Notes: generated by a model not told the origin, from the letters alone. A stretch of DNA of 64,000 nucleotides from a virus (IMGVR_UViG_3300025151_000024:1-64000), one strand, 5' to 3'; shown: positions 1-64,000, counted from the stretch's first letter. A program made the numbers and translations.

Positions 1-1
1 A

Positions 2-682
2 CACAAGAATACTGTTTATGAAAGTGGTTTGAAGAAGGATTTTGATGGTGAAATCACCACAGGAAGATTCCCTGCGAATGTGATTATGGATAAGGAAGCG
101 GGCGAGATTCTTGACGAGCAAACAGGCGAATTGAGTGCCGGACACGCACCAAAGTTAAGCAAAGGCAACCCATTTTCAGGTGCTAATGATACTGAACGCC
201 AAGAAATACATTATGGAACAGGCGGTGCATCACGATTCTTCTATTGTGCCAAGCCATCACAGGCTGAGAGGCATGGTGGTTTAGAATCTTTAGAGGATAA
301 GGAAAAATATGCCGATTTTGGTTTGAGGAATAGAATACAAGATGGAGTTATTACTAATGATAGAACCAATAACGCTGCATACACATCAAAGAACAATCAT
401 CCAACGGTAAAGCCCATCAGTCTGATGACCTATTTGTGTCGTCTTGTGACTCCTAAGAATGGAACAGTACTTGACCCATTTATGGGAAGTGGCTCAACTG
501 GAATAGCGGCTTGTATGGAAAACTTCGATTTCATTGGGATAGACATGGAAGAAGAATATGTCGAAATCGCTCGTCATCGAATTACACATTGGAGTGATTA
601 CAAACTTGATGATTTAGAGGTCGGAGAAGAAACAGATTTCAAACCTGTTAGATTCAGAAATCAACCAGCAACGTATTGGTAA
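2..682 (+). CDS. DNA methyltransferase (N6-adenine/N4-cytosine family), 5'-truncated
   Basis: HPTVKP motif and SAM-binding VLDPFMGSGSTG; RFFYCAK typical of phage N6_N4 MTases; frame open back to the window edge. Confidence 0.92.
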   Translation, partial: HKNTVYESGLKKDFDGEITTGRFPANVIMDKEAGEILDEQTGELSAGHAPKLSKGNPFSGANDTERQEIHYGTGGASRFFYCAKPSQAERHGGLESLEDKEKYADFGLRNRIQDGVITNDRTNNAAYTSKNNHPTVKPISLMTYLCRLVTPKNGTVLDPFMGSGSTGIAACMENFDFIGIDMEEEYVEIARHRITHWSDYKLDDLEVGEETDFKPVRFRNQPATYW

Positions 683-696
683 AAGGAGATAGAAAA

Positions 697-933
697 ATGG
701 AAAGAGAAATTAGGAACATTGTATGTCGTTTGGAACTTACAAGAAAGGACAAAGAATTGGCTTTGATTGAGGCATCATGTTATCGAACAATGGAGAACAA
801 ATATGCTTACGCATCGAAGATAACGAAGGCCGATGTTGAGGCTAACTGCATAACCGATGACGAAATCCAAGAGGGATTGGAAATGGTCGGTGAGTGGGGA
901 GTATGGGTTTCCGGTGTCGAGAGGGGTGAGTGA
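697..933 (+). CDS. Hypothetical protein
   Basis: ATG at 697 after AAGGAG; fills the operon gap. Confidence 0.65.
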   Translation: MEREIRNIVCRLELTRKDKELALIEASCYRTMENKYAYASKITKADVEANCITDDEIQEGLEMVGEWGVWVSGVERGE

Positions 934-936
934 ATA

Positions 937-1206
937 ATGGGAGAAGAAAACATTTGGCGAAGTCCTAGTATGGAAGGAAAGTGGATGAATGGTAAGGGAG
1001 ATGTGCTGGCTAGGCGCATTGACTACTATCAGAAGATTTGGTTAGACCTACGCATAATCAATGTGCAAGATGGAAAACACCAACCCACCCGACATGGAGT
1101 TAGATTAACAGTAGAACAATTGAAGGAGATTCTACCTAGACTCGTTGAGTTTGTAAACGAAGTCGAAGATGAGTTAGAACAAGAAGAGCGGAGTAGAGAG
1201 GAATGA
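937..1206 (+). CDS. PC4-like ssDNA-binding protein
   Basis: WLDLR...PTRHGVRLTVEQL resembles the PC4 signature (DIR...PT.KG..L...Q). Confidence 0.75.
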   Translation: MGEENIWRSPSMEGKWMNGKGDVLARRIDYYQKIWLDLRIINVQDGKHQPTRHGVRLTVEQLKEILPRLVEFVNEVEDELEQEERSREE

Positions 1207-1640
1207 AAATTTGGCACATTGAATGTTCTGAGTGTGGTTTTAGGCAACGTGCTATTCAAGACCCAAAACCGAAAAGAAAATGCCCCAACAGACACACCAC
1301 TTGTACTAATTCACATTTAGATTTAGTTCATGAAATTGAGCATCTAAACCAATGGTACGACTTTAGTAGGGAAGAGAAAATTGATGACGGTTTCCATTTT
1401 GGGAAATATACTAATTACACAATTGTACCTGTTTGGGGTCATGTTGATGGTCATCTTGTAATGATTGGTAAAAGGAAGCGATACCATTTACAGGAATGCT
1501 GCGGTAAAAACCGATTCAATTCTCGTTGTCCAGTATGTAATTATAACTGGAAGTCTGAAAAGCAAATTCCTATAACTTTCCCTCCTACAAAAATAGATGA
1601 AGATGGTTATGAAGGATACACAATAAGCGGGGAAGAATAA
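1203..1640 (+). CDS. Cys-rich (Zn-ribbon) hypothetical protein
   Basis: CSEC, CPNRH, CC and CPVC motifs; ATGA overlap with the upstream gene. Confidence 0.65.
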   Translation: MKIWHIECSECGFRQRAIQDPKPKRKCPNRHTTCTNSHLDLVHEIEHLNQWYDFSREEKIDDGFHFGKYTNYTIVPVWGHVDGHLVMIGKRKRYHLQECCGKNRFNSRCPVCNYNWKSEKQIPITFPPTKIDEDGYEGYTISGEE

Positions 1641-1756
1641 TGAAATTTATGGCAACAATCGGAAAAGAGAAAAGAGGAAAAACTGGATTTGTTTATGATA
1701 CTCTTAATAACGGAAAAGAGGAACTTTGGGTTTTAGATTTCGATGGTGAGGAATAA
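1640..1756 (+). CDS. 38-aa microprotein, truncated paralogue of the ATPase at 6297-7298
   Basis: Read by hand: MKFMATIGKEKRGKTGFVYDTLNNGKEELWVLDFDGEE; TAATG overlaps at both ends; GxxxxGKT and LWVLDFDG match the ATPase. Confidence 0.7.
   Translation: MKFMATIGKEKRGKTGFVYDTLNNGKEELWVLDFDGEE
1709..1748 (+). repeat. Dispersed 40-bp repeat, second copy at 6552-6591
   Basis: aacggaaaagaggaactttgggttttagatttcgatggtg vs aacggaaaagaccaactttggattctagatttcgatggtg; 36/40 identical by manual alignment. Confidence 0.85.
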
Positions 1757-3168
1757 TGAAATTCTCGTTAGCAGCGAGATTACATGAATCTCTCCTTCTT
1801 GGTAATGATAAGCGACAAGTACTATCATCAATTGATAATTACAAAGATGCACTAGAATTGTATCACTTGTTTTGCCCGCAAAGAAAAATTATTACCAAGG
1901 GCGATTTACATAATTTAGCAGCCGAAGAATTCGGTGTTTTCGTAGATGTTATCGCTGATGTGGTGGGTGAGCGTGAAACATGGCGAGTTTTAGCCCTAGA
2001 AAGCAACGTAAGCGGCTCTAGAGACTGGAAAGTATCTGAGGCTATCCAACACGCCGAGAGCCTCAAAGATGGCGCAATCGGCTTACTTGAAATTACGAGC
2101 CTTCTCGATGAAATCGAAGCCCGTTTGTTTTGGAGATTCATTATCGGTGAAAAAGTAATGAGAGAAACCGCTTTCTTGAATGCCGTAAGTCAGAATACTT
2201 CTATTCAAAGTCGAATTCTGAAACAACACATCGCTGTAAAAGACCCCGAAGAAATACTAGAGGCGTTATTCAATGACCCTGAATCGTTAGGTGCAGGTGT
2301 GTTATGGAGTGAAGAACCATCACTAGCATTAACACCACGCAGGTTTATTCCACATCTATCACAAAATGGCCCTACCAAAATTAAGAAATACAACGGTGGT
2401 TTTTATCAACGAATACTAGCCAAAGGTGCAACCAATATGTTGCATATCACAAATGAGCCTACTGGTTCTCGTTTCGTATGGCGGGATAGAACTGGTCGGT
2501 TAATACCGAAAGGTCTAGCGCCTAAGTTAGATTGGTCTATCAAAGGGCCAGTTATCTTAGAGGCGCTTGGTGAAAATAATACTATTCACGTTTATGATGC
2601 GATATACCCAAGATATCCTACATTAACATTACAAGAAAGGTTAGAGAAATTCCAATCTAGTCTTACAGATGAACCGATAGTGGTTCATTTCCCTACTGAA
2701 ATTGAACACTGGAGTGGTTTAGTTACAGTATTAGATGACGAGGAAATAATACGCTTCCCGAATTTTTCAGCATACGAACCATTTAGTGAAGGGGGGTACA
2801 CTTTGATGACATCTATGGCTCGCAAGATATTCAGATTACAACAGGTGAAACAAAACGAAGGTCGTTTATTTATTCGTGTAGCAGCACTTGATGGTCTAGA
2901 TGATTACGTCATCGTGGGTGAAATGGAAGCCTTCGATGATTTAACACCACAGTTGTTATTTTCTATCAAGAGAAGAACTGGTTTCATTCCAAAGGATACT
3001 TGGGAAAACGTGTCCGATACCGATTGTATAGCGGTAGAGGTGGTGACCCCACGAATAACTTATGAACCAATCAACATCGAAAGCCCTCTCCTTGTCGCTG
3101 TTCGTGACGACTTGGGGATATCTGATATCACACAAATAGTAGATTTAATGTTCGGAGATGATGAATAG
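1756..3168 (+). CDS. ATP-dependent DNA ligase-like protein, degenerate (no KxDG motif)
   Basis: EARLFWRFIIG (DNA-binding-domain-like), RDRTG, VILEA, HVYDAI, TLQERLE and C-terminal PLLVAVRDD follow ligase domain order; catalytic motif I not recognisable. Confidence 0.65.
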   Translation: MKFSLAARLHESLLLGNDKRQVLSSIDNYKDALELYHLFCPQRKIITKGDLHNLAAEEFGVFVDVIADVVGERETWRVLALESNVSGSRDWKVSEAIQHAESLKDGAIGLLEITSLLDEIEARLFWRFIIGEKVMRETAFLNAVSQNTSIQSRILKQHIAVKDPEEILEALFNDPESLGAGVLWSEEPSLALTPRRFIPHLSQNGPTKIKKYNGGFYQRILAKGATNMLHITNEPTGSRFVWRDRTGRLIPKGLAPKLDWSIKGPVILEALGENNTIHVYDAIYPRYPTLTLQERLEKFQSSLTDEPIVVHFPTEIEHWSGLVTVLDDEEIIRFPNFSAYEPFSEGGYTLMTSMARKIFRLQQVKQNEGRLFIRVAALDGLDDYVIVGEMEAFDDLTPQLLFSIKRRTGFIPKDTWENVSDTDCIAVEVVTPRITYEPINIESPLLVAVRDDLGISDITQIVDLMFGDDE

Positions 3169-3600
3169 ATGGATGATTGGTCATTTGCACTTGGGTTCAT
3201 CATTAGCGACTTGAAATTTCACGCTAGTATGACTAGGAGTACTCAAACCCCGACTGGTTTTAGGCTACGAAAATACATTTGGTGGAGAACTCTATTCGCA
3301 AAGCCTAGAGATGGATTATTAGAATTGGTTGAAGAGCAATTAGAGACAGTAGGTATTTCACTCAAGGAAGAATACCACAACAAAAAAGAAATTCAGATGT
3401 GGTTTTCTTTGATAGAAAAAGCCAATTTAGAAAATAAGTTATCCGACCAATTAGGAATTAAACAACTGAAATTTGTATTAGACAATCCCTTCCCAAAAAC
3501 ATTCGATAGTATAGTAGAATGGGCAAAAGAATTCGATAATATTGAGTTGGGGTATTTAAAGGAAACAATAAATGAGGTTGAAGCACATGGCATGGAATGA
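3169..3600 (+). CDS. Single-motif LAGLIDADG-like protein (degenerate)
   Basis: N-terminal FALGFIISDLKF resembles YLAGFxDGDGSF, followed by a beta-hairpin-like segment. Confidence 0.45.
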   Translation: MDDWSFALGFIISDLKFHASMTRSTQTPTGFRLRKYIWWRTLFAKPRDGLLELVEEQLETVGISLKEEYHNKKEIQMWFSLIEKANLENKLSDQLGIKQLKFVLDNPFPKTFDSIVEWAKEFDNIELGYLKETINEVEAHGME

Positions 3601-4549
3601 AATTACACGACCAATCCACCTAGGTCAACTAGTTGGACAGAAGGAATTTGTTGACGAGGCTGGGCTTTGGGAAGCCAAACAAGAGTGGCCTGATGCTATT
3701 CTCCTTCAAGGACCACCCGGAGTAGGGAAAACTACTGCCGGAAGAATCATTGCTCGTTCCGCGCTTGGCGACTTTTTTGACCCAGTGAATTTTGTTGAAA
3801 CAAACGCTTCTGATGATAGAGGTCTTGAATTTGTTAGAACTGAATTGCGAACCTTAGCATCAAGTAGACCTCTTGGGGCAAAAAGAAGAGTGGTTTTACT
3901 TGACGAAGCCGATGGTTTGACATCAGCCGCCCAAGACGCTGCTCGACAGATTATTGAAAACCACGCTGGTAATTGTTTATTCATTCTCACGGCAAACAAT
4001 GTTGAGAAGATTAGACCAGCAATAAAGAGCAGATGTTCGATATACAATTTCAAACCACTTTCACCACAAGAAGGAGCAATACACCTTTCCAATGTATGTA
4101 AAACAGTCAATGTCTCACAAGATATCCTAGAGGACTGGCAACAGCATTTCCCTAGACTAATACATATGTTAGGTGGAGATTTGCGCTCTTGTGTTAATGT
4201 GTTGGAAAGCACACCTCAAGAAATAGGAGCATTAAAAAAAAAGGTTTCTGAATTAGATGTCATAACCGATGCGGCTATTGCCAGCACAGATAACGAGTGG
4301 ATGGAGATGAGAATCGGTTTCCATAAAGCGTTAGGATTAGGACGTGACCGCTTCTTTATCATGCGGTCTTTTTACAACAACATTTCAACATTCTTTGATA
4401 TTTCAGACGAAGATGGTAACAGCAAACTGTGGAGTGTTCTTGCAGTTTACGGAGATATGATGAGTCGAATCTATGAATGGCCGGACAGCGATGCCGCATT
4501 CATGGATTGTTTCGTAGCCCAACTTAGGCGGGAGATGATGATAAAATGA
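3587..4549 (+). CDS. rfcS: Replication factor C (clamp loader) small subunit
   Basis: WNEITRP (cf. W.EKYRP), Walker A GPPGVGKT, NASDDRG, Walker B LLDEAD, SRC motif IKSRC. Confidence 0.93.
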   Translation: MAWNEITRPIHLGQLVGQKEFVDEAGLWEAKQEWPDAILLQGPPGVGKTTAGRIIARSALGDFFDPVNFVETNASDDRGLEFVRTELRTLASSRPLGAKRRVVLLDEADGLTSAAQDAARQIIENHAGNCLFILTANNVEKIRPAIKSRCSIYNFKPLSPQEGAIHLSNVCKTVNVSQDILEDWQQHFPRLIHMLGGDLRSCVNVLESTPQEIGALKKKVSELDVITDAAIASTDNEWMEMRIGFHKALGLGRDRFFIMRSFYNNISTFFDISDEDGNSKLWSVLAVYGDMMSRIYEWPDSDAAFMDCFVAQLRREMMIK

Positions 4550-5895
4550 CAGACGAATATGAATATGAACAAATGGAAGAAGAAGAAACGAAAGTAGCCG
4601 GTTTTGCTCGTGAGGGTGGCGGTAAAACGCTACCCGAAGGGGTAATGCTACGGCTGAAAATGCACAGCGAGAGAGTTGGAGAGAGCATAGAGAAGGTAGA
4701 GAAATTCTATCTTGATTCTATCCGAGACGAATATGGCTGTGAAGATTGGGCTGATGAAGATGAAGACCTACTTGTTGATTGGTCGGAACAAATCTTAGTA
4801 CAAACCCGAAGAGCAACAATGGGTGGCGGTGCTAACACTGTTACTTTTGTAGGTTGCTTTATCGGTGTAGATGGTACAAAGAGAGACCGCAGACAAAACA
4901 TGAGGAATCGTGCAGCGATTGATTTCACAAGAGACCCAAATGCCGCCATTGATGGTGGTAGGATTGGTGTTTACGAAAAGAATGGCGACACATGGAAGAT
5001 TACCACAGCAAACGGCTCTATTGACACAGTAGAGCCAGTAGATGAACCTCCTGTACTTGGATTCCTAGCAGACGGTCAATACATCTGTTTGGTGGGTTCA
5101 TCCACTGGTCGTCCAATGCCTTCTACTTTGATGGGTAGGCATTACTATTTCCTAGGTAATGAAGAAGATAAGTTTGAGCAAGATATCAAGATGTGGCGTG
5201 TTGATTGTGTAGGAGACGCTACTAATATCGAAGTTAAAATTGGTGAGCCATGTAAGATATTCGTTAGACCACCAAACGAAAATGCTCCTGATGCATACAA
5301 GGATATTCTTGGAATTTCCGCTGGTTTTGAGGATTCTATTGAATACACTTACGACTTCGTTGGTGAAGATGAGAAGAAGTTCCTTCACCCCGGTCGCTTC
5401 TTGGTGAACCCTGATATGCATCCTTTCTATGCACCTCTTGAGGATTTAGAAGAAGCATACGAATCAGGCTCTCGTACCTTTGAGATAAACGGAGAGCAAG
5501 GTAGGGCTGGTCCTATTGTAATCACTAAGGGTACAGTTACACGACTTTCCACTGAACCTAGAGAAACTGAGTATGACGAGTCCGGTAGAAATTACGTATT
5601 CAATCTAACATCGGTTGCTCTACAAAGTCAATACGGACAAAGTAACTCATCTGAGGTTGCTTGCTGGGTTAGTAGCGCTTGCCACGATAACTCAAAGCCG
5701 TTCATTGCTCGTGATGATGTATCCGAAATTGAATGGGCTGAAAAGTCAACTGTCTACGTAATCGGTAGAATCGGTATGTCTGTAAGAGATGGAGAAAGAA
5801 ATCCGAAACTCACTGTCTTTGGTGTCTATGCAGACCCAAGAAGAATCCGCCGTAGAGTAAGCGGTGGTAACACTGGACAGGAGCAGTTTAACTGA
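4546..5895 (+). CDS. Probable RPA/OB-fold ssDNA-binding protein
   Basis: Acidic, beta-rich 449-aa protein with OB-like segments (VITKGTV, VYVIGRI) inside the replication operon; positional inference. Confidence 0.45.
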   Translation: MTDEYEYEQMEEEETKVAGFAREGGGKTLPEGVMLRLKMHSERVGESIEKVEKFYLDSIRDEYGCEDWADEDEDLLVDWSEQILVQTRRATMGGGANTVTFVGCFIGVDGTKRDRRQNMRNRAAIDFTRDPNAAIDGGRIGVYEKNGDTWKITTANGSIDTVEPVDEPPVLGFLADGQYICLVGSSTGRPMPSTLMGRHYYFLGNEEDKFEQDIKMWRVDCVGDATNIEVKIGEPCKIFVRPPNENAPDAYKDILGISAGFEDSIEYTYDFVGEDEKKFLHPGRFLVNPDMHPFYAPLEDLEEAYESGSRTFEINGEQGRAGPIVITKGTVTRLSTEPRETEYDESGRNYVFNLTSVALQSQYGQSNSSEVACWVSSACHDNSKPFIARDDVSEIEWAEKSTVYVIGRIGMSVRDGERNPKLTVFGVYADPRRIRRRVSGGNTGQEQFN

Positions 5896-5906
5896 GGTGA
5901 AAAAGA

Positions 5907-6101
5907 ATGAGTGAAGAAAGAATAGTGAGACTAATTAGGAATGAATTGGTTAATGCCGTCAACCACATAACGAAAGCGATGATGGAATCGGGACGTGTTA
6001 ATTTGGATAGAAATCTAGCACTAGACCGTCTGAATGAGACGTTGAAAGATATGATGGGGACACAAGAAGCAATTCTACAGGAGATGAAGAAAAATGAGTA
6101 A
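5907..6101 (+). CDS. Small helical hypothetical protein
   Basis: GAGGTGA RBS; overlaps the next gene. Confidence 0.65.
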   Translation: MSEERIVRLIRNELVNAVNHITKAMMESGRVNLDRNLALDRLNETLKDMMGTQEAILQEMKKNE

Positions 6102-6297
6102 AACTAAGGTAGAATTAGAAGCAGAAAACGCAGCATTGAAAGCACAGGTAGAAAGAGTGGAGATGTTAGAGAAGCAGGTTGCTAGGCAACAATTACAATT
6201 ACAGTTGCTGGAACAATACGCCAACACAGTAATGGGTGCTGGGCAACAATTGATTTCTAACATTGAGGCTTTGAATAAAGCAAGTGGTGATGAGTGA
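6094..6297 (+). CDS. Small coiled-coil protein
   Basis: ELEAENAALKAQVE heptad pattern; coupled to neighbours. Confidence 0.65.
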   Translation: MSKTKVELEAENAALKAQVERVEMLEKQVARQQLQLQLLEQYANTVMGAGQQLISNIEALNKASGDE

Positions 6298-7298
6298 TGG
6301 CGGGTTTTGGCGCAGCGAAGCGCATTCAAGAAGATAGAGAAGAGAGCGGCGAGCCTCTACCTACTGCTGAGAATAAAACCACACCTGTTGTAAATAGCAA
6401 TGACCCATTCTCAGATTTGAGAAGCGAGTTACAATCACTTCACAAGAATCAACCGAAAACTACGGTTTTTGCTTTGATTGCTGGACATGAAAACACAGGA
6501 AAAACTGCGATTGTTTTAGATGCATTCGATAGGCATTGTAAAAATGATAGCAACGGAAAAGACCAACTTTGGATTCTAGATTTCGATGGTGGTGGGGTGG
6601 GTACTACAACCGCATTCCATTCAAACAACGATAGAATTAGATGTTGGAATCCTTGGGTAATGCAAACTGGAAACAGAACTGCATATGATTATCCGGGCAC
6701 TCACGACCGTGTTATGAATATCATGCAATTCGCTGTGGATACAGCCCGAAAGCAGAACGATGATGGTTATGATGGTGAAAGAATTTGGGGTCTTCTAGTA
6801 ACAGGGATAGACCTTTGGGATTCGATTGCGATTAACTGTATGAGAATCGAAGACCTAAATTTGGCTCGTGACGGTATCGAAGCGGCTGACTGGAACGTTA
6901 AGGTAGGCCATCAGTGGGATTGGGCGATACGCAAGACTAGATTCCATCAATTGACCGCTCTATCAAAGCAGTTAGTGTCAGCAGGTTGTCAGGTGTATTG
7001 GGAAACCCACTTACGAATGACAAACTATTCTTTCGGTAAAAACGAAGATGGTGCTAAGTGGCGACCTGATTGTGAGAAATCAACCAACAATTACGTGTAT
7101 CAAATTTTGATGTGCGAAAGAGTTGATACCTATGACGATGAACGGCGTGAAATTATCAAGAGCGAGTATACAGTCACCTTTGATAAGAGTAAAACTAATG
7201 CAGAACTACAGGGACAAAGAAGAACAATACTTGTTACAGAAACAGGAAAGCCAGCCCGATGGGTCGGTCTTCCTGAACTAAGTGATGGGAGTTTGTGA
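6297..7298 (+). CDS. RecA-fold P-loop ATPase (RadA/Sak4/AAA_24-like recombinase)
   Basis: Walker A GHENTGKT, ILDFDGG, degenerate Walker B (LLVTGID), VYWETH. Confidence 0.75.
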   Translation: MAGFGAAKRIQEDREESGEPLPTAENKTTPVVNSNDPFSDLRSELQSLHKNQPKTTVFALIAGHENTGKTAIVLDAFDRHCKNDSNGKDQLWILDFDGGGVGTTTAFHSNNDRIRCWNPWVMQTGNRTAYDYPGTHDRVMNIMQFAVDTARKQNDDGYDGERIWGLLVTGIDLWDSIAINCMRIEDLNLARDGIEAADWNVKVGHQWDWAIRKTRFHQLTALSKQLVSAGCQVYWETHLRMTNYSFGKNEDGAKWRPDCEKSTNNYVYQILMCERVDTYDDERREIIKSEYTVTFDKSKTNAELQGQRRTILVTETGKPARWVGLPELSDGSL

Positions 7299-7301
7299 GA
7301 T

Positions 7302-8054
7302 ATGACAGAAGTAGAGTTAGATAGAAAAGATTTCCTTCAATTCCTTTCTTCTTTTGGGGAAACTGAGGATTTGAAAATTGTAGCATCTAAGGATTCTATT
7401 TCAGCAGAAGTAGGGTTTTCCACACACTATTTGAAAAAATCAATGGCTGTTGAGGCTAACTCAATAAAAACTGAAGGTGAAATAGATATTTCAGATTTGA
7501 AAAAGTTGGTTTCTTTTTGCAAAAAGATAAGCAAAGATAGTATCTTGGTAAGGCAAATGGGGTCAGGTAAGACTTTGTATGTTAATGGTGGTAGCACAAA
7601 GTTACAACTTCCAACAAGTAATACTATTATTTCACATACAAAAACGCCGTTGATAAATAAATTAATTTCTGAGGCGAAAGATACTATGTGGTCTACTTGG
7701 ACTCCGCAGAAACTTGAGATATCCACACATGGTGATATATCTGCATCTGAGTTACTCGATATTGCTAAGATGAAAGATATTGTCGGGAAACACGGAATTA
7801 CAGTATCAGTAAATGCTGATGAGAGTGAATTTGCTGTTGCTATGGGTAAGAAACATACCCCTCGTATTTTCTCCACGTTAAGCGTATCGAATTCTCAAGG
7901 ACCAATGGGTACTGTAGAGAGTGATTTCGGGCATTGGTTTACTGATTGTCTTGGTATGCTTGAAGAAAGCGCTGCTACTTTTCACATGGGTGAATCATTA
8001 CCTTTGATTATTGAACAAGAAAATACACTATTGATAATAATCCAAGAAGCGTGA
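7302..8054 (+). CDS. Probable PCNA-like sliding clamp
   Basis: 250 aa (PCNA size), alternating alpha/beta pattern, C-terminal MGESLPLIIE resembles the PCNA end; directly upstream of PolB, with RFC in the same operon. Confidence 0.6.
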   Translation: MTEVELDRKDFLQFLSSFGETEDLKIVASKDSISAEVGFSTHYLKKSMAVEANSIKTEGEIDISDLKKLVSFCKKISKDSILVRQMGSGKTLYVNGGSTKLQLPTSNTIISHTKTPLINKLISEAKDTMWSTWTPQKLEISTHGDISASELLDIAKMKDIVGKHGITVSVNADESEFAVAMGKKHTPRIFSTLSVSNSQGPMGTVESDFGHWFTDCLGMLEESAATFHMGESLPLIIEQENTLLIIIQEA

Positions 8055-8058
8055 TTGG

Positions 8059-10536
8059 ATGATAGTGGATTACTTTACGCCTGAGTCTCGTGTATTCAAT
8101 ACACCTCGTGGCTCTCTTCGTATCGGAGAATGGAATTCAGATTCTGATAAACCATTCATCTATGAACGCACAAGAGACGCTGATGGCGTATTACATGAGC
8201 GGGTATTACAAGAGGGGGATGAAGACTACATATCTCCTTCTTGTTGGGTAGACGCAGCAATAACTGATGCTACCATACACAGAATAGAATCTAGATATCC
8301 GGGTGTAAGTATTGACAGAACAAAAACAGCAGTAGGAATAGATGGTGTACCGTTGATAAAACTGACAGCATCTCATCCTAACCATTTGTGGAATATCAAA
8401 GATGAGTACCCACATACATATGAAGCGGATTTAATCTATACAGACCAGTATTTGATACAAAACTATCCTGATGGTATCCCTGATTTCCATCCTCGTATTT
8501 GGTACTTCGATTTGGAGTGGGACCCCAAAGAGGATTTCACCACCGTAATGGCTGTTGTAGATAATCAAGCACCACACCCTGTGGTGTTCGCTTGGAAGCA
8601 AGATTTGATGAGTGAACATACAAAATGGATAGATAGGTATGGTGGGTATGAACTTAGATTATATCTAAACGAAGAATCAATGCATGAGGGATTCTTACAA
8701 TACCTTGACGAAAGAGACCCTGATATTCTTGTAGCACACGCCGGAAACTGGGCGGATATACCACATCTGTATAGAAGGCTGAAAGACCCGTCAAGATTGA
8801 GTCCGATTGGTGAAGTAATCGCTCCTAGAAAGGATACAGGGTACGATGAATCCGCTCAACCGATTAAGGGTAGGATAGTATTCGATAGTGCGGCTAGAGG
8901 GATTACAGGTAGTGGCTTTGAGGCGATATGGCAGAAGTCCGGTAGAGGGCAAATGTCTAGCCGTAGCCTTAACTGGGTGGCTCAAAGTTTAGACTTAGGA
9001 GAGAAACTAACAGATAGAATCGAAGGTATGACTGTACACAATGGATGGTATGATTACTTCGATGACTTCGTTGACTACTGTTTAGTGGATACAACCTTGC
9101 TAAGAGACATTGATGAGATGTTACACGCCGTTGAATTCCATGTAGCCATGATGAAACTATGTGGTGTTGGATTCCGTAGCACCTACAAAGTTACTAGATA
9201 CTTTAGGGGTCTAATTGGAAGAAGAACAGATTTGAAAGCACCATCGTCTAAAGCGCAGAATCGTGAAGAATTACAGGCGGCGTATATTCCTGACCCTATA
9301 CCGGGAAGACATGAAGGTGTAGCACTGGTAGACTACGCTTCTTTGTATCCGAATATTATACTGAGTCTGAATTTATCTTGGGAAACCAAAAAACAAAACG
9401 CCGGTAGTAATATTAAATCTCCCGGTAATGGAACTCACTGGTCACAAGACGAAGTGGGATTACTCCCAAGCGTTGTGAGTGAAATGCTCGCATTAAGAAA
9501 AGATTACAAAAAGAAAATGTACGAAGCGACAGATACTAATGAAAAATTAGGATATGATATGCTTCAAACAGCAACGAAAGTTGCAGTGAACGCCCTCTAC
9601 GGTATGGTATCTATGGGTAAAATAGGTGGTATGTGGTCTGATTTGGATATAGGCCGCACTATTACATACATGGGTAGAGAGAGCATCAAATTCCTACTTG
9701 CTGAAAGTGAAAGGCAAGGTTATCGCGGGTTGTATGGTCATACTGATTCCGCATTTATTCAAGTTCCATTCGATGAAGCAGAAAACCTAGCAGCACATCT
9801 AACTCAAGAATCTAGAAAACAACTGGATATGCCCTACATGGATGTAGAATTAGAAGCATACTTCGATTACTGGATTAGTGCTGAAACGAAAAATAGATAC
9901 TTTGGTATCAAGTCTTGGCCTGAGTCTGATAAAGGCAAAATGAAAGTTAGTGGTTTTGAAATCAAAGCATCTAACGCCGCACCAATCAGTAAAGAAACAC
10001 AAGGTGTTTTATTTGACTTAGTTGGTAAAGGCGCAGAAGAAGAAGAGGTTACTGCGGCTATACGCCCGATAGTAAAATCAATTCTAAATGGTGAAAGACC
10101 AATAAAAGATTTAAGCCCTTATGGTAGAATCAAGAAGAGTATGAATAACTACACAGCAAACGTTCCTATGCCTGTGAGGGCTGCTAAATACTACAATGAA
10201 AATATTGCAACTGATGACCCCTTTAGACCGGGAGATGGAGCACAATGGGTGTACATCAATGCAGTACCCGAAGGTTTACCCGATTCGGTATCATTTCCAA
10301 AAGAGAAGAAAAACGCAAGCGCTTCTCACTTTGTTGCTAAATCCGGTGAAACCAAAACATTCCCTGCTAACGTAGTGGCTTTCAGGGAAGAAGATGAAAT
10401 CAAAGACTTCTCAATTGACTATGATGTGGTCGTAGAAAAAATGGTGAAGGCCAAAATCCAACCAGTGTACAGTGTAATGGGTTGGGATATGGAAAAGGCC
10501 GCATCACCACAAGAACAACCGGCGGTGTATTGGTGA
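8059..10536 (+). CDS. polB: Family B DNA polymerase with 3'-5' exonuclease domain
   Basis: ExoI FDLEW, ExoIII YCLVD, motif A DYASLYP, motif B KVAVNALYG, motif C YGHTDS, KNRYFG, KVSGFE; no intein. Confidence 0.97.
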   Translation: MIVDYFTPESRVFNTPRGSLRIGEWNSDSDKPFIYERTRDADGVLHERVLQEGDEDYISPSCWVDAAITDATIHRIESRYPGVSIDRTKTAVGIDGVPLIKLTASHPNHLWNIKDEYPHTYEADLIYTDQYLIQNYPDGIPDFHPRIWYFDLEWDPKEDFTTVMAVVDNQAPHPVVFAWKQDLMSEHTKWIDRYGGYELRLYLNEESMHEGFLQYLDERDPDILVAHAGNWADIPHLYRRLKDPSRLSPIGEVIAPRKDTGYDESAQPIKGRIVFDSAARGITGSGFEAIWQKSGRGQMSSRSLNWVAQSLDLGEKLTDRIEGMTVHNGWYDYFDDFVDYCLVDTTLLRDIDEMLHAVEFHVAMMKLCGVGFRSTYKVTRYFRGLIGRRTDLKAPSSKAQNREELQAAYIPDPIPGRHEGVALVDYASLYPNIILSLNLSWETKKQNAGSNIKSPGNGTHWSQDEVGLLPSVVSEMLALRKDYKKKMYEATDTNEKLGYDMLQTATKVAVNALYGMVSMGKIGGMWSDLDIGRTITYMGRESIKFLLAESERQGYRGLYGHTDSAFIQVPFDEAENLAAHLTQESRKQLDMPYMDVELEAYFDYWISAETKNRYFGIKSWPESDKGKMKVSGFEIKASNAAPISKETQGVLFDLVGKGAEEEEVTAAIRPIVKSILNGERPIKDLSPYGRIKKSMNNYTANVPMPVRAAKYYNENIATDDPFRPGDGAQWVYINAVPEGLPDSVSFPKEKKNASASHFVAKSGETKTFPANVVAFREEDEIKDFSIDYDVVVEKMVKAKIQPVYSVMGWDMEKAASPQEQPAVYW

Positions 10537-10655
10537 TGGGTCATTACAGTAATTGCGCTGATTGCGGTAAATGCACTGCTGATAGTCAATGGTTAGTCCA
10601 AGGACTATGTACAGAATGTGGAGATAAATGGTACAAAAGCGAAATGAAATACTAA
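10536..10655 (+). CDS. 39-aa Zn-finger microprotein
   Basis: Read by hand: MGHYSNCADCGKCTADSQWLVQGLCTECGDKWYKSEMKY; TGATG overlap with the polB stop. Confidence 0.65.
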   Translation: MGHYSNCADCGKCTADSQWLVQGLCTECGDKWYKSEMKY

Positions 10656-10665
10656 GGTGGTTTTA

Positions 10666-10920
10666 ATGAGTAGAATAGAAGATGAAGTATGTAAGAAAAT
10701 ACAAGGAAGAGCAGAAGTTGGTAAGAGAAAGTATGGGGTCACAATGGAGACAGCACCTTTGTCCCAGTTAGAATGGTTGATTCATGCTCAGGAAGAAGCA
10801 ATGGACCTAGCAGTTTACTTACAGAAATTAATCGAGGCTGAAAGGGATAGGTTGGAACTTAAGAGTATTAGAAGAGATTATGTCAAAGCCAAGTTAAGAG
10901 AGATGGAGGAAAATGAATGA
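10666..10920 (+). CDS. Phage protein, possible all-alpha NTP pyrophosphatase (MazG-like)
   Basis: GKRKYG...WLIHAQEEAMDLAVYL with EExxD motif. Confidence 0.55.
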   Translation: MSRIEDEVCKKIQGRAEVGKRKYGVTMETAPLSQLEWLIHAQEEAMDLAVYLQKLIEAERDRLELKSIRRDYVKAKLREMEENE

Positions 10921-10973
10921 AGTGGGAAGAATACTTTAGAAGAATGAAAGAATACAGGAGAAAGAGGAAATGA
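10917..10973 (+). CDS. Possible 18-aa basic peptide
   Basis: MKWEEYFRRMKEYRRKRK; ATGA overlaps at both ends. Confidence 0.4.
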   Translation: MKWEEYFRRMKEYRRKRK

Positions 10974-11119
10974 AGAGATACAAGTGTCAAATTTGTAAAG
11001 AAATGAAACCTCGTACTAAAGGTCGCCATACGACTATTTGCGGTAAATGTATTCGATTAAGAAAAGAGGGGAAACACATGAGCGTCAAGAATTTTCCATA
11101 TCAAGGGGGTTTTTGGTGA
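10970..11119 (+). CDS. 49-aa Zn-finger microprotein
   Basis: MKRYKCQICKE...TICGKC...YQGGFW; coupled to both neighbours. Confidence 0.6.
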   Translation: MKRYKCQICKEMKPRTKGRHTTICGKCIRLRKEGKHMSVKNFPYQGGFW

Positions 11120-12066
11120 TGAGATGGAATCCTAATGGCGATGATAAGTTGGCTAAGGCTGACGATTATCCGTTTGAAGATATGAAAGAATCCTATGCGA
11201 AGAGTGACTACTCTTGGTCTCCTGACATGGAAGATAAAATTTTACGAGTTACGAAAAGTAGCAACGGTACATTTGATTGGTGTCCAAAACAATACTTTTT
11301 TCAATACATTATGAAACTAAAACAAGAAGAAAAGGACTACCATATTCGTGGGAACAATGTGCACGATATGACTGAATACTTTTGGAAAGAGGCGGTCAAT
11401 TACATAGATGATATTCTAGAGCAAATAGAGTCAGGTAATATGAACATGGCTCGCCAAATGCTACACGACATTATCCCAAAACCCCCATCCCCATATCTAT
11501 ATGGCGAAGATGAGCAAATCCAAACATGGGTTGATTGGCAATTCGATAGACTGGTAGCCACTAAAGGTATTGATTGGTTTCCAGTTGGGAACGAAGCCGA
11601 AGTACACGCTACTCGTATTGTAGAGGTTGATGGGACTCCAGTACCTATTCATATGCGGGGTTTTATTGACCGTATCTTTGAGGATGATAAAGGATACATC
11701 CTCATGGAATTGAAAACTGGAAAATGGAAGAAAGGAAAAACAGCAACTAAGTTAAGGGCTGAAATGCAATTTTACAAAATGATGCTTGAATGTAGTCAAC
11801 ACGGAGAATATCTCCCGATTACACATTGGGGTTGGGAATTTCCCGGCGGCAATATAAACAATGGTGATGCTGCTGCTTGGGAGTTTGAGTCAACTTCAGA
11901 TAGAAAGGCGAAGTATGCAGAAAGAACTGTTGAAAAGCGCCTGAAAAAATTAGTCAAGGCCCACCTTGACATGGATTTTCCTGCGGAAAGAAATGATTTC
12001 AAATGTGCGTGGTGTGATTTCATGCACATTTGCCCCGCATGGACACAACAGGAGTTGGAATTATGA
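11119..12066 (+). CDS. Cas4-like / RecB-family PD-(D/E)XK exonuclease with Fe-S cysteines
   Basis: CPKQY, RGFIDRI, ILMELKTG, QFY, CAWCDFMHICP; likely start ATG 11119 (TGATG overlap). Confidence 0.88.
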   Translation: MRWNPNGDDKLAKADDYPFEDMKESYAKSDYSWSPDMEDKILRVTKSSNGTFDWCPKQYFFQYIMKLKQEEKDYHIRGNNVHDMTEYFWKEAVNYIDDILEQIESGNMNMARQMLHDIIPKPPSPYLYGEDEQIQTWVDWQFDRLVATKGIDWFPVGNEAEVHATRIVEVDGTPVPIHMRGFIDRIFEDDKGYILMELKTGKWKKGKTATKLRAEMQFYKMMLECSQHGEYLPITHWGWEFPGGNINNGDAAAWEFESTSDRKAKYAERTVEKRLKKLVKAHLDMDFPAERNDFKCAWCDFMHICPAWTQQELEL

Positions 12067-12344
12067 TAGAAGAGAGAACTGTAGAATTACTACTAAAGAA
12101 GACGATAGAAACAATGAACAGACATTATCAACCGCATAAAGAAGTGCTTGTTGATTTTGGAATATTAGGTGATAAAGATATGATTGTAAAGGAAACTTTG
12201 CAAACCACCTTGGATGATTATACTGAGTTAGGTATTGACAAAGTTGATGGCTACGACAGTTACCATTTCACTCTTAACAAGAGTAGGTTATCACCTAAAG
12301 AAATTGAGCGACTATTGGATAAAATCTTGACTAAGGTTGCATGA
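12063..12344 (+). CDS. Small protein with a PIP-box-like motif
   Basis: QTTLDDY at 12201-12221 resembles the archaeal PIP box QxxLxxF. Confidence 0.6.
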   Translation: MIEERTVELLLKKTIETMNRHYQPHKEVLVDFGILGDKDMIVKETLQTTLDDYTELGIDKVDGYDSYHFTLNKSRLSPKEIERLLDKILTKVA

Positions 12345-12348
12345 TATA

Positions 12349-13455
12349 ATGGCGTTCATCACGCTTGATTTCCCAAGAGAGGTATTGGAAATTGGGGCTG
12401 ATGGTGAAAAGGGTTATCGAAGATTAGTAAAAGATTGGAACGAACTAGAAAGATACTGGAAAGGGAAGAATGGAAGCGGTAACGTTTTCTTTACTGCTTA
12501 CGGTTATCGCGGTTTGACCCCGCCTAGAAACCATAGAGTAGATTACAATACACCGATTATACGTCACTTTGTTTGTGACTTTGATTGTAAGAATTTTAGA
12601 AAGAGAGGAGAAGATGTACCCTTTGAAGTGATGCATGAGCAAGTAAAAAGACTACATCTATTTCTTTCTGAAAAAGACTTACTGCATTACGTTTGGTTTA
12701 GTGGTGGGGGCTTCCATGTTTGGATACCACTCCAGCAGACTTTCACACCTAGTAATGGGTTTGACGTTGCTAGGGTAAAAGACGCTGGTAGAATTGTTCT
12801 TTCAAAGTGGCATAAAGAACTAGACTTGTTTTGTAATGACCCAACCGTGGCTTTTGATACCGCTGGTATGATTAGAATTCCTAATTCCTACAATAGCAAA
12901 AGAGGGTGTTGGAGTATACCAATGACCTCAGAAGTTTTACTCAATAGCACACACATGGATTTATTGGATAAAGCCCAAGAATCACAAGATGGATACATAC
13001 AGCATGGCTCTCAAGCATTAGAATTGGTTTTACCCGAAAGAAAAACCATCTTCAAATCTAAGAAGAGAGAAATTAGTGACTTACCTGATATGTCAATTGA
13101 CGGGTTTACAATTCTTCCATGCTTAGCGCAATCCGCTATGGGTGAAGGAAACCCACCTCACAGGGCTAGGTTGCATTTCGCCTCTTACTTAGCAAGTAGA
13201 CTACGGTGGTTTTTCCCACCTGATAGTGTGTCAAATGAAGAAAAGGCAAAGCACGTAGATTTCATTGTTGATGTAATCTCAAGGCAAGGTTGGGTGGATT
13301 ATGACTTATCTACTACTACTTTACAAGTCGAAAGTTTAGTTTTCGGTGGCTCTTCTAATAACGGATATAACGCAGGTATGTGTAGGACTATCATAACTGA
13401 TGGACTTTGCACTGGTAGATGCAAATTCTATGATGGGACGGCGGAGGATATCTGA
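12349..13455 (+). CDS. Archaeo-eukaryotic primase, PriS catalytic domain fused to a PriL-like Cys domain
   Basis: CDFD, FSGGGFH, MIRIPNS; C-terminal LPCL...PPHRARLHFASYL...CRT...C...C. Confidence 0.88.
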   Translation: MAFITLDFPREVLEIGADGEKGYRRLVKDWNELERYWKGKNGSGNVFFTAYGYRGLTPPRNHRVDYNTPIIRHFVCDFDCKNFRKRGEDVPFEVMHEQVKRLHLFLSEKDLLHYVWFSGGGFHVWIPLQQTFTPSNGFDVARVKDAGRIVLSKWHKELDLFCNDPTVAFDTAGMIRIPNSYNSKRGCWSIPMTSEVLLNSTHMDLLDKAQESQDGYIQHGSQALELVLPERKTIFKSKKREISDLPDMSIDGFTILPCLAQSAMGEGNPPHRARLHFASYLASRLRWFFPPDSVSNEEKAKHVDFIVDVISRQGWVDYDLSTTTLQVESLVFGGSSNNGYNAGMCRTIITDGLCTGRCKFYDGTAEDI

Positions 13456-13610
13456 TGGATGAATTACCCCTTAATTGCTTAGAATGCGGTATAAAACTAA
13501 ACAGAAGTGGTTTAAAGAGAAGGAAGAGATTGCACAAATTCACTGGTCTTTGTATGGATTGTAGGAATAGAAGGAGGAAAGAAAATGCCAAAGCCAAATC
13601 TAATAATTGA
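13455..13610 (+). CDS. 51-aa basic Zn-finger microprotein
   Basis: Read by hand: MDELPLNCLECGIKLNRSGLKRRKRLHKFTGLCMDCRNRRRKENAKAKSNN; TGATG overlap with the primase stop. Confidence 0.65.
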   Translation: MDELPLNCLECGIKLNRSGLKRRKRLHKFTGLCMDCRNRRRKENAKAKSNN

Positions 13611-14283
13611 CTCCAATGAAAGAGGACCACTATACGATTCTGTTCTAAGAAAGGCTGAGAAAGCAGGTTTAGCAGTTTCACAACAACCACTAGTTGTAGG
13701 TGATTATCTTCTAGGTAATGCGTGTGTAGAGGCTAAGAGTATAACCGACTTTTTCCAGTCAAGCCATAGTGGTCATCTTTGGCGGCAATTAGAAAACATG
13801 GATTCAAACTACGAGCGTTTTTTCTTAGTGATTCATGGTACAATAGAAAAGTATGTTGCAATGGCTAAAAACAATGGACGTAAAGTTACCTACACTAGAG
13901 TGCAAAATGAACTACTCGGTACTATTGCTAGGGTAATGTCTGATTTTGAGTGTCAGGTTTTCTACACACCAAACATGAGCGAGGCTTCACTTTTCATAGT
14001 CAAACTTCATGATAAATTACACAAACCTGCGTCTTCTCATGGTGCAAGAGCAATCAGAAGAGTCGCTAGTAATGATGTGAGGGCTGATATGCTGTTAGCA
14101 ATACCCGGCTTGGGGAAAGAAACTGTGGATAATTTACTAGAAAAATGTGGTAGCCTAGAAGAAATGTGCTTCCCTGAATCATTGAAACAGGTGAAAGGGT
14201 TAGGAGAGGTACTGAGGAAACGCATAGTTCAGGCACTAACAAGCGAAGAACCAATGCACGTGGAGAGAAGAAAAAGGCGATGA
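13585..14283 (+). CDS. ERCC4/XPF-family structure-specific nuclease with HhH2 domain
   Basis: IIDSNE, VGDY, VEAKS; HhH motifs IPGLG and VKGLG. Confidence 0.9.
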   Translation: MPKPNLIIDSNERGPLYDSVLRKAEKAGLAVSQQPLVVGDYLLGNACVEAKSITDFFQSSHSGHLWRQLENMDSNYERFFLVIHGTIEKYVAMAKNNGRKVTYTRVQNELLGTIARVMSDFECQVFYTPNMSEASLFIVKLHDKLHKPASSHGARAIRRVASNDVRADMLLAIPGLGKETVDNLLEKCGSLEEMCFPESLKQVKGLGEVLRKRIVQALTSEEPMHVERRKRR

Positions 14284-14315
14284 ATCCAACTGTCCGATGT
14301 ATAGTCCATACAATA

Positions 14316-14344
14316 TACTTATAGGCTGACCTCTCTAGGGGTCA
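14316..14344 (+). promoter_or_regulatory. Putative archaeal TATA box plus palindromic operator upstream of the helicase
   Basis: TACTTATAG centred ~28 nt before ATG 14349 (leaderless geometry); TGACCTCT-ct-AGGGGTCA near-palindrome at 14327-14344. Confidence 0.5.
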
Positions 14345-14348
14345 AATT

Positions 14349-15743
14349 ATGAGGAATTACACAGAATATGAGGCGGTGAAGAAGTTTCCAATTTTCCAAG
14401 GTTACTTGGAACATTTTGGACAGACATCAATGAAGAACGACATACCGGGAATGCTTTCCTTTTTCTTTTTACAAGGACAAGCAGCAGTACCGTATGTACG
14501 CATACCTTGGGGTGCTAGTCATATAGACCCAAGAGTGCACGTTTTTTGGATTCAACCTTCCCGAAGTGGTAAGTCTGTTGCTTGGGAATTTATGGGGGAT
14601 ATCTGTCGAGATGCTGAAATCCCTACTGATATGTACACAACTGGAACAGATGCCGCTTTGATTGGTGGTTGGGAAGAAAATATAGACGAAGACGGAGAAC
14701 ACGTTAAGACTTTGAAAGAGGGGCTTCTTGATGGGAGAAAGGTCTTGAATTTCGATGAAGGAAGTATCATTCTAAGCCCAAATAAGCATAGCCAAGAAAC
14801 CGTTCTTTATCTCCAATCAGCGTGTAACCCTGTAGGTAGTAACAACAACATTCTAGTCAAACACACAAAGGCTGGTAGAATCGAAACTGAATCATTGGTA
14901 TCTTTATGGATTACAACTTTCCCTCCAAAGGGTGTAAAAGATTACGTCTTAACAAAGGGTATTTTCCAAAGAGTTCTACTATATTGGGGCGAATGGGATA
15001 CTGAAAAGCGTAGAGAAGTTAGTAATCTAAGGATGAATGCTGCCTACAAAAAGATACCAAAATTAGCGGTTGATTACCAAGAGATTGTAGATTATTTCAA
15101 TAACTTGACCAAGAATCTACGAGACCGATTATTGAATTTGAGTGAAACTACTTTTATTGAATGGGAATCCATGCCTAGAAGTGAGCAAGAAGAATTAATT
15201 CAGAAGCATATGCATGAGATGTTTAACGCAGATGAAACATTTTATTCAGCCTGTTTCGATGCTATAGATGATTACTACACTCTTCTTAACGGTCTTGCAC
15301 CCGGTATAGGTGAGGTTGTGGCATCTTTCATGCCAGCAGTTGAAAATTATACGGTCATCTTCGCAACACATATGGCTATGTTAGATAATTCTTGGACTGT
15401 AACTGGTGAGCACGTAGATATGGCTAAAGATATTCTTTACGACCTTACAAGAAATCTAATCCTTTGGCTTGAAGATGAAGTCGAAGTTGGATTCAAAAAG
15501 ACAGAAGTTACAGAATACCGACAAAAATTCACTATATCATTCCAAAATACTGGTAAAGTTGACTTTGATGATTCTCGTGGTGAAGGGTGGGTTCGTAAAG
15601 AGAGAATGCTCAAGACCTATGAAGACCAAGCGAAGGTTACAAGAGGTACTGCTTGGAATCATTTCAATAAGTATGCTAAAGATATGTTTGAAACAACTAA
15701 AGAATCTAGGATAGTTTACCTTAGATTGAAACAGATGGATTGA
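14349..15743 (+). CDS. Divergent MCM-like AAA+ helicase
   Basis: Walker A PSRSGKS, TDAALIG (MCM-like), Walker B LNFDEG, Arg finger FQR; lacks the MCM N-terminal domain. Confidence 0.7.
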   Translation: MRNYTEYEAVKKFPIFQGYLEHFGQTSMKNDIPGMLSFFFLQGQAAVPYVRIPWGASHIDPRVHVFWIQPSRSGKSVAWEFMGDICRDAEIPTDMYTTGTDAALIGGWEENIDEDGEHVKTLKEGLLDGRKVLNFDEGSIILSPNKHSQETVLYLQSACNPVGSNNNILVKHTKAGRIETESLVSLWITTFPPKGVKDYVLTKGIFQRVLLYWGEWDTEKRREVSNLRMNAAYKKIPKLAVDYQEIVDYFNNLTKNLRDRLLNLSETTFIEWESMPRSEQEELIQKHMHEMFNADETFYSACFDAIDDYYTLLNGLAPGIGEVVASFMPAVENYTVIFATHMAMLDNSWTVTGEHVDMAKDILYDLTRNLILWLEDEVEVGFKKTEVTEYRQKFTISFQNTGKVDFDDSRGEGWVRKERMLKTYEDQAKVTRGTAWNHFNKYAKDMFETTKESRIVYLRLKQMD

Positions 15744-15770
15744 ATAAGTGACATATATTGAGGATTATAC

Positions 15771-16382
15771 ATGAGCGATATTCTTTCCTTAGATATTGAA
15801 ACCGCTAATTTCTCTTATGATATTGGTGGTTGGAATAATAGAACACTGTTTGAACCTAGTGTTATAGCAACTTGGGATGGTTCTGACGGTACTATTTTTT
15901 CCAAAGAAGACATTGAATTAGAAGGGGTAAACACATTACCACTTCACCCAAGAGATATAGGTGACCATTTGATTGATTTCATAAACAAAGGTGGTAAAAT
16001 TTTAGGCCATAATATATTGAAATTTGACCTACCAGTAATCAAAGATTCGCTTGATTGCTGGGCTGCGGGGGATGTTTTATCCAAACATTCTGAATCTATT
16101 ATAGACACTAAAGTAATTGTACAAAAGGCGGCTTTAAAACACCAAAGAGTCGCCACAGATTTGAATATGCTAGCCAGTCAAAACTTGAAAGCAGAAAAAA
16201 TGATGTCAAGTTTAGATGCGCCAGTTCAATGGCAAAACGGTAATTACAATGATGTTGCTGAGTATTGTCTTAAAGATGCACAATTGACTTATGATTTGTA
16301 TAAGCATATGCAAGATTATTCTTTCGTTAAATCACGCTCCCTTGAAACAGGAGAAATAGTAGAAATTGAAATTGAGTGGTAA
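15771..16382 (+). CDS. DEDD/DnaQ-like 3'-5' exonuclease (RNase H fold)
   Basis: LDIET, GHNILKFD, YCLKD. Confidence 0.88.
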   Translation: MSDILSLDIETANFSYDIGGWNNRTLFEPSVIATWDGSDGTIFSKEDIELEGVNTLPLHPRDIGDHLIDFINKGGKILGHNILKFDLPVIKDSLDCWAAGDVLSKHSESIIDTKVIVQKAALKHQRVATDLNMLASQNLKAEKMMSSLDAPVQWQNGNYNDVAEYCLKDAQLTYDLYKHMQDYSFVKSRSLETGEIVEIEIEW

Positions 16383-16384
16383 AC

Positions 16385-16561
16385 ATGAATCAAGAGGAAG
16401 AAATAAAATTAAAATTAGGATTGCACAGATTATTAACAGCGATTACTCAAGGAGCGGCTTTGAGTGATATACAGCGTATGGCTGCGGTTATTGCTAACCA
16501 AGTAGAGTGGCCTTATGCATCAGAAGAAACCATAATAGAAGATACAGGGGAAGAAGAATGA
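16385..16561 (+). CDS. Hypothetical small protein
   Basis: ATG 16385; ATGA overlap with the chaperonin. Confidence 0.6.
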   Translation: MNQEEEIKLKLGLHRLLTAITQGAALSDIQRMAAVIANQVEWPYASEETIIEDTGEEE

Positions 16562-18057
16562 ATCAAGAAGAAAAGAAAGCAGACGCTCAATCTATGAATA
16601 TTAGAGCAGCAAAAATAATTGTCGAAACTTGCCAGTCTACACTCGGCCCTATGGGTATGGATAAGATGATGGTAGATGGGGCAGGTAATGTCATTGTAAC
16701 TAATGACGGTGCAACTATTCTTCGTGAATTAGATGTCAGTCACCCCGGTGCTAAAATGATGGTAGAAGTAGCAAAGACACAGGAATCTTTGTGTTACGAT
16801 GGTACAACCAGCACAGTAGTTCTAGCGGGTCAGTTACTTGCTAACAGCGAAAGTCTGTTCAGTAAGGGGCTCCATCCCAATGTAGTTTGTAGAGGATACC
16901 ACGAAGCCGCAACTATGGCTACAAAATATCTTCAAAGTGAAGTAGCATTTACTGGGGATGAAGAAGTACTGAAAAATATAGCAAAAACCGCAATTACTGG
17001 TAAAACTTTGGAAAGTGCTACTGAAGTTGTGAGTCAAATCTGTGTAGATGCTGTAATGCAAGCAGGAGAAGCAGACAAGGTAAGAGTAGTCAGTTTACCC
17101 GGTGGTAGCATAGAAGAATCATTCCTTTTCAATGGTGTAATTCTTAGCAAAGATTTCGTATTAGATTTCGCCCACGAAAAAGAAATGAAGGTAGTTTTAA
17201 TTAATACTGGATTGGAGAATGAGAAAACAGAAGAAAATATCTCAATTCAAATGGGGGCAGACGAGTATTCTCAATTCAAACAATCAAGCAGTGATAGTCT
17301 TCTAGACAAGGCAAAGAAGATAGTTTCTATGCTAGATGGTAAAGGCGTTGTATTCGTAAGAGATGGAGTACACGATAGTATCTGTGCCTATCTAAAGAAA
17401 AACGACATTGGTGTTGTAAGGCGAGTGCCTGAAAGTATGATGAAGGCTCTTAGCAGCGCACTAGAGTTACCTGTGGCTCAGACTGTAAACGACATAGAAA
17501 ATGTAACTGACATGGAACTTGTAAAGCAGAAGCATAACGATGTCTACTATCTCTTTGTTACTGGAAATGTCGAGAGCGACCAATCAACTCTAGTTCTTCG
17601 TGGTGCTACTCAATCAACACTTGATGAAGTGGAAAGAGGATTCGATGATGCACTGGGTGTAGTTGGTATGGTAAAAGACGAAAATAGTGTAGTGTATGGA
17701 GGAGGCTCTAGTTTTGTTGCTATGGCTTCACATCTACGCAATCATGCCGCTAAGATAGGGGGAAGGGCACAAATGGCAATAGAAGCCTTTGCAGACGCTC
17801 TAGAGGTTATTCCTGCTACCATAGCGGAGAATGCTGGGCATGACCCACTAGATACTGTTCTAGCGATGAGGACAAAAGTGTTAGAAGGCGATTTAACACA
17901 TGGACCTGATGTAACCGAAGGTGGTATTGTTTCAATGAAAGAAAATAATATTGTAGAACCTTCTAAATTGATTAAACAAGCAGTGCTTAGTGCAACAGAA
18001 GTAACTACTGCAATTTTGAGAATTGATGATATAGTTAGTAGAAGGCCGGTGGAGTAA
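16558..18057 (+). CDS. Group II chaperonin (thermosome subunit)
   Basis: STLGPMGMDKMM, TNDGATIL, (Y)DGTTS, LRGAT...DEVERGFDDA, YGGG, AENAG, ILRIDD; likely start ATG 16558. Confidence 0.96.
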   Translation: MNQEEKKADAQSMNIRAAKIIVETCQSTLGPMGMDKMMVDGAGNVIVTNDGATILRELDVSHPGAKMMVEVAKTQESLCYDGTTSTVVLAGQLLANSESLFSKGLHPNVVCRGYHEAATMATKYLQSEVAFTGDEEVLKNIAKTAITGKTLESATEVVSQICVDAVMQAGEADKVRVVSLPGGSIEESFLFNGVILSKDFVLDFAHEKEMKVVLINTGLENEKTEENISIQMGADEYSQFKQSSSDSLLDKAKKIVSMLDGKGVVFVRDGVHDSICAYLKKNDIGVVRRVPESMMKALSSALELPVAQTVNDIENVTDMELVKQKHNDVYYLFVTGNVESDQSTLVLRGATQSTLDEVERGFDDALGVVGMVKDENSVVYGGGSSFVAMASHLRNHAAKIGGRAQMAIEAFADALEVIPATIAENAGHDPLDTVLAMRTKVLEGDLTHGPDVTEGGIVSMKENNIVEPSKLIKQAVLSATEVTTAILRIDDIVSRRPVE

Positions 18058-18248
18058 TGGGGCGACTGATGGACAAGTTGAATGTAACTTGTCGAGCGTG
18101 TAGCCATAAGCACGTACCTCGTAGACTAAGTGCAAGATACCATGATGAATTTAAGAAAAGAATTCATCTTTGGCAATGTAAACAATGTGGGCATTTTTGG
18201 CAAGACTCTACTTTTAAGCCAAAGCGTTTATTTGGTGGGCGATGGTAG
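18057..18248 (+). CDS. TFS/TFIIS C-terminal Zn-ribbon-like microprotein
   Basis: CRAC-x9-SARYHDE-x9-CKQCGHFW vs TFS CxxC-x9-QTRxxDE-x7-CxxCGHxW. Confidence 0.6.
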   Translation: MGRLMDKLNVTCRACSHKHVPRRLSARYHDEFKKRIHLWQCKQCGHFWQDSTFKPKRLFGGRW

Positions 18249-18424
18249 CATTGATAGGAGGTTTGCTACGCTAAACGGTGTATTTTTGGTTTCTACCCTC
18301 TTTAGGTCGTTCTGACGTTTGTGTTTTTCCTAGTAGCAAGTGCGTATCTCTTCATCTCCTAATTCTTCTTCGCACTTCACCGTACCTCCATTAAACACAC
18401 AAAAACGAAAGGGAAAAATACTAG

Positions 18425-18443
18425 TGGTGTATTTTTTACACCA
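18425..18443. other. 7-bp stem-loop (TGGTGTA-ttttt-TACACCA) in the convergence zone
   Basis: Perfect inverted repeat; GGTGTATTTTT also occurs near 18277. Confidence 0.45.
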
Positions 18444-18513
18444 TGACCCGACCAGCCTCGACTTGCAACATGATGATGAAATTTTTAGATGAACTATTTG
18501 AGGGGTGGGAAGA

Positions 18514-18657
18514 TTGATTGACGTAAGCACAATTTCAAAAGTTTTAGAGGGTGAAATTGATACTTCATTTCTACCCGCTTACATTATGATAGGTTTTGTT
18601 TTTGTTATGGGAGCATATGCGGGTTGCTATGCACTTTATCAAAAGTCTAGAGTCTAA
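18514..18657 (+). CDS. 47-aa single-pass membrane microprotein
   Basis: TTG start after GAGGGGTGG; MIDVSTISKVLEGEIDTSFLPAYIMIGFVFVMGAYAGCYALYQKSRV with a hydrophobic helix and basic tail. Confidence 0.55.
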   Translation: MIDVSTISKVLEGEIDTSFLPAYIMIGFVFVMGAYAGCYALYQKSRV

Positions 18658-18672
18658 AAATCACCCTTCTAT

Positions 18673-18960
18673 TTAACCTGTCAATTCGTTTTCCAATACC
18701 CAATCGGGTAGAACTGGTAGGTTTTCATATGCCTCATCAGCAGTATCATAATCAGTGATATCTCTCCATGCCTGTCTGTAAGTTTGGATATCTGATAACT
18801 GAGAGTCTGTAAGCCCTCTATCGGGGAGAACGAATGAGTCAGTATTCTTCATCATCATTTCTCTTTCGATAAATATTTCTTCCCATGTTATAGTTATCTC
18901 TAAAGTTTCGACTGTTACTGTTCCGTCTTCTTCGTATATTTCACGCCTTACACTTACCAT
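18673..18960 (-). CDS. Tail fibre assembly chaperone-like protein
   Basis: ER...TDSFVLPD...YRQAWRDI matches the phage tail-assembly-chaperone pattern R...sD...pD...YRqaLRD. Confidence 0.75.
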   Translation of the reverse strand: MVSVRREIYEEDGTVTVETLEITITWEEIFIEREMMMKNTDSFVLPDRGLTDSQLSDIQTYRQAWRDITDYDTADEAYENLPVLPDWVLENELTG

Positions 18961-18972
18961 ACATCTCTCTCC

Positions 18973-19668
18973 TTAACTATAATTTAAATTGAATAGTATA
19001 TACCTACTACTTGGTGTTCCCATTTTGTATTGCATGCCCGAACCACCCGTTGCGAATGTTGCGGGTGGGTCACCACTAAATGTTCCCCACCTTGATACAC
19101 CGGAAAAGGGTTGGTTGCTATATGAGCCACCTGTTACCCTACCGGATAAATTAGGTAATCCTCCTATTGATGTTTTCATCTTACAAGTGCCGGGAAAATC
19201 AGAAAAAGTCGCTTTACACACAAACCAATATATATCTCCGCCTGTAACAGTAGGACTTGATATTGAAGTTATATTCTTATATCCGGTTGTCGAAACATCA
19301 ATATCTGTTTTACGAAGAATAGCCGTTTGCCCGCTACAGTCACCATTAGCATCACTTGGATAAATTGCTACTGCTATTTCATCTCCCGATGCGCCCGCCG
19401 TTCCTACTTGTAATTCAATAGAGGCTAATGTTCCGTCTTTCGGCATAACAAAGGGATAAGCGTACCATGCGTTACTTTGCATAAAATAATTCATAGTGTA
19501 ACCTGTTGATTGCCCATCCACACCAAAAACACCGTAAGATTTGTGAAATGAATGGTCATAGTTTGCATCCATATCTATCGTTTTATATCCGGGTGGGTCG
19601 CCAGCAGAAGCCCCTGCATCTTGCATTGTTCCATCGCTTTTCATTTGTCTAAACGGTTGTCTGCCCAT
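18973..19668 (-). CDS. Putative virion/tail-tip beta-sandwich protein
   Basis: Gly/Ser/Thr-rich, beta-rich; lies between the fibres and the fibre chaperone. Confidence 0.5.
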   Translation of the reverse strand: MGRQPFRQMKSDGTMQDAGASAGDPPGYKTIDMDANYDHSFHKSYGVFGVDGQSTGYTMNYFMQSNAWYAYPFVMPKDGTLASIELQVGTAGASGDEIAVAIYPSDANGDCSGQTAILRKTDIDVSTTGYKNITSISSPTVTGGDIYWFVCKATFSDFPGTCKMKTSIGGLPNLSGRVTGGSYSNQPFSGVSRWGTFSGDPPATFATGGSGMQYKMGTPSSRYILFNLNYS

Positions 19669-19679
19669 TCTTAATCACC

Positions 19680-21161
19680 TCATGGATGCAAAGTAGCGTA
19701 TACAGAACCCGCTAATGTTGCTGTTGAACCTTGTGTATTTTGGAATCGTATTAACATTTTACTCCCTACTGGAACATAAGTTGCTTCTAAAACTCCAATA
19801 GCCGCAGCACCATCAAATATTTGCCCGTAAGTAGTATAATTCACGGTTGTTCCATCGAAATGAGCAACAATCATTTCTGTTTGAACCTCATTATTTGTTG
19901 AATCTGTAATATGTACACTTGCGGTTATTGCTTTATGGTCTGCACTTGCTACTTCTATTAAACTCAAATAAGCGGTGTTTGCAGTAGATGTACCGCTAAC
20001 TACTGCACCTGTTTGTGATACACCCATTAAAGTCATTTTAGCACCCGCTTGTGCATCAGACTCTAATTGCATTACTTCTGTTTGTGTTCCATTAGCAAAT
20101 ACTCTAAATTCAAGCGAGCCATCATTTGAACCGCTTGTTACATTATCTGATACTGCTCGTATTCTTGCATAACTTCTTTCGCCTCCTGCTGAATCTTCTC
20201 CATCAAAACCAATAGCACCTAAAGCATCACCATCAGCAGGGGAATCTGTATTTCTATACATTTTGAGAATTGGCCCATTGTTAGCATCACTATCGCCATC
20301 AACCAACATTAGAGTTGGGCCTGTATCTGAGCCTTCTGTTTCATCTCTTGTTACTGTTAATTTTCCTGTTGTTACACCGCTTGGATTGTATGTAGTATCT
20401 CCGATTTGTACTTTACCCGAACCATTAGGTTCTATTACTATATTACCATTAGATACTGATGTTATTTTATTCCCATTAACATCTAAATTCCCACCTAATT
20501 GTGGGGTTGTATCATCCACAACATCGGAAATACCACCACTAACAGTAGTCCATGATACAGCCGCCCCACTACCACCGGAAGTTAAAACTTGACCTGCTGT
20601 ACCATAGTTAGCACCTTGAAGACCCCATTCATCATTCGGAGTTATTCTAAACGCTTCTGACGCGCCTAGACCGCCCGCTTTTGCATAAAATTTCAATCCT
20701 TGAGTTGATTGAAAACCTAAAGCAGCCTTTGAGTTATCACTTGCATCTCTAAACTCTAAATAAGCATTAGTTCCGTTAAGTCTTAGTCTAGTATAGTTAG
20801 TTGTACCGTCAGAAAGACCGAATTTCAAAACAGATGTACTACCTGACCCACCTAAAGCGGCAGTAAATCCTGCTGAACCTTCTATTTCATCGGCTGTGGT
20901 TGAACCTACTCCTACTTGGTCTTCTGAAATTGAACCTCCGACACCACCACTAACAGCATCAGCAACCCACTTCGACCCATCCCATTTGAGAAACTCACCG
21001 CTGCTAGGAGAGTCTTGACCTATCTTTGTGACATTACCTGAGCCATCGAAAGTAAAAGCGGCTGTGCCACCTGCTTCTTTCAACGAACCCCCATCATCAA
21101 GAGTTATGTCGTCAGTCACTATAAGTCCATTTTTTACCTTAAAATCCTTTTTTGTCGCCAA
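19680..21161 (-). CDS. Tail fibre-like protein 3
   Basis: FLKWDGSKW, GQVLTSGG, DTTPQLGGNLDVNG fibre modules; TTG start after GGTGA. Confidence 0.75.
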   Translation of the reverse strand: MATKKDFKVKNGLIVTDDITLDDGGSLKEAGGTAAFTFDGSGNVTKIGQDSPSSGEFLKWDGSKWVADAVSGGVGGSISEDQVGVGSTTADEIEGSAGFTAALGGSGSTSVLKFGLSDGTTNYTRLRLNGTNAYLEFRDASDNSKAALGFQSTQGLKFYAKAGGLGASEAFRITPNDEWGLQGANYGTAGQVLTSGGSGAAVSWTTVSGGISDVVDDTTPQLGGNLDVNGNKITSVSNGNIVIEPNGSGKVQIGDTTYNPSGVTTGKLTVTRDETEGSDTGPTLMLVDGDSDANNGPILKMYRNTDSPADGDALGAIGFDGEDSAGGERSYARIRAVSDNVTSGSNDGSLEFRVFANGTQTEVMQLESDAQAGAKMTLMGVSQTGAVVSGTSTANTAYLSLIEVASADHKAITASVHITDSTNNEVQTEMIVAHFDGTTVNYTTYGQIFDGAAAIGVLEATYVPVGSKMLIRFQNTQGSTATLAGSVYATLHP

Positions 21162-21186
21162 ATTATCACCATGATTTCACTTTCCA

Positions 21187-24165
21187 TCATTTGATTAGAA
21201 GTGTGTTTACCACACTGTAAGAGTATGTCCCTGTAGAAGCCGGAGTAAATTGCAGGTCAATTGTAGAAGTGCCCTTCACTGCATCAATTGTACCTAAATC
21301 ACTAGCGGCTGTTGTAATGTACGCATAAGTTGTTAAGAAAATATTAGCGGAAGCCGCTGGAGCAGAAGCACCCTCGTATGTAACTAAAACTTCCATACAA
21401 TCTGTATCAGTTCCATCGCTAACCTGAACTATGAATTTAGCAGTTCTATATGTTCCGAATGCATAGTTAGCAATATCATAAGCGGTACTTCCTGTCCAAG
21501 ATTGACCAGTTGCTTCTGAAACGTCCATTATGGCTACTACTGTGGCTGAATCTGCGGCGGAATTAGCACCACCAGTCAATTGTAAACCGTCTGCTTCAAG
21601 AGCACCAGTAGCGGTTAAATCTCGCAAATCGCCTATGTCTTTGTTAGAATCAACAACTAATGCCTTACTAGCCGTTACAGTACCGGCTGTGACTCCATCT
21701 AAAACACTCAGTTCGGCAGCAGAAATTGTGTTTGTACCGTTGTTAAGGCTCAAAGTGCCTGTACATTCTATGTTTCCTGAAACATCCAAACTTGTACCTA
21801 CGATACTTCCACCAGTCAAAGTCCCTGTAGTAGAGATTGCTGATGAACCAGTATTTATTGTGCCAAAGCCGGAAGTAATGCTACCACTGTTTAAAGCACC
21901 AACTGTTGTTAGAGAAGATGTAGTAACTCCACTTCCTAATGTTGAGGCAGACAAAACACTAGCGTTGTTTATTTTGAATACTTTTCCTGTAACTAAATTC
22001 CAATGCTCACTACTTGTCCAGTTATCATTTGAGTTATCCCAAGTAATTGTGTGGTCAGTTGAACCCTTTAGAGTAATACCACCACCATCGGCAGTTGTGT
22101 CACTAGGAGAATCAACTGTTCCTAATTCTATATTCTTATCATCAACTTGTAAAGTAGTAGAATTCATTGTTGTAGTAGTTCCATCTACTGTTAAATTTCC
22201 TGTTACGGTTAGATTATCGTTAATTGTTACTTCAGATGTAGTATGACCTATAGAAATTGGAACTCCACTTGTTGCTGTACCGATTGTAATTCCATTTGTG
22301 GTGTTTGAGTTATCTATGTTTAGAGAAGTGGTTGCATCAAGAGAAATTGTAGCACCATCAACTGTTAGATTGTTGTTGAGGTCTGTTGCGCCACTTACAG
22401 TAAGACCTGTGAGAGTTCCAACTGCTGTAATTTGGCTACTTTGGTCTGCATCCACAGCAATTACAGCGTTAGTTGCAGTAAGACCAGCACCAGCCAATAG
22501 TGTAGCAATTCTATCTACTGTTGTTTTTCGGTTGGTTCCACCTGCACCATCATCTACTATGAACAAATCACCTGACGCAAGCCCCCCACCAATGTCGGTC
22601 ATTCCGTCAATGTCCAAAGAGAAAGTTAAGTCGTAAGGGTCTCCGTCAGAGCCCGTTGATACATCAGTCCAGTTAATTTCTATTCCATCCCCATCAATGA
22701 ACTTCACTTCTTTATTTTCATCAATTGTGACTTCTGTACCGTCCCCATCCTCTAAAACGAAACCGCTTCCCATTCCGTCTGCGCCACCTGCGGCGGCTAT
22801 CCAAGTCATTACTCCGCCTGTTGTAGAAGAAAGTACGTATCCGTTGGAAGCAGGACCAGCAGGTGGTAATGTGTAACTTACAGAAGCGGAAGACGAACCG
22901 CTAGCCTTGATTTTTGTAGTTTGAGAATTGTTGTTAAATTCCAATGTCGCTCCGTCTTTAGACAAACTAGCATTACCGCTTACATCTAATTCAAACATCA
23001 AATTAGCAGGTAATAAAGCGGCATTAGAACCGGGTGAATCATCAAAGTTTGTACCTGCATATCCAATACCGAAATATTCTGTTGAAGAAGCACCTTGAAT
23101 TACCCTACCTACACCGAAATGGTCGCCTGTGCCGCTTCTACCTACAGTGAACATCACACCTTGACCTGTACCGGGTACATCTTCTGCGTTATCAAGAAGA
23201 AACATATTACCTAATTTATTGTAGGTAGTACCGTTTATGTCGTCATTTGAAACATCAGTATGCAATCTTGCTTCAACGTAATTTAATGTTGTACCACTCG
23301 TACCCGAAAGTGGGTCACCATTAACTTGGAGTCTAGTATTAGTTTCTCTAGCAGTACCATTTACTCTAAGCCAACCCTCGCCTCCTGCTTTTTCTACTGT
23401 AAGAGATGTAAATGTACCTCCAGCGGCACTACTACCACCAATTACCGCACCATCTATTGTACCACCGTTAATATCGGCTGTAGTAACCGTACCCAAATTT
23501 GCAATAGTAGTGCCGCTAAAAGTTGAATTCTTACCAAAAACAATTTGCTCACTTGAATTTGTTGTTATGAATTTGATATAAGAATTTGAACCTTCTGTAA
23601 TATTTAGAGCATCAGCAAGGTTATCTCCTAATGATATTTTAGCAGTAGTTGATGCAGCACCGCTAAAATCAACATTTAACCCAGCAGCAGAAGCATCAAC
23701 ACTAATACTATCGGCGTTTATATCACCAACATTAGTGATATTGTTATCACCAAGACTCAAATCTCCAGCGAGTGCGGTAATTGTAGTTGTACCGATAGTA
23801 CCTCCCGATACCTTATCACCACTAATTTGGTCGTCAGCGAGGGTAAGTGTACCTGCTGAAACATCTAAAGTCTTACCGCTGCCTACTGTAATATCAGATG
23901 TGTTTATTGTAGTACCATCAATAGTTCCACCATCAATGTCTACCTTTGTGATATCTACTTCTCCACTACCTTTTGGAGTAATTGCAATGTTGATGTTGGT
24001 GTCAGTACCGTCTGCTTGTAGAGTAGTACCTGAAAGTGTTACACCTGCTGCGGCTACATTGGTATCAAATGTGGGAGCGTACACAACATTTCCGCTGGCT
24101 ACGGTTATGTCGCCACCCTCAACATCTATACCTTTCTTTACTTTGAAATCTAGTTTTGTGCCCAT
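21187..24165 (-). CDS. Tail fibre-like protein 2 (992 aa)
   Basis: INGGTIDG repeats, YTLPP...GYVLS, GNLTVDGTTTT...GGGITL module; G/S/T/D-rich. Confidence 0.78.
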   Translation of the reverse strand: MGTKLDFKVKKGIDVEGGDITVASGNVVYAPTFDTNVAAAGVTLSGTTLQADGTDTNINIAITPKGSGEVDITKVDIDGGTIDGTTINTSDITVGSGKTLDVSAGTLTLADDQISGDKVSGGTIGTTTITALAGDLSLGDNNITNVGDINADSISVDASAAGLNVDFSGAASTTAKISLGDNLADALNITEGSNSYIKFITTNSSEQIVFGKNSTFSGTTIANLGTVTTADINGGTIDGAVIGGSSAAGGTFTSLTVEKAGGEGWLRVNGTARETNTRLQVNGDPLSGTSGTTLNYVEARLHTDVSNDDINGTTYNKLGNMFLLDNAEDVPGTGQGVMFTVGRSGTGDHFGVGRVIQGASSTEYFGIGYAGTNFDDSPGSNAALLPANLMFELDVSGNASLSKDGATLEFNNNSQTTKIKASGSSSASVSYTLPPAGPASNGYVLSSTTGGVMTWIAAAGGADGMGSGFVLEDGDGTEVTIDENKEVKFIDGDGIEINWTDVSTGSDGDPYDLTFSLDIDGMTDIGGGLASGDLFIVDDGAGGTNRKTTVDRIATLLAGAGLTATNAVIAVDADQSSQITAVGTLTGLTVSGATDLNNNLTVDGATISLDATTSLNIDNSNTTNGITIGTATSGVPISIGHTTSEVTINDNLTVTGNLTVDGTTTTMNSTTLQVDDKNIELGTVDSPSDTTADGGGITLKGSTDHTITWDNSNDNWTSSEHWNLVTGKVFKINNASVLSASTLGSGVTTSSLTTVGALNSGSITSGFGTINTGSSAISTTGTLTGGSIVGTSLDVSGNIECTGTLSLNNGTNTISAAELSVLDGVTAGTVTASKALVVDSNKDIGDLRDLTATGALEADGLQLTGGANSAADSATVVAIMDVSEATGQSWTGSTAYDIANYAFGTYRTAKFIVQVSDGTDTDCMEVLVTYEGASAPAASANIFLTTYAYITTAASDLGTIDAVKGTSTIDLQFTPASTGTYSYSVVNTLLIK

Positions 24166-24178
24166 TTAATTCACCTTA

Positions 24179-26617
24179 TCATATTGTTATTGCTTGCCAC
24201 GACACCTTCACGGTCATATTCTTTAAATTATGCAGGGGGGTGACTTGTAATTCAACGTTGCTCCCGTTTATACCGGCATCATATGTTCCTTGTGCGGTCT
24301 CTGATGCATCAGATTGCGCCACAGCGTAGGTTGTTAGTGATGCTCCAGTAGCACCTGCGCCTGATGTACCGTTGTGTGTTAAAATCATTTCAGCAACTTC
24401 AAAAACGCCGTCAGTAGTATTCTCAACTTCTACTAACAATTTTGCTGCTCTAAATTTTGTTCTATCAAATAACGTAACATCAATTGCCGTGGAAGTGCTT
24501 GTGCTAGCATCAGTCGTGCTACCATACCCGAATCCTGTTTCTTTCACTTGGAAAGTTGCATCGGGAGAAGCCTGTCCTACACCGACTCTATCTGTAGTAG
24601 TATTTACTTTCAACACATTCGTGTCTATTGTTACATCTCCACTACCAGTAATTGTAGTGAAATTTCCAGCACCATAAACCGTATCGAAATATCCTGCTCT
24701 CCAGCGAATTAGAGTTGTACCTAAATCGTAAGTGCTATCTGCACTAGGCAGGGTATGGAGATTTAATTCCCAAGCATCGTTAGTATCACTGAAAAGAATA
24801 GTTTTATCGCCATCTGAAGAATCTAAGGTAATTCCACCACCATTTACAGCGGCATCATTTCCAACACCATTTCCTAAAGTTAAATTGATATCTTCAACAT
24901 TTAGAGTGGCTGTGTCAACAGTAGTGGTAGTACCGCTTACTGTGAGATTCCCTGTTATGGTTAAATCTTGATTTACAGTAAGTGTTCCTGCCGGACCTAT
25001 GCTAGTGATACCGGCCTGATTAGCATCTAAATTGAATGCACCACTAGATGCAGTTATTCCTGTACCAGCCATAGCGGTTGCTAAATCCGCAATTGTTTCT
25101 TTCTTAGAATTATTAGAATCATTAGAATCAATAAAGCCAAAAGAATCTGTGGCTACATCTACAACACCGGCTGATAGCGAATTTAAATCGCTGGCAACAG
25201 AATCTCCATCTTGTAAAATTTTAGTTGAGCCTTGATACAATCTATTAGAATCTGTACTATCTAACCAAAGTGTATTTCCAGCAGTACCACCCGTTACAGG
25301 ATTAGACGACTGTGGTGTTAATTCTAAGCCAGTAGGGTCAATAAGCCCAGTTACGGTTAATTTTCCATTTACAGTTAACTCGTTTGAACTAGTATTGAAA
25401 GATAAGTTAGCAGAACTTGTAAAACCTGAAGACCCATCACTCAGTTGCACCCTACCTGATGCGCCGTCTGAAGATGTACTAGTTGTTGTAGAATTGAACA
25501 TTCTAACCCAAGCAGACCCATCAGCATTGTACGAATAAATAGCAGATTCTGTAGGTACGATAGTATCATTCAAACCTGAAGCATCGAATGTGATGTTATT
25601 AGTAGCGCCACTTGAATTAGCGTTTGCTACTGCTATGGTATGCCCACTAGGGAAAGTGCCTGTTGGATTGAGAGTCGTAGCCACATCTGTTGCTAATCTG
25701 TAACTTGTACCTGCATCAAAAGTGAAAGTCGTTGTTCCGCCACTAGAAGGAAGATTGACTAATTTATCAGGCCCAAGCCTAAATGTTCGCCTGTTACCAT
25801 CTTGGAAACCGGAGAAATACAATACATCGTTAGTTTCAGACTGGCCGGGGTCATCCGGCCCTCTGCTCATCCACATAGCACCAAGAGAAGATGCGGTGAG
25901 GTCTCCAGTTTCGGTACTAGCAGAAGCGTGGAAGTTATCTAAATCGGTGTGTGAATCAACAGAAGCACTAGAATCTCCAGTTAATGGTGCGAAATAAATA
26001 GGCGAAGGTCGGATGTAACCTCTCTTATCATTTATTTCTGAAATTGTAATTTTCAAATCATTAGCAGCAGCGGCGCTTCCATTGTAAGTTGCTCTAATAG
26101 TGGCTATAACAAAAGATTGTTTTGAAGTAAGAGAAGATAGTGGGTCTTTCAAAAACGCTTTTGGTGTTGTAGGAAATGCGGATGCTGTTGTAACAGGTGT
26201 CCCTTGTTCAAATCTTAAAGAATTATTATTGCCATCTGTACATAAATATACAACGAAAATACACTCTTGACCACTAGTTAAAGCGGTTGTTGAACCTTGT
26301 AAATTAGAACTACTGCTGTTTATAGTAATGTTAGCGGTACTCCCATCCCCGCCACAAAAGTTGTACAGAACATTGTCAATAACAGCATGACCGCCCCTCA
26401 CTTGAACGATATGGGCATCTCCGGTAGTCGCAATAGCACCCGGCAAGTTAGCAGGTGTGTTTCTATCACCGTCATCTGCGACAGCATCTTCTAACAGAAG
26501 AATTCCATTACCCCTCGCTAATTCGTAAAGATTAGTAAAACTAGGACTTACGATGTGACTTCCATCCACTAATCCTTCATTTGCGCCGTCTGTATGTCCG
26601 TCTAGTGAGTTAGCCAT
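24179..26617 (-). CDS. Tail fibre-like protein 1 (812 aa)
   Basis: GNLTVSGTTTT...GGGITL and LPSADSTYDLG...RW modules; C-terminal domain shared with fibres 2 and 3. Confidence 0.78.
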   Translation of the reverse strand: MANSLDGHTDGANEGLVDGSHIVSPSFTNLYELARGNGILLLEDAVADDGDRNTPANLPGAIATTGDAHIVQVRGGHAVIDNVLYNFCGGDGSTANITINSSSSNLQGSTTALTSGQECIFVVYLCTDGNNNSLRFEQGTPVTTASAFPTTPKAFLKDPLSSLTSKQSFVIATIRATYNGSAAAANDLKITISEINDKRGYIRPSPIYFAPLTGDSSASVDSHTDLDNFHASASTETGDLTASSLGAMWMSRGPDDPGQSETNDVLYFSGFQDGNRRTFRLGPDKLVNLPSSGGTTTFTFDAGTSYRLATDVATTLNPTGTFPSGHTIAVANANSSGATNNITFDASGLNDTIVPTESAIYSYNADGSAWVRMFNSTTTSTSSDGASGRVQLSDGSSGFTSSANLSFNTSSNELTVNGKLTVTGLIDPTGLELTPQSSNPVTGGTAGNTLWLDSTDSNRLYQGSTKILQDGDSVASDLNSLSAGVVDVATDSFGFIDSNDSNNSKKETIADLATAMAGTGITASSGAFNLDANQAGITSIGPAGTLTVNQDLTITGNLTVSGTTTTVDTATLNVEDINLTLGNGVGNDAAVNGGGITLDSSDGDKTILFSDTNDAWELNLHTLPSADSTYDLGTTLIRWRAGYFDTVYGAGNFTTITGSGDVTIDTNVLKVNTTTDRVGVGQASPDATFQVKETGFGYGSTTDASTSTSTAIDVTLFDRTKFRAAKLLVEVENTTDGVFEVAEMILTHNGTSGAGATGASLTTYAVAQSDASETAQGTYDAGINGSNVELQVTPLHNLKNMTVKVSWQAITI

Positions 26618-26961
26618 TATTTCACTTCCATAAGTATCTGAACGCTCATTTCATTTTCAGTAGTTTTCAATATAGGTCGAATTGCGTGTCTTGATATCGG
26701 CGTAAAGCCGTTGCTATCTTTTAGTCGGAGGTGTACCTCCTTGATAGATTCATTGAAAGATTCAGTGATTGGAAGGTTCGCTTCAATCAAAATTGTCGAA
26801 GTATCGAGTACCGTAATCGTAGGTGTTACAGTTACGGCTGGCCTTCCTACTGAGCCGTCACTGCTGGTTGCCGGTGTCCCATCAAAACCGAACACAACTT
26901 CGTTTATGTTAGAAGCAATTGTATCAATTAAAATTCTTTTCAAATTATCAGAAGCCGACAT
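26617..26961 (-). CDS. Putative baseplate/tail protein
   Basis: Coupled ORF in the tail module; beta-rich. Confidence 0.5.
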   Translation of the reverse strand: MSASDNLKRILIDTIASNINEVVFGFDGTPATSSDGSVGRPAVTVTPTITVLDTSTILIEANLPITESFNESIKEVHLRLKDSNGFTPISRHAIRPILKTTENEMSVQILMEVK

Positions 26962-28384
26962 CTAAATCCTCCGTGAAACTAATTACTTTTTTCTTTGCTG
27001 TACCTAGAGATTCTTTTCCTATACCGGGTAGGCTTCGCCCAGCATTCTTTCCGATGATATACCCGCTATTAGATACATCTCTTGTTTTTACTACTGTAAA
27101 GAATGAAATGTCTAGTTCATCGAATAAACTCAAATCTTCTTTTTGAATTTGTATTGTCGTATCCTTATTGGATAAATTACCTTCAGCAACAAATCCTTCA
27201 CTTACACCCTGAATAGCACCTTCAAGCCCAACATCTAAAGCGAGGAATTTGAAATTTGAAAGATTAGAATTGAAAGAATGTTCCGCTTCCATAATTGCAT
27301 ATTTTTTCCCTTTGTAAGTTACTAAATTACCCGGCCTTAAATCCCAACTGTTTGGATGCCCATCTGTTTCAATTGCACCTTTCATTAGAGCGGTGGCTTT
27401 CAAAATTTGACGAGCGACTCTTCTAGCGGCTCTTTCAGTTTTTATCGAAGAATCGAAAACAGGTGTATTAGTTGATTGAATAAAAGAGTCAAATTTACCC
27501 TGTTGTCTTGAACCATCATCAACTGTAACTTCGACATTACTGTTTAACGCTAAAGGAATACCCGCTACTGTAACTCGATTTACTACGCTATCAACTGGAT
27601 TTGTTCTTTCAGTACCTTGTCTTAAACTAGATTTTACCATTCTAGAAGCGTCTGAAAAATTGAAAGGTACATAGATAATATTACCAAACCTGTCAAAATA
27701 CACCACTCTATTATCATGTCTTGAGACAAATTTCAAAGCAGAAAGTATTGGGATGTTCTTTACATCTTCAGCCAAGAAACTAGTACTATGTTTTCTTCTC
27801 GTTGAGGTAGCATTAGTAATAGTTCTAGGCATTGCTATGTTTACAGATGTTACATCACTTGTAATTTCTTTAGTTAATTGTAAGGCGTAATCGGTGGTTC
27901 TTAGCCCAATATCTACTGGTTGTCCCAAATATACTTCATTTCCTGTAAAACCGATATCCTGTAATGTTTTACCCTGCATATTAGAGAGATTCGCTTTAAT
28001 GCCTCTAGTATGAGTTTCAAAACTATTCAATTGTAGTCTTTCTTTTTGCTTTTCTTTTCCGTAAATTAATATCCTTTTATCTGAAGATGAAGATAGTTTT
28101 GAATTTTCATACCAAGGGGCATTTTCGTATCTATGTCCTGCTCTTTCAGAATGAGTTATTTCTAGTGTAGAATTATTTTCTACAATTTCATACGAAGAAT
28201 TTGAAGCGGTGTGATATGTAGCATTCTTTCTATTTTCAATCGTAACTTTTTGTTTGTTAGAAGTTTGGGGATTGATTAAACTGTAGTGAACTGCGTTATC
28301 AACAAAAACAGGTTTCCTTGTCTCAGTCATTATAGCGTCAGGACTCACATTGAAGTGACCAGCCGAATCTTCAACTAGTGTCAT
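26948..28384 (-). CDS. Putative tail hub/baseplate protein
   Basis: VYFDRFGNI, VNRVTVAG, LRPGNLV and AIMEAEHS follow the pattern of phage tail hub proteins. Confidence 0.55.
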   Translation of the reverse strand: MTLVEDSAGHFNVSPDAIMTETRKPVFVDNAVHYSLINPQTSNKQKVTIENRKNATYHTASNSSYEIVENNSTLEITHSERAGHRYENAPWYENSKLSSSSDKRILIYGKEKQKERLQLNSFETHTRGIKANLSNMQGKTLQDIGFTGNEVYLGQPVDIGLRTTDYALQLTKEITSDVTSVNIAMPRTITNATSTRRKHSTSFLAEDVKNIPILSALKFVSRHDNRVVYFDRFGNIIYVPFNFSDASRMVKSSLRQGTERTNPVDSVVNRVTVAGIPLALNSNVEVTVDDGSRQQGKFDSFIQSTNTPVFDSSIKTERAARRVARQILKATALMKGAIETDGHPNSWDLRPGNLVTYKGKKYAIMEAEHSFNSNLSNFKFLALDVGLEGAIQGVSEGFVAEGNLSNKDTTIQIQKEDLSLFDELDISFFTVVKTRDVSNSGYIIGKNAGRSLPGIGKESLGTAKKKVISFTEDLDVGF

Positions 28385-31300
28385 GCGGCATCACCTGTAT
28401 GGTCCGAAGTTCCAAAGTCCACATCTGCCTTGTGACCTTTTGGATGTAAAGATTGGCTAAATCTCGGTTTTATATTGTAGTCTATTAATTCAGAATTCTT
28501 TCTTCTCGGTGCATCGCTTCTGTGGTGGAGAAGTGTATTTTCAGTAATTACTAATCTACAAACAGTATTGAACAATGTATCCTTATTGAAATTTGTAACT
28601 TCTGTACCTAGTAAATTAGCACCCATAGAAGACGGCACAGCATCATTGCCAGTGGACATATAGATGATAGGCATATACGGTCCATTTGCATTTGGAATAG
28701 CACGTGTATCAGGTAAGTTGGTAGTCGCAGTTCTTCCGCTTGGGGTGTTGTAAACAAACAGTCCGTATTTTCCACCGGCGCTACCTTGGAAGTAATCCCC
28801 GTCACTTTGTTTCAATGCTGAGAATTTACTTCTAAATATTTCAACGTGGTTTTTATCTAAGACTCTAACTGGTCTTACTAAGAATTGAATTGTTTTATCA
28901 GTATCATTATTTCTTCTAGTATCTGCGGTGTAAGTTGTAGTATCTTGGTATGGATTTGTTGTTTTATTTGAACCAGTTAAGGATGTTACACCCCAACCAG
29001 TATCATCGAAAAGACCAGCAAAATTTCTTGCTTCCAAAATATAGTCGCCGCCTAAAGGTCTCATGTTAGATGTGTGACTAAATTTCAAGACACCAGCGTT
29101 TGCACCATTTGTGTTATTGAAAGAGAAGTTTGTATAATCGGCGTAACCAAGTGACTGAGAGCCTATGGAGTAAGCACCATGCAGTACGGTTCTCTGACCA
29201 ACATTTCTATCAGTATGCAAACTGTGGGCTTCTGTATTAATCACAATATGGGATTTTTCTGTTCCTTCGATAGTTTCTGCATCAATACCAATTCTTGGGC
29301 TAGAGCGAGAAACTGCATCTTTGTGGGGGCTAGAACCTGAAATTTCTTCTACTCTATCACTTACAACAGCCTCCGGCTTCAACAAACCATCCTCTGCAAT
29401 TTCTAGTCTAGCGCTAATCCCACGAGGGATTTCATCGGCTTGCAGTACATCGTTACGGGGGCGTAACAGACCTTCTCCAAAGGTTGGCTCGGCAGTGTTA
29501 TGACTGAGAACCATACCTGTTGTATGGATAGGTGCTGAAATTTCAGTTAGCAAATCTTCATTGAATGCTGTTGGGTATCTAACACCCCTTCCGCCACCCA
29601 TATCACCAATTCTTAATGCGTGTGTGGGAGCAAAGACATCTACTAAGATTGTAGATAAATTTGTATTATCGTCGTTTAATCTTCCACCAAATCTAGGGAT
29701 TGTAAAGTTTGTAGTCACGCTTACTTCGCCGTTTGAATTAACAACATTCTTCAAATTGAAAATTGGTTTTCCATTATTCCAAACCCTCTGATATGGTGTT
29801 CTGCCGTTTGTTCTATCATATTCGTAAGCATCCCCACAGTCCCATGCTGGTCTAATACCGAATCCACGCACTGGAGCACGTCTTACAGCCTCTCCACGAG
29901 TATTACCCCACCAATCCACCATATAGTACTGAGAGGCCTCTACGAGCCTTGTAATGCCCTTCCCTTCTTCATCTCCCCACCAGTCTCTTTCTACCTTGTT
30001 GTTATTTCTTAGAGTTCTAACTGGAGAACCAAAAGGTCTAGTCATCCTTCGACCATCACTTCTTCTAACTTGAACTTCGTATTTGTCTGTACCCAACTGA
30101 CCAGCGAAATTAGTCAATCTTTCCATTATTCCAACATAAGTTGTAGGATATGTTTTCGACCCACCACCGTCTGCTTCGTTCCAAGTTCTTGTTTCGATTT
30201 GTACAAGTGGACCTGCCTTAAACCCAACACTAGTAGCAGAAACGCCGGAAATAGCATCTTCAAGAGCAGCACGAGTTGGGATTAGCCCCCATCTAGGTTT
30301 GTTAATCGCTTGACGCAAACTTATACGATAACCAAACGGTAATCTGTAAGATTGGCCTGTTGTGATTTTTGCTTTTGTTATTCCATTAGTTCTTGAGTAA
30401 GCAGCACCTATTGTGGTGTTATCATACCAGCGATACAAATCATCTGAACCGTAAGCCCTCGGAACTATCCAACTAGCAGCAGCCTGTACGAATACATCGG
30501 GTCTGCTACTATGAGGGCCACCACGACTACCACAAGGCCAAAACCGATTCAACATGATGTAATTTGATGCTTGGTCTTGTCCTGCTTGTGAATGTGTGCT
30601 ATTTGCAACTGTAACACTTCCATCTTTAGTTGAATTAGGAGTCTTTATTTTCAAATCAAATGGCCCAAGACTCATTCCATAAATTGCATCTTGATATCTA
30701 AACGTTTCAAAATGTTCGGGCATTGAATTGTAAGATTGCTTATCTATTGCCCTATCATTTGTATCACCATTCCATGTTCTTGTAGAATCAGAATAGAATG
30801 TATATGGTCGGCCTAAGTTATGATGCCACATACATAAATATGCATCAGGTATATGTAAATTAGATGTATCTTTTGTACCTGTTTTTAATCTATCTAAATT
30901 AGTTGCAAATATACTCTTATCTATTTTTGTAAATATATCAACTGAAGGCATTGTATCATATGCTCTAGTTAATCTAATTACAGTTTCACCATCTACAATA
31001 TTAGATACAAACCCTGTTGCAGATACCCCAGTAAATTGATTTGCTACATTGACAGTTCCATTTTGAAGACCACTTCTTCTCGTATAATCTGAAGTTCTGC
31101 GTTTTCCATTAGAATCTACATATTCTAATTTCTGTCCATAATATGGTGTCTCAGGGAATATACTAGCATCATCAACAGTTACAGTTGTACCTGTACTACT
31201 TACAACAGTTGCTTTTGGATTTAGAGATGTATTTTGTAATATATGCGAATATATGTCAGGATATACAGATGGATATCCTGCAATTGTTAATTGCATTCCT

Positions 31301-34300
31301 ATATTACCAAAAGTACTTCTCGATACTTCATAGTAATTATCTAATTTAATTTGAGATAAATGTCTAAATCCATTTGCACTTGAATCATCAGGTGCTACTT
31401 TATGTAAAATACTCCACCAAGGTATATTCAAAGTAATACTTGGTGTGGCGTTTGAGAACATTTTACTATACGGGAATGCTCTTCTTGTAAACGAAGGGCT
31501 TTCACTCATTTCAACTCCGAATGGATTGAATAAAGACAATGGTGGTATTTTGTTAAATTGTGAACCAAAGTCAGGCTCTTGGTCAAGAATAATCTCATTG
31601 ATGAATACTTCACAACCTCTAACATCTGCTTGTGTCGCTTCATCTAAGTATAGAACTAAAGCACCAACAGCGGCAACATACTCAGTTCCAATAACTGTGT
31701 GTACTTGTTGACTTGTTAATTTCTGTACACTATTGTAATAGTGATACCCTATGATTTGACTATCGAATAAATTCGGCTGTATTACAATTTGATAAGCCCC
31801 GACTTCACGAGGGTCAGGGAAATGATGTTGAAGTGAATACTTCTTAGCAGCCTCCAAAACAACGGTATGTCCACCTGCTTTGTTAATTACACCTGCATTT
31901 CCTCTAGAGCCTAAAACACCGTAACCATCCCATTTTACGCTAGTTTCAAACATTAAGGTGAAAGCACCGCCGTGTATATCGCTAGGTGTGCTAGGTGTAG
32001 CGGTCATTCCACTAAAGAAAATTTCAGGTTCTAAAGGATTCATTTTGTCCGTAACATTTGAAGAAATATCTGAAGAAACAGAAAGAGGAGTTTTTTCTTC
32101 GTTGAATAATTCTCTGTCTCTAAACCCTTTGACTGAAGAATTTTCAGCAAGATGCTTCCTATACACACTTTGGTAGGCAGGGTGAGCCCAATGCCCCGGT
32201 AACATTGGCATAGTGGCTGAAACAAAATGATGACCCATTCTAGGATAAGGCATTGGTGTAAGAACTGGCTTTGTGTAAATTGTGTGGGCTTCTGTATCTG
32301 AATTCACACCTGTGAAATATTGAGTATGAGCCATATCAGGCGAAGCACCACTTACTTCTGCATGGTCTCTCATACGCTGTGCAGCATAGAATCTAGCACT
32401 TCCCGCTGGCATATAGTAAGATGGCACTATCTTCAAATCAGTAATAGTTTGAGCAGCAATAAAGTCTGTAAAGTCCACATCGCCAACAACACCCGTAAAG
32501 GTAGTTCCTGAAATTCCAGTATATGATGCAACCACCGATTCTTCAGTTGTAGGATTGTAAATGCGAATGAATCTTCTATCGTCACTTACTTCTTTAGTAC
32601 CAAAGTCAGCATCGTAAATTCTTGTATTTATTGTAGCATTCACCGTAAGTACTGAAGTTGAAGAATTCCAAGAAGAACCTGTAAGAACTTGATTTTCAAC
32701 ACCATTTGAATGGGTGTAAGTGGTTGGGTATCTGTGGGTATGGCTGTGACCCATTTTTGTTACATGGAAGAAAAGAGTTCTATCATGTAATTCGTATGTG
32801 GTTTTTAATGGTGCATTTTCTGTAGCATCCACCCAGCCAGTTTTGATACTATCATTTGAAACTGGGTCAATATGTTCCCAATTCAAATTTTCATAAGTTG
32901 GTCCTAGTCGTAATTCTCCACCATTATCATTTGAATCGAAAAGATGCTTTAATTCGGTTTCATCGAGGTTTGCTTGTAATACCCCTCCACTACCGAAAGT
33001 TTCGTTTTGATGTGCCATAATAGGGTCAAACCCTGAACGAACTAGGATATTACCCGGAATAGTTTCAGGGTCAGGTAAAGAGACCATTAGTGCTGGCTTA
33101 TTGCCGCTGTTTGCAAGAGAAGGAGAACTGCCTTTTACACCTCTATCGTCTAATACTCTAAAAGTTCTAATTACAGTTCCTAATGGGCTTCCACCTTCTA
33201 CAATATGAGTTTCTCCTGAATCATCAACTACAGAAATTTCTTCAAATTGAATTTCTTCATTTGGTATCACCAAAACATTACCAGTAATTTCTCTATGCTT
33301 ATCTGCAAGTTGTGGTTGCTGTAATTCTTGAGTTTGAATTAGAGGGAACATGGCGCTATTTGTAGTCTCAAAACTAAATCGTACATTGCCGTATATTTTC
33401 TCCCCATGTGTGTAGGCTGTATCAGATTCAACTCTTGTAGTCCAAGGTACAGCGCCTAAACCTCTAGCATTCAAAGCAGGAAGAGATAAATTACCACCAT
33501 CCATTCTTTTCCAAACAATATGCTCAGTTGAAAAGTTTAGGGCAGAGGTACGTTTGTACAAATCAAAAGCGTGAACATCTCCTTTCCAAAAATCATCAGG
33601 ATAATCTGAATCTGAAGTATATGCAGTACCAGTATAAAATTCAGGAACTACATTTCTTTCAGTGGTGATACCTGATTCTAAATTTTTAGAGCCAAGAGAG
33701 AAGTCTAAATCTGTAATTAAATCACCAGTTTTCGCCCTATCAGGATTTGCATTTTCTAATCTTAAATCTGTAACACTTCCAGTGTGGAAGGTGTAAGCGC
33801 CCAAATCTGTGGCGTAACTAGGCAAAGCGGTGTTATCCACAATTAACGCTTCAACATTAGGACCAGCATGGGCTGGTGCAATGAAACGGTCTTGAGAATG
33901 GAATCTTTCATCCCATTTTGTTGTCCCAGCATATTGTAATTTATTATTTGCAACACCTTTAGAAATTAAGAAATCCCCAACAGCAATAGAACCATCTCTA
34001 TCTTTTTTCGCTATCAAAGCAAATTCAGATTCAGATGCTACTACTAAAAATGCGTGTCCAAATAACCCTTGTGGGTGTGCTAAGTCTGCCGGTAGTGTTG
34101 ATGTGATATCATAATGTACAGGTTTAGAGTGAAGGGTATCCGGTGCATTATCATCTGTATCTTTTCTAGCGTATGTTAAATTATTAGTGGTATAAGTTAC
34201 ACCTGTGCTGCTATCGTAAGGGTCGTTAATGTAAGTCATCAAACTAGAACCAATACCGTCTACTGGTGGTAAACTTTCAGGAGACCTCGCTAATGGCGCT

Positions 34301-37300
34301 ACAATAGGCATATGGCTCAGGGTTTCAAGCATACCGGAACTTATACCATAGGGTGAAAATGCTAGTTCTGAATGCCAAGCACCTAAACCAGCAGAATACC
34401 CTTCTGTACCTATTTTTAGGCTGTTTAGATAGGAGTATCTCTCGCCATGCCAACCCACTGCACCAATTGGTCTAGTGCGGTCTATTGCGTCTACAAGACC
34501 CGAAAAGTGAGTTTGACACATATGGTCTCTAGATGATGCATTTTCGTTATTGAATCTGTGAACACCCGCTTTAGACCACACATACAAATTGGTATCTGTA
34601 CCTCCAATTGTAGGGTTAGCAGATGGATTTGCTAATGTAACGTAACTTTCAAATTCAGCGTTATTTGAAACTCTATTAGGTGCAAGATAGAATCTAACTT
34701 TCCAAGTACCACTATCCTCAAACACTTCTCTAGAATGATAAGAAGCCCAAGCAGGGACAGTTGTACTTGAACTTCTATCGGCTTTTAGCCACCCACAAGC
34801 GGGTATCTGTTCTAGTGCAGTTTTTGTTGTAATAGTTGAACTTGAGAAATCTAAATAATTAGGCGCAGAAGAATTATTGTATGACTCAAAAGTGTCTAAC
34901 TCGACCCAACCATATCTATCTTGACGCATAGCGTTACCCATAGAAGGCATATGAGTGCCGCCAATGGCTTTCAAAGCACCAGCGCCGGGGAAAGAATTGA
35001 TTGCTGCTCCTAAAACAGTGGCTAATTCATTACCATTTTGACACCTAGTAGCATCCACAATAATATACTCCATATCAACATCTGAAGAAACTAAAGCACC
35101 TTCTGATGCTGCGTAATCTAGAACTTTAGTGGTAATAGGTCCAGCCACTCTATACGCTGTTGGGTGTAATTGTGATGAAGCACCCCAAGTTGTTAGAATA
35201 GTATCAGATTTAGGATGTGGTGGGTTGAATGTAATTTGGTTATCCATCCAATTACCGCCCGGATGATAACCACCATCCATATGGAAAACCATATCTGCGC
35301 CAGTAGCGATTCCAAATCCTAAAAGTGAATTATGTCGTAAAGGCATAGAACGTTTAGTATCATCATTGTTCGCAGTAGAACCGCCATCTACGAACATTTG
35401 ACCATACATTCTGCCGCTTTCAGGTCTTTGATTTAAAACGCCAACTATTGTTTTTCCTGCTGCCGTTTCCCAGTTTAATTGAGTTCTCCAGTGGAAGCGA
35501 TTCCTTGCAGTATGGTAAGTTGAAGATAGAGGCATATAATCGCCTTCATCGTTTTCAATATGGTTAGGCAGGAAAGTACCTTCGGGAACAGAAGTCCAAC
35601 CGTTTCCAGCAGTAACTACTCTACCCGGATGTGGTTGTGCTGTATTGTAATTGATAGAACTAGAGTCTGCTATTTCTTGTGTGAAAGGAAATGATTGCCC
35701 CGGTCCAAATATAATGTAAGTAGTTTTATTTTCAGTTCCATTAACATGGTCTTCGTATCTAGCAGTAGGGTGTGCAAATCTCAGAACTAGTGGGCTTGGT
35801 TTCTGCACAACAGTGTTATTTGTTGAATACGGAACAGAATTAGGATGGTCGCTGTTAATAGTCCCTGCGCCTGAATCTAAATCAGGAGATAATATGTTAT
35901 CTCTATTATGTGCTGGTGGAACTAAAGAACCTCTATGTTGATTCAAAAGTGGAGTACCGGGGAAGAAAGCCATCATAGCGTTAGCATCTAAAATCGCGTG
36001 GCTTGTAACAATCTCATTTGCGTTTTGAATACCAGCAACCCCTGTAGGACCACTTGCGTATGGATGGGTATAGAAGTCTGAATAATCATTCATAGTGCCG
36101 TCATTTACATCTAAAACGACACCACTAAACCCACCACCAAAGAAGACTGGTACACTATGGTCAGCACTACTTCTACCTCCTGAGAATTTTACAATAAGAG
36201 GTGAATCTACACTACCTATGGAGCGAATACCATCTATTTGTTGTGTAGTATCTAAATCACCCTTTACAGAAATAACACCTTCTGAAGAATTATCAATATC
36301 TCCTTCTCTAAATGCTTGTGTAAGTTCTATACTCTGTGTACCTGCAATCGGTATTAAAGTAGTTAAAACTGTTCGATATGAGTTAATATTAGCACCTTGA
36401 TGACCTTCTACTGTAACTCTAGCGCCCGGCCAAAAAGATACTGTTTTAACTTCTGATACTGATTTTACAGTCCCTGTATCTTTACAGGCTGGTGCTAAGA
36501 ATCCCCAAATAGAATTATTTAAACCTGAAGTTGCCATATAAATATGGGTTAAAGTGTTAGAAGAAGAATTTAACCCTTGATAGAATAATGAAGGGTTATC
36601 AATTGCGGGTAAGATGTGGTCTCCTGAAGTTTTCGTAAAATTATCTCCATTGAGATTTTTACGCCATGTATCAATAAAAGTATTATTTACTGGTTCATTT
36701 AATGAATCTATTAAGGTAGGAGAATTTGAATTTGAATTTGGCCCAAATGATTTACTCTTTATCTGTAACAAAGTCATAGGGATGTACCCACAATCAACCC
36801 TTCTTCCAGCATCTAAATTAGCATCAGTAACTGCTCTACTTGTACCAAAAGCCCATTCTGCGCTATTTTCTAAGGATTTTTCTATTTCTCCATATTCTAA
36901 ATGTGCAGCCCTAATACCGTAATCTTGGTGTACTTCTGCTGTGAAATATTCACTGATTGGTATAATTTTTCTATTAGGATTAAACGCTCTTATCCTTATA
37001 CTATCGGCCTTAACTCCCCATTCTCCAAAAGTACGACCATCTGCTGCAAGCATTTCTCTACAATCAAAAGATACTCCGCTTTCTTCATTTACATCTACAG
37101 CGTTTATTGCAGCGGCGGTTACAGCACAAAGGAGTTCATCTGTAACTAGAGTAGTCCAATTTAATGATGGAGAAATTAGATAATTAGAAAATGAGGTATC
37201 TGATGATAATTCAGAAGTTATGCCGTAAAACTCATGAGGGCCATTAAAGTCATTTTGTGTTCTATTTTCATAGTATAGAGTAAGACCAGTATTCCCACTA

Positions 37301-40300
37301 CCTGAAGTATTTGTTAACTGTATTCTACCATTAGTTTTTGGGAATCCTAGATAACCTAACAAATCTGTATGTGTTAAATCTTGAGTAGGTGTTGAATCAT
37401 ATGGGTCAGAAAGAACAGCAACTAATTTTTTGGGAGCATGGATATATTCTGAATTAGTTGTCATATGCAATGCTATATTTTTAGCAGGTACAGGATTCCA
37501 AAGACCGCCGTAATATTCTTTTTTAGTATCACTAGAAAAACCAGTTAATCGCCCAGTTGCATCCCCTGTCCCTACCATATGATGACCTAGAGTGAAACCA
37601 CCCTGCCCTACACCTCTATCATCGAAAAAGACACAAACTTCCTCATCAATGGATTCGGGTAGTTTTGTATTATCATTTTCAAACGGTGTACCCATTTGTG
37701 AATAAATAAATCTAATTCTAGATTTTTGGCCTTTGTGATTTTCTAATTCTATTCCGTAAAGTTGTTTATCACCAATTTTTTCGTTGCTAATTTCTGAGGC
37801 AGGTACATAACTTCCATAACTAGTTAATGAAGAATTACCGTATCTTCTAGCAATTGAATTATCACCAGTTCTACCCATTCCCCAATTTCCTGCTAATGGC
37901 TTCCAACCCGGTACTCCCGCTTGTGTTAAACCACCAAAATTAACTCTAGCAAAAGCGTGAGTTCCTGTTCTCAAACCTTCTGTGAAAGTTTGCTCTTTGG
38001 AACTTTCAAAAGATTCTGCATTTACAGAATTGAAGCCTGAGCCACCAGTCGCATTCGATATTGCTCTCAAAACTGGGCTACTGGTATTATCATCTCTAGG
38101 TGCAAAATCAGAATTTACAGATGTTTGGATATCGTTTTCTTCATTAGTTAATTGATGAAGAGTTGTAATTGGGGCAAAAGGTCTTCCATTTTTATCTAAA
38201 GGCATAGGTGCAGGGTGCATATTTTCTCCATCTATTTCATCAGGCTGTCCCCAAAATGAACGCCATCTACCACCATGACCTACAATAAATTCAGGTCTGT
38301 ATGGTGATTGCCCTTTGCTGTTATCTAACCAAACACAAAAATTCCTTCCGCTAGCACCGGGAACTGTGCTGTGTATTACAATCGTAAAACCCTTATTTCC
38401 GTCTGTATCTTGAACTTCTCTTCCAATATGTGCCCTAATGTAACCCATATGTGTGCCTCTATCTTTAGAGGCGAAAGCCCTGTTTTCATCCCACCAAGGC
38501 GCAGGGTCGTGAGCACTACCACCTTCTTGGAAACTAGACTTAGGAGCAGCGGCTTGGTTGATTTTTCTAATTACCTCATTAGCGGCACTTTGAATATTTG
38601 TTACACCCTCTGATTCTCCAACCTCACCCAAATCAATGGTTAATCTTCTTACAAAGTCCATTTGAGTCCAATGTGGTAAATGCTCAAGTCTACTTTCATC
38701 ATGATTAGATAAATCCAAAGTGGTATTTCTTACACCCTTTAGAGAAAGGAAGGCCGGAATTACTCTAGTTCCATCAGGTGTGTCAAAAAAGGTACTAGGT
38801 TCTCTTAATGAGGCATTTGAAGTGCCTACTCTTAATTTCTTTAAAGCAACAACAAAAGAAGATTCAAAACTTCTAATTCTTGAAAATTCATGTTTTACAG
38901 TAGCGAAAACCGATAGTAATGTTTCATCAGATGTTCTACGCTGAATGCTATCCCCAACTGCGTAGTTTTTGTCTCCACCTGAAATTGAATATCCTAGATG
39001 CACATGGTGACCATGAGCCTTTCCGTAAATTGAAGGAGAAGTAGCACCTGCACTAGATGTTGCTAAATTTGCTGGTAATGAGCCGCTTAACGGCGTTAAA
39101 ACATCAGTTCCTATTCTATTCGCAATGTCATGTGCATAAGCAGATTCAATGAATTTAGATTGTTGAGTTGCTCTCAAATATGGATTTTGTGAAGGGAAGC
39201 CGTTCGCTACATCTAATTGAGTTGTAGTCCAAGAAGGACCACCACCAGTAAGAGTTGCTGTGTATTCTGCTAAATCAATCAGAGAACCGTCTTTAACAAA
39301 TTTACGAGGCCATCCAATTTCTGCTGTTGCTGCTGAAGACTGAACTTGCATATGTATATCTTGGAAAGCGATAAACTCTCTATCATGACCTACATCATAA
39401 AGTAAAACTCTAGCATGACCTTCAGCAGCAAGATATGGGTCAAGATAGGCTATTGTTGGTGCTTCGGCAGCAGTAAGACCGAGAGCCTTGTAATTTTCTT
39501 CAATGGTCTTATTGACGTGTTGAACATAATTTCTTGCGGTTTCTAAACAATTTTCCCCAATCAAGAAATTTTCTAACGGTACACTATCTCTTGGCTCATC
39601 CGAAAGTGTGCCTGTGCCCCCAGTAAATCCTTTCCAAACCCGATTTTCGTTTAAAACACCTCTAGATTTAGAAAATAATCCCTCCATCGCATGAGGATTA
39701 TTCAAAGTCATGTTACACCAAATAGTGTCCCCATTCCTTAAACCACCAGCAGCGTAAGGATAAACCCAAGAGCGATTTAAAATTGCATCAGGGTCCTCAA
39801 CAAAGGCATTACTGAATGAAACATATAATTGACAACCAGTGGCAGTAGCGCCAGCATTTGCAGTTAATGTTACAGTGTAATCATTAGAACCTGAAAAATC
39901 TCTAGCACTAATTTCTGAAATTGTTCCAATAGGAGTTAGAGCAGTATAACCTTGAGTACCACCTGTAGCAAAAACATGGTCTCCTACACGTAAGTTCGCC
40001 CCTAGTGTGTTAGAGGTTAGAGGTGTTGTTTCAGTCGAAGTGATAGTCACTGACGTGCTGCCAGCAGTAGAATTGATTCCCCAATCAGTCGCAATTGCAC
40101 AATATGTTTCGTATTCTTCATCAAGAATTGAATCTGCTGCAATTGCACTGATATTAGTTCTGTTGAAATTAATAATCGCTCTACTTCTTCTACTTAGTGT
40201 GATTTGTTTCCCAGCAGCCAGCCATGACGGAACAGTAGTTCCGGTAGCATTGTAAAACCCTAAAGCGATTGTGTTTTCTGCAACATTCTGACTGTCTGCT

Positions 40301-43300
40301 GTTCTTATTCGACCGTAATAATGCAATCTACGGGTAGTACCATCATCATCTAGTTCTATTTCGTAAAGGAAATCTCCAACTGAAAAATTAACTGAAGTGA
40401 GATAATCAAAACCAAAATCAGGGAATAATTCTAACTCTTCGGGTAATAAACTAACTAGAGCAATACCCATTCCATCACTACCGTCATTATCTTCTACTAC
40501 TCCTACAATACTTTGGATTTCACCAGTGGCTCTTTTTGGCTTAATACGGTCAGCGTGAGGGTTACTTTCAGGCCCAGCCTTGAATTCTACAGCGCTAACA
40601 TATTGTCTAAGGCCGTAATCTACATTCCCACCTTGTGTTTGAGCACTAGCAGCGTCATAGTAAAAATTACTTCTATTTTCATATCCTACGCTCTTTGTGA
40701 AAGGTTCATGTCCAATTGGTGCTAATGTTTCTTTAGGGATAGAGCCGCTCATAAAAACGGGTAATCCTATATCATATTCCTCTCTAAAAGCGTCAGTAGC
40801 CCCCCATTTATAGTCAGGAATTCTAAGATATCCATCTGTTGCTGGGTCATTGTCATACAAAGCCCAAGCGCCACTTCTTAGGAAGATTCTTCTAAATCTA
40901 GGAACGTTATCAATAGATTGGTACATATCAGTATAGGCTGTACCCGCAGCAGCGGTATTTGCCGCAGGGAATTGCGTATGGTTAGTGACGTATAATTTTA
41001 GATAATTAGACAAAGAAGTATCAAACCTTTGAGTGATAATCGCATCATTTACAGATTCATCTTTAGAAATTGAATACGAATATGCTTCGTGTTTAGCCCT
41101 GTCAGAATTAAATCCAGCGCCCGGTCTTTTTCCAACTGGAGAAGGATTCCAAGAATGTGCAGTGTAAGTGGCATCAATGTGGAATTTCAAAGAATTATCA
41201 GGACCGGGATGTGTATGTGTTAGAATGTTATCAAAAATTTGTTGTTCAAAAATAGGTATTTCCACCATAGCCCTTGTACTAGCATACTGCGTTCCTAATT
41301 GATAATCATGATTCACACTACTTCCTGACTGAAACATTCTGTCGTTTACAGTCGTTCCATCTGCACTGAAAGAATCTGTACCAAAATGTGGGTCTGCACA
41401 AAGAACGAAAGAAACACTAGTTGCCGTTGAACTAAGCGTTACATTGGATGTTTTCCCAATACCTTTTAGCCAATTTTCAAAAGAAGAATAGACTTTTCCT
41501 ACTGCATCTGTGTATTTTTGCACATTCACACTAGACTCAAGTGTATGCGTGAAAGTTCTAGTTGCGGTGCTGCTTCCTGTAGCGGCATTATTCATAGTCA
41601 AAGTTGTAGCAGAATCAATAGACTCAATGATTGTATTTGCTGGTATTTGAGAGCCGCTAACACTCATACCTACTACTAAATTAGTAGTATCAACACTAGT
41701 TAGAGATGTAGATGTATTAGTTGCTGACGATAAACTGTAAGAATCTGTGAAAGTAAAACTAGTGCCGTTTTTAGAATCGTATAGGGCGTTACTTCCATCC
41801 TCAAGATACACTCTTCCAATTTTTGCAAACCCATAAGTTCCCCAACTAGCCATATCTGTTGAGTTATTATTGATTGGAACTACATTCAAAGTTCCTACAC
41901 TACTAGCATAAGAAACAGATTTGGTATTTACATGGAATGACCTTTGTGTAGAAAACGGATGCCTAGATAGAATACTAGGGTCATAGGTTGGGCGTATATC
42001 GCTACCACCTTGTCCAAGCCCACCAAGAGTTACTGTAACCACTGGTGCATTCGGCTCAATTTCCTTTACCACATGAGAATCAGGGCTTCCCTTACCTGTT
42101 TTTGAAACATTTTGGTTTACAATGTTTTGATTTGAACCGTAACAGGTGATTACTGTCTTCTTCACCCCATCGTCTTCTTTCTCATCAACAGAACTAATGC
42201 GAGCCTTAGACATCAAGAAATACAAAGAAACATTATTTGTTTCGTCAATATCTTCTGCTAAACTTCTCAAACGATACAATTGATTAATTCTTTCTCGATT
42301 TGATGGTTGAATGTAAAATCGTAAATTTGCAGAGGCATTCCCCTCTATCGCTACATTATCTATAACGTCAAACATTTCATGGATTTGGGTATGGCTAGAT
42401 GTTGTTCCTAAATCGAATTCACCATTAGAAGGAGAACTAATTACAGTAGAAGGCTCTCTTCTTGAATAAGTTGTTTTATCATTTAGATTTCTATTCTTAG
42501 GAGATACTCTTTCTAAGAGAATACGATGGAATACGCTGTCATGGTCAGTAGTTGTAGTGTGACTTGCGGTAACTATCTGTGGGGGCGTATTAGGTTGAGC
42601 GGTAGCAACGGAAACTGGAGTATAGTTTGCAGGGGTAAAGGATTCATCTAATTCATCATCGGCTTCATAACCCTCACTTGTATCACCCACTAAATTATGC
42701 GATTTTCCTACAATTGATACCCCATCTGATGTTGGGTTGGCTGCGACATCAATGTACCCACCCGGTGAATAAAGTGTACAATTTGCTATATCTCCATTAA
42801 TAATATCAAAAACAGTACTTCCCCCACCCACAGAAGTTATTCCGGCAGGAATTGTCTTTTCAACCATCAAATACGCATTTTCAGATTCATCCCCCATACT
42901 ATCTCCATTCAAGTCAATAGCGTTATAGTAAACTAAAACGGTAGATGTAAAGCCTGTATAACTAGATAGTGCTGGGCAATTTAGTACTGCTATTCTAGAT
43001 TCTTTACTTGGTCTAATATGGTAATCTCGTGTTTCGGTGTTTATCGCTCCAGCATAGGGAACTGGCCCTTTCAAAACAAAAGGTCTGTAATCAAAATCTG
43101 CTCCACCAATACCAATAAGTTCTCTACTACCTGTTGGTAATCCATTACTTACAATAGCAGCAATGGAAGAAGAATTATTGAAATCTGTAATTCTGTAAGA
43201 ACTAATATTACGATAGACATCAATTCTAGAATTAGGTAAAATTTGATTTTCAATGCCGGGTTGTGTAGTATCATAATTAATCTCTACAATATCAGGGCTA

Positions 43301-44832
43301 CCATCTATTTGTTGGATAACTAATTCTTCATTAGCCTCCGGTAACATTCGCATAAACTCATGACCAGTAACGTGATTTAGTGTATGCCTACCATTATGCC
43401 CTAATCTAAAACTATCATCAACTGAAGTAGGCCACGTTACAGCGAAAGGATTGTTTGTATCGTCAACAGTATTAGCCATTCGACTAGAATAAACAATACC
43501 ATGTTGCTCAAACGGCCCTTCATCTATCGTCATTTGACCTGTTCTATCTATCATTTGTGTAGCGTAATGGAGCGGCTGGTATGGATATCCTGAAGCCCCA
43601 TCAATTAGTAAATCAGCACTAATAATTACGAAATGATTGTCTACAGAAGTTCTTGAATGTAAAACTGGCCTCAAACCGTTCCCAAGAGATGAATTTGCAA
43701 AGTCTAGATGAATACTAGAAACCAGCATATACGGCGTGGTGTCAATATCATTTATCGAATGTAATCTAACTCTTTCAGGGGGTGAAGTGTTAAGGAGTTT
43801 AGTAGAATGGTCGTAAGCACCCGGATTTATTAACAAATTAAACGGTACATGAGGGATACTTCTTGTGTTTGTTGTGCCCGGTGAAGTAACTGCATCTGCG
43901 ACCTTGTAATCTCCACTAGAATAAGTGCTAGATGTGAAATCAATAGTCCCGCTAGAAACAGTCTTTCCAGTTAATTCACTAGCGAGAGTAGCGGCATCAG
44001 CGTTATTTGAAAACAAAATTTTCGTTAATCCACTCACGGTAGAAGTTGAAGAATTAAACTCGTAAACAGTTGTGAAGGGTGAAATCGGCTCTTCAAATCT
44101 ATACAAAGCAACTGTGCCGGAATTTTTCAAAGGTGCACTCCTTTGCACCATCGAATCATCAAATTTTGTAGAAAGATGTAAAGATTCCATTATTCCTCTA
44201 AATTCACCACCTTTTCCACCGATATACATATGCTCTTCACTATGTTGAATATTGTAATCAGGGTTGATTTCTTTCCTAACAACTAACTCACCATTAATGT
44301 AAATAACAGCATCTTTAGGTCTAAGAGCGGCCACAATATGAATTAGAGGTCTATGTTGAAGATTTAGAATAGAGCCAGTATCATAAGAAGAGTTGAATCT
44401 ATTGTAAGGCTCGTGAGGCCCACCAAAATCAGGTGGAGGGTAAACCATACCATCATAACCGTTGGTTTCACTCTCCGCAGTTGAAAGTTTTACCACTTGT
44501 TTTCCATTTGGTCTTTCTAGATGAACTTGGAAAACACAAGGACCGGGTGTATCTACTGTACCTATCTTTAAACTAAACTGGTTTTCTTTTTCGATTATAG
44601 TTCCACCACAATCCGGCATCACCCATGCTTCAATCGTTAAACTACTATTGAATCTATTACTCAAAACTGTGGATGTTTGCGAACCTTTAGGGTTACTAGC
44701 AAGAAAAGTAGAGGCAGTATTTCCATCAGGTGTAGTATCACCTAATTTTGTATTTCTTCCTTGAGGAACAACTACGCTATCGCTCACTCCATCAAACAAA
44801 AGCCCATGAGAAGAAGTAGCGATAATCGGCAT
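28381..44832 (-). CDS. Giant (~5480 aa) virion/tail protein with N-terminal LamG (ConA-like) domain
   Basis: Uninterrupted 16.4-kb ORF; GLLFDG...LTIEAWV...HIVA...IYINGE...YIGG...FRG...ALYRFEE LamG pattern; likely start ATG 44832. Confidence 0.85.
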   Translation of the reverse strand: MPIIATSSHGLLFDGVSDSVVVPQGRNTKLGDTTPDGNTASTFLASNPKGSQTSTVLSNRFNSSLTIEAWVMPDCGGTIIEKENQFSLKIGTVDTPGPCVFQVHLERPNGKQVVKLSTAESETNGYDGMVYPPPDFGGPHEPYNRFNSSYDTGSILNLQHRPLIHIVAALRPKDAVIYINGELVVRKEINPDYNIQHSEEHMYIGGKGGEFRGIMESLHLSTKFDDSMVQRSAPLKNSGTVALYRFEEPISPFTTVYEFNSSTSTVSGLTKILFSNNADAATLASELTGKTVSSGTIDFTSSTYSSGDYKVADAVTSPGTTNTRSIPHVPFNLLINPGAYDHSTKLLNTSPPERVRLHSINDIDTTPYMLVSSIHLDFANSSLGNGLRPVLHSRTSVDNHFVIISADLLIDGASGYPYQPLHYATQMIDRTGQMTIDEGPFEQHGIVYSSRMANTVDDTNNPFAVTWPTSVDDSFRLGHNGRHTLNHVTGHEFMRMLPEANEELVIQQIDGSPDIVEINYDTTQPGIENQILPNSRIDVYRNISSYRITDFNNSSSIAAIVSNGLPTGSRELIGIGGADFDYRPFVLKGPVPYAGAINTETRDYHIRPSKESRIAVLNCPALSSYTGFTSTVLVYYNAIDLNGDSMGDESENAYLMVEKTIPAGITSVGGGSTVFDIINGDIANCTLYSPGGYIDVAANPTSDGVSIVGKSHNLVGDTSEGYEADDELDESFTPANYTPVSVATAQPNTPPQIVTASHTTTTDHDSVFHRILLERVSPKNRNLNDKTTYSRREPSTVISSPSNGEFDLGTTSSHTQIHEMFDVIDNVAIEGNASANLRFYIQPSNRERINQLYRLRSLAEDIDETNNVSLYFLMSKARISSVDEKEDDGVKKTVITCYGSNQNIVNQNVSKTGKGSPDSHVVKEIEPNAPVVTVTLGGLGQGGSDIRPTYDPSILSRHPFSTQRSFHVNTKSVSYASSVGTLNVVPINNNSTDMASWGTYGFAKIGRVYLEDGSNALYDSKNGTSFTFTDSYSLSSATNTSTSLTSVDTTNLVVGMSVSGSQIPANTIIESIDSATTLTMNNAATGSSTATRTFTHTLESSVNVQKYTDAVGKVYSSFENWLKGIGKTSNVTLSSTATSVSFVLCADPHFGTDSFSADGTTVNDRMFQSGSSVNHDYQLGTQYASTRAMVEIPIFEQQIFDNILTHTHPGPDNSLKFHIDATYTAHSWNPSPVGKRPGAGFNSDRAKHEAYSYSISKDESVNDAIITQRFDTSLSNYLKLYVTNHTQFPAANTAAAGTAYTDMYQSIDNVPRFRRIFLRSGAWALYDNDPATDGYLRIPDYKWGATDAFREEYDIGLPVFMSGSIPKETLAPIGHEPFTKSVGYENRSNFYYDAASAQTQGGNVDYGLRQYVSAVEFKAGPESNPHADRIKPKRATGEIQSIVGVVEDNDGSDGMGIALVSLLPEELELFPDFGFDYLTSVNFSVGDFLYEIELDDDGTTRRLHYYGRIRTADSQNVAENTIALGFYNATGTTVPSWLAAGKQITLSRRSRAIINFNRTNISAIAADSILDEEYETYCAIATDWGINSTAGSTSVTITSTETTPLTSNTLGANLRVGDHVFATGGTQGYTALTPIGTISEISARDFSGSNDYTVTLTANAGATATGCQLYVSFSNAFVEDPDAILNRSWVYPYAAGGLRNGDTIWCNMTLNNPHAMEGLFSKSRGVLNENRVWKGFTGGTGTLSDEPRDSVPLENFLIGENCLETARNYVQHVNKTIEENYKALGLTAAEAPTIAYLDPYLAAEGHARVLLYDVGHDREFIAFQDIHMQVQSSAATAEIGWPRKFVKDGSLIDLAEYTATLTGGGPSWTTTQLDVANGFPSQNPYLRATQQSKFIESAYAHDIANRIGTDVLTPLSGSLPANLATSSAGATSPSIYGKAHGHHVHLGYSISGGDKNYAVGDSIQRRTSDETLLSVFATVKHEFSRIRSFESSFVVALKKLRVGTSNASLREPSTFFDTPDGTRVIPAFLSLKGVRNTTLDLSNHDESRLEHLPHWTQMDFVRRLTIDLGEVGESEGVTNIQSAANEVIRKINQAAAPKSSFQEGGSAHDPAPWWDENRAFASKDRGTHMGYIRAHIGREVQDTDGNKGFTIVIHSTVPGASGRNFCVWLDNSKGQSPYRPEFIVGHGGRWRSFWGQPDEIDGENMHPAPMPLDKNGRPFAPITTLHQLTNEENDIQTSVNSDFAPRDDNTSSPVLRAISNATGGSGFNSVNAESFESSKEQTFTEGLRTGTHAFARVNFGGLTQAGVPGWKPLAGNWGMGRTGDNSIARRYGNSSLTSYGSYVPASEISNEKIGDKQLYGIELENHKGQKSRIRFIYSQMGTPFENDNTKLPESIDEEVCVFFDDRGVGQGGFTLGHHMVGTGDATGRLTGFSSDTKKEYYGGLWNPVPAKNIALHMTTNSEYIHAPKKLVAVLSDPYDSTPTQDLTHTDLLGYLGFPKTNGRIQLTNTSGSGNTGLTLYYENRTQNDFNGPHEFYGITSELSSDTSFSNYLISPSLNWTTLVTDELLCAVTAAAINAVDVNEESGVSFDCREMLAADGRTFGEWGVKADSIRIRAFNPNRKIIPISEYFTAEVHQDYGIRAAHLEYGEIEKSLENSAEWAFGTSRAVTDANLDAGRRVDCGYIPMTLLQIKSKSFGPNSNSNSPTLIDSLNEPVNNTFIDTWRKNLNGDNFTKTSGDHILPAIDNPSLFYQGLNSSSNTLTHIYMATSGLNNSIWGFLAPACKDTGTVKSVSEVKTVSFWPGARVTVEGHQGANINSYRTVLTTLIPIAGTQSIELTQAFREGDIDNSSEGVISVKGDLDTTQQIDGIRSIGSVDSPLIVKFSGGRSSADHSVPVFFGGGFSGVVLDVNDGTMNDYSDFYTHPYASGPTGVAGIQNANEIVTSHAILDANAMMAFFPGTPLLNQHRGSLVPPAHNRDNILSPDLDSGAGTINSDHPNSVPYSTNNTVVQKPSPLVLRFAHPTARYEDHVNGTENKTTYIIFGPGQSFPFTQEIADSSSINYNTAQPHPGRVVTAGNGWTSVPEGTFLPNHIENDEGDYMPLSSTYHTARNRFHWRTQLNWETAAGKTIVGVLNQRPESGRMYGQMFVDGGSTANNDDTKRSMPLRHNSLLGFGIATGADMVFHMDGGYHPGGNWMDNQITFNPPHPKSDTILTTWGASSQLHPTAYRVAGPITTKVLDYAASEGALVSSDVDMEYIIVDATRCQNGNELATVLGAAINSFPGAGALKAIGGTHMPSMGNAMRQDRYGWVELDTFESYNNSSAPNYLDFSSSTITTKTALEQIPACGWLKADRSSSTTVPAWASYHSREVFEDSGTWKVRFYLAPNRVSNNAEFESYVTLANPSANPTIGGTDTNLYVWSKAGVHRFNNENASSRDHMCQTHFSGLVDAIDRTRPIGAVGWHGERYSYLNSLKIGTEGYSAGLGAWHSELAFSPYGISSGMLETLSHMPIVAPLARSPESLPPVDGIGSSLMTYINDPYDSSTGVTYTTNNLTYARKDTDDNAPDTLHSKPVHYDITSTLPADLAHPQGLFGHAFLVVASESEFALIAKKDRDGSIAVGDFLISKGVANNKLQYAGTTKWDERFHSQDRFIAPAHAGPNVEALIVDNTALPSYATDLGAYTFHTGSVTDLRLENANPDRAKTGDLITDLDFSLGSKNLESGITTERNVVPEFYTGTAYTSDSDYPDDFWKGDVHAFDLYKRTSALNFSTEHIVWKRMDGGNLSLPALNARGLGAVPWTTRVESDTAYTHGEKIYGNVRFSFETTNSAMFPLIQTQELQQPQLADKHREITGNVLVIPNEEIQFEEISVVDDSGETHIVEGGSPLGTVIRTFRVLDDRGVKGSSPSLANSGNKPALMVSLPDPETIPGNILVRSGFDPIMAHQNETFGSGGVLQANLDETELKHLFDSNDNGGELRLGPTYENLNWEHIDPVSNDSIKTGWVDATENAPLKTTYELHDRTLFFHVTKMGHSHTHRYPTTYTHSNGVENQVLTGSSWNSSTSVLTVNATINTRIYDADFGTKEVSDDRRFIRIYNPTTEESVVASYTGISGTTFTGVVGDVDFTDFIAAQTITDLKIVPSYYMPAGSARFYAAQRMRDHAEVSGASPDMAHTQYFTGVNSDTEAHTIYTKPVLTPMPYPRMGHHFVSATMPMLPGHWAHPAYQSVYRKHLAENSSVKGFRDRELFNEEKTPLSVSSDISSNVTDKMNPLEPEIFFSGMTATPSTPSDIHGGAFTLMFETSVKWDGYGVLGSRGNAGVINKAGGHTVVLEAAKKYSLQHHFPDPREVGAYQIVIQPNLFDSQIIGYHYYNSVQKLTSQQVHTVIGTEYVAAVGALVLYLDEATQADVRGCEVFINEIILDQEPDFGSQFNKIPPLSLFNPFGVEMSESPSFTRRAFPYSKMFSNATPSITLNIPWWSILHKVAPDDSSANGFRHLSQIKLDNYYEVSRSTFGNIGMQLTIAGYPSVYPDIYSHILQNTSLNPKATVVSSTGTTVTVDDASIFPETPYYGQKLEYVDSNGKRRTSDYTRRSGLQNGTVNVANQFTGVSATGFVSNIVDGETVIRLTRAYDTMPSVDIFTKIDKSIFATNLDRLKTGTKDTSNLHIPDAYLCMWHHNLGRPYTFYSDSTRTWNGDTNDRAIDKQSYNSMPEHFETFRYQDAIYGMSLGPFDLKIKTPNSTKDGSVTVANSTHSQAGQDQASNYIMLNRFWPCGSRGGPHSSRPDVFVQAAASWIVPRAYGSDDLYRWYDNTTIGAAYSRTNGITKAKITTGQSYRLPFGYRISLRQAINKPRWGLIPTRAALEDAISGVSATSVGFKAGPLVQIETRTWNEADGGGSKTYPTTYVGIMERLTNFAGQLGTDKYEVQVRRSDGRRMTRPFGSPVRTLRNNNKVERDWWGDEEGKGITRLVEASQYYMVDWWGNTRGEAVRRAPVRGFGIRPAWDCGDAYEYDRTNGRTPYQRVWNNGKPIFNLKNVVNSNGEVSVTTNFTIPRFGGRLNDDNTNLSTILVDVFAPTHALRIGDMGGGRGVRYPTAFNEDLLTEISAPIHTTGMVLSHNTAEPTFGEGLLRPRNDVLQADEIPRGISARLEIAEDGLLKPEAVVSDRVEEISGSSPHKDAVSRSSPRIGIDAETIEGTEKSHIVINTEAHSLHTDRNVGQRTVLHGAYSIGSQSLGYADYTNFSFNNTNGANAGVLKFSHTSNMRPLGGDYILEARNFAGLFDDTGWGVTSLTGSNKTTNPYQDTTTYTADTRRNNDTDKTIQFLVRPVRVLDKNHVEIFRSKFSALKQSDGDYFQGSAGGKYGLFVYNTPSGRTATTNLPDTRAIPNANGPYMPIIYMSTGNDAVPSSMGANLLGTEVTNFNKDTLFNTVCRLVITENTLLHHRSDAPRRKNSELIDYNIKPRFSQSLHPKGHKADVDFGTSDHTGDAA

Positions 44833-44834
44833 AT

Positions 44835-46010
44835 TCAGGCCACCCAATCCGCAGGTAAGAATACCATATTGAACCCATAAACCGACTCACCAGCATCGTG
44901 GGTGATATCTATTTTCTTCATTATACCTTGAATCCCGGTATATTCATCTCCGGTATCAAAAGTAACTCCGGCAGGTAATGTGTTTGCGTCACTAGATTTT
45001 CCAAAAGCACCTTTACCAAGACCAGTAGGCATGAAAAAATTTCTAGCAACATAAGTATCTCCACCAGCACTTATCGTGCTATTATAGGGAATTTGAATAC
45101 CGCTAATAAAATCCCCATCAGATTCTCCAGTTATTCCACTTACAAGAGAAAGCCCACCACTAGCGATTGCGGCCACTAATATGCCTAAACTTTGACCCAC
45201 AGCATCTCCTAAAGAATCTATATCTGTACCGAATTCACGAGTAGAGTTATTCATAATCCCGTAAATATCTGCTACTTTATCTCCTGCACTCTTTTTTGTT
45301 CCATCTACTCCACCTGAAAACGGCTCTATGTAAGAATCATTCCATGAATAATGCCTACTATTAACATCCCATTTTGGATAAGCAGTTTGATTCCCAAGCC
45401 TACCGGCTGTTTTTTGAGTTATCAAAACGGCAGTACCAGTACGATTGGACTGTTCACTAGTTATAGTAGATGCTGTAAATTTTGCAGTAGCATCCGTATT
45501 TATCCAAGATGTTACAGCAGTAGCGAATTGAGCGTCAGTAATATTAGTACCACCAGTTGTTCTTACTACGATAGTATTAGCAGTTCCTGAATCATAACCA
45601 ACACTAGCACCAGTAGTAAAAGCAAGCGAGTACACCGTACCATCAGTAGACTTGAGTTTTAAACGATTAGAAGAGTCTGCTAATAAAGCAGTTATGTAAG
45701 TATTTGCAGCACCAGTTGTTTTTGCCCAATTTCTTCTATCTCCATTTGGTGTATAATAAGAAGAAAAATCAATTAGTGCTGTTGCTGCGGTAGCATCACT
45801 AGTTTTCCTGTCATCAGTAAAAACACCTTCAATAACAATAATTGAGCGATTTTTGTTTAAATCAATAGCATATCTTCTACCCCCACTAACAGGGAGAGGA
45901 GTCACATCCACATCTCTATCAACAGTAAGGGCTATCGAAGTGGCTTCTAATTCGATTAGTTCCTTGTTATCTTTTACAAGGCGAATTGGAGTGCCATTTG
46001 CTTCAGCCAT
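44835..46010 (-). CDS. Putative distal tail protein
   Basis: Directly after the tape-measure-like gene; beta-rich termini with an internal inserted domain. Confidence 0.5.
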   Translation of the reverse strand: MAEANGTPIRLVKDNKELIELEATSIALTVDRDVDVTPLPVSGGRRYAIDLNKNRSIIVIEGVFTDDRKTSDATAATALIDFSSYYTPNGDRRNWAKTTGAANTYITALLADSSNRLKLKSTDGTVYSLAFTTGASVGYDSGTANTIVVRTTGGTNITDAQFATAVTSWINTDATAKFTASTITSEQSNRTGTAVLITQKTAGRLGNQTAYPKWDVNSRHYSWNDSYIEPFSGGVDGTKKSAGDKVADIYGIMNNSTREFGTDIDSLGDAVGQSLGILVAAIASGGLSLVSGITGESDGDFISGIQIPYNSTISAGGDTYVARNFFMPTGLGKGAFGKSSDANTLPAGVTFDTGDEYTGIQGIMKKIDITHDAGESVYGFNMVFLPADWVA

Positions 46011-46648
46011 CACAGATACCTCGTAGCCCTTTGTTGTGTCCCCGTCTTCCTATTGGCTTCTTCTGCGATTATATTCCCTACAGCCATTGCTGCTCTTCTT
46101 TCCATAAAACCACCATGAACATTCACAGTAACATTAGTTTCTCCGGCTTTCCGATTAATAGCCTGTACAAGCCCACCTTCATTTTCAATAAGATATCTTA
46201 GCCCATCTAAAGTAGATTCTAAACCGGCTAAAGGGTTTCTTGCAGAACCGGCCATAGCAGCCAAATCTGTACCTAATTGGGCCGAGCCGTAACTAGCAGT
46301 AGGAGTAGGAGCAACATAGCCGGGAATATATGCATTCGCTGGCTTTCTTGGCCCTGAACCACCTCCCGCTACATTCTTTGGGTCAAAAGATAGCGTAGGA
46401 GAAGCATAACCACCAGCCAAGGCGGAACTAACAGAACCTAATGCATCTTTACCTTTATCTTCTAGAGAAGAAAAGAAAGAATCTACTTGCGTTTTGAAAT
46501 TTTCAAAGGCAACAAGCCCTGTTGAAAACGCACCCGCAAGTGCGCTACCAAGACCTCCAATCAAAGAAGAAATACTTGTTAAACCCGATGAAATAAGAGA
46601 AATAGATGAACTCACAGATGCTAAAGAGGAAATAATTGGAAGTACCAT
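46010..46648 (-). CDS. Short tape-measure-like protein (212 aa)
   Basis: Ala/Gly/Ser-rich amphipathic N-half; C-terminal TNVTVNVHG; sits directly after the tail chaperone pair. Confidence 0.5.
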   Translation of the reverse strand: MVLPIISSLASVSSSISLISSGLTSISSLIGGLGSALAGAFSTGLVAFENFKTQVDSFFSSLEDKGKDALGSVSSALAGGYASPTLSFDPKNVAGGGSGPRKPANAYIPGYVAPTPTASYGSAQLGTDLAAMAGSARNPLAGLESTLDGLRYLIENEGGLVQAINRKAGETNVTVNVHGGFMERRAAMAVGNIIAEEANRKTGTQQRATRYL

Positions 46649-46926
46649 CAGAAGTCCTCCAATTCTAAGAATGTGTAATCAAGTGTCACGGTTTCGTTCC
46701 CCGTATTGCTTTGTGCAGAAGCCCGTTCTTGTTCTTTCCTATTTTTAGAATCAATAGCAAGCGCCCAAGAAAGCGATTGATTGAAAATTTCAGGAGACAT
46801 TTGTGAGACCTCGGTTAATGATATGCCGTAATGTTTTGCGACTAAATAGGCGAACATTTGAGATTGCAGTTCTATATCTTCAGCAGTTTCTATACTGTTT
46901 TTCGATAAGAAAGTCTGCACTTTCAA
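46648..46926 (-). CDS. Tail assembly chaperone, downstream part (possible frameshift extension)
   Basis: VAKHYGISLTEVSQMS resembles gpT-like segments; lies in the -1 frame of the upstream ORF. Confidence 0.55.
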   Translation of the reverse strand: MKVQTFLSKNSIETAEDIELQSQMFAYLVAKHYGISLTEVSQMSPEIFNQSLSWALAIDSKNRKEQERASAQSNTGNETVTLDYTFLELEDF

Positions 46927-46940
46927 TTGCTCGCTTTCGT

Positions 46941-46950
46941 AAACCCCCCT
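46941..46950 (-). promoter_or_regulatory. Candidate -1 frameshift site AGGGGGGTTT
   Basis: G6 run near the chaperone stop; the -1 frame is open into 46648-46926. Confidence 0.35.
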
Positions 46951-47241
46951 TGCATCATCTGTGCTATTTCATCGGGATTAGGTAAAACTGCGCTTATTTG
47001 CTCGCCTACATATGCTGAAAGATTGAGCAACTCGTCAGGAGAAAGTTGTGGATTTGTGCGTGTAACCCAGTTACTGAAAGCGTAACGCCAATACGCCTGT
47101 AAATCAAGCGTAACATCACCTTTTGTTACAATAAACATCTCTTGTGCTGCTTTCTGTACATCGAAAAACGACATACCTCTCACCCATATTTCCATGACCT
47201 GTTCAGGGTCATCAGGGTCTACTTGTATTTCGTATCGTCTT

Positions 47242-47967
<726 letters not shown>

Positions 47968-47976
47968 CTTCTCACC

Positions 47977-49968
47977 TCATGAATGTAACAATGTATCCTT
48001 CGCAATAACGTGCATAGACTTAGGCATAATACGCATCATAGAGCGTAGCGGCCCTTTGTCTTCAGGTATAGGGAGAGGCGCTTCAGTAATGTAGTAATCA
48101 TCTATTACGATATCTAGAGATTCTCTTGTAGCACCAGTTCCTTGTTTTGTAAATGAGAGGCGTATCATATCTGCATCGGTTGTGTCGCTGGTATCGTCAT
48201 CAAAATTATCTATAGAACGGCGCATTTTGTGGTAAAATACGGGGTCATCTACGATTATTTCCATTTCTAAATCGTATTCTGTCTTACCTTCAACCGCTAA
48301 AGATGCATTTCTTGTACCAGCGAAAGGAACTTGGTCGGTCTCTGCATCTGCTACGTTTGCTCCATTTATCGTGTAGTATTGCTGTACACCAGTTGAACCA
48401 TTTAGTGTAAAACTGACTACTTGACCAACTTGTACACCGGCAACTTGTATTGTACCATTGTAGAACATAAACGGCTTTTGTGTGCGCTTTGCCACCCCAG
48501 CCTCTTTTCTCTTTTGCTCTGTATTGGCTGTGTCTTCAAACAGGCGATGAGTGTCATATCGGTCACCCTTTGTGGTCTCTAACCGACCTGTATCTGTATA
48601 AACTAAGGTAGAATCAAAATCTACACTCAATCTTAAGGCAGCATCAGTATCGGCAACTAAGGAGAAATTTTTGACTTTACAGCCCCTAAATACACGAGTA
48701 AGTTGCTTTGAATCGGATGCTCCTCCGTCAAATGAACCCTCATCACTATCAGCATCAGTTCTTCTTACACTAACTTCCATTGCGAAAGAAGGAACTGTAG
48801 TTCTTGAAAACAGCAATCTTTCGACTGGATTTGTTAGGTTTCCGGTAGATGTATCCATGTGTGGTGTTCCACGAGTTGAATCACTTTCAAATCTCATAAA
48901 TTTCATGGCGGTATTATCTGCATGAGAAAAATTGAATGGGTCGTCAACCCAAATCCTACCACTTCCGCTGCTATCAGAAATAGCCACTACTCTTCTAATC
49001 TCTTGCTTTATCGCCCTACTAAGTATAGAATTAGCACCATTAGTAGGCCATGTACCGTCACTTTGAGTTTCTCTGTTTACCTTAATGTCCGTTGTGGTAG
49101 CATCATTAATGACTACATAATCACCAACGTCAATATCTACACTGTTTATTGCCGGTGCAGCAGAACCACCGTCATATGTAAAAGAAGAATCTCCAGCAGA
49201 GATAATGCCATTTGTTAGGAAGGTTGCACCACCTGTATTACCTAATGTGTCGCCAGTAGCATAAGTTACCTCGTGCCCAAGGCAGTAGTATAGCCATCTA
49301 GCGTTATGGATATTACACTCAAAAGAGCCATTTGTGTTGAGGAAACGACCCGGCACTTGGACCGCAACATCTCTTCCTAGACCAACGACATGAAATCGCT
49401 TCAAATCTACTTTAGTTTCAGGCAAAGTTACGGTATTCACCAAACCTACAAATTGGTCTGTAAGAACTCTTTCTTTACTTAGTAAAGCGTTATTTCCATC
49501 AGAAGTCATGGTCGCATCCATAGAGGGTGTGGCGAAAGGAAGAATTCGCATTACTTCGGCTGCTAAAGAAGAATCTATGTCACTTGAACTATGGTCGGTT
49601 CTCAAAGCGGGAGTAATTGTTAATTCTGTTACATCTGAAGCGGTTACAGCGTGTTTTACTATGGTAAAAGTTCGACCTGCTTTGGCATAATCGTCATTTA
49701 TATCGAAATTACCTCCTGCTAAATTAGTAAAAATAACCCTAGAACCTACTAGCATACCTACTGGATAATGAAGAAGCCCAGCATGAACTGGAGTATCATC
49801 AGCCCCTCCACTAAAAGTAATCACACTAGTATCCTTGACTAAATCTCTAGCACCACTTTTAGCAGTGAATTTGAAAGAGCCAGCATAACCATGTGGCAAA
49901 TCCATACCACTTTCATGTCCGAAAGTGACTTCTGTAAGGTCTCCCTTGTACACAGTTGACGGCGGCAT
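47977..49968 (-). CDS. Major tail (tube) protein with inserted domains
   Basis: RVFRGCKVKNFSL, VVSFTLNG, YDLEMEI, VIDDYYI tail-tube-like strands; position before the chaperones. Confidence 0.65.
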   Translation of the reverse strand: MPPSTVYKGDLTEVTFGHESGMDLPHGYAGSFKFTAKSGARDLVKDTSVITFSGGADDTPVHAGLLHYPVGMLVGSRVIFTNLAGGNFDINDDYAKAGRTFTIVKHAVTASDVTELTITPALRTDHSSSDIDSSLAAEVMRILPFATPSMDATMTSDGNNALLSKERVLTDQFVGLVNTVTLPETKVDLKRFHVVGLGRDVAVQVPGRFLNTNGSFECNIHNARWLYYCLGHEVTYATGDTLGNTGGATFLTNGIISAGDSSFTYDGGSAAPAINSVDIDVGDYVVINDATTTDIKVNRETQSDGTWPTNGANSILSRAIKQEIRRVVAISDSSGSGRIWVDDPFNFSHADNTAMKFMRFESDSTRGTPHMDTSTGNLTNPVERLLFSRTTVPSFAMEVSVRRTDADSDEGSFDGGASDSKQLTRVFRGCKVKNFSLVADTDAALRLSVDFDSTLVYTDTGRLETTKGDRYDTHRLFEDTANTEQKRKEAGVAKRTQKPFMFYNGTIQVAGVQVGQVVSFTLNGSTGVQQYYTINGANVADAETDQVPFAGTRNASLAVEGKTEYDLEMEIIVDDPVFYHKMRRSIDNFDDDTSDTTDADMIRLSFTKQGTGATRESLDIVIDDYYITEAPLPIPEDKGPLRSMMRIMPKSMHVIAKDTLLHS

Positions 49969-49982
49969 GGTTCTCTCTCACC

Positions 49983-50432
49983 TCATGGGATTAGTTCTGC
50001 AAAGATAACTACTTCGACTTGGAACGTGGTTCTGAATAGAAATTTAGTTCTATCAGACAAGTCGGTACGAGTTTTGTAAACCAACCTATCCATATTCACA
50101 CCATCACCTTTTCTCTTGAGGTGTATTATTCTTCTGATTTCATTTTCCATCAGTTGCTGTTGTTTTCGACTCTTCATTGTTCTAGCATCTAATGTGATAT
50201 TTATACGAGTTGTGACGAAATCGTACAATAATTCAGGAGTTTCTTCGTTGTGTGCAGTTTCAAACACCATAACGTAATCGTGCTTTTTCATATCAATACG
50301 CTTACCGCGCTCAGGACTTGTGTCAGCCATATCAATAATAATCGGCTTGATGCCGTTAGTATTGCCTCTATTCCAGTTGTCTTGTAACAACTTGATGACT
50401 AAATCAATTCCTTCTAGGAACGTTGCGACCAC
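49983..50432 (-). CDS. Putative tail terminator/neck protein
   Basis: 149 aa, directly upstream of the tail tube gene. Confidence 0.5.
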   Translation of the reverse strand: MVATFLEGIDLVIKLLQDNWNRGNTNGIKPIIIDMADTSPERGKRIDMKKHDYVMVFETAHNEETPELLYDFVTTRINITLDARTMKSRKQQQLMENEIRRIIHLKRKGDGVNMDRLVYKTRTDLSDRTKFLFRTTFQVEVVIFAELIP

Positions 50433-50787
50433 TTCGCTCTACCTCCTTTAGATGATATCGAACATCAGGTACGATTACTCCGCCTCGATATTCTACGTGA
50501 TTTCGATATAATTCAGGGCTTTCAGTAAGCATTCTCTTATCTACAAACCCATCAATAAGTTCAACATACTCTTCGTCTACTGGATTTCCAAAATTATCTT
50601 CTATTTCACCAGTAGGAGTCTCTCTAATTTGTGCAAGAGTCATCTCTTCTCTTTTGATTCGGTCTCTGTAATCGGGATTTTCTCGCTTAAACGCAGACTG
50701 TAAATCGTTTTGCATTTCTTTATCCTTAGCGAATGCCTTTACGACTTGCTCAAGAAATATTTTAGTTTCAGCAGAAGGCTTACTCAA
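50404..50787 (-). CDS. Hypothetical protein (neck region)
   Basis: Overlapping ORF in the structural operon. Confidence 0.55.
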   Translation of the reverse strand: MSKPSAETKIFLEQVVKAFAKDKEMQNDLQSAFKRENPDYRDRIKREEMTLAQIRETPTGEIEDNFGNPVDEEYVELIDGFVDKRMLTESPELYRNHVEYRGGVIVPDVRYHLKEVERSGRNVPRRN

Positions 50788-52351
50788 AGGCTACCACCTC
50801 AATATATCGGGGTAGCGTTGCATCAATATCTTGACGATAAAGTTGAATTTTAGACGATAAATCCACATTTTGTGTGCCTTCAGGGATTAAAACACTTCTA
50901 TCATCGTTCATTAATAAATCAATAGCAACCATTTTTGTACAAACATCTTCAATGGCTTTTTCTAGATATCTTTCACCGTAAATGTATGAAACTTTTACAG
51001 CGTTCCACTCAAAGAAAGGATAGGAATTGTTGAAGTAAATAATACCCATTTCGTTGTCAATCCACCAATCTCTTAGTCTTCCTTTATCCCCACTGGCACT
51101 TCCTCCTTGCAAATCAATAGCAAGACGATGCTGTTTTAATGAAGTACCAGCAGAGGCGAGGGTAGTTAGTGGTGTACCGCTAACATTTGTACACCCAGTA
51201 AAAGTTGTAGATGTTTTACCAGTGTATGCAAGAACTTCATTTCCTACCATAATCAGACCAGCGTTCACGAACCCTTCAGTAGAAGCGACTGTGACAGTTG
51301 TGGAAACAACAGAAACACTGGTAGTAGTTTCTTCATGAGTTTGAGATATTGTAATTGCAGAGGTATCTGTACACGCTATTGTGCTAGTTTCACCACCAAC
51401 AGTATCCCTCATACTACTAATTTTGACAATACCAGTACCATAGTCAGCATTTGCAGTTGCTAAGAATTCATTGTGAACCGCAACATTAGATGTACTTCCC
51501 GGTAGGGTAAAAGCAGGAGCAAACTCAATTGCATCTCTTGAAACACGGTCTTCTTTATTGATTAAATCAGCAAGAGCCTGTGCTGTTGAAACCTTATCAA
51601 AATCTGCTCTCCATGTAGAAGTAGTTGTACCAACAGAAAGAGTAGCGTAACTTCCACCAGCACTCAGATAGACTGAATCGCCACTTAGAGCAGTGTAATC
51701 TGCAATTTCCACTCTTGCTTCAGCAGCGCCAATTTCACGATAGTCATCACCCTGCCACAATTCTATACGCAACATTTGTTGAATATTCCTGAATAATAGG
51801 GGGGTTGTACCCACATAATCGGTATAATATCGCCTTCTATACGGCTTATATGTGTCGAAATTGATATATTCGGCTGTAACTAGATTCGGTCTCCAAGAAT
51901 TATGTGTGATGTTATCTATCCTATCTTGTGCCCTTTTAATCAGTTCTTCGACCTTACTTTTCTTGACTCCTCTTGTCCTTCCATTAGTAAAAGAGGCTTG
52001 ATTCTGAACGTAAGTATTGTCAGCCGATTGATAATCAGCGGCAGTTATACTTGAAGTGAAATTTAATTTTACACCATTTACAGATGTAGTAATAGATGTA
52101 ATTGTGCGGTCAATCCCTAATGGGTCTGCGTCTGAATAAATTAGAATGGTATCTCCAACTGACCAACCACAGTTTCGATAATCCGACCCGGTGATATATA
52201 CACCATCTGAATCACTATCTGCTGCAACTGCTACTGCTTCTTGAGGTCCAATCTCAAGTAAGTCTGCTACCTTTTGAGCGGTTGTATAGACGATAGCATC
52301 AGGGTCTAAGGGGCGTGTTTCAGCCTCACCCGGACTGAACACTTGTGGCAT
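50780..52351 (-). CDS. Head-tail adaptor-like protein with inserted domains
   Basis: YTTAQKVADLL, ELIKRAQDRID, VKVSYIYG...AIEDVCTKMVA resemble head-tail connector proteins. Confidence 0.6.
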   Translation of the reverse strand: MPQVFSPGEAETRPLDPDAIVYTTAQKVADLLEIGPQEAVAVAADSDSDGVYITGSDYRNCGWSVGDTILIYSDADPLGIDRTITSITTSVNGVKLNFTSSITAADYQSADNTYVQNQASFTNGRTRGVKKSKVEELIKRAQDRIDNITHNSWRPNLVTAEYINFDTYKPYRRRYYTDYVGTTPLLFRNIQQMLRIELWQGDDYREIGAAEARVEIADYTALSGDSVYLSAGGSYATLSVGTTTSTWRADFDKVSTAQALADLINKEDRVSRDAIEFAPAFTLPGSTSNVAVHNEFLATANADYGTGIVKISSMRDTVGGETSTIACTDTSAITISQTHEETTTSVSVVSTTVTVASTEGFVNAGLIMVGNEVLAYTGKTSTTFTGCTNVSGTPLTTLASAGTSLKQHRLAIDLQGGSASGDKGRLRDWWIDNEMGIIYFNNSYPFFEWNAVKVSYIYGERYLEKAIEDVCTKMVAIDLLMNDDRSVLIPEGTQNVDLSSKIQLYRQDIDATLPRYIEVVAFE

Positions 52352-52650
52352 TACTCTCTAGCCTCCTCACTTCTCTCTGCTAAATTATATTCCATAGGCT
52401 TTTCACACGCACCGCAAGTTTCTCGGTACATGAAATGCAAGAAGCCGCAGTAGCGACAACGAGTACCACATCCTATGTTTAGGATATCGCCAATGTTCTT
52501 ATTTCGTTGTCGCTGCTGCGAAACCACTCCTGCTAGTGGTTTTTCCGTGTTGAAAACAGAACCCTCTCCGATAGATGACGACAAGCGAACATTCTGCTTT
52601 TGTGCCGTTTCTAAGTCATCTATCTCAAGTGTTCGGAGTTCAAATCCCAT
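52351..52650 (-). CDS. Zn-ribbon protein
   Basis: CRYC...CGAC. Confidence 0.65.
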   Translation of the reverse strand: MGFELRTLEIDDLETAQKQNVRLSSSIGEGSVFNTEKPLAGVVSQQRQRNKNIGDILNIGCGTRCRYCGFLHFMYRETCGACEKPMEYNLAERSEEARE

Positions 52651-52669
52651 GTAGTGCCGCCTCCCCTCA

Positions 52670-52837
52670 TCAGGAAGTGTGCGTTACTACAATGAAAACA
52701 TTACCCAAAACAACTACTGGTTCAGCACCGACTAGCGTTCCCGAAGGAAGAGCCGACGTTAAATCACTGTTGAGTGTGGTCAAGTCCGAGAATTCTTTCG
52801 GACTAAATGGACCAAGAACTGTAACGCCTCGTGCCAT
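52670..52837 (-). CDS. 55-aa probable virion microprotein
   Basis: Read by hand: MARGVTVLGPFSPKEFSDLTTLNSDLTSALPSGTLVGAEPVVVLGNVFIVVTHTS; GGTGA RBS; fills the gap. Confidence 0.65.
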   Translation of the reverse strand: MARGVTVLGPFSPKEFSDLTTLNSDLTSALPSGTLVGAEPVVVLGNVFIVVTHTS

Positions 52838-52851
52838 GCCTAATCACCGCC

Positions 52852-53133
52852 TCAGTTGCGGCGACCAAATGCATACCATGTGCCGTCTTGTCCTGCCACT
52901 GATTGCACTACTAGAGTGCTGCCGTTGATTAGGGCAAAAACCCCGTCAACACCAGCACCAGTACCAGCAGTACTACTTCCAGCGTTAGCACCACATCCGA
53001 TGATTCCTGATAGATAGGCGGAAAGGTCAATGTTTCCTCCTGTATCAGAACCACCGTTAGTGAATGTGCCAGTCACCATAAGTAGGTCTCCTATGTAGTG
53101 CGGTCTTGTGTCAATTGTACTTGCAAATGCCAT
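52852..53133 (-). CDS. Small beta-rich virion protein
   Basis: GGAGTGA RBS; Gly-rich. Confidence 0.65.
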   Translation of the reverse strand: MAFASTIDTRPHYIGDLLMVTGTFTNGGSDTGGNIDLSAYLSGIIGCGANAGSSTAGTGAGVDGVFALINGSTLVVQSVAGQDGTWYAFGRRN

Positions 53134-53139
53134 TTATTA

Positions 53140-53577
53140 TCACTCCGTAATTGTTTCAGTTGTTTCTTCGGTTGCTGTTTCTTCAACCACTGGCTCTTCG
53201 ACTACAACCTCTTCCTCAACCACTGGGGGTTCAGGTACAGGCTCAGGCTCAGGTGCTGGTGGATTGATTACTTCATCAACCATAGTTAGTAGTGTTCCTT
53301 TTGTTCGATACGAACCGGATAGGTCAACACCGTTATCGGTTAACCAAGTAACGATTTGACCCCTTCTCCATGAAGAATCAGGGATACCATCGTTGCCTTC
53401 GTCCACATGAGGTGCTTCATCCCCATCAAGGGTGAAGTAAGGAAGTACGAGGTATCGGCGGAATTCATCCACCCATTCCTGCGATACTTCCCGTACTTCA
53501 CCACGAGAAAAGTCCGGCGTGTACGCATCGGGACTCCTTCGGTAGAAGGAAGGACCGTTATATCGTACAGTCGGCAT
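53140..53577 (-). CDS. Protein with an HeH/SAP-like motif and acidic tail
   Basis: WRRGQIVTWLTDNGV...TKGTLLTMV; PEP/EEV tail. Confidence 0.6.
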   Translation of the reverse strand: MPTVRYNGPSFYRRSPDAYTPDFSRGEVREVSQEWVDEFRRYLVLPYFTLDGDEAPHVDEGNDGIPDSSWRRGQIVTWLTDNGVDLSGSYRTKGTLLTMVDEVINPPAPEPEPVPEPPVVEEEVVVEEPVVEETATEETTETITE

Positions 53578-53588
53578 AGGTAGTCACC

Positions 53589-53984
53589 TCAGTTGTACAT
53601 TACCAATACGTTGGTAGTGTTTGCTGAACCACTTAGGTACTGTAGTGTGATGGTAAGGCTACTTACACTCGCACCAACGGATACTGCTGCTGTTCCTGAG
53701 TCAGTTGTGAAAACTGAAAGGATGCTGCTGATTCCGCCAGCCAAAATGATAGTCTCACCGTCTGCACCGCCTGTTACACTGATTAACGCCATTTTTGGCG
53801 CTGCATCATATCCGTTTGCTCCATCGCTGTTAGAAGCGTTGAATGTACCCGGACCACCGCCCGGATAAGATACGTCTGCTGCTCCGTCTAACCATTCAGT
53901 GGTGTCGTGAGAACCCGCTCGGAGTTCCCATGCACCGACTAATGTTGCTGTTGCTGTTCCGCTTAATGTTAATTCACTTGCCAT
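53589..53984 (-). CDS. Putative capsid decoration protein
   Basis: Beta-rich 131 aa directly after the MCP; GAGGTGA RBS. Confidence 0.5.
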   Translation of the reverse strand: MASELTLSGTATATLVGAWELRAGSHDTTEWLDGAADVSYPGGGPGTFNASNSDGANGYDAAPKMALISVTGGADGETIILAGGISSILSVFTTDSGTAAVSVGASVSSLTITLQYLSGSANTTNVLVMYN

Positions 53985-53995
53985 ACTTAATCACC

Positions 53996-55126
53996 TCACT
54001 GCAAATCCCTGACGCTTCCATGCGCCCCAAAGAACGTTGTCCAAATCTCACCCATAGTTCGGTATAGACCTTCCTGACCGAGACGGTTGATGGCGAATGG
54101 GTCACCAGTTTCAATTCCACTCTCGTAATACTGGGTTGGGATTGCTGTACTGAAATATACATAATCTGTGTCTAGGAAATACATCCTGCTGATTCCGTCC
54201 TTGACTACATCCTTGGATGGAATGATTGGAACTCCGTTGTAGGTTGCTACAATGAATCCAGCCTCGATACCGGGTACACCCTTTACACCGTTGTAGGTTG
54301 GGGTGACTCTCTTTTCTTCCATAAAGCGCTGTTGGCTTTGTAGGAGTTGCTGAAGGCGCATTAGAGTGTCATATCCAGTTAGGATGACCTTCGGGTTGCC
54401 TCCTCGCTCCCATATGTTTTGGAACAAAGTGTCAAGTTGGTCAAGACTTAGATTTCTGTTGTTGCTTGAAGCATCTGCGTTGTCTTCAGCGAAAGCCCAA
54501 GTGTTAGCACTTCGGTCAATCGAGTAGATATCTTCGTCACCAGCATCGTAGTGAGTACCGGAAGCCATCTGATTGTTTCCAACAGTGATTCTGTCTAGAG
54601 ACTCAAAGTTGTTACCTGCAACAGTTGATGCATCGGTTAGAAGCATCTTGTTGACCATCTCAGCGTGGTGCTTACCCATTTCTTCCTTCATGACTGAGCG
54701 GATGTCGCCTAGTCCGTCATCCTTGTCAGCAAGGAAAATTGCTGTCTCAGACATATCGAAGGTGTGAGCGATGGTCTTCGGTTTTGCTGCTACGTGCTGG
54801 AAAGTTGGCTTTACAGTCTCAGGTAGTGTTGCGTTTTCTGCAACTCCACCGTGAAGTGCGCCACCGTTTGGCTTTCCAGTAATAACTCTCCAACCGGACC
54901 TGTCCCAAGGCCTCTTTGGTAGAATGCTGAATGCGTTGAACTCTTGGTTCAACTGCGACCATACCTTGCGTCCGTAGATTGCTTGGTATGTTCCAGCGGT
55001 TGTGGATAGCATCGGGCTGTCAGCCTTCAGCAACTCGCTACCGGAGTAGGAGTATCCCATTGCGTTCCCAGCGCCATAGTAATAGCGCTCCATGTCAGTT
55101 ATTGTGCGTACGTAATCTCTTGCCAT
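53996..55126 (-). CDS. Major capsid protein (HK97 fold)
   Basis: 376 aa after the protease; GGVAENATLP, FESLDRI, TYNGVPIIPS, MYFLD patterns of HK97-type MCPs. Confidence 0.88.
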   Translation of the reverse strand: MARDYVRTITDMERYYYGAGNAMGYSYSGSELLKADSPMLSTTAGTYQAIYGRKVWSQLNQEFNAFSILPKRPWDRSGWRVITGKPNGGALHGGVAENATLPETVKPTFQHVAAKPKTIAHTFDMSETAIFLADKDDGLGDIRSVMKEEMGKHHAEMVNKMLLTDASTVAGNNFESLDRITVGNNQMASGTHYDAGDEDIYSIDRSANTWAFAEDNADASSNNRNLSLDQLDTLFQNIWERGGNPKVILTGYDTLMRLQQLLQSQQRFMEEKRVTPTYNGVKGVPGIEAGFIVATYNGVPIIPSKDVVKDGISRMYFLDTDYVYFSTAIPTQYYESGIETGDPFAINRLGQEGLYRTMGEIWTTFFGAHGSVRDLQ

Positions 55127-55144
55127 TCATAATCACCTTCCTAT

Positions 55145-56515
55145 TCAGACACTCCTAAATGCGCTGTTTGCGAGGTTATGTACCTCATCCCAAGACATAT
55201 TCCCAAGGTCTTCAGTGGATGGAACGTCAATTGCTGGAACGGAGGTCTCGCTCTTTGCGATTGTTGTTCCACTCTCAGCAGGAGCAGTTAGACTATCAAT
55301 TCGCTCTCCTAGAGCGCCGATAGCCTTTGAAATCTCATCTAGAGGTCCACGAGCATCAAACTCAAGAACTTCATTCTTGGTGATTTCTGCTTGTCTCTCT
55401 GTAGCATATCGGTCTGCGAATTGTGCTTCTAGAGAGGAGCGTAGTTCAGTCTCAGCCATTGCAGCCTTGTAGACTTCGTATGCAGCCTCTACATCAGCAG
55501 TGCCTACCATGTCAGGAGTTAGGAAATCGCCCTTCTCCACTTTTCCGCTGCCGGTAGTCTTACCGAGAGCATTAGTGGATGGCTTTCCGCCTTCCTGAGC
55601 ACGACCCTTTACCTGTCCGGCAAAGTAGTCAGCACCGTCACCGATTGCTTCAGGGGTTGAACCAAGGTTTGCCTTTTCTAGACCATCGAAGTGTGCTCTT
55701 GCACCCTCAATGTCTACTCCAGCAGACTTTAGAGTTCCTTCCATCCAGTCGAGGTACTCAGATGTTATTACATCCGAATACTCGTCTGACTTCTTGGACT
55801 CATCCTTGGACTCAGCCTCAGCATCGTCTTTCTTATCCTCGTCTTTGCCTTTCTTGTCATCTATGGCCTCTTTCAAAGCAGGAGGCATTTCGCCCTTCTC
55901 CATAGCGTCAAGGCGACCTTCAAGACGGGATAACACGTCAGTCATCTGTGTCATCATATCATTTTCGTCAGTCATTTTACTTACTTCCTTGTTTTCTATA
56001 TCGTGTTTTAGTATGCGAAAAGTGGCTTCAGGATTGATGCCACGCTCACAAATCGTGATTTCATGCAGTTCCAGTTTGCTGATTTCTTGGTAATCACCAT
56101 GCTCAGCATCGGACTTTCGGACACGCTTGAAAGCCTGACCTCCAATACTAAAACCACGAAGAGACCCCTTACGAATTTCTGCGGCGACTTCTTTCGCCTT
56201 TTCTATATCATCACGAAGTGCAACTACAACGAACATTCCGACATCATCTACTTCGGACTTCCATAGTCTTCCTTCACTGTCGGTGTAAGAAGGGATAACT
56301 TCACCGACTTGGATATTTGAGTGTGCTAGTTGGACGTTTCTGTATTTTTCATCGCCCATGTATTTTGCAAAAGCGTCTTTCAAAGCATCTTTAGTGATTT
56401 TGTCACCTTGCTTGTCAACGACTTCTACGCTTGCATAACCCGCTACAACGAGGTCTCCACCCTTCAATAGATGGATAGACTTCTCACCCGAACTTCTAAG
56501 CGGGGCTGAAAGCAT
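55145..56515 (-). CDS. Prohead protease (HK97/U35-like) fused to a scaffold domain
   Basis: VAGYAS...VDKQGD, LAH, GFSIGG, EITIC...NPEA; coiled-coil acidic C-half. Confidence 0.9.
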   Translation of the reverse strand: MLSAPLRSSGEKSIHLLKGGDLVVAGYASVEVVDKQGDKITKDALKDAFAKYMGDEKYRNVQLAHSNIQVGEVIPSYTDSEGRLWKSEVDDVGMFVVVALRDDIEKAKEVAAEIRKGSLRGFSIGGQAFKRVRKSDAEHGDYQEISKLELHEITICERGINPEATFRILKHDIENKEVSKMTDENDMMTQMTDVLSRLEGRLDAMEKGEMPPALKEAIDDKKGKDEDKKDDAEAESKDESKKSDEYSDVITSEYLDWMEGTLKSAGVDIEGARAHFDGLEKANLGSTPEAIGDGADYFAGQVKGRAQEGGKPSTNALGKTTGSGKVEKGDFLTPDMVGTADVEAAYEVYKAAMAETELRSSLEAQFADRYATERQAEITKNEVLEFDARGPLDEISKAIGALGERIDSLTAPAESGTTIAKSETSVPAIDVPSTEDLGNMSWDEVHNLANSAFRSV

Positions 56516-56539
56516 AATTAAAACAACTTTAATTCTTAC

Positions 56540-56547
56540 TATTTATA
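56540..56547 (-). promoter_or_regulatory. Putative TATA box (TATAAATA) for the protease/capsid operon
   Basis: Centred ~28 nt upstream of ATG 56515 in an AT-rich gap lacking an RBS, consistent with a leaderless archaeal transcript. Confidence 0.6.
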
Positions 56548-56556
56548 TGCAACGGA

Positions 56557-59500
56557 TTAAGACAACTTTTGTTTTTTCTCTTTCAATCGCTTTCTTTCTG
56601 CTTCAGGATATGGTTCTTCAGGGTCTTCAGTGGACCGTTCTCGCATATCCCAATCAGGTACTGTTTGTTCAGAATTCAAAGTAGTCGGACCTCTAGGTGA
56701 AGAATTGGGTGTGCCCACATCTATACCCATACCTTTAGCGCCAGTTGTGTTGAACATTTGTTCTTTTTCTATCAAATCCATAGCCCTTTCCATAACTTCT
56801 AAGGCTTTCTGCATTTTAGGTTTTAAGAGTCTAGATTCGTCTTTAGGCTTCAAAATCCCAGCACTTTGCTCTTCTGAAATCTTTTTTCGATGTTCTGTTT
56901 CTTCTTCAGAAGGGATTGCTTCTTCAGTTTCTATGGGTAATTTTTCGACTTTTCCTTTCAACATCAAACTAGCAACTTGTCCCCAATATGGTTTGAGGCT
57001 TTCACTTAATTCAATACTGTAATCGCCTAAACCAACATCAGATAGAACAGTTGTAGGACTATCTACCCAATATCCAAGAGATGATTTGTTTAAGGTGTAA
57101 TATACTTCATCTTGCGGAAGTGTAATCTTTAGTTTATCATCTTCAATATCTATGTCGTGTGGTACATGGATTGGCGGTAATGCTTTTGCAATGATAGACA
57201 AAGTTTCCATCGAAACCCCACCTTCTCCCACACCTTCCCCTACTAAACGGCTAATTTGAACATCGTAAACATCTCTATCATATCTAGAAACTCGGCTAAC
57301 TCCGCTGAATCTAACTCTAACAACATCTCCTTCTTCAAACGGCTTATTGCTAGTTACAGTCCCAACATCAACAAATGTTTCCCCTTCTTTCTCAACTGCT
57401 CTATTCCCTAGACCTTCTGAATCTATTACAGGGCCAGCACCTAATCTGTAAGTGTAAGGATTATTTCCTCTTCTATCTAAAACAACGAGGTTCATATCCT
57501 TATTACGCCTTAACAAAACCCACTTTGGATGTCTTTTCTCACCACGCATATAGGTACTCTTACCATCTTTCAAAATCACAGCAGGATGTTCTTTGAGTAG
57601 AGTTTCTACTGCATCTTTCAATCCTTCATCGTCTGTAAATCTAGTATCATGAGGTCCAGCAATTAACACTTTTTCGTGACTATCAAATTGACCTCTTAGA
57701 ATTTTGAAACGCTCTCTAACAGTCATTTCCATAACATCTGAACCGTCATAATGAAGGATATCGCTAATGTGTAAATTTTCTTTTGTTAGCACACCATCTA
57801 ATGTACAATCTCTCTCACCTAGATTTTTGACTCCATTTCTAGCCCAATCAGGAATTGCAGTTCTTGTACCGCTTTCATCATAAGCAGTAACCCTATTTCC
57901 TTTCTTTGTAAGTATCAATCTTTTACCTTCGTAATACTTAGAAATAGCCCAAGACCCAGTAAAACCTCTTAATTCCTGTAACTGTTTTAATTTGAAAATC
58001 CTATGCATTGGTCTGATTGGGGGTATCCAACTTGGTTCTTTATCACCTTTTAGCAAAGAATCAGGATTCAGTAATGCTACTGCGTATTCAGCAGGTTCAC
58101 TTGCTAATAATCTAGCAGGGTCATCTAAGATACTCATACTAGTTTGACCTAAAGCGGTTGTAGGGATTTCGACATTACTAAGTGGTTGCTGAAGTGGCTC
58201 CCCTTCAGTTAAAGCATATTGATTACCATAATCTGCCCCAAAAGCAGCAGTTATATGGTTAGGGTTTGCTGGTCTAAGTGATTCAGTTTGATTTGTAGAG
58301 TGGAATGTAGGAGTACCTGTTTCAAAAGAAAAACGCCCTTGAGGAGTTACATTTACTCCACTTTTATGTGAAGCGCCGTAGATATTAGTAACCTTAGCAC
58401 CTTCTTCATTAAATGGAGTAACTGGTTGAATTACACTACCTTTGGCTCTGCGTTTTTCAGTTACATAATCGTCAGTTAACTGAGTACCATCATAAAGAAC
58501 TAAACCTCTAGAAGCATGAATAGCATCACCATGTTGGTGTTTTCTGTTAGTGTATCTGTGTCCTAATGAACTAGTAAATGGTGTAGTTCCATCATCATTC
58601 ATATCCGCTTCAATTAATGATAACCCATGCTCACCAAAACCAGCAGTGTTTTTGATATCAGTAATTTTGTTTAAATTATTTAGCGGTGTTGATGCCCTGT
58701 ATTCAAATGGTGTCTCTTCGTCTATTAGAGTGATAAGTTCTCCTACTTTTCCTTGAACAGCGTAAATCATTTCATCTAAATTATTAACATCAGCATCTAT
58801 TCCTAATTCTTCTACTTTCCTTGCAATCCTTCTTTTTGCTAATTCGGGATTTCTTTCTTTAGTGTTTTGAACGGATGTAAGTAACCCAATTAGACCTTGC
58901 ATTTCTCTTTCAGTTGGTCTTAATTTATTCATTCTTTCAAATTCAGGAGTATCTCTTTTACCTCTTTTTACTGCCTCCTTCATTCTATCTTCTATTGTAG
59001 TGTATTTGCTAAATTGACCATGATTATCATAAATTTCAGAATCATAATCTTCTTCAATCCCTGACGCTTCATGGGCTATATTCTTTACAGATTGAATAAA
59101 TCTCTCTTCACCATCAGGGATTGTTGAAAGTGTTTTATTCAAATGTTCTCTATGCTCAGAATCATTTGGAAAACCTAAATTTTCAATAATATCAGAAATA
59201 GGGGTTTTGTTAGTTACTATGAAACCATCTCGCATTTTTTGTGATAAACCTCTTACATTTTCATGAACAGGTAAAGAAGTAGTTTCTAGCCCGAAATCTC
59301 TAGTAGTGGGTGAAAGACCCTCAACACCCTCATAATAATCACTGGGTAAACGATGTAAGGCTAAATTAGCATCAGCAAACAAAGCGGCCATATTTTGTTT
59401 AAATTTAGGATTATCTACGCTCAAATAATCAGGTGGTAATAATTCAGCAAGATGTTTTACCATATTTATGATGGTTAATGTATCATAATCTAATTTATCA

Positions 59501-61980
59501 TTGAACGGACCTGACCTTATTTCTCTACTAGTTTTAATTTTATCTTCTAATTTAGCCTTATGGTCATCATTTATTCTTGACATTATATTTGCTTCATGTA
59601 AAGCATTTCTACCTGAAATACTATCTCGGTATATTTGATTATCAAAAGTCTTAGCATAAATATCTTCAGCCCTTCTAGTTTCACCAGTATCATAATCGGT
59701 ATATAATTCATAGGGGTCTAAAATATAAGGTAAACTCATTGATATTTGCCCGCCATAAGGCTGTCTGCTATCTTTGTGTTTACTATTTAACCAATCATTC
59801 ACCATATGAGCAGCAGTACTTTTTCCAAACTTTTCAAAAGCCTCTTGAGGTGTAAGACCACTTAAAGCATCAATAAAATTAGGATGAGTTGATTCTGTTA
59901 AATTTGTATTTTGAAGTCTTTTTGACGTACTTAACTGTCTTTTAGGGTGTTGAAGAGAGTGTAATGAAAGGGTAGAAGATTCAGGATGTGGGTGAATTAA
60001 GAATCCAAATAATCCCTCCAATCCGTCCTTTACTGAAAATCTAGTTCCATCTATATTAGCGAATAACCCCTCTTCTGTCCCATACGCCGGGTCACTCACC
60101 ATAGTTGGGCCGAGTAAAGAGTCAGCGAGAATATGCCTATCTATCCCAGCAGCCGGTCCTAAAAATGGAGTAGCAAAATCATTAGCGGGGTAAACACCAC
60201 CTAATTCTCTAACAGCATCTTGTATTTCAGGTGGTAAAGTGTGTAATTCTTTGTGAGGTTTATTACTACTAAAGAAAGAAAAACCGTCTTCTATTGAGCC
60301 TCTTTGAGCACCTATTTTTTGAAAATCTCCAATATTACCAAGAATTTCATTCATATGTCTTGAATCTATCAGTGGGCCACTATGGTTTGGATAATGATGT
60401 TCACCCGCCTCAATTTCTTTTCCATTTTTATCAAACCCTAATGAATACAAAAGAGACTCTTTGCTATGTTCTTTTTTCTCAGCCTCTTTTTCTTTTAATG
60501 TTGAAAACAAAGAGCCCCCAAAACCTTCACCTAAATCTCTTTTTAATTTGTCAAAATCACTCTTTGTGAGTTTAGGAATATGACTTAAACTTCCTGTAAA
60601 TTCTTCATCTAATCCTAAAGCGTCATGGATATTTTCTATGGCTCTTTCAACTAGAGGTGTGGTTTCTTCCCCTTCTTGAAAAGATATTTTTCCTTCATTA
60701 TCAATATGTGCAGAATGTAAAGCCGCTAATAAGGAGGAGGATTCTTCGTAAATTTCGGGTTGTAAGGAATGTAAATTAGGTTTTACGTTATTTGGTCCTG
60801 AATGAATAGTCGAATTTTCAACATGACCTAGCATATTCGTTGCTCTCATACGCATATTTCGCTTTAGTCTACCCATAGGTAACTCAAAATTATCATCAAA
60901 TTTTACAAATTGGTCTTTAGAATCTGATGTTTTATCAATAAGATGTTCAAAAACTTTAGTTCGCTCTTCGGGGTTTAACCATTCTAAACCCATATGCCAT
61001 GCTAAATCAGACAAATAAGATGGATGAGCCAAATCTTTGGGCGTTCCGGTAGCAATTCCATAATAATCTGCTAATAACGGGTCAACCCCACCTTCAAACT
61101 CAGGTGTTACTTCTTCATTTTGCCATCCCTGCATTCTATCAGCAAAATGACGTTTTCTTAAATCAAAATCGCTAGATAAACCATCATCATTTTCCTCTTT
61201 CCATCTCTCAAAATCTCTTTGATACATATCTTCTTCATGAGAAAGGGTATTTGCTGATTTTCCTGTATGTAATGAACCTAAAAATGGAATTTTGCCACTA
61301 CTAAATTTGTGTGTACTGGCTTGTGTATGTGGAGTATTTTTATCGAGCCAAGACTCTACAGCGGTTTCAAAACTTTTCACTTTAGATGCACGATTAGGCT
61401 CTCCTTCTACTGGTGGTAAAAACCTCTTTGCAAGAATATGATATTTCCAAGGCAAACCGCTAGATGGTTCAATTTTATTTAATGGATTATGTTTTTTATC
61501 TAAAGGGTGTGAACCCCCAAAATGCCTTGACGAATCTGCTTGAACTTCAAATGGGTAACCGTGAGAACGAGCGAGTCTATGTTTTATGTGCCCTTCCCTA
61601 TCATCTAAAGGTAAATCCTTCTCAACGTGAGAAACTATTCTTTTGTGCCAATGACTTGAAGGTGAGCCTTCTCTTCTTGAAGCGTGACCTTGGTGACGAG
61701 CAGACCTAAGTTCTCTTTTCTGTTGTCTAGTTAGTTTAGGTCTAGCCTCAGTAGAACTTATTCTCAAATAACCCTTCCTTTCTTTTTTAATTATGCTGTC
61801 GGCTAAAAAATCACAAACATCTTCTTTCCAAGTCTTTTCTAATTCAAACTCATGAGCATCTAAATTAGCCTTAGCGAAAGTGTATTCCACTAAGGAAGAT
61901 TCTATGTCAGTGAAGTCATTAATGGAAGCAAGAAGGTTATCTCTTGCCCTCACAAATGTGTCGGTAGCATCTTCACGCAC
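56557..61980 (-). CDS. 1807-aa head-module protein with a C-terminal ATP-dependent ligase-fold (NTase + OB) domain
   Basis: SKYYEGKR (motif I-like), TLDGVL (III), HISDIL (IIIa), ERFKIL, VILKD..STY (IV), KWVLLR (V), VDVG OB domain. Confidence 0.8.
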   Translation of the reverse strand: MREDATDTFVRARDNLLASINDFTDIESSLVEYTFAKANLDAHEFELEKTWKEDVCDFLADSIIKKERKGYLRISSTEARPKLTRQQKRELRSARHQGHASRREGSPSSHWHKRIVSHVEKDLPLDDREGHIKHRLARSHGYPFEVQADSSRHFGGSHPLDKKHNPLNKIEPSSGLPWKYHILAKRFLPPVEGEPNRASKVKSFETAVESWLDKNTPHTQASTHKFSSGKIPFLGSLHTGKSANTLSHEEDMYQRDFERWKEENDDGLSSDFDLRKRHFADRMQGWQNEEVTPEFEGGVDPLLADYYGIATGTPKDLAHPSYLSDLAWHMGLEWLNPEERTKVFEHLIDKTSDSKDQFVKFDDNFELPMGRLKRNMRMRATNMLGHVENSTIHSGPNNVKPNLHSLQPEIYEESSSLLAALHSAHIDNEGKISFQEGEETTPLVERAIENIHDALGLDEEFTGSLSHIPKLTKSDFDKLKRDLGEGFGGSLFSTLKEKEAEKKEHSKESLLYSLGFDKNGKEIEAGEHHYPNHSGPLIDSRHMNEILGNIGDFQKIGAQRGSIEDGFSFFSSNKPHKELHTLPPEIQDAVRELGGVYPANDFATPFLGPAAGIDRHILADSLLGPTMVSDPAYGTEEGLFANIDGTRFSVKDGLEGLFGFLIHPHPESSTLSLHSLQHPKRQLSTSKRLQNTNLTESTHPNFIDALSGLTPQEAFEKFGKSTAAHMVNDWLNSKHKDSRQPYGGQISMSLPYILDPYELYTDYDTGETRRAEDIYAKTFDNQIYRDSISGRNALHEANIMSRINDDHKAKLEDKIKTSREIRSGPFNDKLDYDTLTIINMVKHLAELLPPDYLSVDNPKFKQNMAALFADANLALHRLPSDYYEGVEGLSPTTRDFGLETTSLPVHENVRGLSQKMRDGFIVTNKTPISDIIENLGFPNDSEHREHLNKTLSTIPDGEERFIQSVKNIAHEASGIEEDYDSEIYDNHGQFSKYTTIEDRMKEAVKRGKRDTPEFERMNKLRPTEREMQGLIGLLTSVQNTKERNPELAKRRIARKVEELGIDADVNNLDEMIYAVQGKVGELITLIDEETPFEYRASTPLNNLNKITDIKNTAGFGEHGLSLIEADMNDDGTTPFTSSLGHRYTNRKHQHGDAIHASRGLVLYDGTQLTDDYVTEKRRAKGSVIQPVTPFNEEGAKVTNIYGASHKSGVNVTPQGRFSFETGTPTFHSTNQTESLRPANPNHITAAFGADYGNQYALTEGEPLQQPLSNVEIPTTALGQTSMSILDDPARLLASEPAEYAVALLNPDSLLKGDKEPSWIPPIRPMHRIFKLKQLQELRGFTGSWAISKYYEGKRLILTKKGNRVTAYDESGTRTAIPDWARNGVKNLGERDCTLDGVLTKENLHISDILHYDGSDVMEMTVRERFKILRGQFDSHEKVLIAGPHDTRFTDDEGLKDAVETLLKEHPAVILKDGKSTYMRGEKRHPKWVLLRRNKDMNLVVLDRRGNNPYTYRLGAGPVIDSEGLGNRAVEKEGETFVDVGTVTSNKPFEEGDVVRVRFSGVSRVSRYDRDVYDVQISRLVGEGVGEGGVSMETLSIIAKALPPIHVPHDIDIEDDKLKITLPQDEVYYTLNKSSLGYWVDSPTTVLSDVGLGDYSIELSESLKPYWGQVASLMLKGKVEKLPIETEEAIPSEEETEHRKKISEEQSAGILKPKDESRLLKPKMQKALEVMERAMDLIEKEQMFNTTGAKGMGIDVGTPNSSPRGPTTLNSEQTVPDWDMRERSTEDPEEPYPEAERKRLKEKKQKLS

Positions 61981-61994
61981 ACACTACCCACCCT

Positions 61995-62423
61995 TCATTC
62001 AGTTGTTGGTGTTTTCCCACCACTGGTTATCTCGTGACTCTCTACTGGTCGGTCATGAGTATTAACACGAGCAGACAAAGCATCCATGTTATAGGATTCA
62101 GATGTTGCTCCCTTATTTGCCACATCTTCTGCATCTAAAGTGTAGTTGTTAGTGGTATAGTAAGCGTTTCTTGTTTGACCGCCGGATTCTGCGACAAAAG
62201 TTACATCTTGAGGCTCTGTGTTAAAAGAAGTAGAGAAATCAGGCTGAGCCTTAGCCATAGTGCCACAACCAGCCTTCATGCAACCCATTTTATTGACGGT
62301 TTCGCCACATTCAGGGCAAACTTTAGCCTTCTCTAAGGCGTCTGCTCTTTCTAATAATTGCTGTGCTTTTTGAAACATAGCAACTGCTTCGTCACTTACA
62401 TCAGTATATCTCGGTCTTACCAT
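61995..62423 (-). CDS. Hypothetical head-module protein
   Basis: CPEC...C...C; several xxKA motifs. Confidence 0.65.
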   Translation of the reverse strand: MVRPRYTDVSDEAVAMFQKAQQLLERADALEKAKVCPECGETVNKMGCMKAGCGTMAKAQPDFSTSFNTEPQDVTFVAESGGQTRNAYYTTNNYTLDAEDVANKGATSESYNMDALSARVNTHDRPVESHEITSGGKTPTTE

Positions 62424-62424
62424 A

Positions 62425-62763
62425 TCAGTACAACTCCAGCGGCGGTTTTACATTTTCAGCCATTTCGTGAATGTCTTCCCAACTCATTTCATGAATTTCT
62501 TCGTTGGTATAATTGTTCAAATCTGAGTTATCACTCTTCATTATAGCCTCATCATTTCGGAATGGGTCGGCTTCAACATCTTCCGAAAGTGGGGTATTTA
62601 CCCTAACAAAGCCTGATTTTCTTAGGATTGCAGTAGGGTTGTTGAGCATTTTCTTAAGTTGTTGATTTTCCCTTTGCACAGCCTTGATATCGTTATCCAT
62701 AGTTTCCATTTTGGAAATCAGAGCACTCATAAGTTGCTCTTCTGTGCTAGGTTCTTCACTCAT
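62425..62763 (-). CDS. Small scaffold-like coiled-coil protein
   Basis: C-terminal MSWEDIHEMA matches the protease-scaffold C-terminus MSWDEVHNLA. Confidence 0.65.
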   Translation of the reverse strand: MSEEPSTEEQLMSALISKMETMDNDIKAVQRENQQLKKMLNNPTAILRKSGFVRVNTPLSEDVEADPFRNDEAIMKSDNSDLNNYTNEEIHEMSWEDIHEMAENVKPPLELY

Positions 62764-62772
62764 TTACTTCAC

Positions 62773-63126
62773 CTACTGTGGTCTAAATCCGCCATATGTT
62801 CCTGTATGTGGGCGCATTTGGTGGTTAGTACGAGCAGGGATGACTGTACCGGGTAAAACTCGGTCTCTTTGTGCTGTGTCGAAATTTGCACCTCTTTCAT
62901 TGAATTTCATTACTGGAACTCCACTAGCGAATTCATTTAGTGGGTTTTCGTTCTCAGCCTTTTCAATTGTGAAATGCAAGTCATCGTTCAAGAAAGTTCC
63001 AACTTTTAGAACCTCTTGGAGATGTGATTTTGCTAGTTCAGCATCACCATCATCAATTGCTCTAGAGAGCGCTTTTACGTGTACATCCATCTTTCTTGCA
63101 AACGAGTCCATCTTGGCTATGTCCAT
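62773..63126 (-). CDS. Hypothetical head-module protein
   Basis: ORF between the portal and the scaffold-like gene. Confidence 0.65.
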   Translation of the reverse strand: MDIAKMDSFARKMDVHVKALSRAIDDGDAELAKSHLQEVLKVGTFLNDDLHFTIEKAENENPLNEFASGVPVMKFNERGANFDTAQRDRVLPGTVIPARTNHQMRPHTGTYGGFRPQ

Positions 63127-63165
63127 GATACTCAACCCACCGACTACATACTCACTTAATTACAC

Positions 63166-64000
63166 TTATGCTCCACGAGGCCTTCTAGAGTCTATCAAAG
63201 CGTTAGAAACGTTCTGTGCTAAAGTAGGGTCGCCACCTCTTTGTTGGACACTTGAGACTGGTGAACCCGAACCTGCGGTCGCTCTTCTTTCAGGAGAGGC
63301 TGGTCCCCTTGGAGTTCTTAGACCGACCCCTTCCCCACCGGGTTGTGAACCGGGCATCACTCGTTGCATTACTTGTGGAGGGACTCCTTGTGGAGGCATT
63401 CCTTGTGGCATTCCTCCTTGCGGTGGCATACCAGTCATAGGTGGTGCACCACCAGCAGGTTGCTGTTGCATTTCAGCACCTTCTTGTTTTCGATAAACGA
63501 ATCTAATATCACGCTTTCCTTCTTCCAATAATTCAGGTTGATAACCTAGCATCATCATTCTTTGTGCCAAGTTAGCCTCCATCTCATCACGGCGTAATCT
63601 AGTAATTTCGTCTTCTTCTTCGTTTGGATACAATGTTAGTTTCCAATCGTAAACATTCATTTCCTTTAGCATACGAGGGAATAGAACCTCAGTGTACACT
63701 TTCTGTCCAAATTCAACTGCCCTATTGGTAACTAAGATTTGCATACCTTCGTTGTTTAACCCACCTGATTTACCATTATCAATCATAAATATAGCACTCA
63801 CACCATAATAAGCGGCTATTCTGTTACGAATTTCATCTCTTACGGCGATATACTGCATCTCTTCAAGAGTATCCATGAACTTAACCCAGTTCACACCGCC
63901 ACGGCCTGAAGAAGATTCAATACCAACTTTAGGAACATAATGTGGGTCTCTTTCCATCTTTTCGTCAACAGACTTCCAAAAAGACTTCATTGATTCAAGA
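63166..64000 (-). CDS. Portal protein, C-terminal part (5'-truncated)
   Basis: EMQYIAVRDEIRNRIAAYYGVS resembles portal motifs (..I...fGVp); position at the start of the head module; Q/P/G/M-rich tail. Confidence 0.75.
   Translation of the reverse strand, partial: LESMKSFWKSVDEKMERDPHYVPKVGIESSSGRGGVNWVKFMDTLEEMQYIAVRDEIRNRIAAYYGVSAIFMIDNGKSGGLNNEGMQILVTNRAVEFGQKVYTEVLFPRMLKEMNVYDWKLTLYPNEEEDEITRLRRDEMEANLAQRMMMLGYQPELLEEGKRDIRFVYRKQEGAEMQQQPAGGAPPMTGMPPQGGMPQGMPPQGVPPQVMQRVMPGSQPGGEGVGLRTPRGPASPERRATAGSGSPVSSVQQRGGDPTLAQNVSNALIDSRRPRGA

Follow-up and report, generated by a model that had tools for sequence, protein, structure and literature searches.

The replicative polymerase (gp43) of phages T4 and RB69 binds the gp45 sliding clamp through a C-terminal peptide, as do gp55 and gp33. 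Archaeal and eukaryotic clients of PCNA carry the canonical PIP box, with the consensus Q-x-x-[LIM]-x-x-[FY]-[FYW], and the bacterial beta-clamp-binding motif is of the QL[SD]LF type. Viral orphan DNA methyltransferases usually protect from host restriction. The binding of the T4 tail to gp45 was reportedly described by Shamoo and Steitz in 1999. DNMT1 is a DNA methyltransferase that is coupled to replication via a clamp-binding motif (PMC9690074).

The DNA that we analyzed (the window) covers bases 1-64000 of an IMG/VR record with 81,434 bases, and it is the replication module of an uncultured, magrovirus-like tailed virus of marine archaea. According to Philosof et al. 2017 (PMC5434244), a DNA polymerase, a clamp loader, and a sliding clamp are encoded by all 26 magroviruses. 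We compared the window with 58 magrovirus-like loci that include the C-terminus of the polymerase (26 unique terminal tails). The relevant features are:

2-682, + strand: orphan beta-class N6/N4 DNA methyltransferase (PF01555, E = 9.3e-21; phrog_67, 2e-33)
572-679, + strand: C-terminal extension of the methyltransferase, 36 residues, with an acidic linker, a basic FKPVRFR stretch, and the tail (beyond the core by the end of the Pfam match)
662-682, + strand: QPATYW and stop codon, the end of the methyltransferase, which resembles that of the polymerase (frame translation)
3572-4549, + strand: clamp-loader ATPase of the AAA+ type, similar to gp44 or the RFC small subunit (phrog_168 'clamp loader of DNA polymerase', 3e-36; Pfam AAA, 4.7e-14; DNA_pol3_delta2, 2.6e-13)
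7302-8054, + strand: probable sliding clamp, 250 amino acids, very divergent, gp45/PCNA-like (neighbor of the polymerase; weak profile matches)
8059-10536, + strand: family-B replicative DNA polymerase, 825 amino acids (PF00136, 3e-35; PF03104, 1.6e-5; phrog_262, 7.9e-73)
10516-10536, + strand: QPAVYW and stop codon, the lineage-specific form of a family motif, hydrophobic-P-[KE]-x-Y-[WF] (frame translation and family tails)

The original prediction was that the methyltransferase and the polymerase end in NQPATYW and EQPAVYW, and translation confirms this: frame 2-682 ends with FKPVRFRNQPATYW and frame 8059-10536 ends with SPQEQPAVYW. The positions given for these ends, 662-682 and 10516-10536, span QPATYW and QPAVYW with their stop codons, and the codons for N and E fall just before. 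The codons are AAT (659-661) CAA CCA GCA ACG TAT TGG TAA (680-682) in the methyltransferase and GAA (10513-10515) CAA CCG GCG GTG TAT TGG TGA (10534-10536) in the polymerase. Across the hexapeptide, 14 of 18 bases are identical, with synonymous differences in the proline and alanine codons (CCA/CCG and GCA/GCG), as had been claimed; there is no similarity upstream. The window has 488 stop-to-stop frames that are 40 or more amino acids long. Just these two end in QPAxYW, and their terminal heptapeptides are identical at 5 of 7 residues. If we draw one random internal heptapeptide from each of the 74 called genes of the record, then the best pair matches at 5 or more of 7 residues in 845 of 20,000 draws (4.2%), so the match is only weakly significant by itself. 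The weight of the case comes from the comparison with relatives.

The methyltransferase is cut short at its 5' end by the start of the record, and what remains still matches PF01555 (N6_N4_Mtase) with 75.2 bits (the curated cut-off is 26.7). Full-length relatives are 469-528 amino acids and are also PF01555-positive in precomputed Pfam results. In two of these (P0004 and P0018), the catalytic (D/S)PPY motif (TDPPYGL) comes early in the protein and the SAM-binding FxGxG motif (DPFMGSGSTG) comes close to the C-terminus, which is the order motif IV then motif I; the window's protein retains motif I alone. This orphan enzyme is probably of the m6A, DPPY type. On inspection, none of the small ORFs upstream in the relative L061 looks like a nuclease gene. 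The original prediction placed the tail on an extension after the catalytic core, and this holds for both proteins: the Pfam match stops at residue 190 of 226, where the 36-residue extension begins, and the phrog_262 match to the polymerase ends at 816 of 825. Among methyltransferase relatives the linker of the extension is conserved and the last 10-12 residues vary. Six cluster representatives (P0005, P0006, P0010, P0016, P0018, and P0019) also have the QPATYW tail, and they vary in the central part of the protein. In these six, the tail is about as conserved as the whole C-terminal module and no better than the preceding ~100 residues.

The polymerase has both a polymerase domain (PF00136, DNA_pol_B, 122.3 bits, ending at residue 736 of 825) and a 3'-5' exonuclease domain (PF03104, 24.9 bits), and both matches exceed the cut-off of 23. 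Its tail lies outside the polymerase profile, since the phrog_262 match ends 9 residues earlier. This type of polymerase belongs to the T4-like or B5 clade of family B (PMC7544198), and the window's polymerase is 20% identical to T4 gp43 over 506 residues (E = 4e-12). In both systems, a virus-encoded family-B polymerase is accompanied by a clamp loader and by the virus's own clamp (a probable clamp in the window), and a peptide lies at the extreme C-terminus. In the window this is the last 6-9 residues. Here PQEQPAVYW comes after GWDMEKAAS, a segment that aligns with GMDYEEKAS, which comes before LDFLFG in T4 (the segment before the tail gives E = 16 by itself). Also, one dock may serve several clients in both systems. 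The peptides are unrelated, however, with P-x-x-Y-W here and L-D-F-L-F-G in T4, and the second client here would be a DNA methyltransferase instead of a transcription factor.

Across the 58 loci, the polymerase motif is at the extreme end in 47, has 1-9 residues after it in 7, and is one residue shorter (VLREW) in 4. Counting back from the end, all 26 unique tails have Tyr(-2), 24 have Pro(-5), and 22 have Lys(-4); position -1 is Trp, Phe, or Ile in 18, 6, and 2, and positions -13, -12, -8, -7, and -3 vary freely. By this pattern, the polymerase tail has the behavior of a short linear motif, and it is family-wide and terminal. The predicted motif, QPAxYW, therefore needs to be restated: the terminal tail is family-wide, but its consensus is hydrophobic-P-[K/E]-x-Y-[W/F]. 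Gln(-6) with Ala(-4) is found in just 1 of the 26 tails, that of the window's own lineage, and Gln is not conserved across the family. The methyltransferase has a copy of exactly this lineage-private variant of the polymerase tail. QPAxYW on both proteins is confined to one lineage, where it is seen directly in the window and in L001 (whose polymerase is 99% identical); in L051 only the polymerase of the pair is present.

The original prediction also held that 7302-8054 encodes the virus's own clamp. The genomic setting agrees with this: a homolog lies next to the polymerase gene in 57 of 59 loci (the contig ends within the remaining two), a clamp loader is also encoded (3572-4549), and 250 amino acids is a fitting length for a sliding clamp. 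The profile matches are weak, and we found no Pfam match. Nine of 29 homologs match phrog_947 ('processivity factor'), with a best E of 2e-5 and over the N-terminal part only. When we searched the PDB with the profile A2, sliding clamps made up 5 of the 6 best matches, at non-significant E values of 0.12-0.88. Aligning A2 with an alignment of gp45 (hhalign) gave a probability of 49.8% and E = 1.7e-4 over 145 collinear columns; with T4 gp45 alone the probability for the 7302-8054 product was 0.4%. The product is weakly but consistently clamp-like by these comparisons, and we infer that it may be a ring clamp.

The tails of related methyltransferases vary with the apparent replication genes of the virus. 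In three syntenic relatives (G001, G002, and G052), the homolog of 6294-7298 directly abuts the homolog of 11047-12066. We did not find polymerase, clamp, or clamp-loader genes in these records, which are 29%, 34%, and 76% complete, so replisome genes may lie elsewhere in these genomes. The methyltransferases of G001 and G002 are up to 75% identical, share the same linker, and end in STQM[NS]ISDWF, which includes a canonical PIP box (QMNISDWF). G052 has a pair of neighboring PF01555 enzymes that end in KQPSLLDFLGGSE and GQIRLSDYW (PIP boxes QPSLLDFL.. and QIRLSDYW). The tail type switches with the replisome genes that the virus appears to have. A T4-like phage with 33% GC (G069) is an independent repeat of the pairing: its polymerase ends in NAEKFFSF and its methyltransferase in NNTNKFF (EKFFSF and NKFF). 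Among the best homologs of the methyltransferase, 35 of 87 unique tails are PIP-like, Q..LF-like, or end in an aromatic pair, versus 37 of 1391 for other viral proteins, and in a separate metagenome sample 24 of 72 methyltransferase tails fit; related proteins do not supply independent observations for these counts. Bacteriophage members of the family end in Q..LF-type motifs at the same place (QQNLF, QRGLF, QVSLFDEH, and QLTLL), which are predicted docks that resemble the bacterial beta-clamp motif; the window itself lacks that motif.

The proposed survey of C-termini has a mixed outcome. The polymerases have a family-wide tail (47 of 58 terminal), but the tail is on no other protein in six whole related records, and the neighbor of the clamp loader, the exonuclease, and other proteins of the module have different conserved C-terminal ends. 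A PF01555 gene is present in just 2 of 46 related records (G028 and G030), between the clamp and polymerase genes, and this enzyme ends in RRWIDDY, with neither extension nor tail. Because only the polymerase is tagged in the six records, other proteins of the module end differently, and these two enzymes are untagged, the tail is not a general tool-belt tag.

We propose, with moderate confidence, that the shared terminal peptide couples the polymerase and the orphan methyltransferase to the viral clamp, so that methylation would be coupled to replication. Most likely, the polymerase uses its terminal peptide to dock on the divergent clamp that the virus itself encodes (7302-8054). The methyltransferase would use the same dock, because it ends in the same lineage-private peptide, on its flexible 36-residue extension. 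Clamps that stay on the DNA, both at the fork and behind it, would recruit the methyltransferase, and nascent viral DNA would therefore be methylated while it is being copied. The methylation would presumably serve as protection from host restriction. As with DNMT1, a methyltransferase would be coupled to replication through a clamp motif. DNMT1 is otherwise unrelated: it is a C5-cytosine maintenance enzyme with an internal, N-terminal PIP box for cellular PCNA, whereas the window's enzyme is a beta-class amino-methyltransferase whose C-terminal tail would be matched to a virus-encoded clamp.

The shared tail might instead bind another common partner, such as the helicase, the primase, SSB, the RadA-like ATPase, or the virus-encoded thermosome, or it might be an address tag (a localization or turnover signal). 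The weak assignment of the clamp leaves some room for this, as do the several other conserved C-terminal peptides in the module. However, family-B polymerases of the T4 type and of archaea are known to dock on their clamps by a terminal peptide, and the window's polymerase tail is positionally equivalent to that of T4 gp43. Where members of the methyltransferase family have other tails, these are of the PIP-box and Q..LF types, and in G069 the tail of the methyltransferase again matches that of its polymerase. We consider all of these other partners and signals, taken together, to be improbable.

Alternatively, both tails might dock on the host's PCNA, with QPAxYW as a degenerate PIP box. Like a PIP box, the tail is a short terminal peptide on a flexible extension, and it ends in an aromatic pair: positions 7-8 are Tyr-Trp in both proteins (Tyr in 26 of 26 family tails and Trp or Phe in 24 of 26). 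Close relatives of the methyltransferase have textbook PIP boxes (QMNISDWF, QKRITEWL, QPTLFDFL.., and QIRLSDYW), and the last of these, from G052, likewise ends in Tyr-Trp. In the window's polymerase (Q-E-Q-P-A-V-Y-W), Gln(-8) would be position 1. But the methyltransferase has Arg there, and Gln is found in just 1 of the 26 unique polymerase tails. Also, the Leu, Ile, or Met that is obligatory at position 4 is replaced by Pro in both of the window's proteins and in 24 of the 26 unique tails overall. Apart from those with a cut contig, all polymerase-bearing relatives encode a clamp-like protein (57 of 59 loci), and the same methyltransferase has a canonical PIP box where no viral clamp was found. 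That switch would be needless if PCNA were the partner in both cases, so it counts against host PCNA, which we think is quite unlikely to be the partner.

It is similarly doubtful that the resemblance is without function, whether by chance (the ~4% level, the restriction of the pair to one lineage, and the ordinary conservation of the tail in the six representatives would all fit) or as a short fragment of the polymerase's 3' end that was duplicated at the end of the methyltransferase and then retained as part of its highly conserved C-terminal module, since the likeness in DNA is limited to 18 bases and those have synonymous differences, the tail is on a dedicated extension past the catalytic core, relatives swap exactly this end for other clamp-type motifs, and the same pairing recurs in an unrelated phage lineage (G069).

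Returning to docking on the viral clamp, a broader possibility, which we advance more tentatively, is that prokaryotic viruses couple DNA methylation to replication by means of private clamp-docking codes. Each lineage's clamp and polymerase would share a terminal peptide, and mobile methyltransferases would be re-tagged with the resident code. Under the same reading, which is equally tentative, a methyltransferase would carry the polymerase's tail if the virus has its own clamp, and a PIP box or a Q..LF motif if it relies on the host's clamp. Our literature search, which covered sources outside of subscription journals, found no paper on clamp-docking tails of viral or prokaryotic DNA methyltransferases.

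If our proposal is correct, then viral orphan methyltransferases would be passengers of the replisome and not free-diffusing enzymes, which would explain how a virus can shield its newly made DNA from host restriction with no delay. It would also be a counterpart, in prokaryotic viruses and of independent origin, to the coupling of DNMT1 to PCNA. The tail type would give a simple sequence rule for whether an uncultured virus uses its own clamp or that of its host. The swap of tails, seen when relatives that have an apparent viral replisome are compared with those that do not, would be a ready-made natural experiment: one enzyme, in two versions, for two clamps.

The two protein ends on which the original prediction was built are exact: the methyltransferase ends in QPATYW at 662-682 and the family-B DNA polymerase ends in QPAVYW at 10516-10536, each before its stop codon. 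As claimed, both lie on extensions (the methyltransferase core is followed by 36 residues, and the polymerase tail lies past the end of the polymerase profile), and their proline and alanine codons differ synonymously. By itself, this match is weak evidence. When we drew one random internal heptapeptide from each of 74 genes, chance pairs that shared at least 5 of 7 residues arose in 845 of 20,000 trials, and so the case rests on comparison with relatives. We rejected a recent DNA copy of the 3' end of the polymerase gene, as only 14 of 18 bases are identical and there is no similarity beyond them.

A scan of IMG/VR found 59 loci with polymerases that are 43-99% identical to the window's, and the C-terminus was readable in 58 of these. 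The motif [P/L]-[K/E/R/A]-x-[Y/F]-[W/F/I] is the end of the protein in 47 of the 58 loci and is followed by 1-9 extra residues in seven; in four, the polymerase ends in VLREW, which is one residue shorter. Among the 26 unique terminal tails, tyrosine at -2 is invariant, proline at -5 is present in 24, lysine at -4 in 22, and valine, methionine, or isoleucine at -6 in 22. The last residue is tryptophan (18 tails), phenylalanine (6), or isoleucine (2). The residues preceding the motif vary freely, and a pattern of this kind marks a short linear motif. The polymerase of phage T4 (gp43) matches the window's polymerase overall (E = 4e-12), and its GMDYEEKAS, before the LDFLFG end, lines up with GWDMEKAAS, although this short segment is not significant alone.

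The tail is thus conserved across the family, but the motif proposed in the original prediction, QPAxYW, is not the family's: Gln(-6) and Ala(-4) occur only in polymerases of the window's lineage, and QPAxYW is found on both proteins in this one lineage only. The tail of the methyltransferase is therefore not the family motif but the private form found on the polymerase of the same genome. This points to either co-adaptation of the two proteins to one partner or transfer of a tail that was later kept by selection. In six whole related genomes, the polymerase tail was on no other protein.

The source record (IMG/VR; 81,434 bases) is classed as linear and 76% complete, and the window, its first 64 kb, has a G+C content of 40%. 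The replication module is at the left end of the window, in this order:

2-682: PF01555 methyltransferase, cut at its 5' end; first in the module
1756-3168: 470-aa protein, which with small ORFs lies between the methyltransferase and the clamp loader
3572-4549: clamp-loader ATPase (phrog_168, 3e-36)
4546-5895: 449-aa protein, after the clamp loader
6294-7298: 334-aa protein, before the clamp candidate
7302-8054: 250-aa protein (the clamp candidate), no family match
8059-10536: family-B polymerase, directly after the clamp candidate
Downstream of the polymerase: PD-(D/E)XK nuclease and ERCC4 nuclease
15771-16382: exonuclease-like protein, following both nucleases
Last in the module: thermosome-type chaperonin, named via its homologue in the related record G002

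This gene set agrees with published accounts of magroviruses, uncultured tailed viruses of Marine Group II archaea (PMC5434244; PMC7544198). A DNA polymerase is reported for all 26 published magrovirus genomes, together with a clamp loader and a sliding clamp (PMC5434244). We rejected the 449-aa protein as a large subunit of the clamp loader, since the related record G001 keeps a weak homologue of it yet yielded no clamp loader. A cysteine-rich microprotein of 39 amino acids (C..C..C ... C..C) is encoded at 10536-10655, and its ATG overlaps the stop codon of the polymerase (TGATG), which suggests translational coupling. The structural half of the genome includes a single ORF of 5483 amino acids (28381-44832, minus strand) with patchy homologues in the related record G052.

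A homologue of the clamp candidate adjoins the polymerase in 57 of the 59 loci, and both remaining loci are truncated at a contig end. Of 29 homologues, 9 were matched by the profile phrog_947 ("DNA polymerase processivity factor"), with a best E of 2e-5 and along the first ~110 profile positions only. We built two alignments of these proteins: A1, with 29 of the 57 clamp-like ORFs, and A2 (63 rows), with 25 rows of A1 and the 38 full-length proteins among 78 matches from an exhaustive profile search. Against the PDB, A2 gave six matches with E = 0.12-0.88, five of them to sliding clamps (an archaeal PCNA in three cases, a beta clamp in two); against a seven-row gp45 alignment, it gave 145 collinear columns (probability 49.8%, E = 1.7e-4). 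Compared with Pfam and PHROGs, ten distant profile-search matches gave nothing but PCNA_C in one of them (E = 0.0094, under the cut-off) and phrog_947 in one (5e-4). In the ESM Atlas, rank 25 was a "sliding clamp family" cluster (score 0.94; PF09116 on 16% of members). Other searches were negative: the clamp candidate had no match in Pfam or, by tblastn, in 50,697 phage records; the best PDB matches of its single sequence (E = 0.28) and of A1 (E = 0.017, the only match) were unrelated proteins; hhalign of A1 against T4 gp45 alone gave a probability of 0.4%; and a word-index search with A1 returned 13 matches, all of them family members without Pfam domains. What sequence evidence there is runs in one direction, weakly, and the assignment of this putative clamp is soft.

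Other proteins of the module carry conserved ends of their own, unlike the polymerase tail. Orthologues of the 449-aa protein end in ..GG[DN]TGxxQF[NDE] (51 matches), those of the 334-aa protein in W.GLPEL.DG[TS]L (55 matches), those of the exonuclease-like protein in ..E[IV][ED]W (54 matches), and those of the 470-aa protein in Q-h-x-[DE]-h-h (33 matches). A zinc-ribbon protein of 63 amino acids (18057-18248) ends in ...DSTFKPKRLFGGRW, where the FKP.R stretch and the final tryptophan are reminiscent of ...TDFKPVRFRNQPATYW at the end of the methyltransferase. This extension is lineage-specific, as the majority of the protein's 54 orthologues terminate sooner (...DSAFK..).

The window's methyltransferase belongs to a very large family of viral beta-class enzymes, for which at least 8000 candidates scored below 1e-10. 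Its C-terminal module and QPATYW end are common to six cluster representatives that differ strongly in their central regions, which presumably recognise the target. One of these representatives, P0005, is recorded on 35 contigs, of which the longest has 107,100 bases. In an alignment of window-type methyltransferases (P0018, P0005, P0006, P0010, P0014, P0019, and P0016), near-identical N- and C-terminal modules flank divergent, indel-rich centres; these proteins are mosaics, in a pattern that looks like the swapping of target-recognition domains. The next-closest group, with identities of up to 75%, has the same linker, HW[SG][DE]Y..[DE][DE].E...KP, and it ends in STQM[NS]ISDWF, which is a PIP box of textbook form. 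Other relatives end in PQKRITEWL, KQP[TS]L[FLM]D[FY].., QKSLFDW, or ..LEDWFV. By eye, we rejected a frameshift as the link between the ends QPATYW and LEDWFV, as neither alternative frame at the 3' end of the window's methyltransferase gene yields LEDWFV.

PIP-type methyltransferases are found in three virus records: G001 (30 kb), G002 (36 kb), and G052 (80.5 kb, 76% complete). All three are related to the window and syntenic with it. They have in common with it both nucleases, the chaperonin, four module proteins without a name, and the capsid protein (66% identical in G052). In each, the homologues of 6294-7298 and 11047-12066 are immediate neighbours, with their junction exactly where the window has its clamp candidate and polymerase. 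Our searches for polymerases and clamps covered 25 of 40 methyltransferase loci, and the clamp search also took in L062 and L064. A polymerase was found in none of the three: one search had matches in 0 of 5 records and another in 1 of 25, namely G069, a T4-like record; a clamp-like gene was found in 0 of 27 records, these three included; and no clamp loader was found in the three records, which are fragments. G052 has two adjacent PF01555 methyltransferases (L131, 59905-62912), whose ends, KQPSLLDFLGGSE and GQIRLSDYW, are both PIP-like. A pyrimidine-dimer glycosylase-like protein in G002 (L078, 12846-13481; PF03013, 2.4e-5) has ..SMPDWFDPEQQVVAA near its end, in which DWF is similar to the tail on that record's PIP-type methyltransferase. 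Elsewhere in the polymerase-bearing family, PF01555 was found in only 2 of 46 records (G028 and G030), in a survey that drew on 50 of the 59 polymerase loci, those other than L001, L004, L015, L022, L042, L043, L044, L047, and L051. Their short methyltransferase (238 amino acids) is inserted between the genes for the clamp-like protein and the polymerase (L086 1480-2948, record G028; likewise in G030) and ends in ...RRWIDDY, without an extension or tail.

An independent lineage that repeats the pairing was found through the methyltransferase. In G069 (33% G+C), the polymerase ends in NAEKFFSF and the methyltransferase in NNTNKFF; other ends in the methyltransferase family are NKFFSF, NKFW, and KRKFW. 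G069 also encodes a 281-aa protein without an assigned family (16082-16927, L133; also L125, 19447-20292) that ends in ...QRNKNVWF, near the EKFFSF and NKFF ends, and may be a further client. Many phage members of the methyltransferase family end in Q..LF-type peptides, which resemble the consensus of the bacterial beta-clamp motif. One of three simple patterns fit 35 of 87 unique 14-residue ends of the best methyltransferase homologues versus 37 of 1391 ends of other viral proteins, a background that is inflated by truncated methyltransferases and one truncated polymerase, so that the true background is lower. Family members without the extension have no such end. A metagenome scan for methyltransferase and polymerase pairs of the window's type gave 80 loci, mostly short phage contigs; just two of them, L171 (cut) and L172 (1.7 kb), were of that type, and there was no new pair. 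The scan served solely as a second, independent sample of tails, in which 24 of 72 unique ends fit the same patterns. Relatedness inflates these counts, yet tails of different classes occur even on closely related proteins.

The shared tail itself is confirmed, and its interpretation as a clamp-docking peptide is partly supported: we lean slightly towards the view that both of the window's tails dock on the viral clamp. Against this view count the soft assignment of the clamp, the pairing of QPAxYW in a single lineage, the untagged methyltransferases of G028 and G030, the six related genomes in which the tail is confined to the polymerase, the different ends of the other module proteins, and the fragmentary state of G001, G002, and G052. 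Polymerases that dock on clamps by a terminal peptide are established. The link between DNMT1 and PCNA is established too (PMC9690074). In the searchable literature, we found no description of a viral amino-methyltransferase that is docked by a polymerase-like tail. What appears to be new in the window is the private code P-x-x-Y-W; the proof that the methyltransferase follows a lineage-specific variant of the polymerase tail; and a swap of tails among relatives, some of which have an apparent viral replisome and some of which do not. Most simply read, the viruses of G001, G002, and G052 would use the host's PCNA for replication and tag their methyltransferases to suit, while the window's virus would bring its own clamp and tag its methyltransferase with the peptide of its own polymerase.
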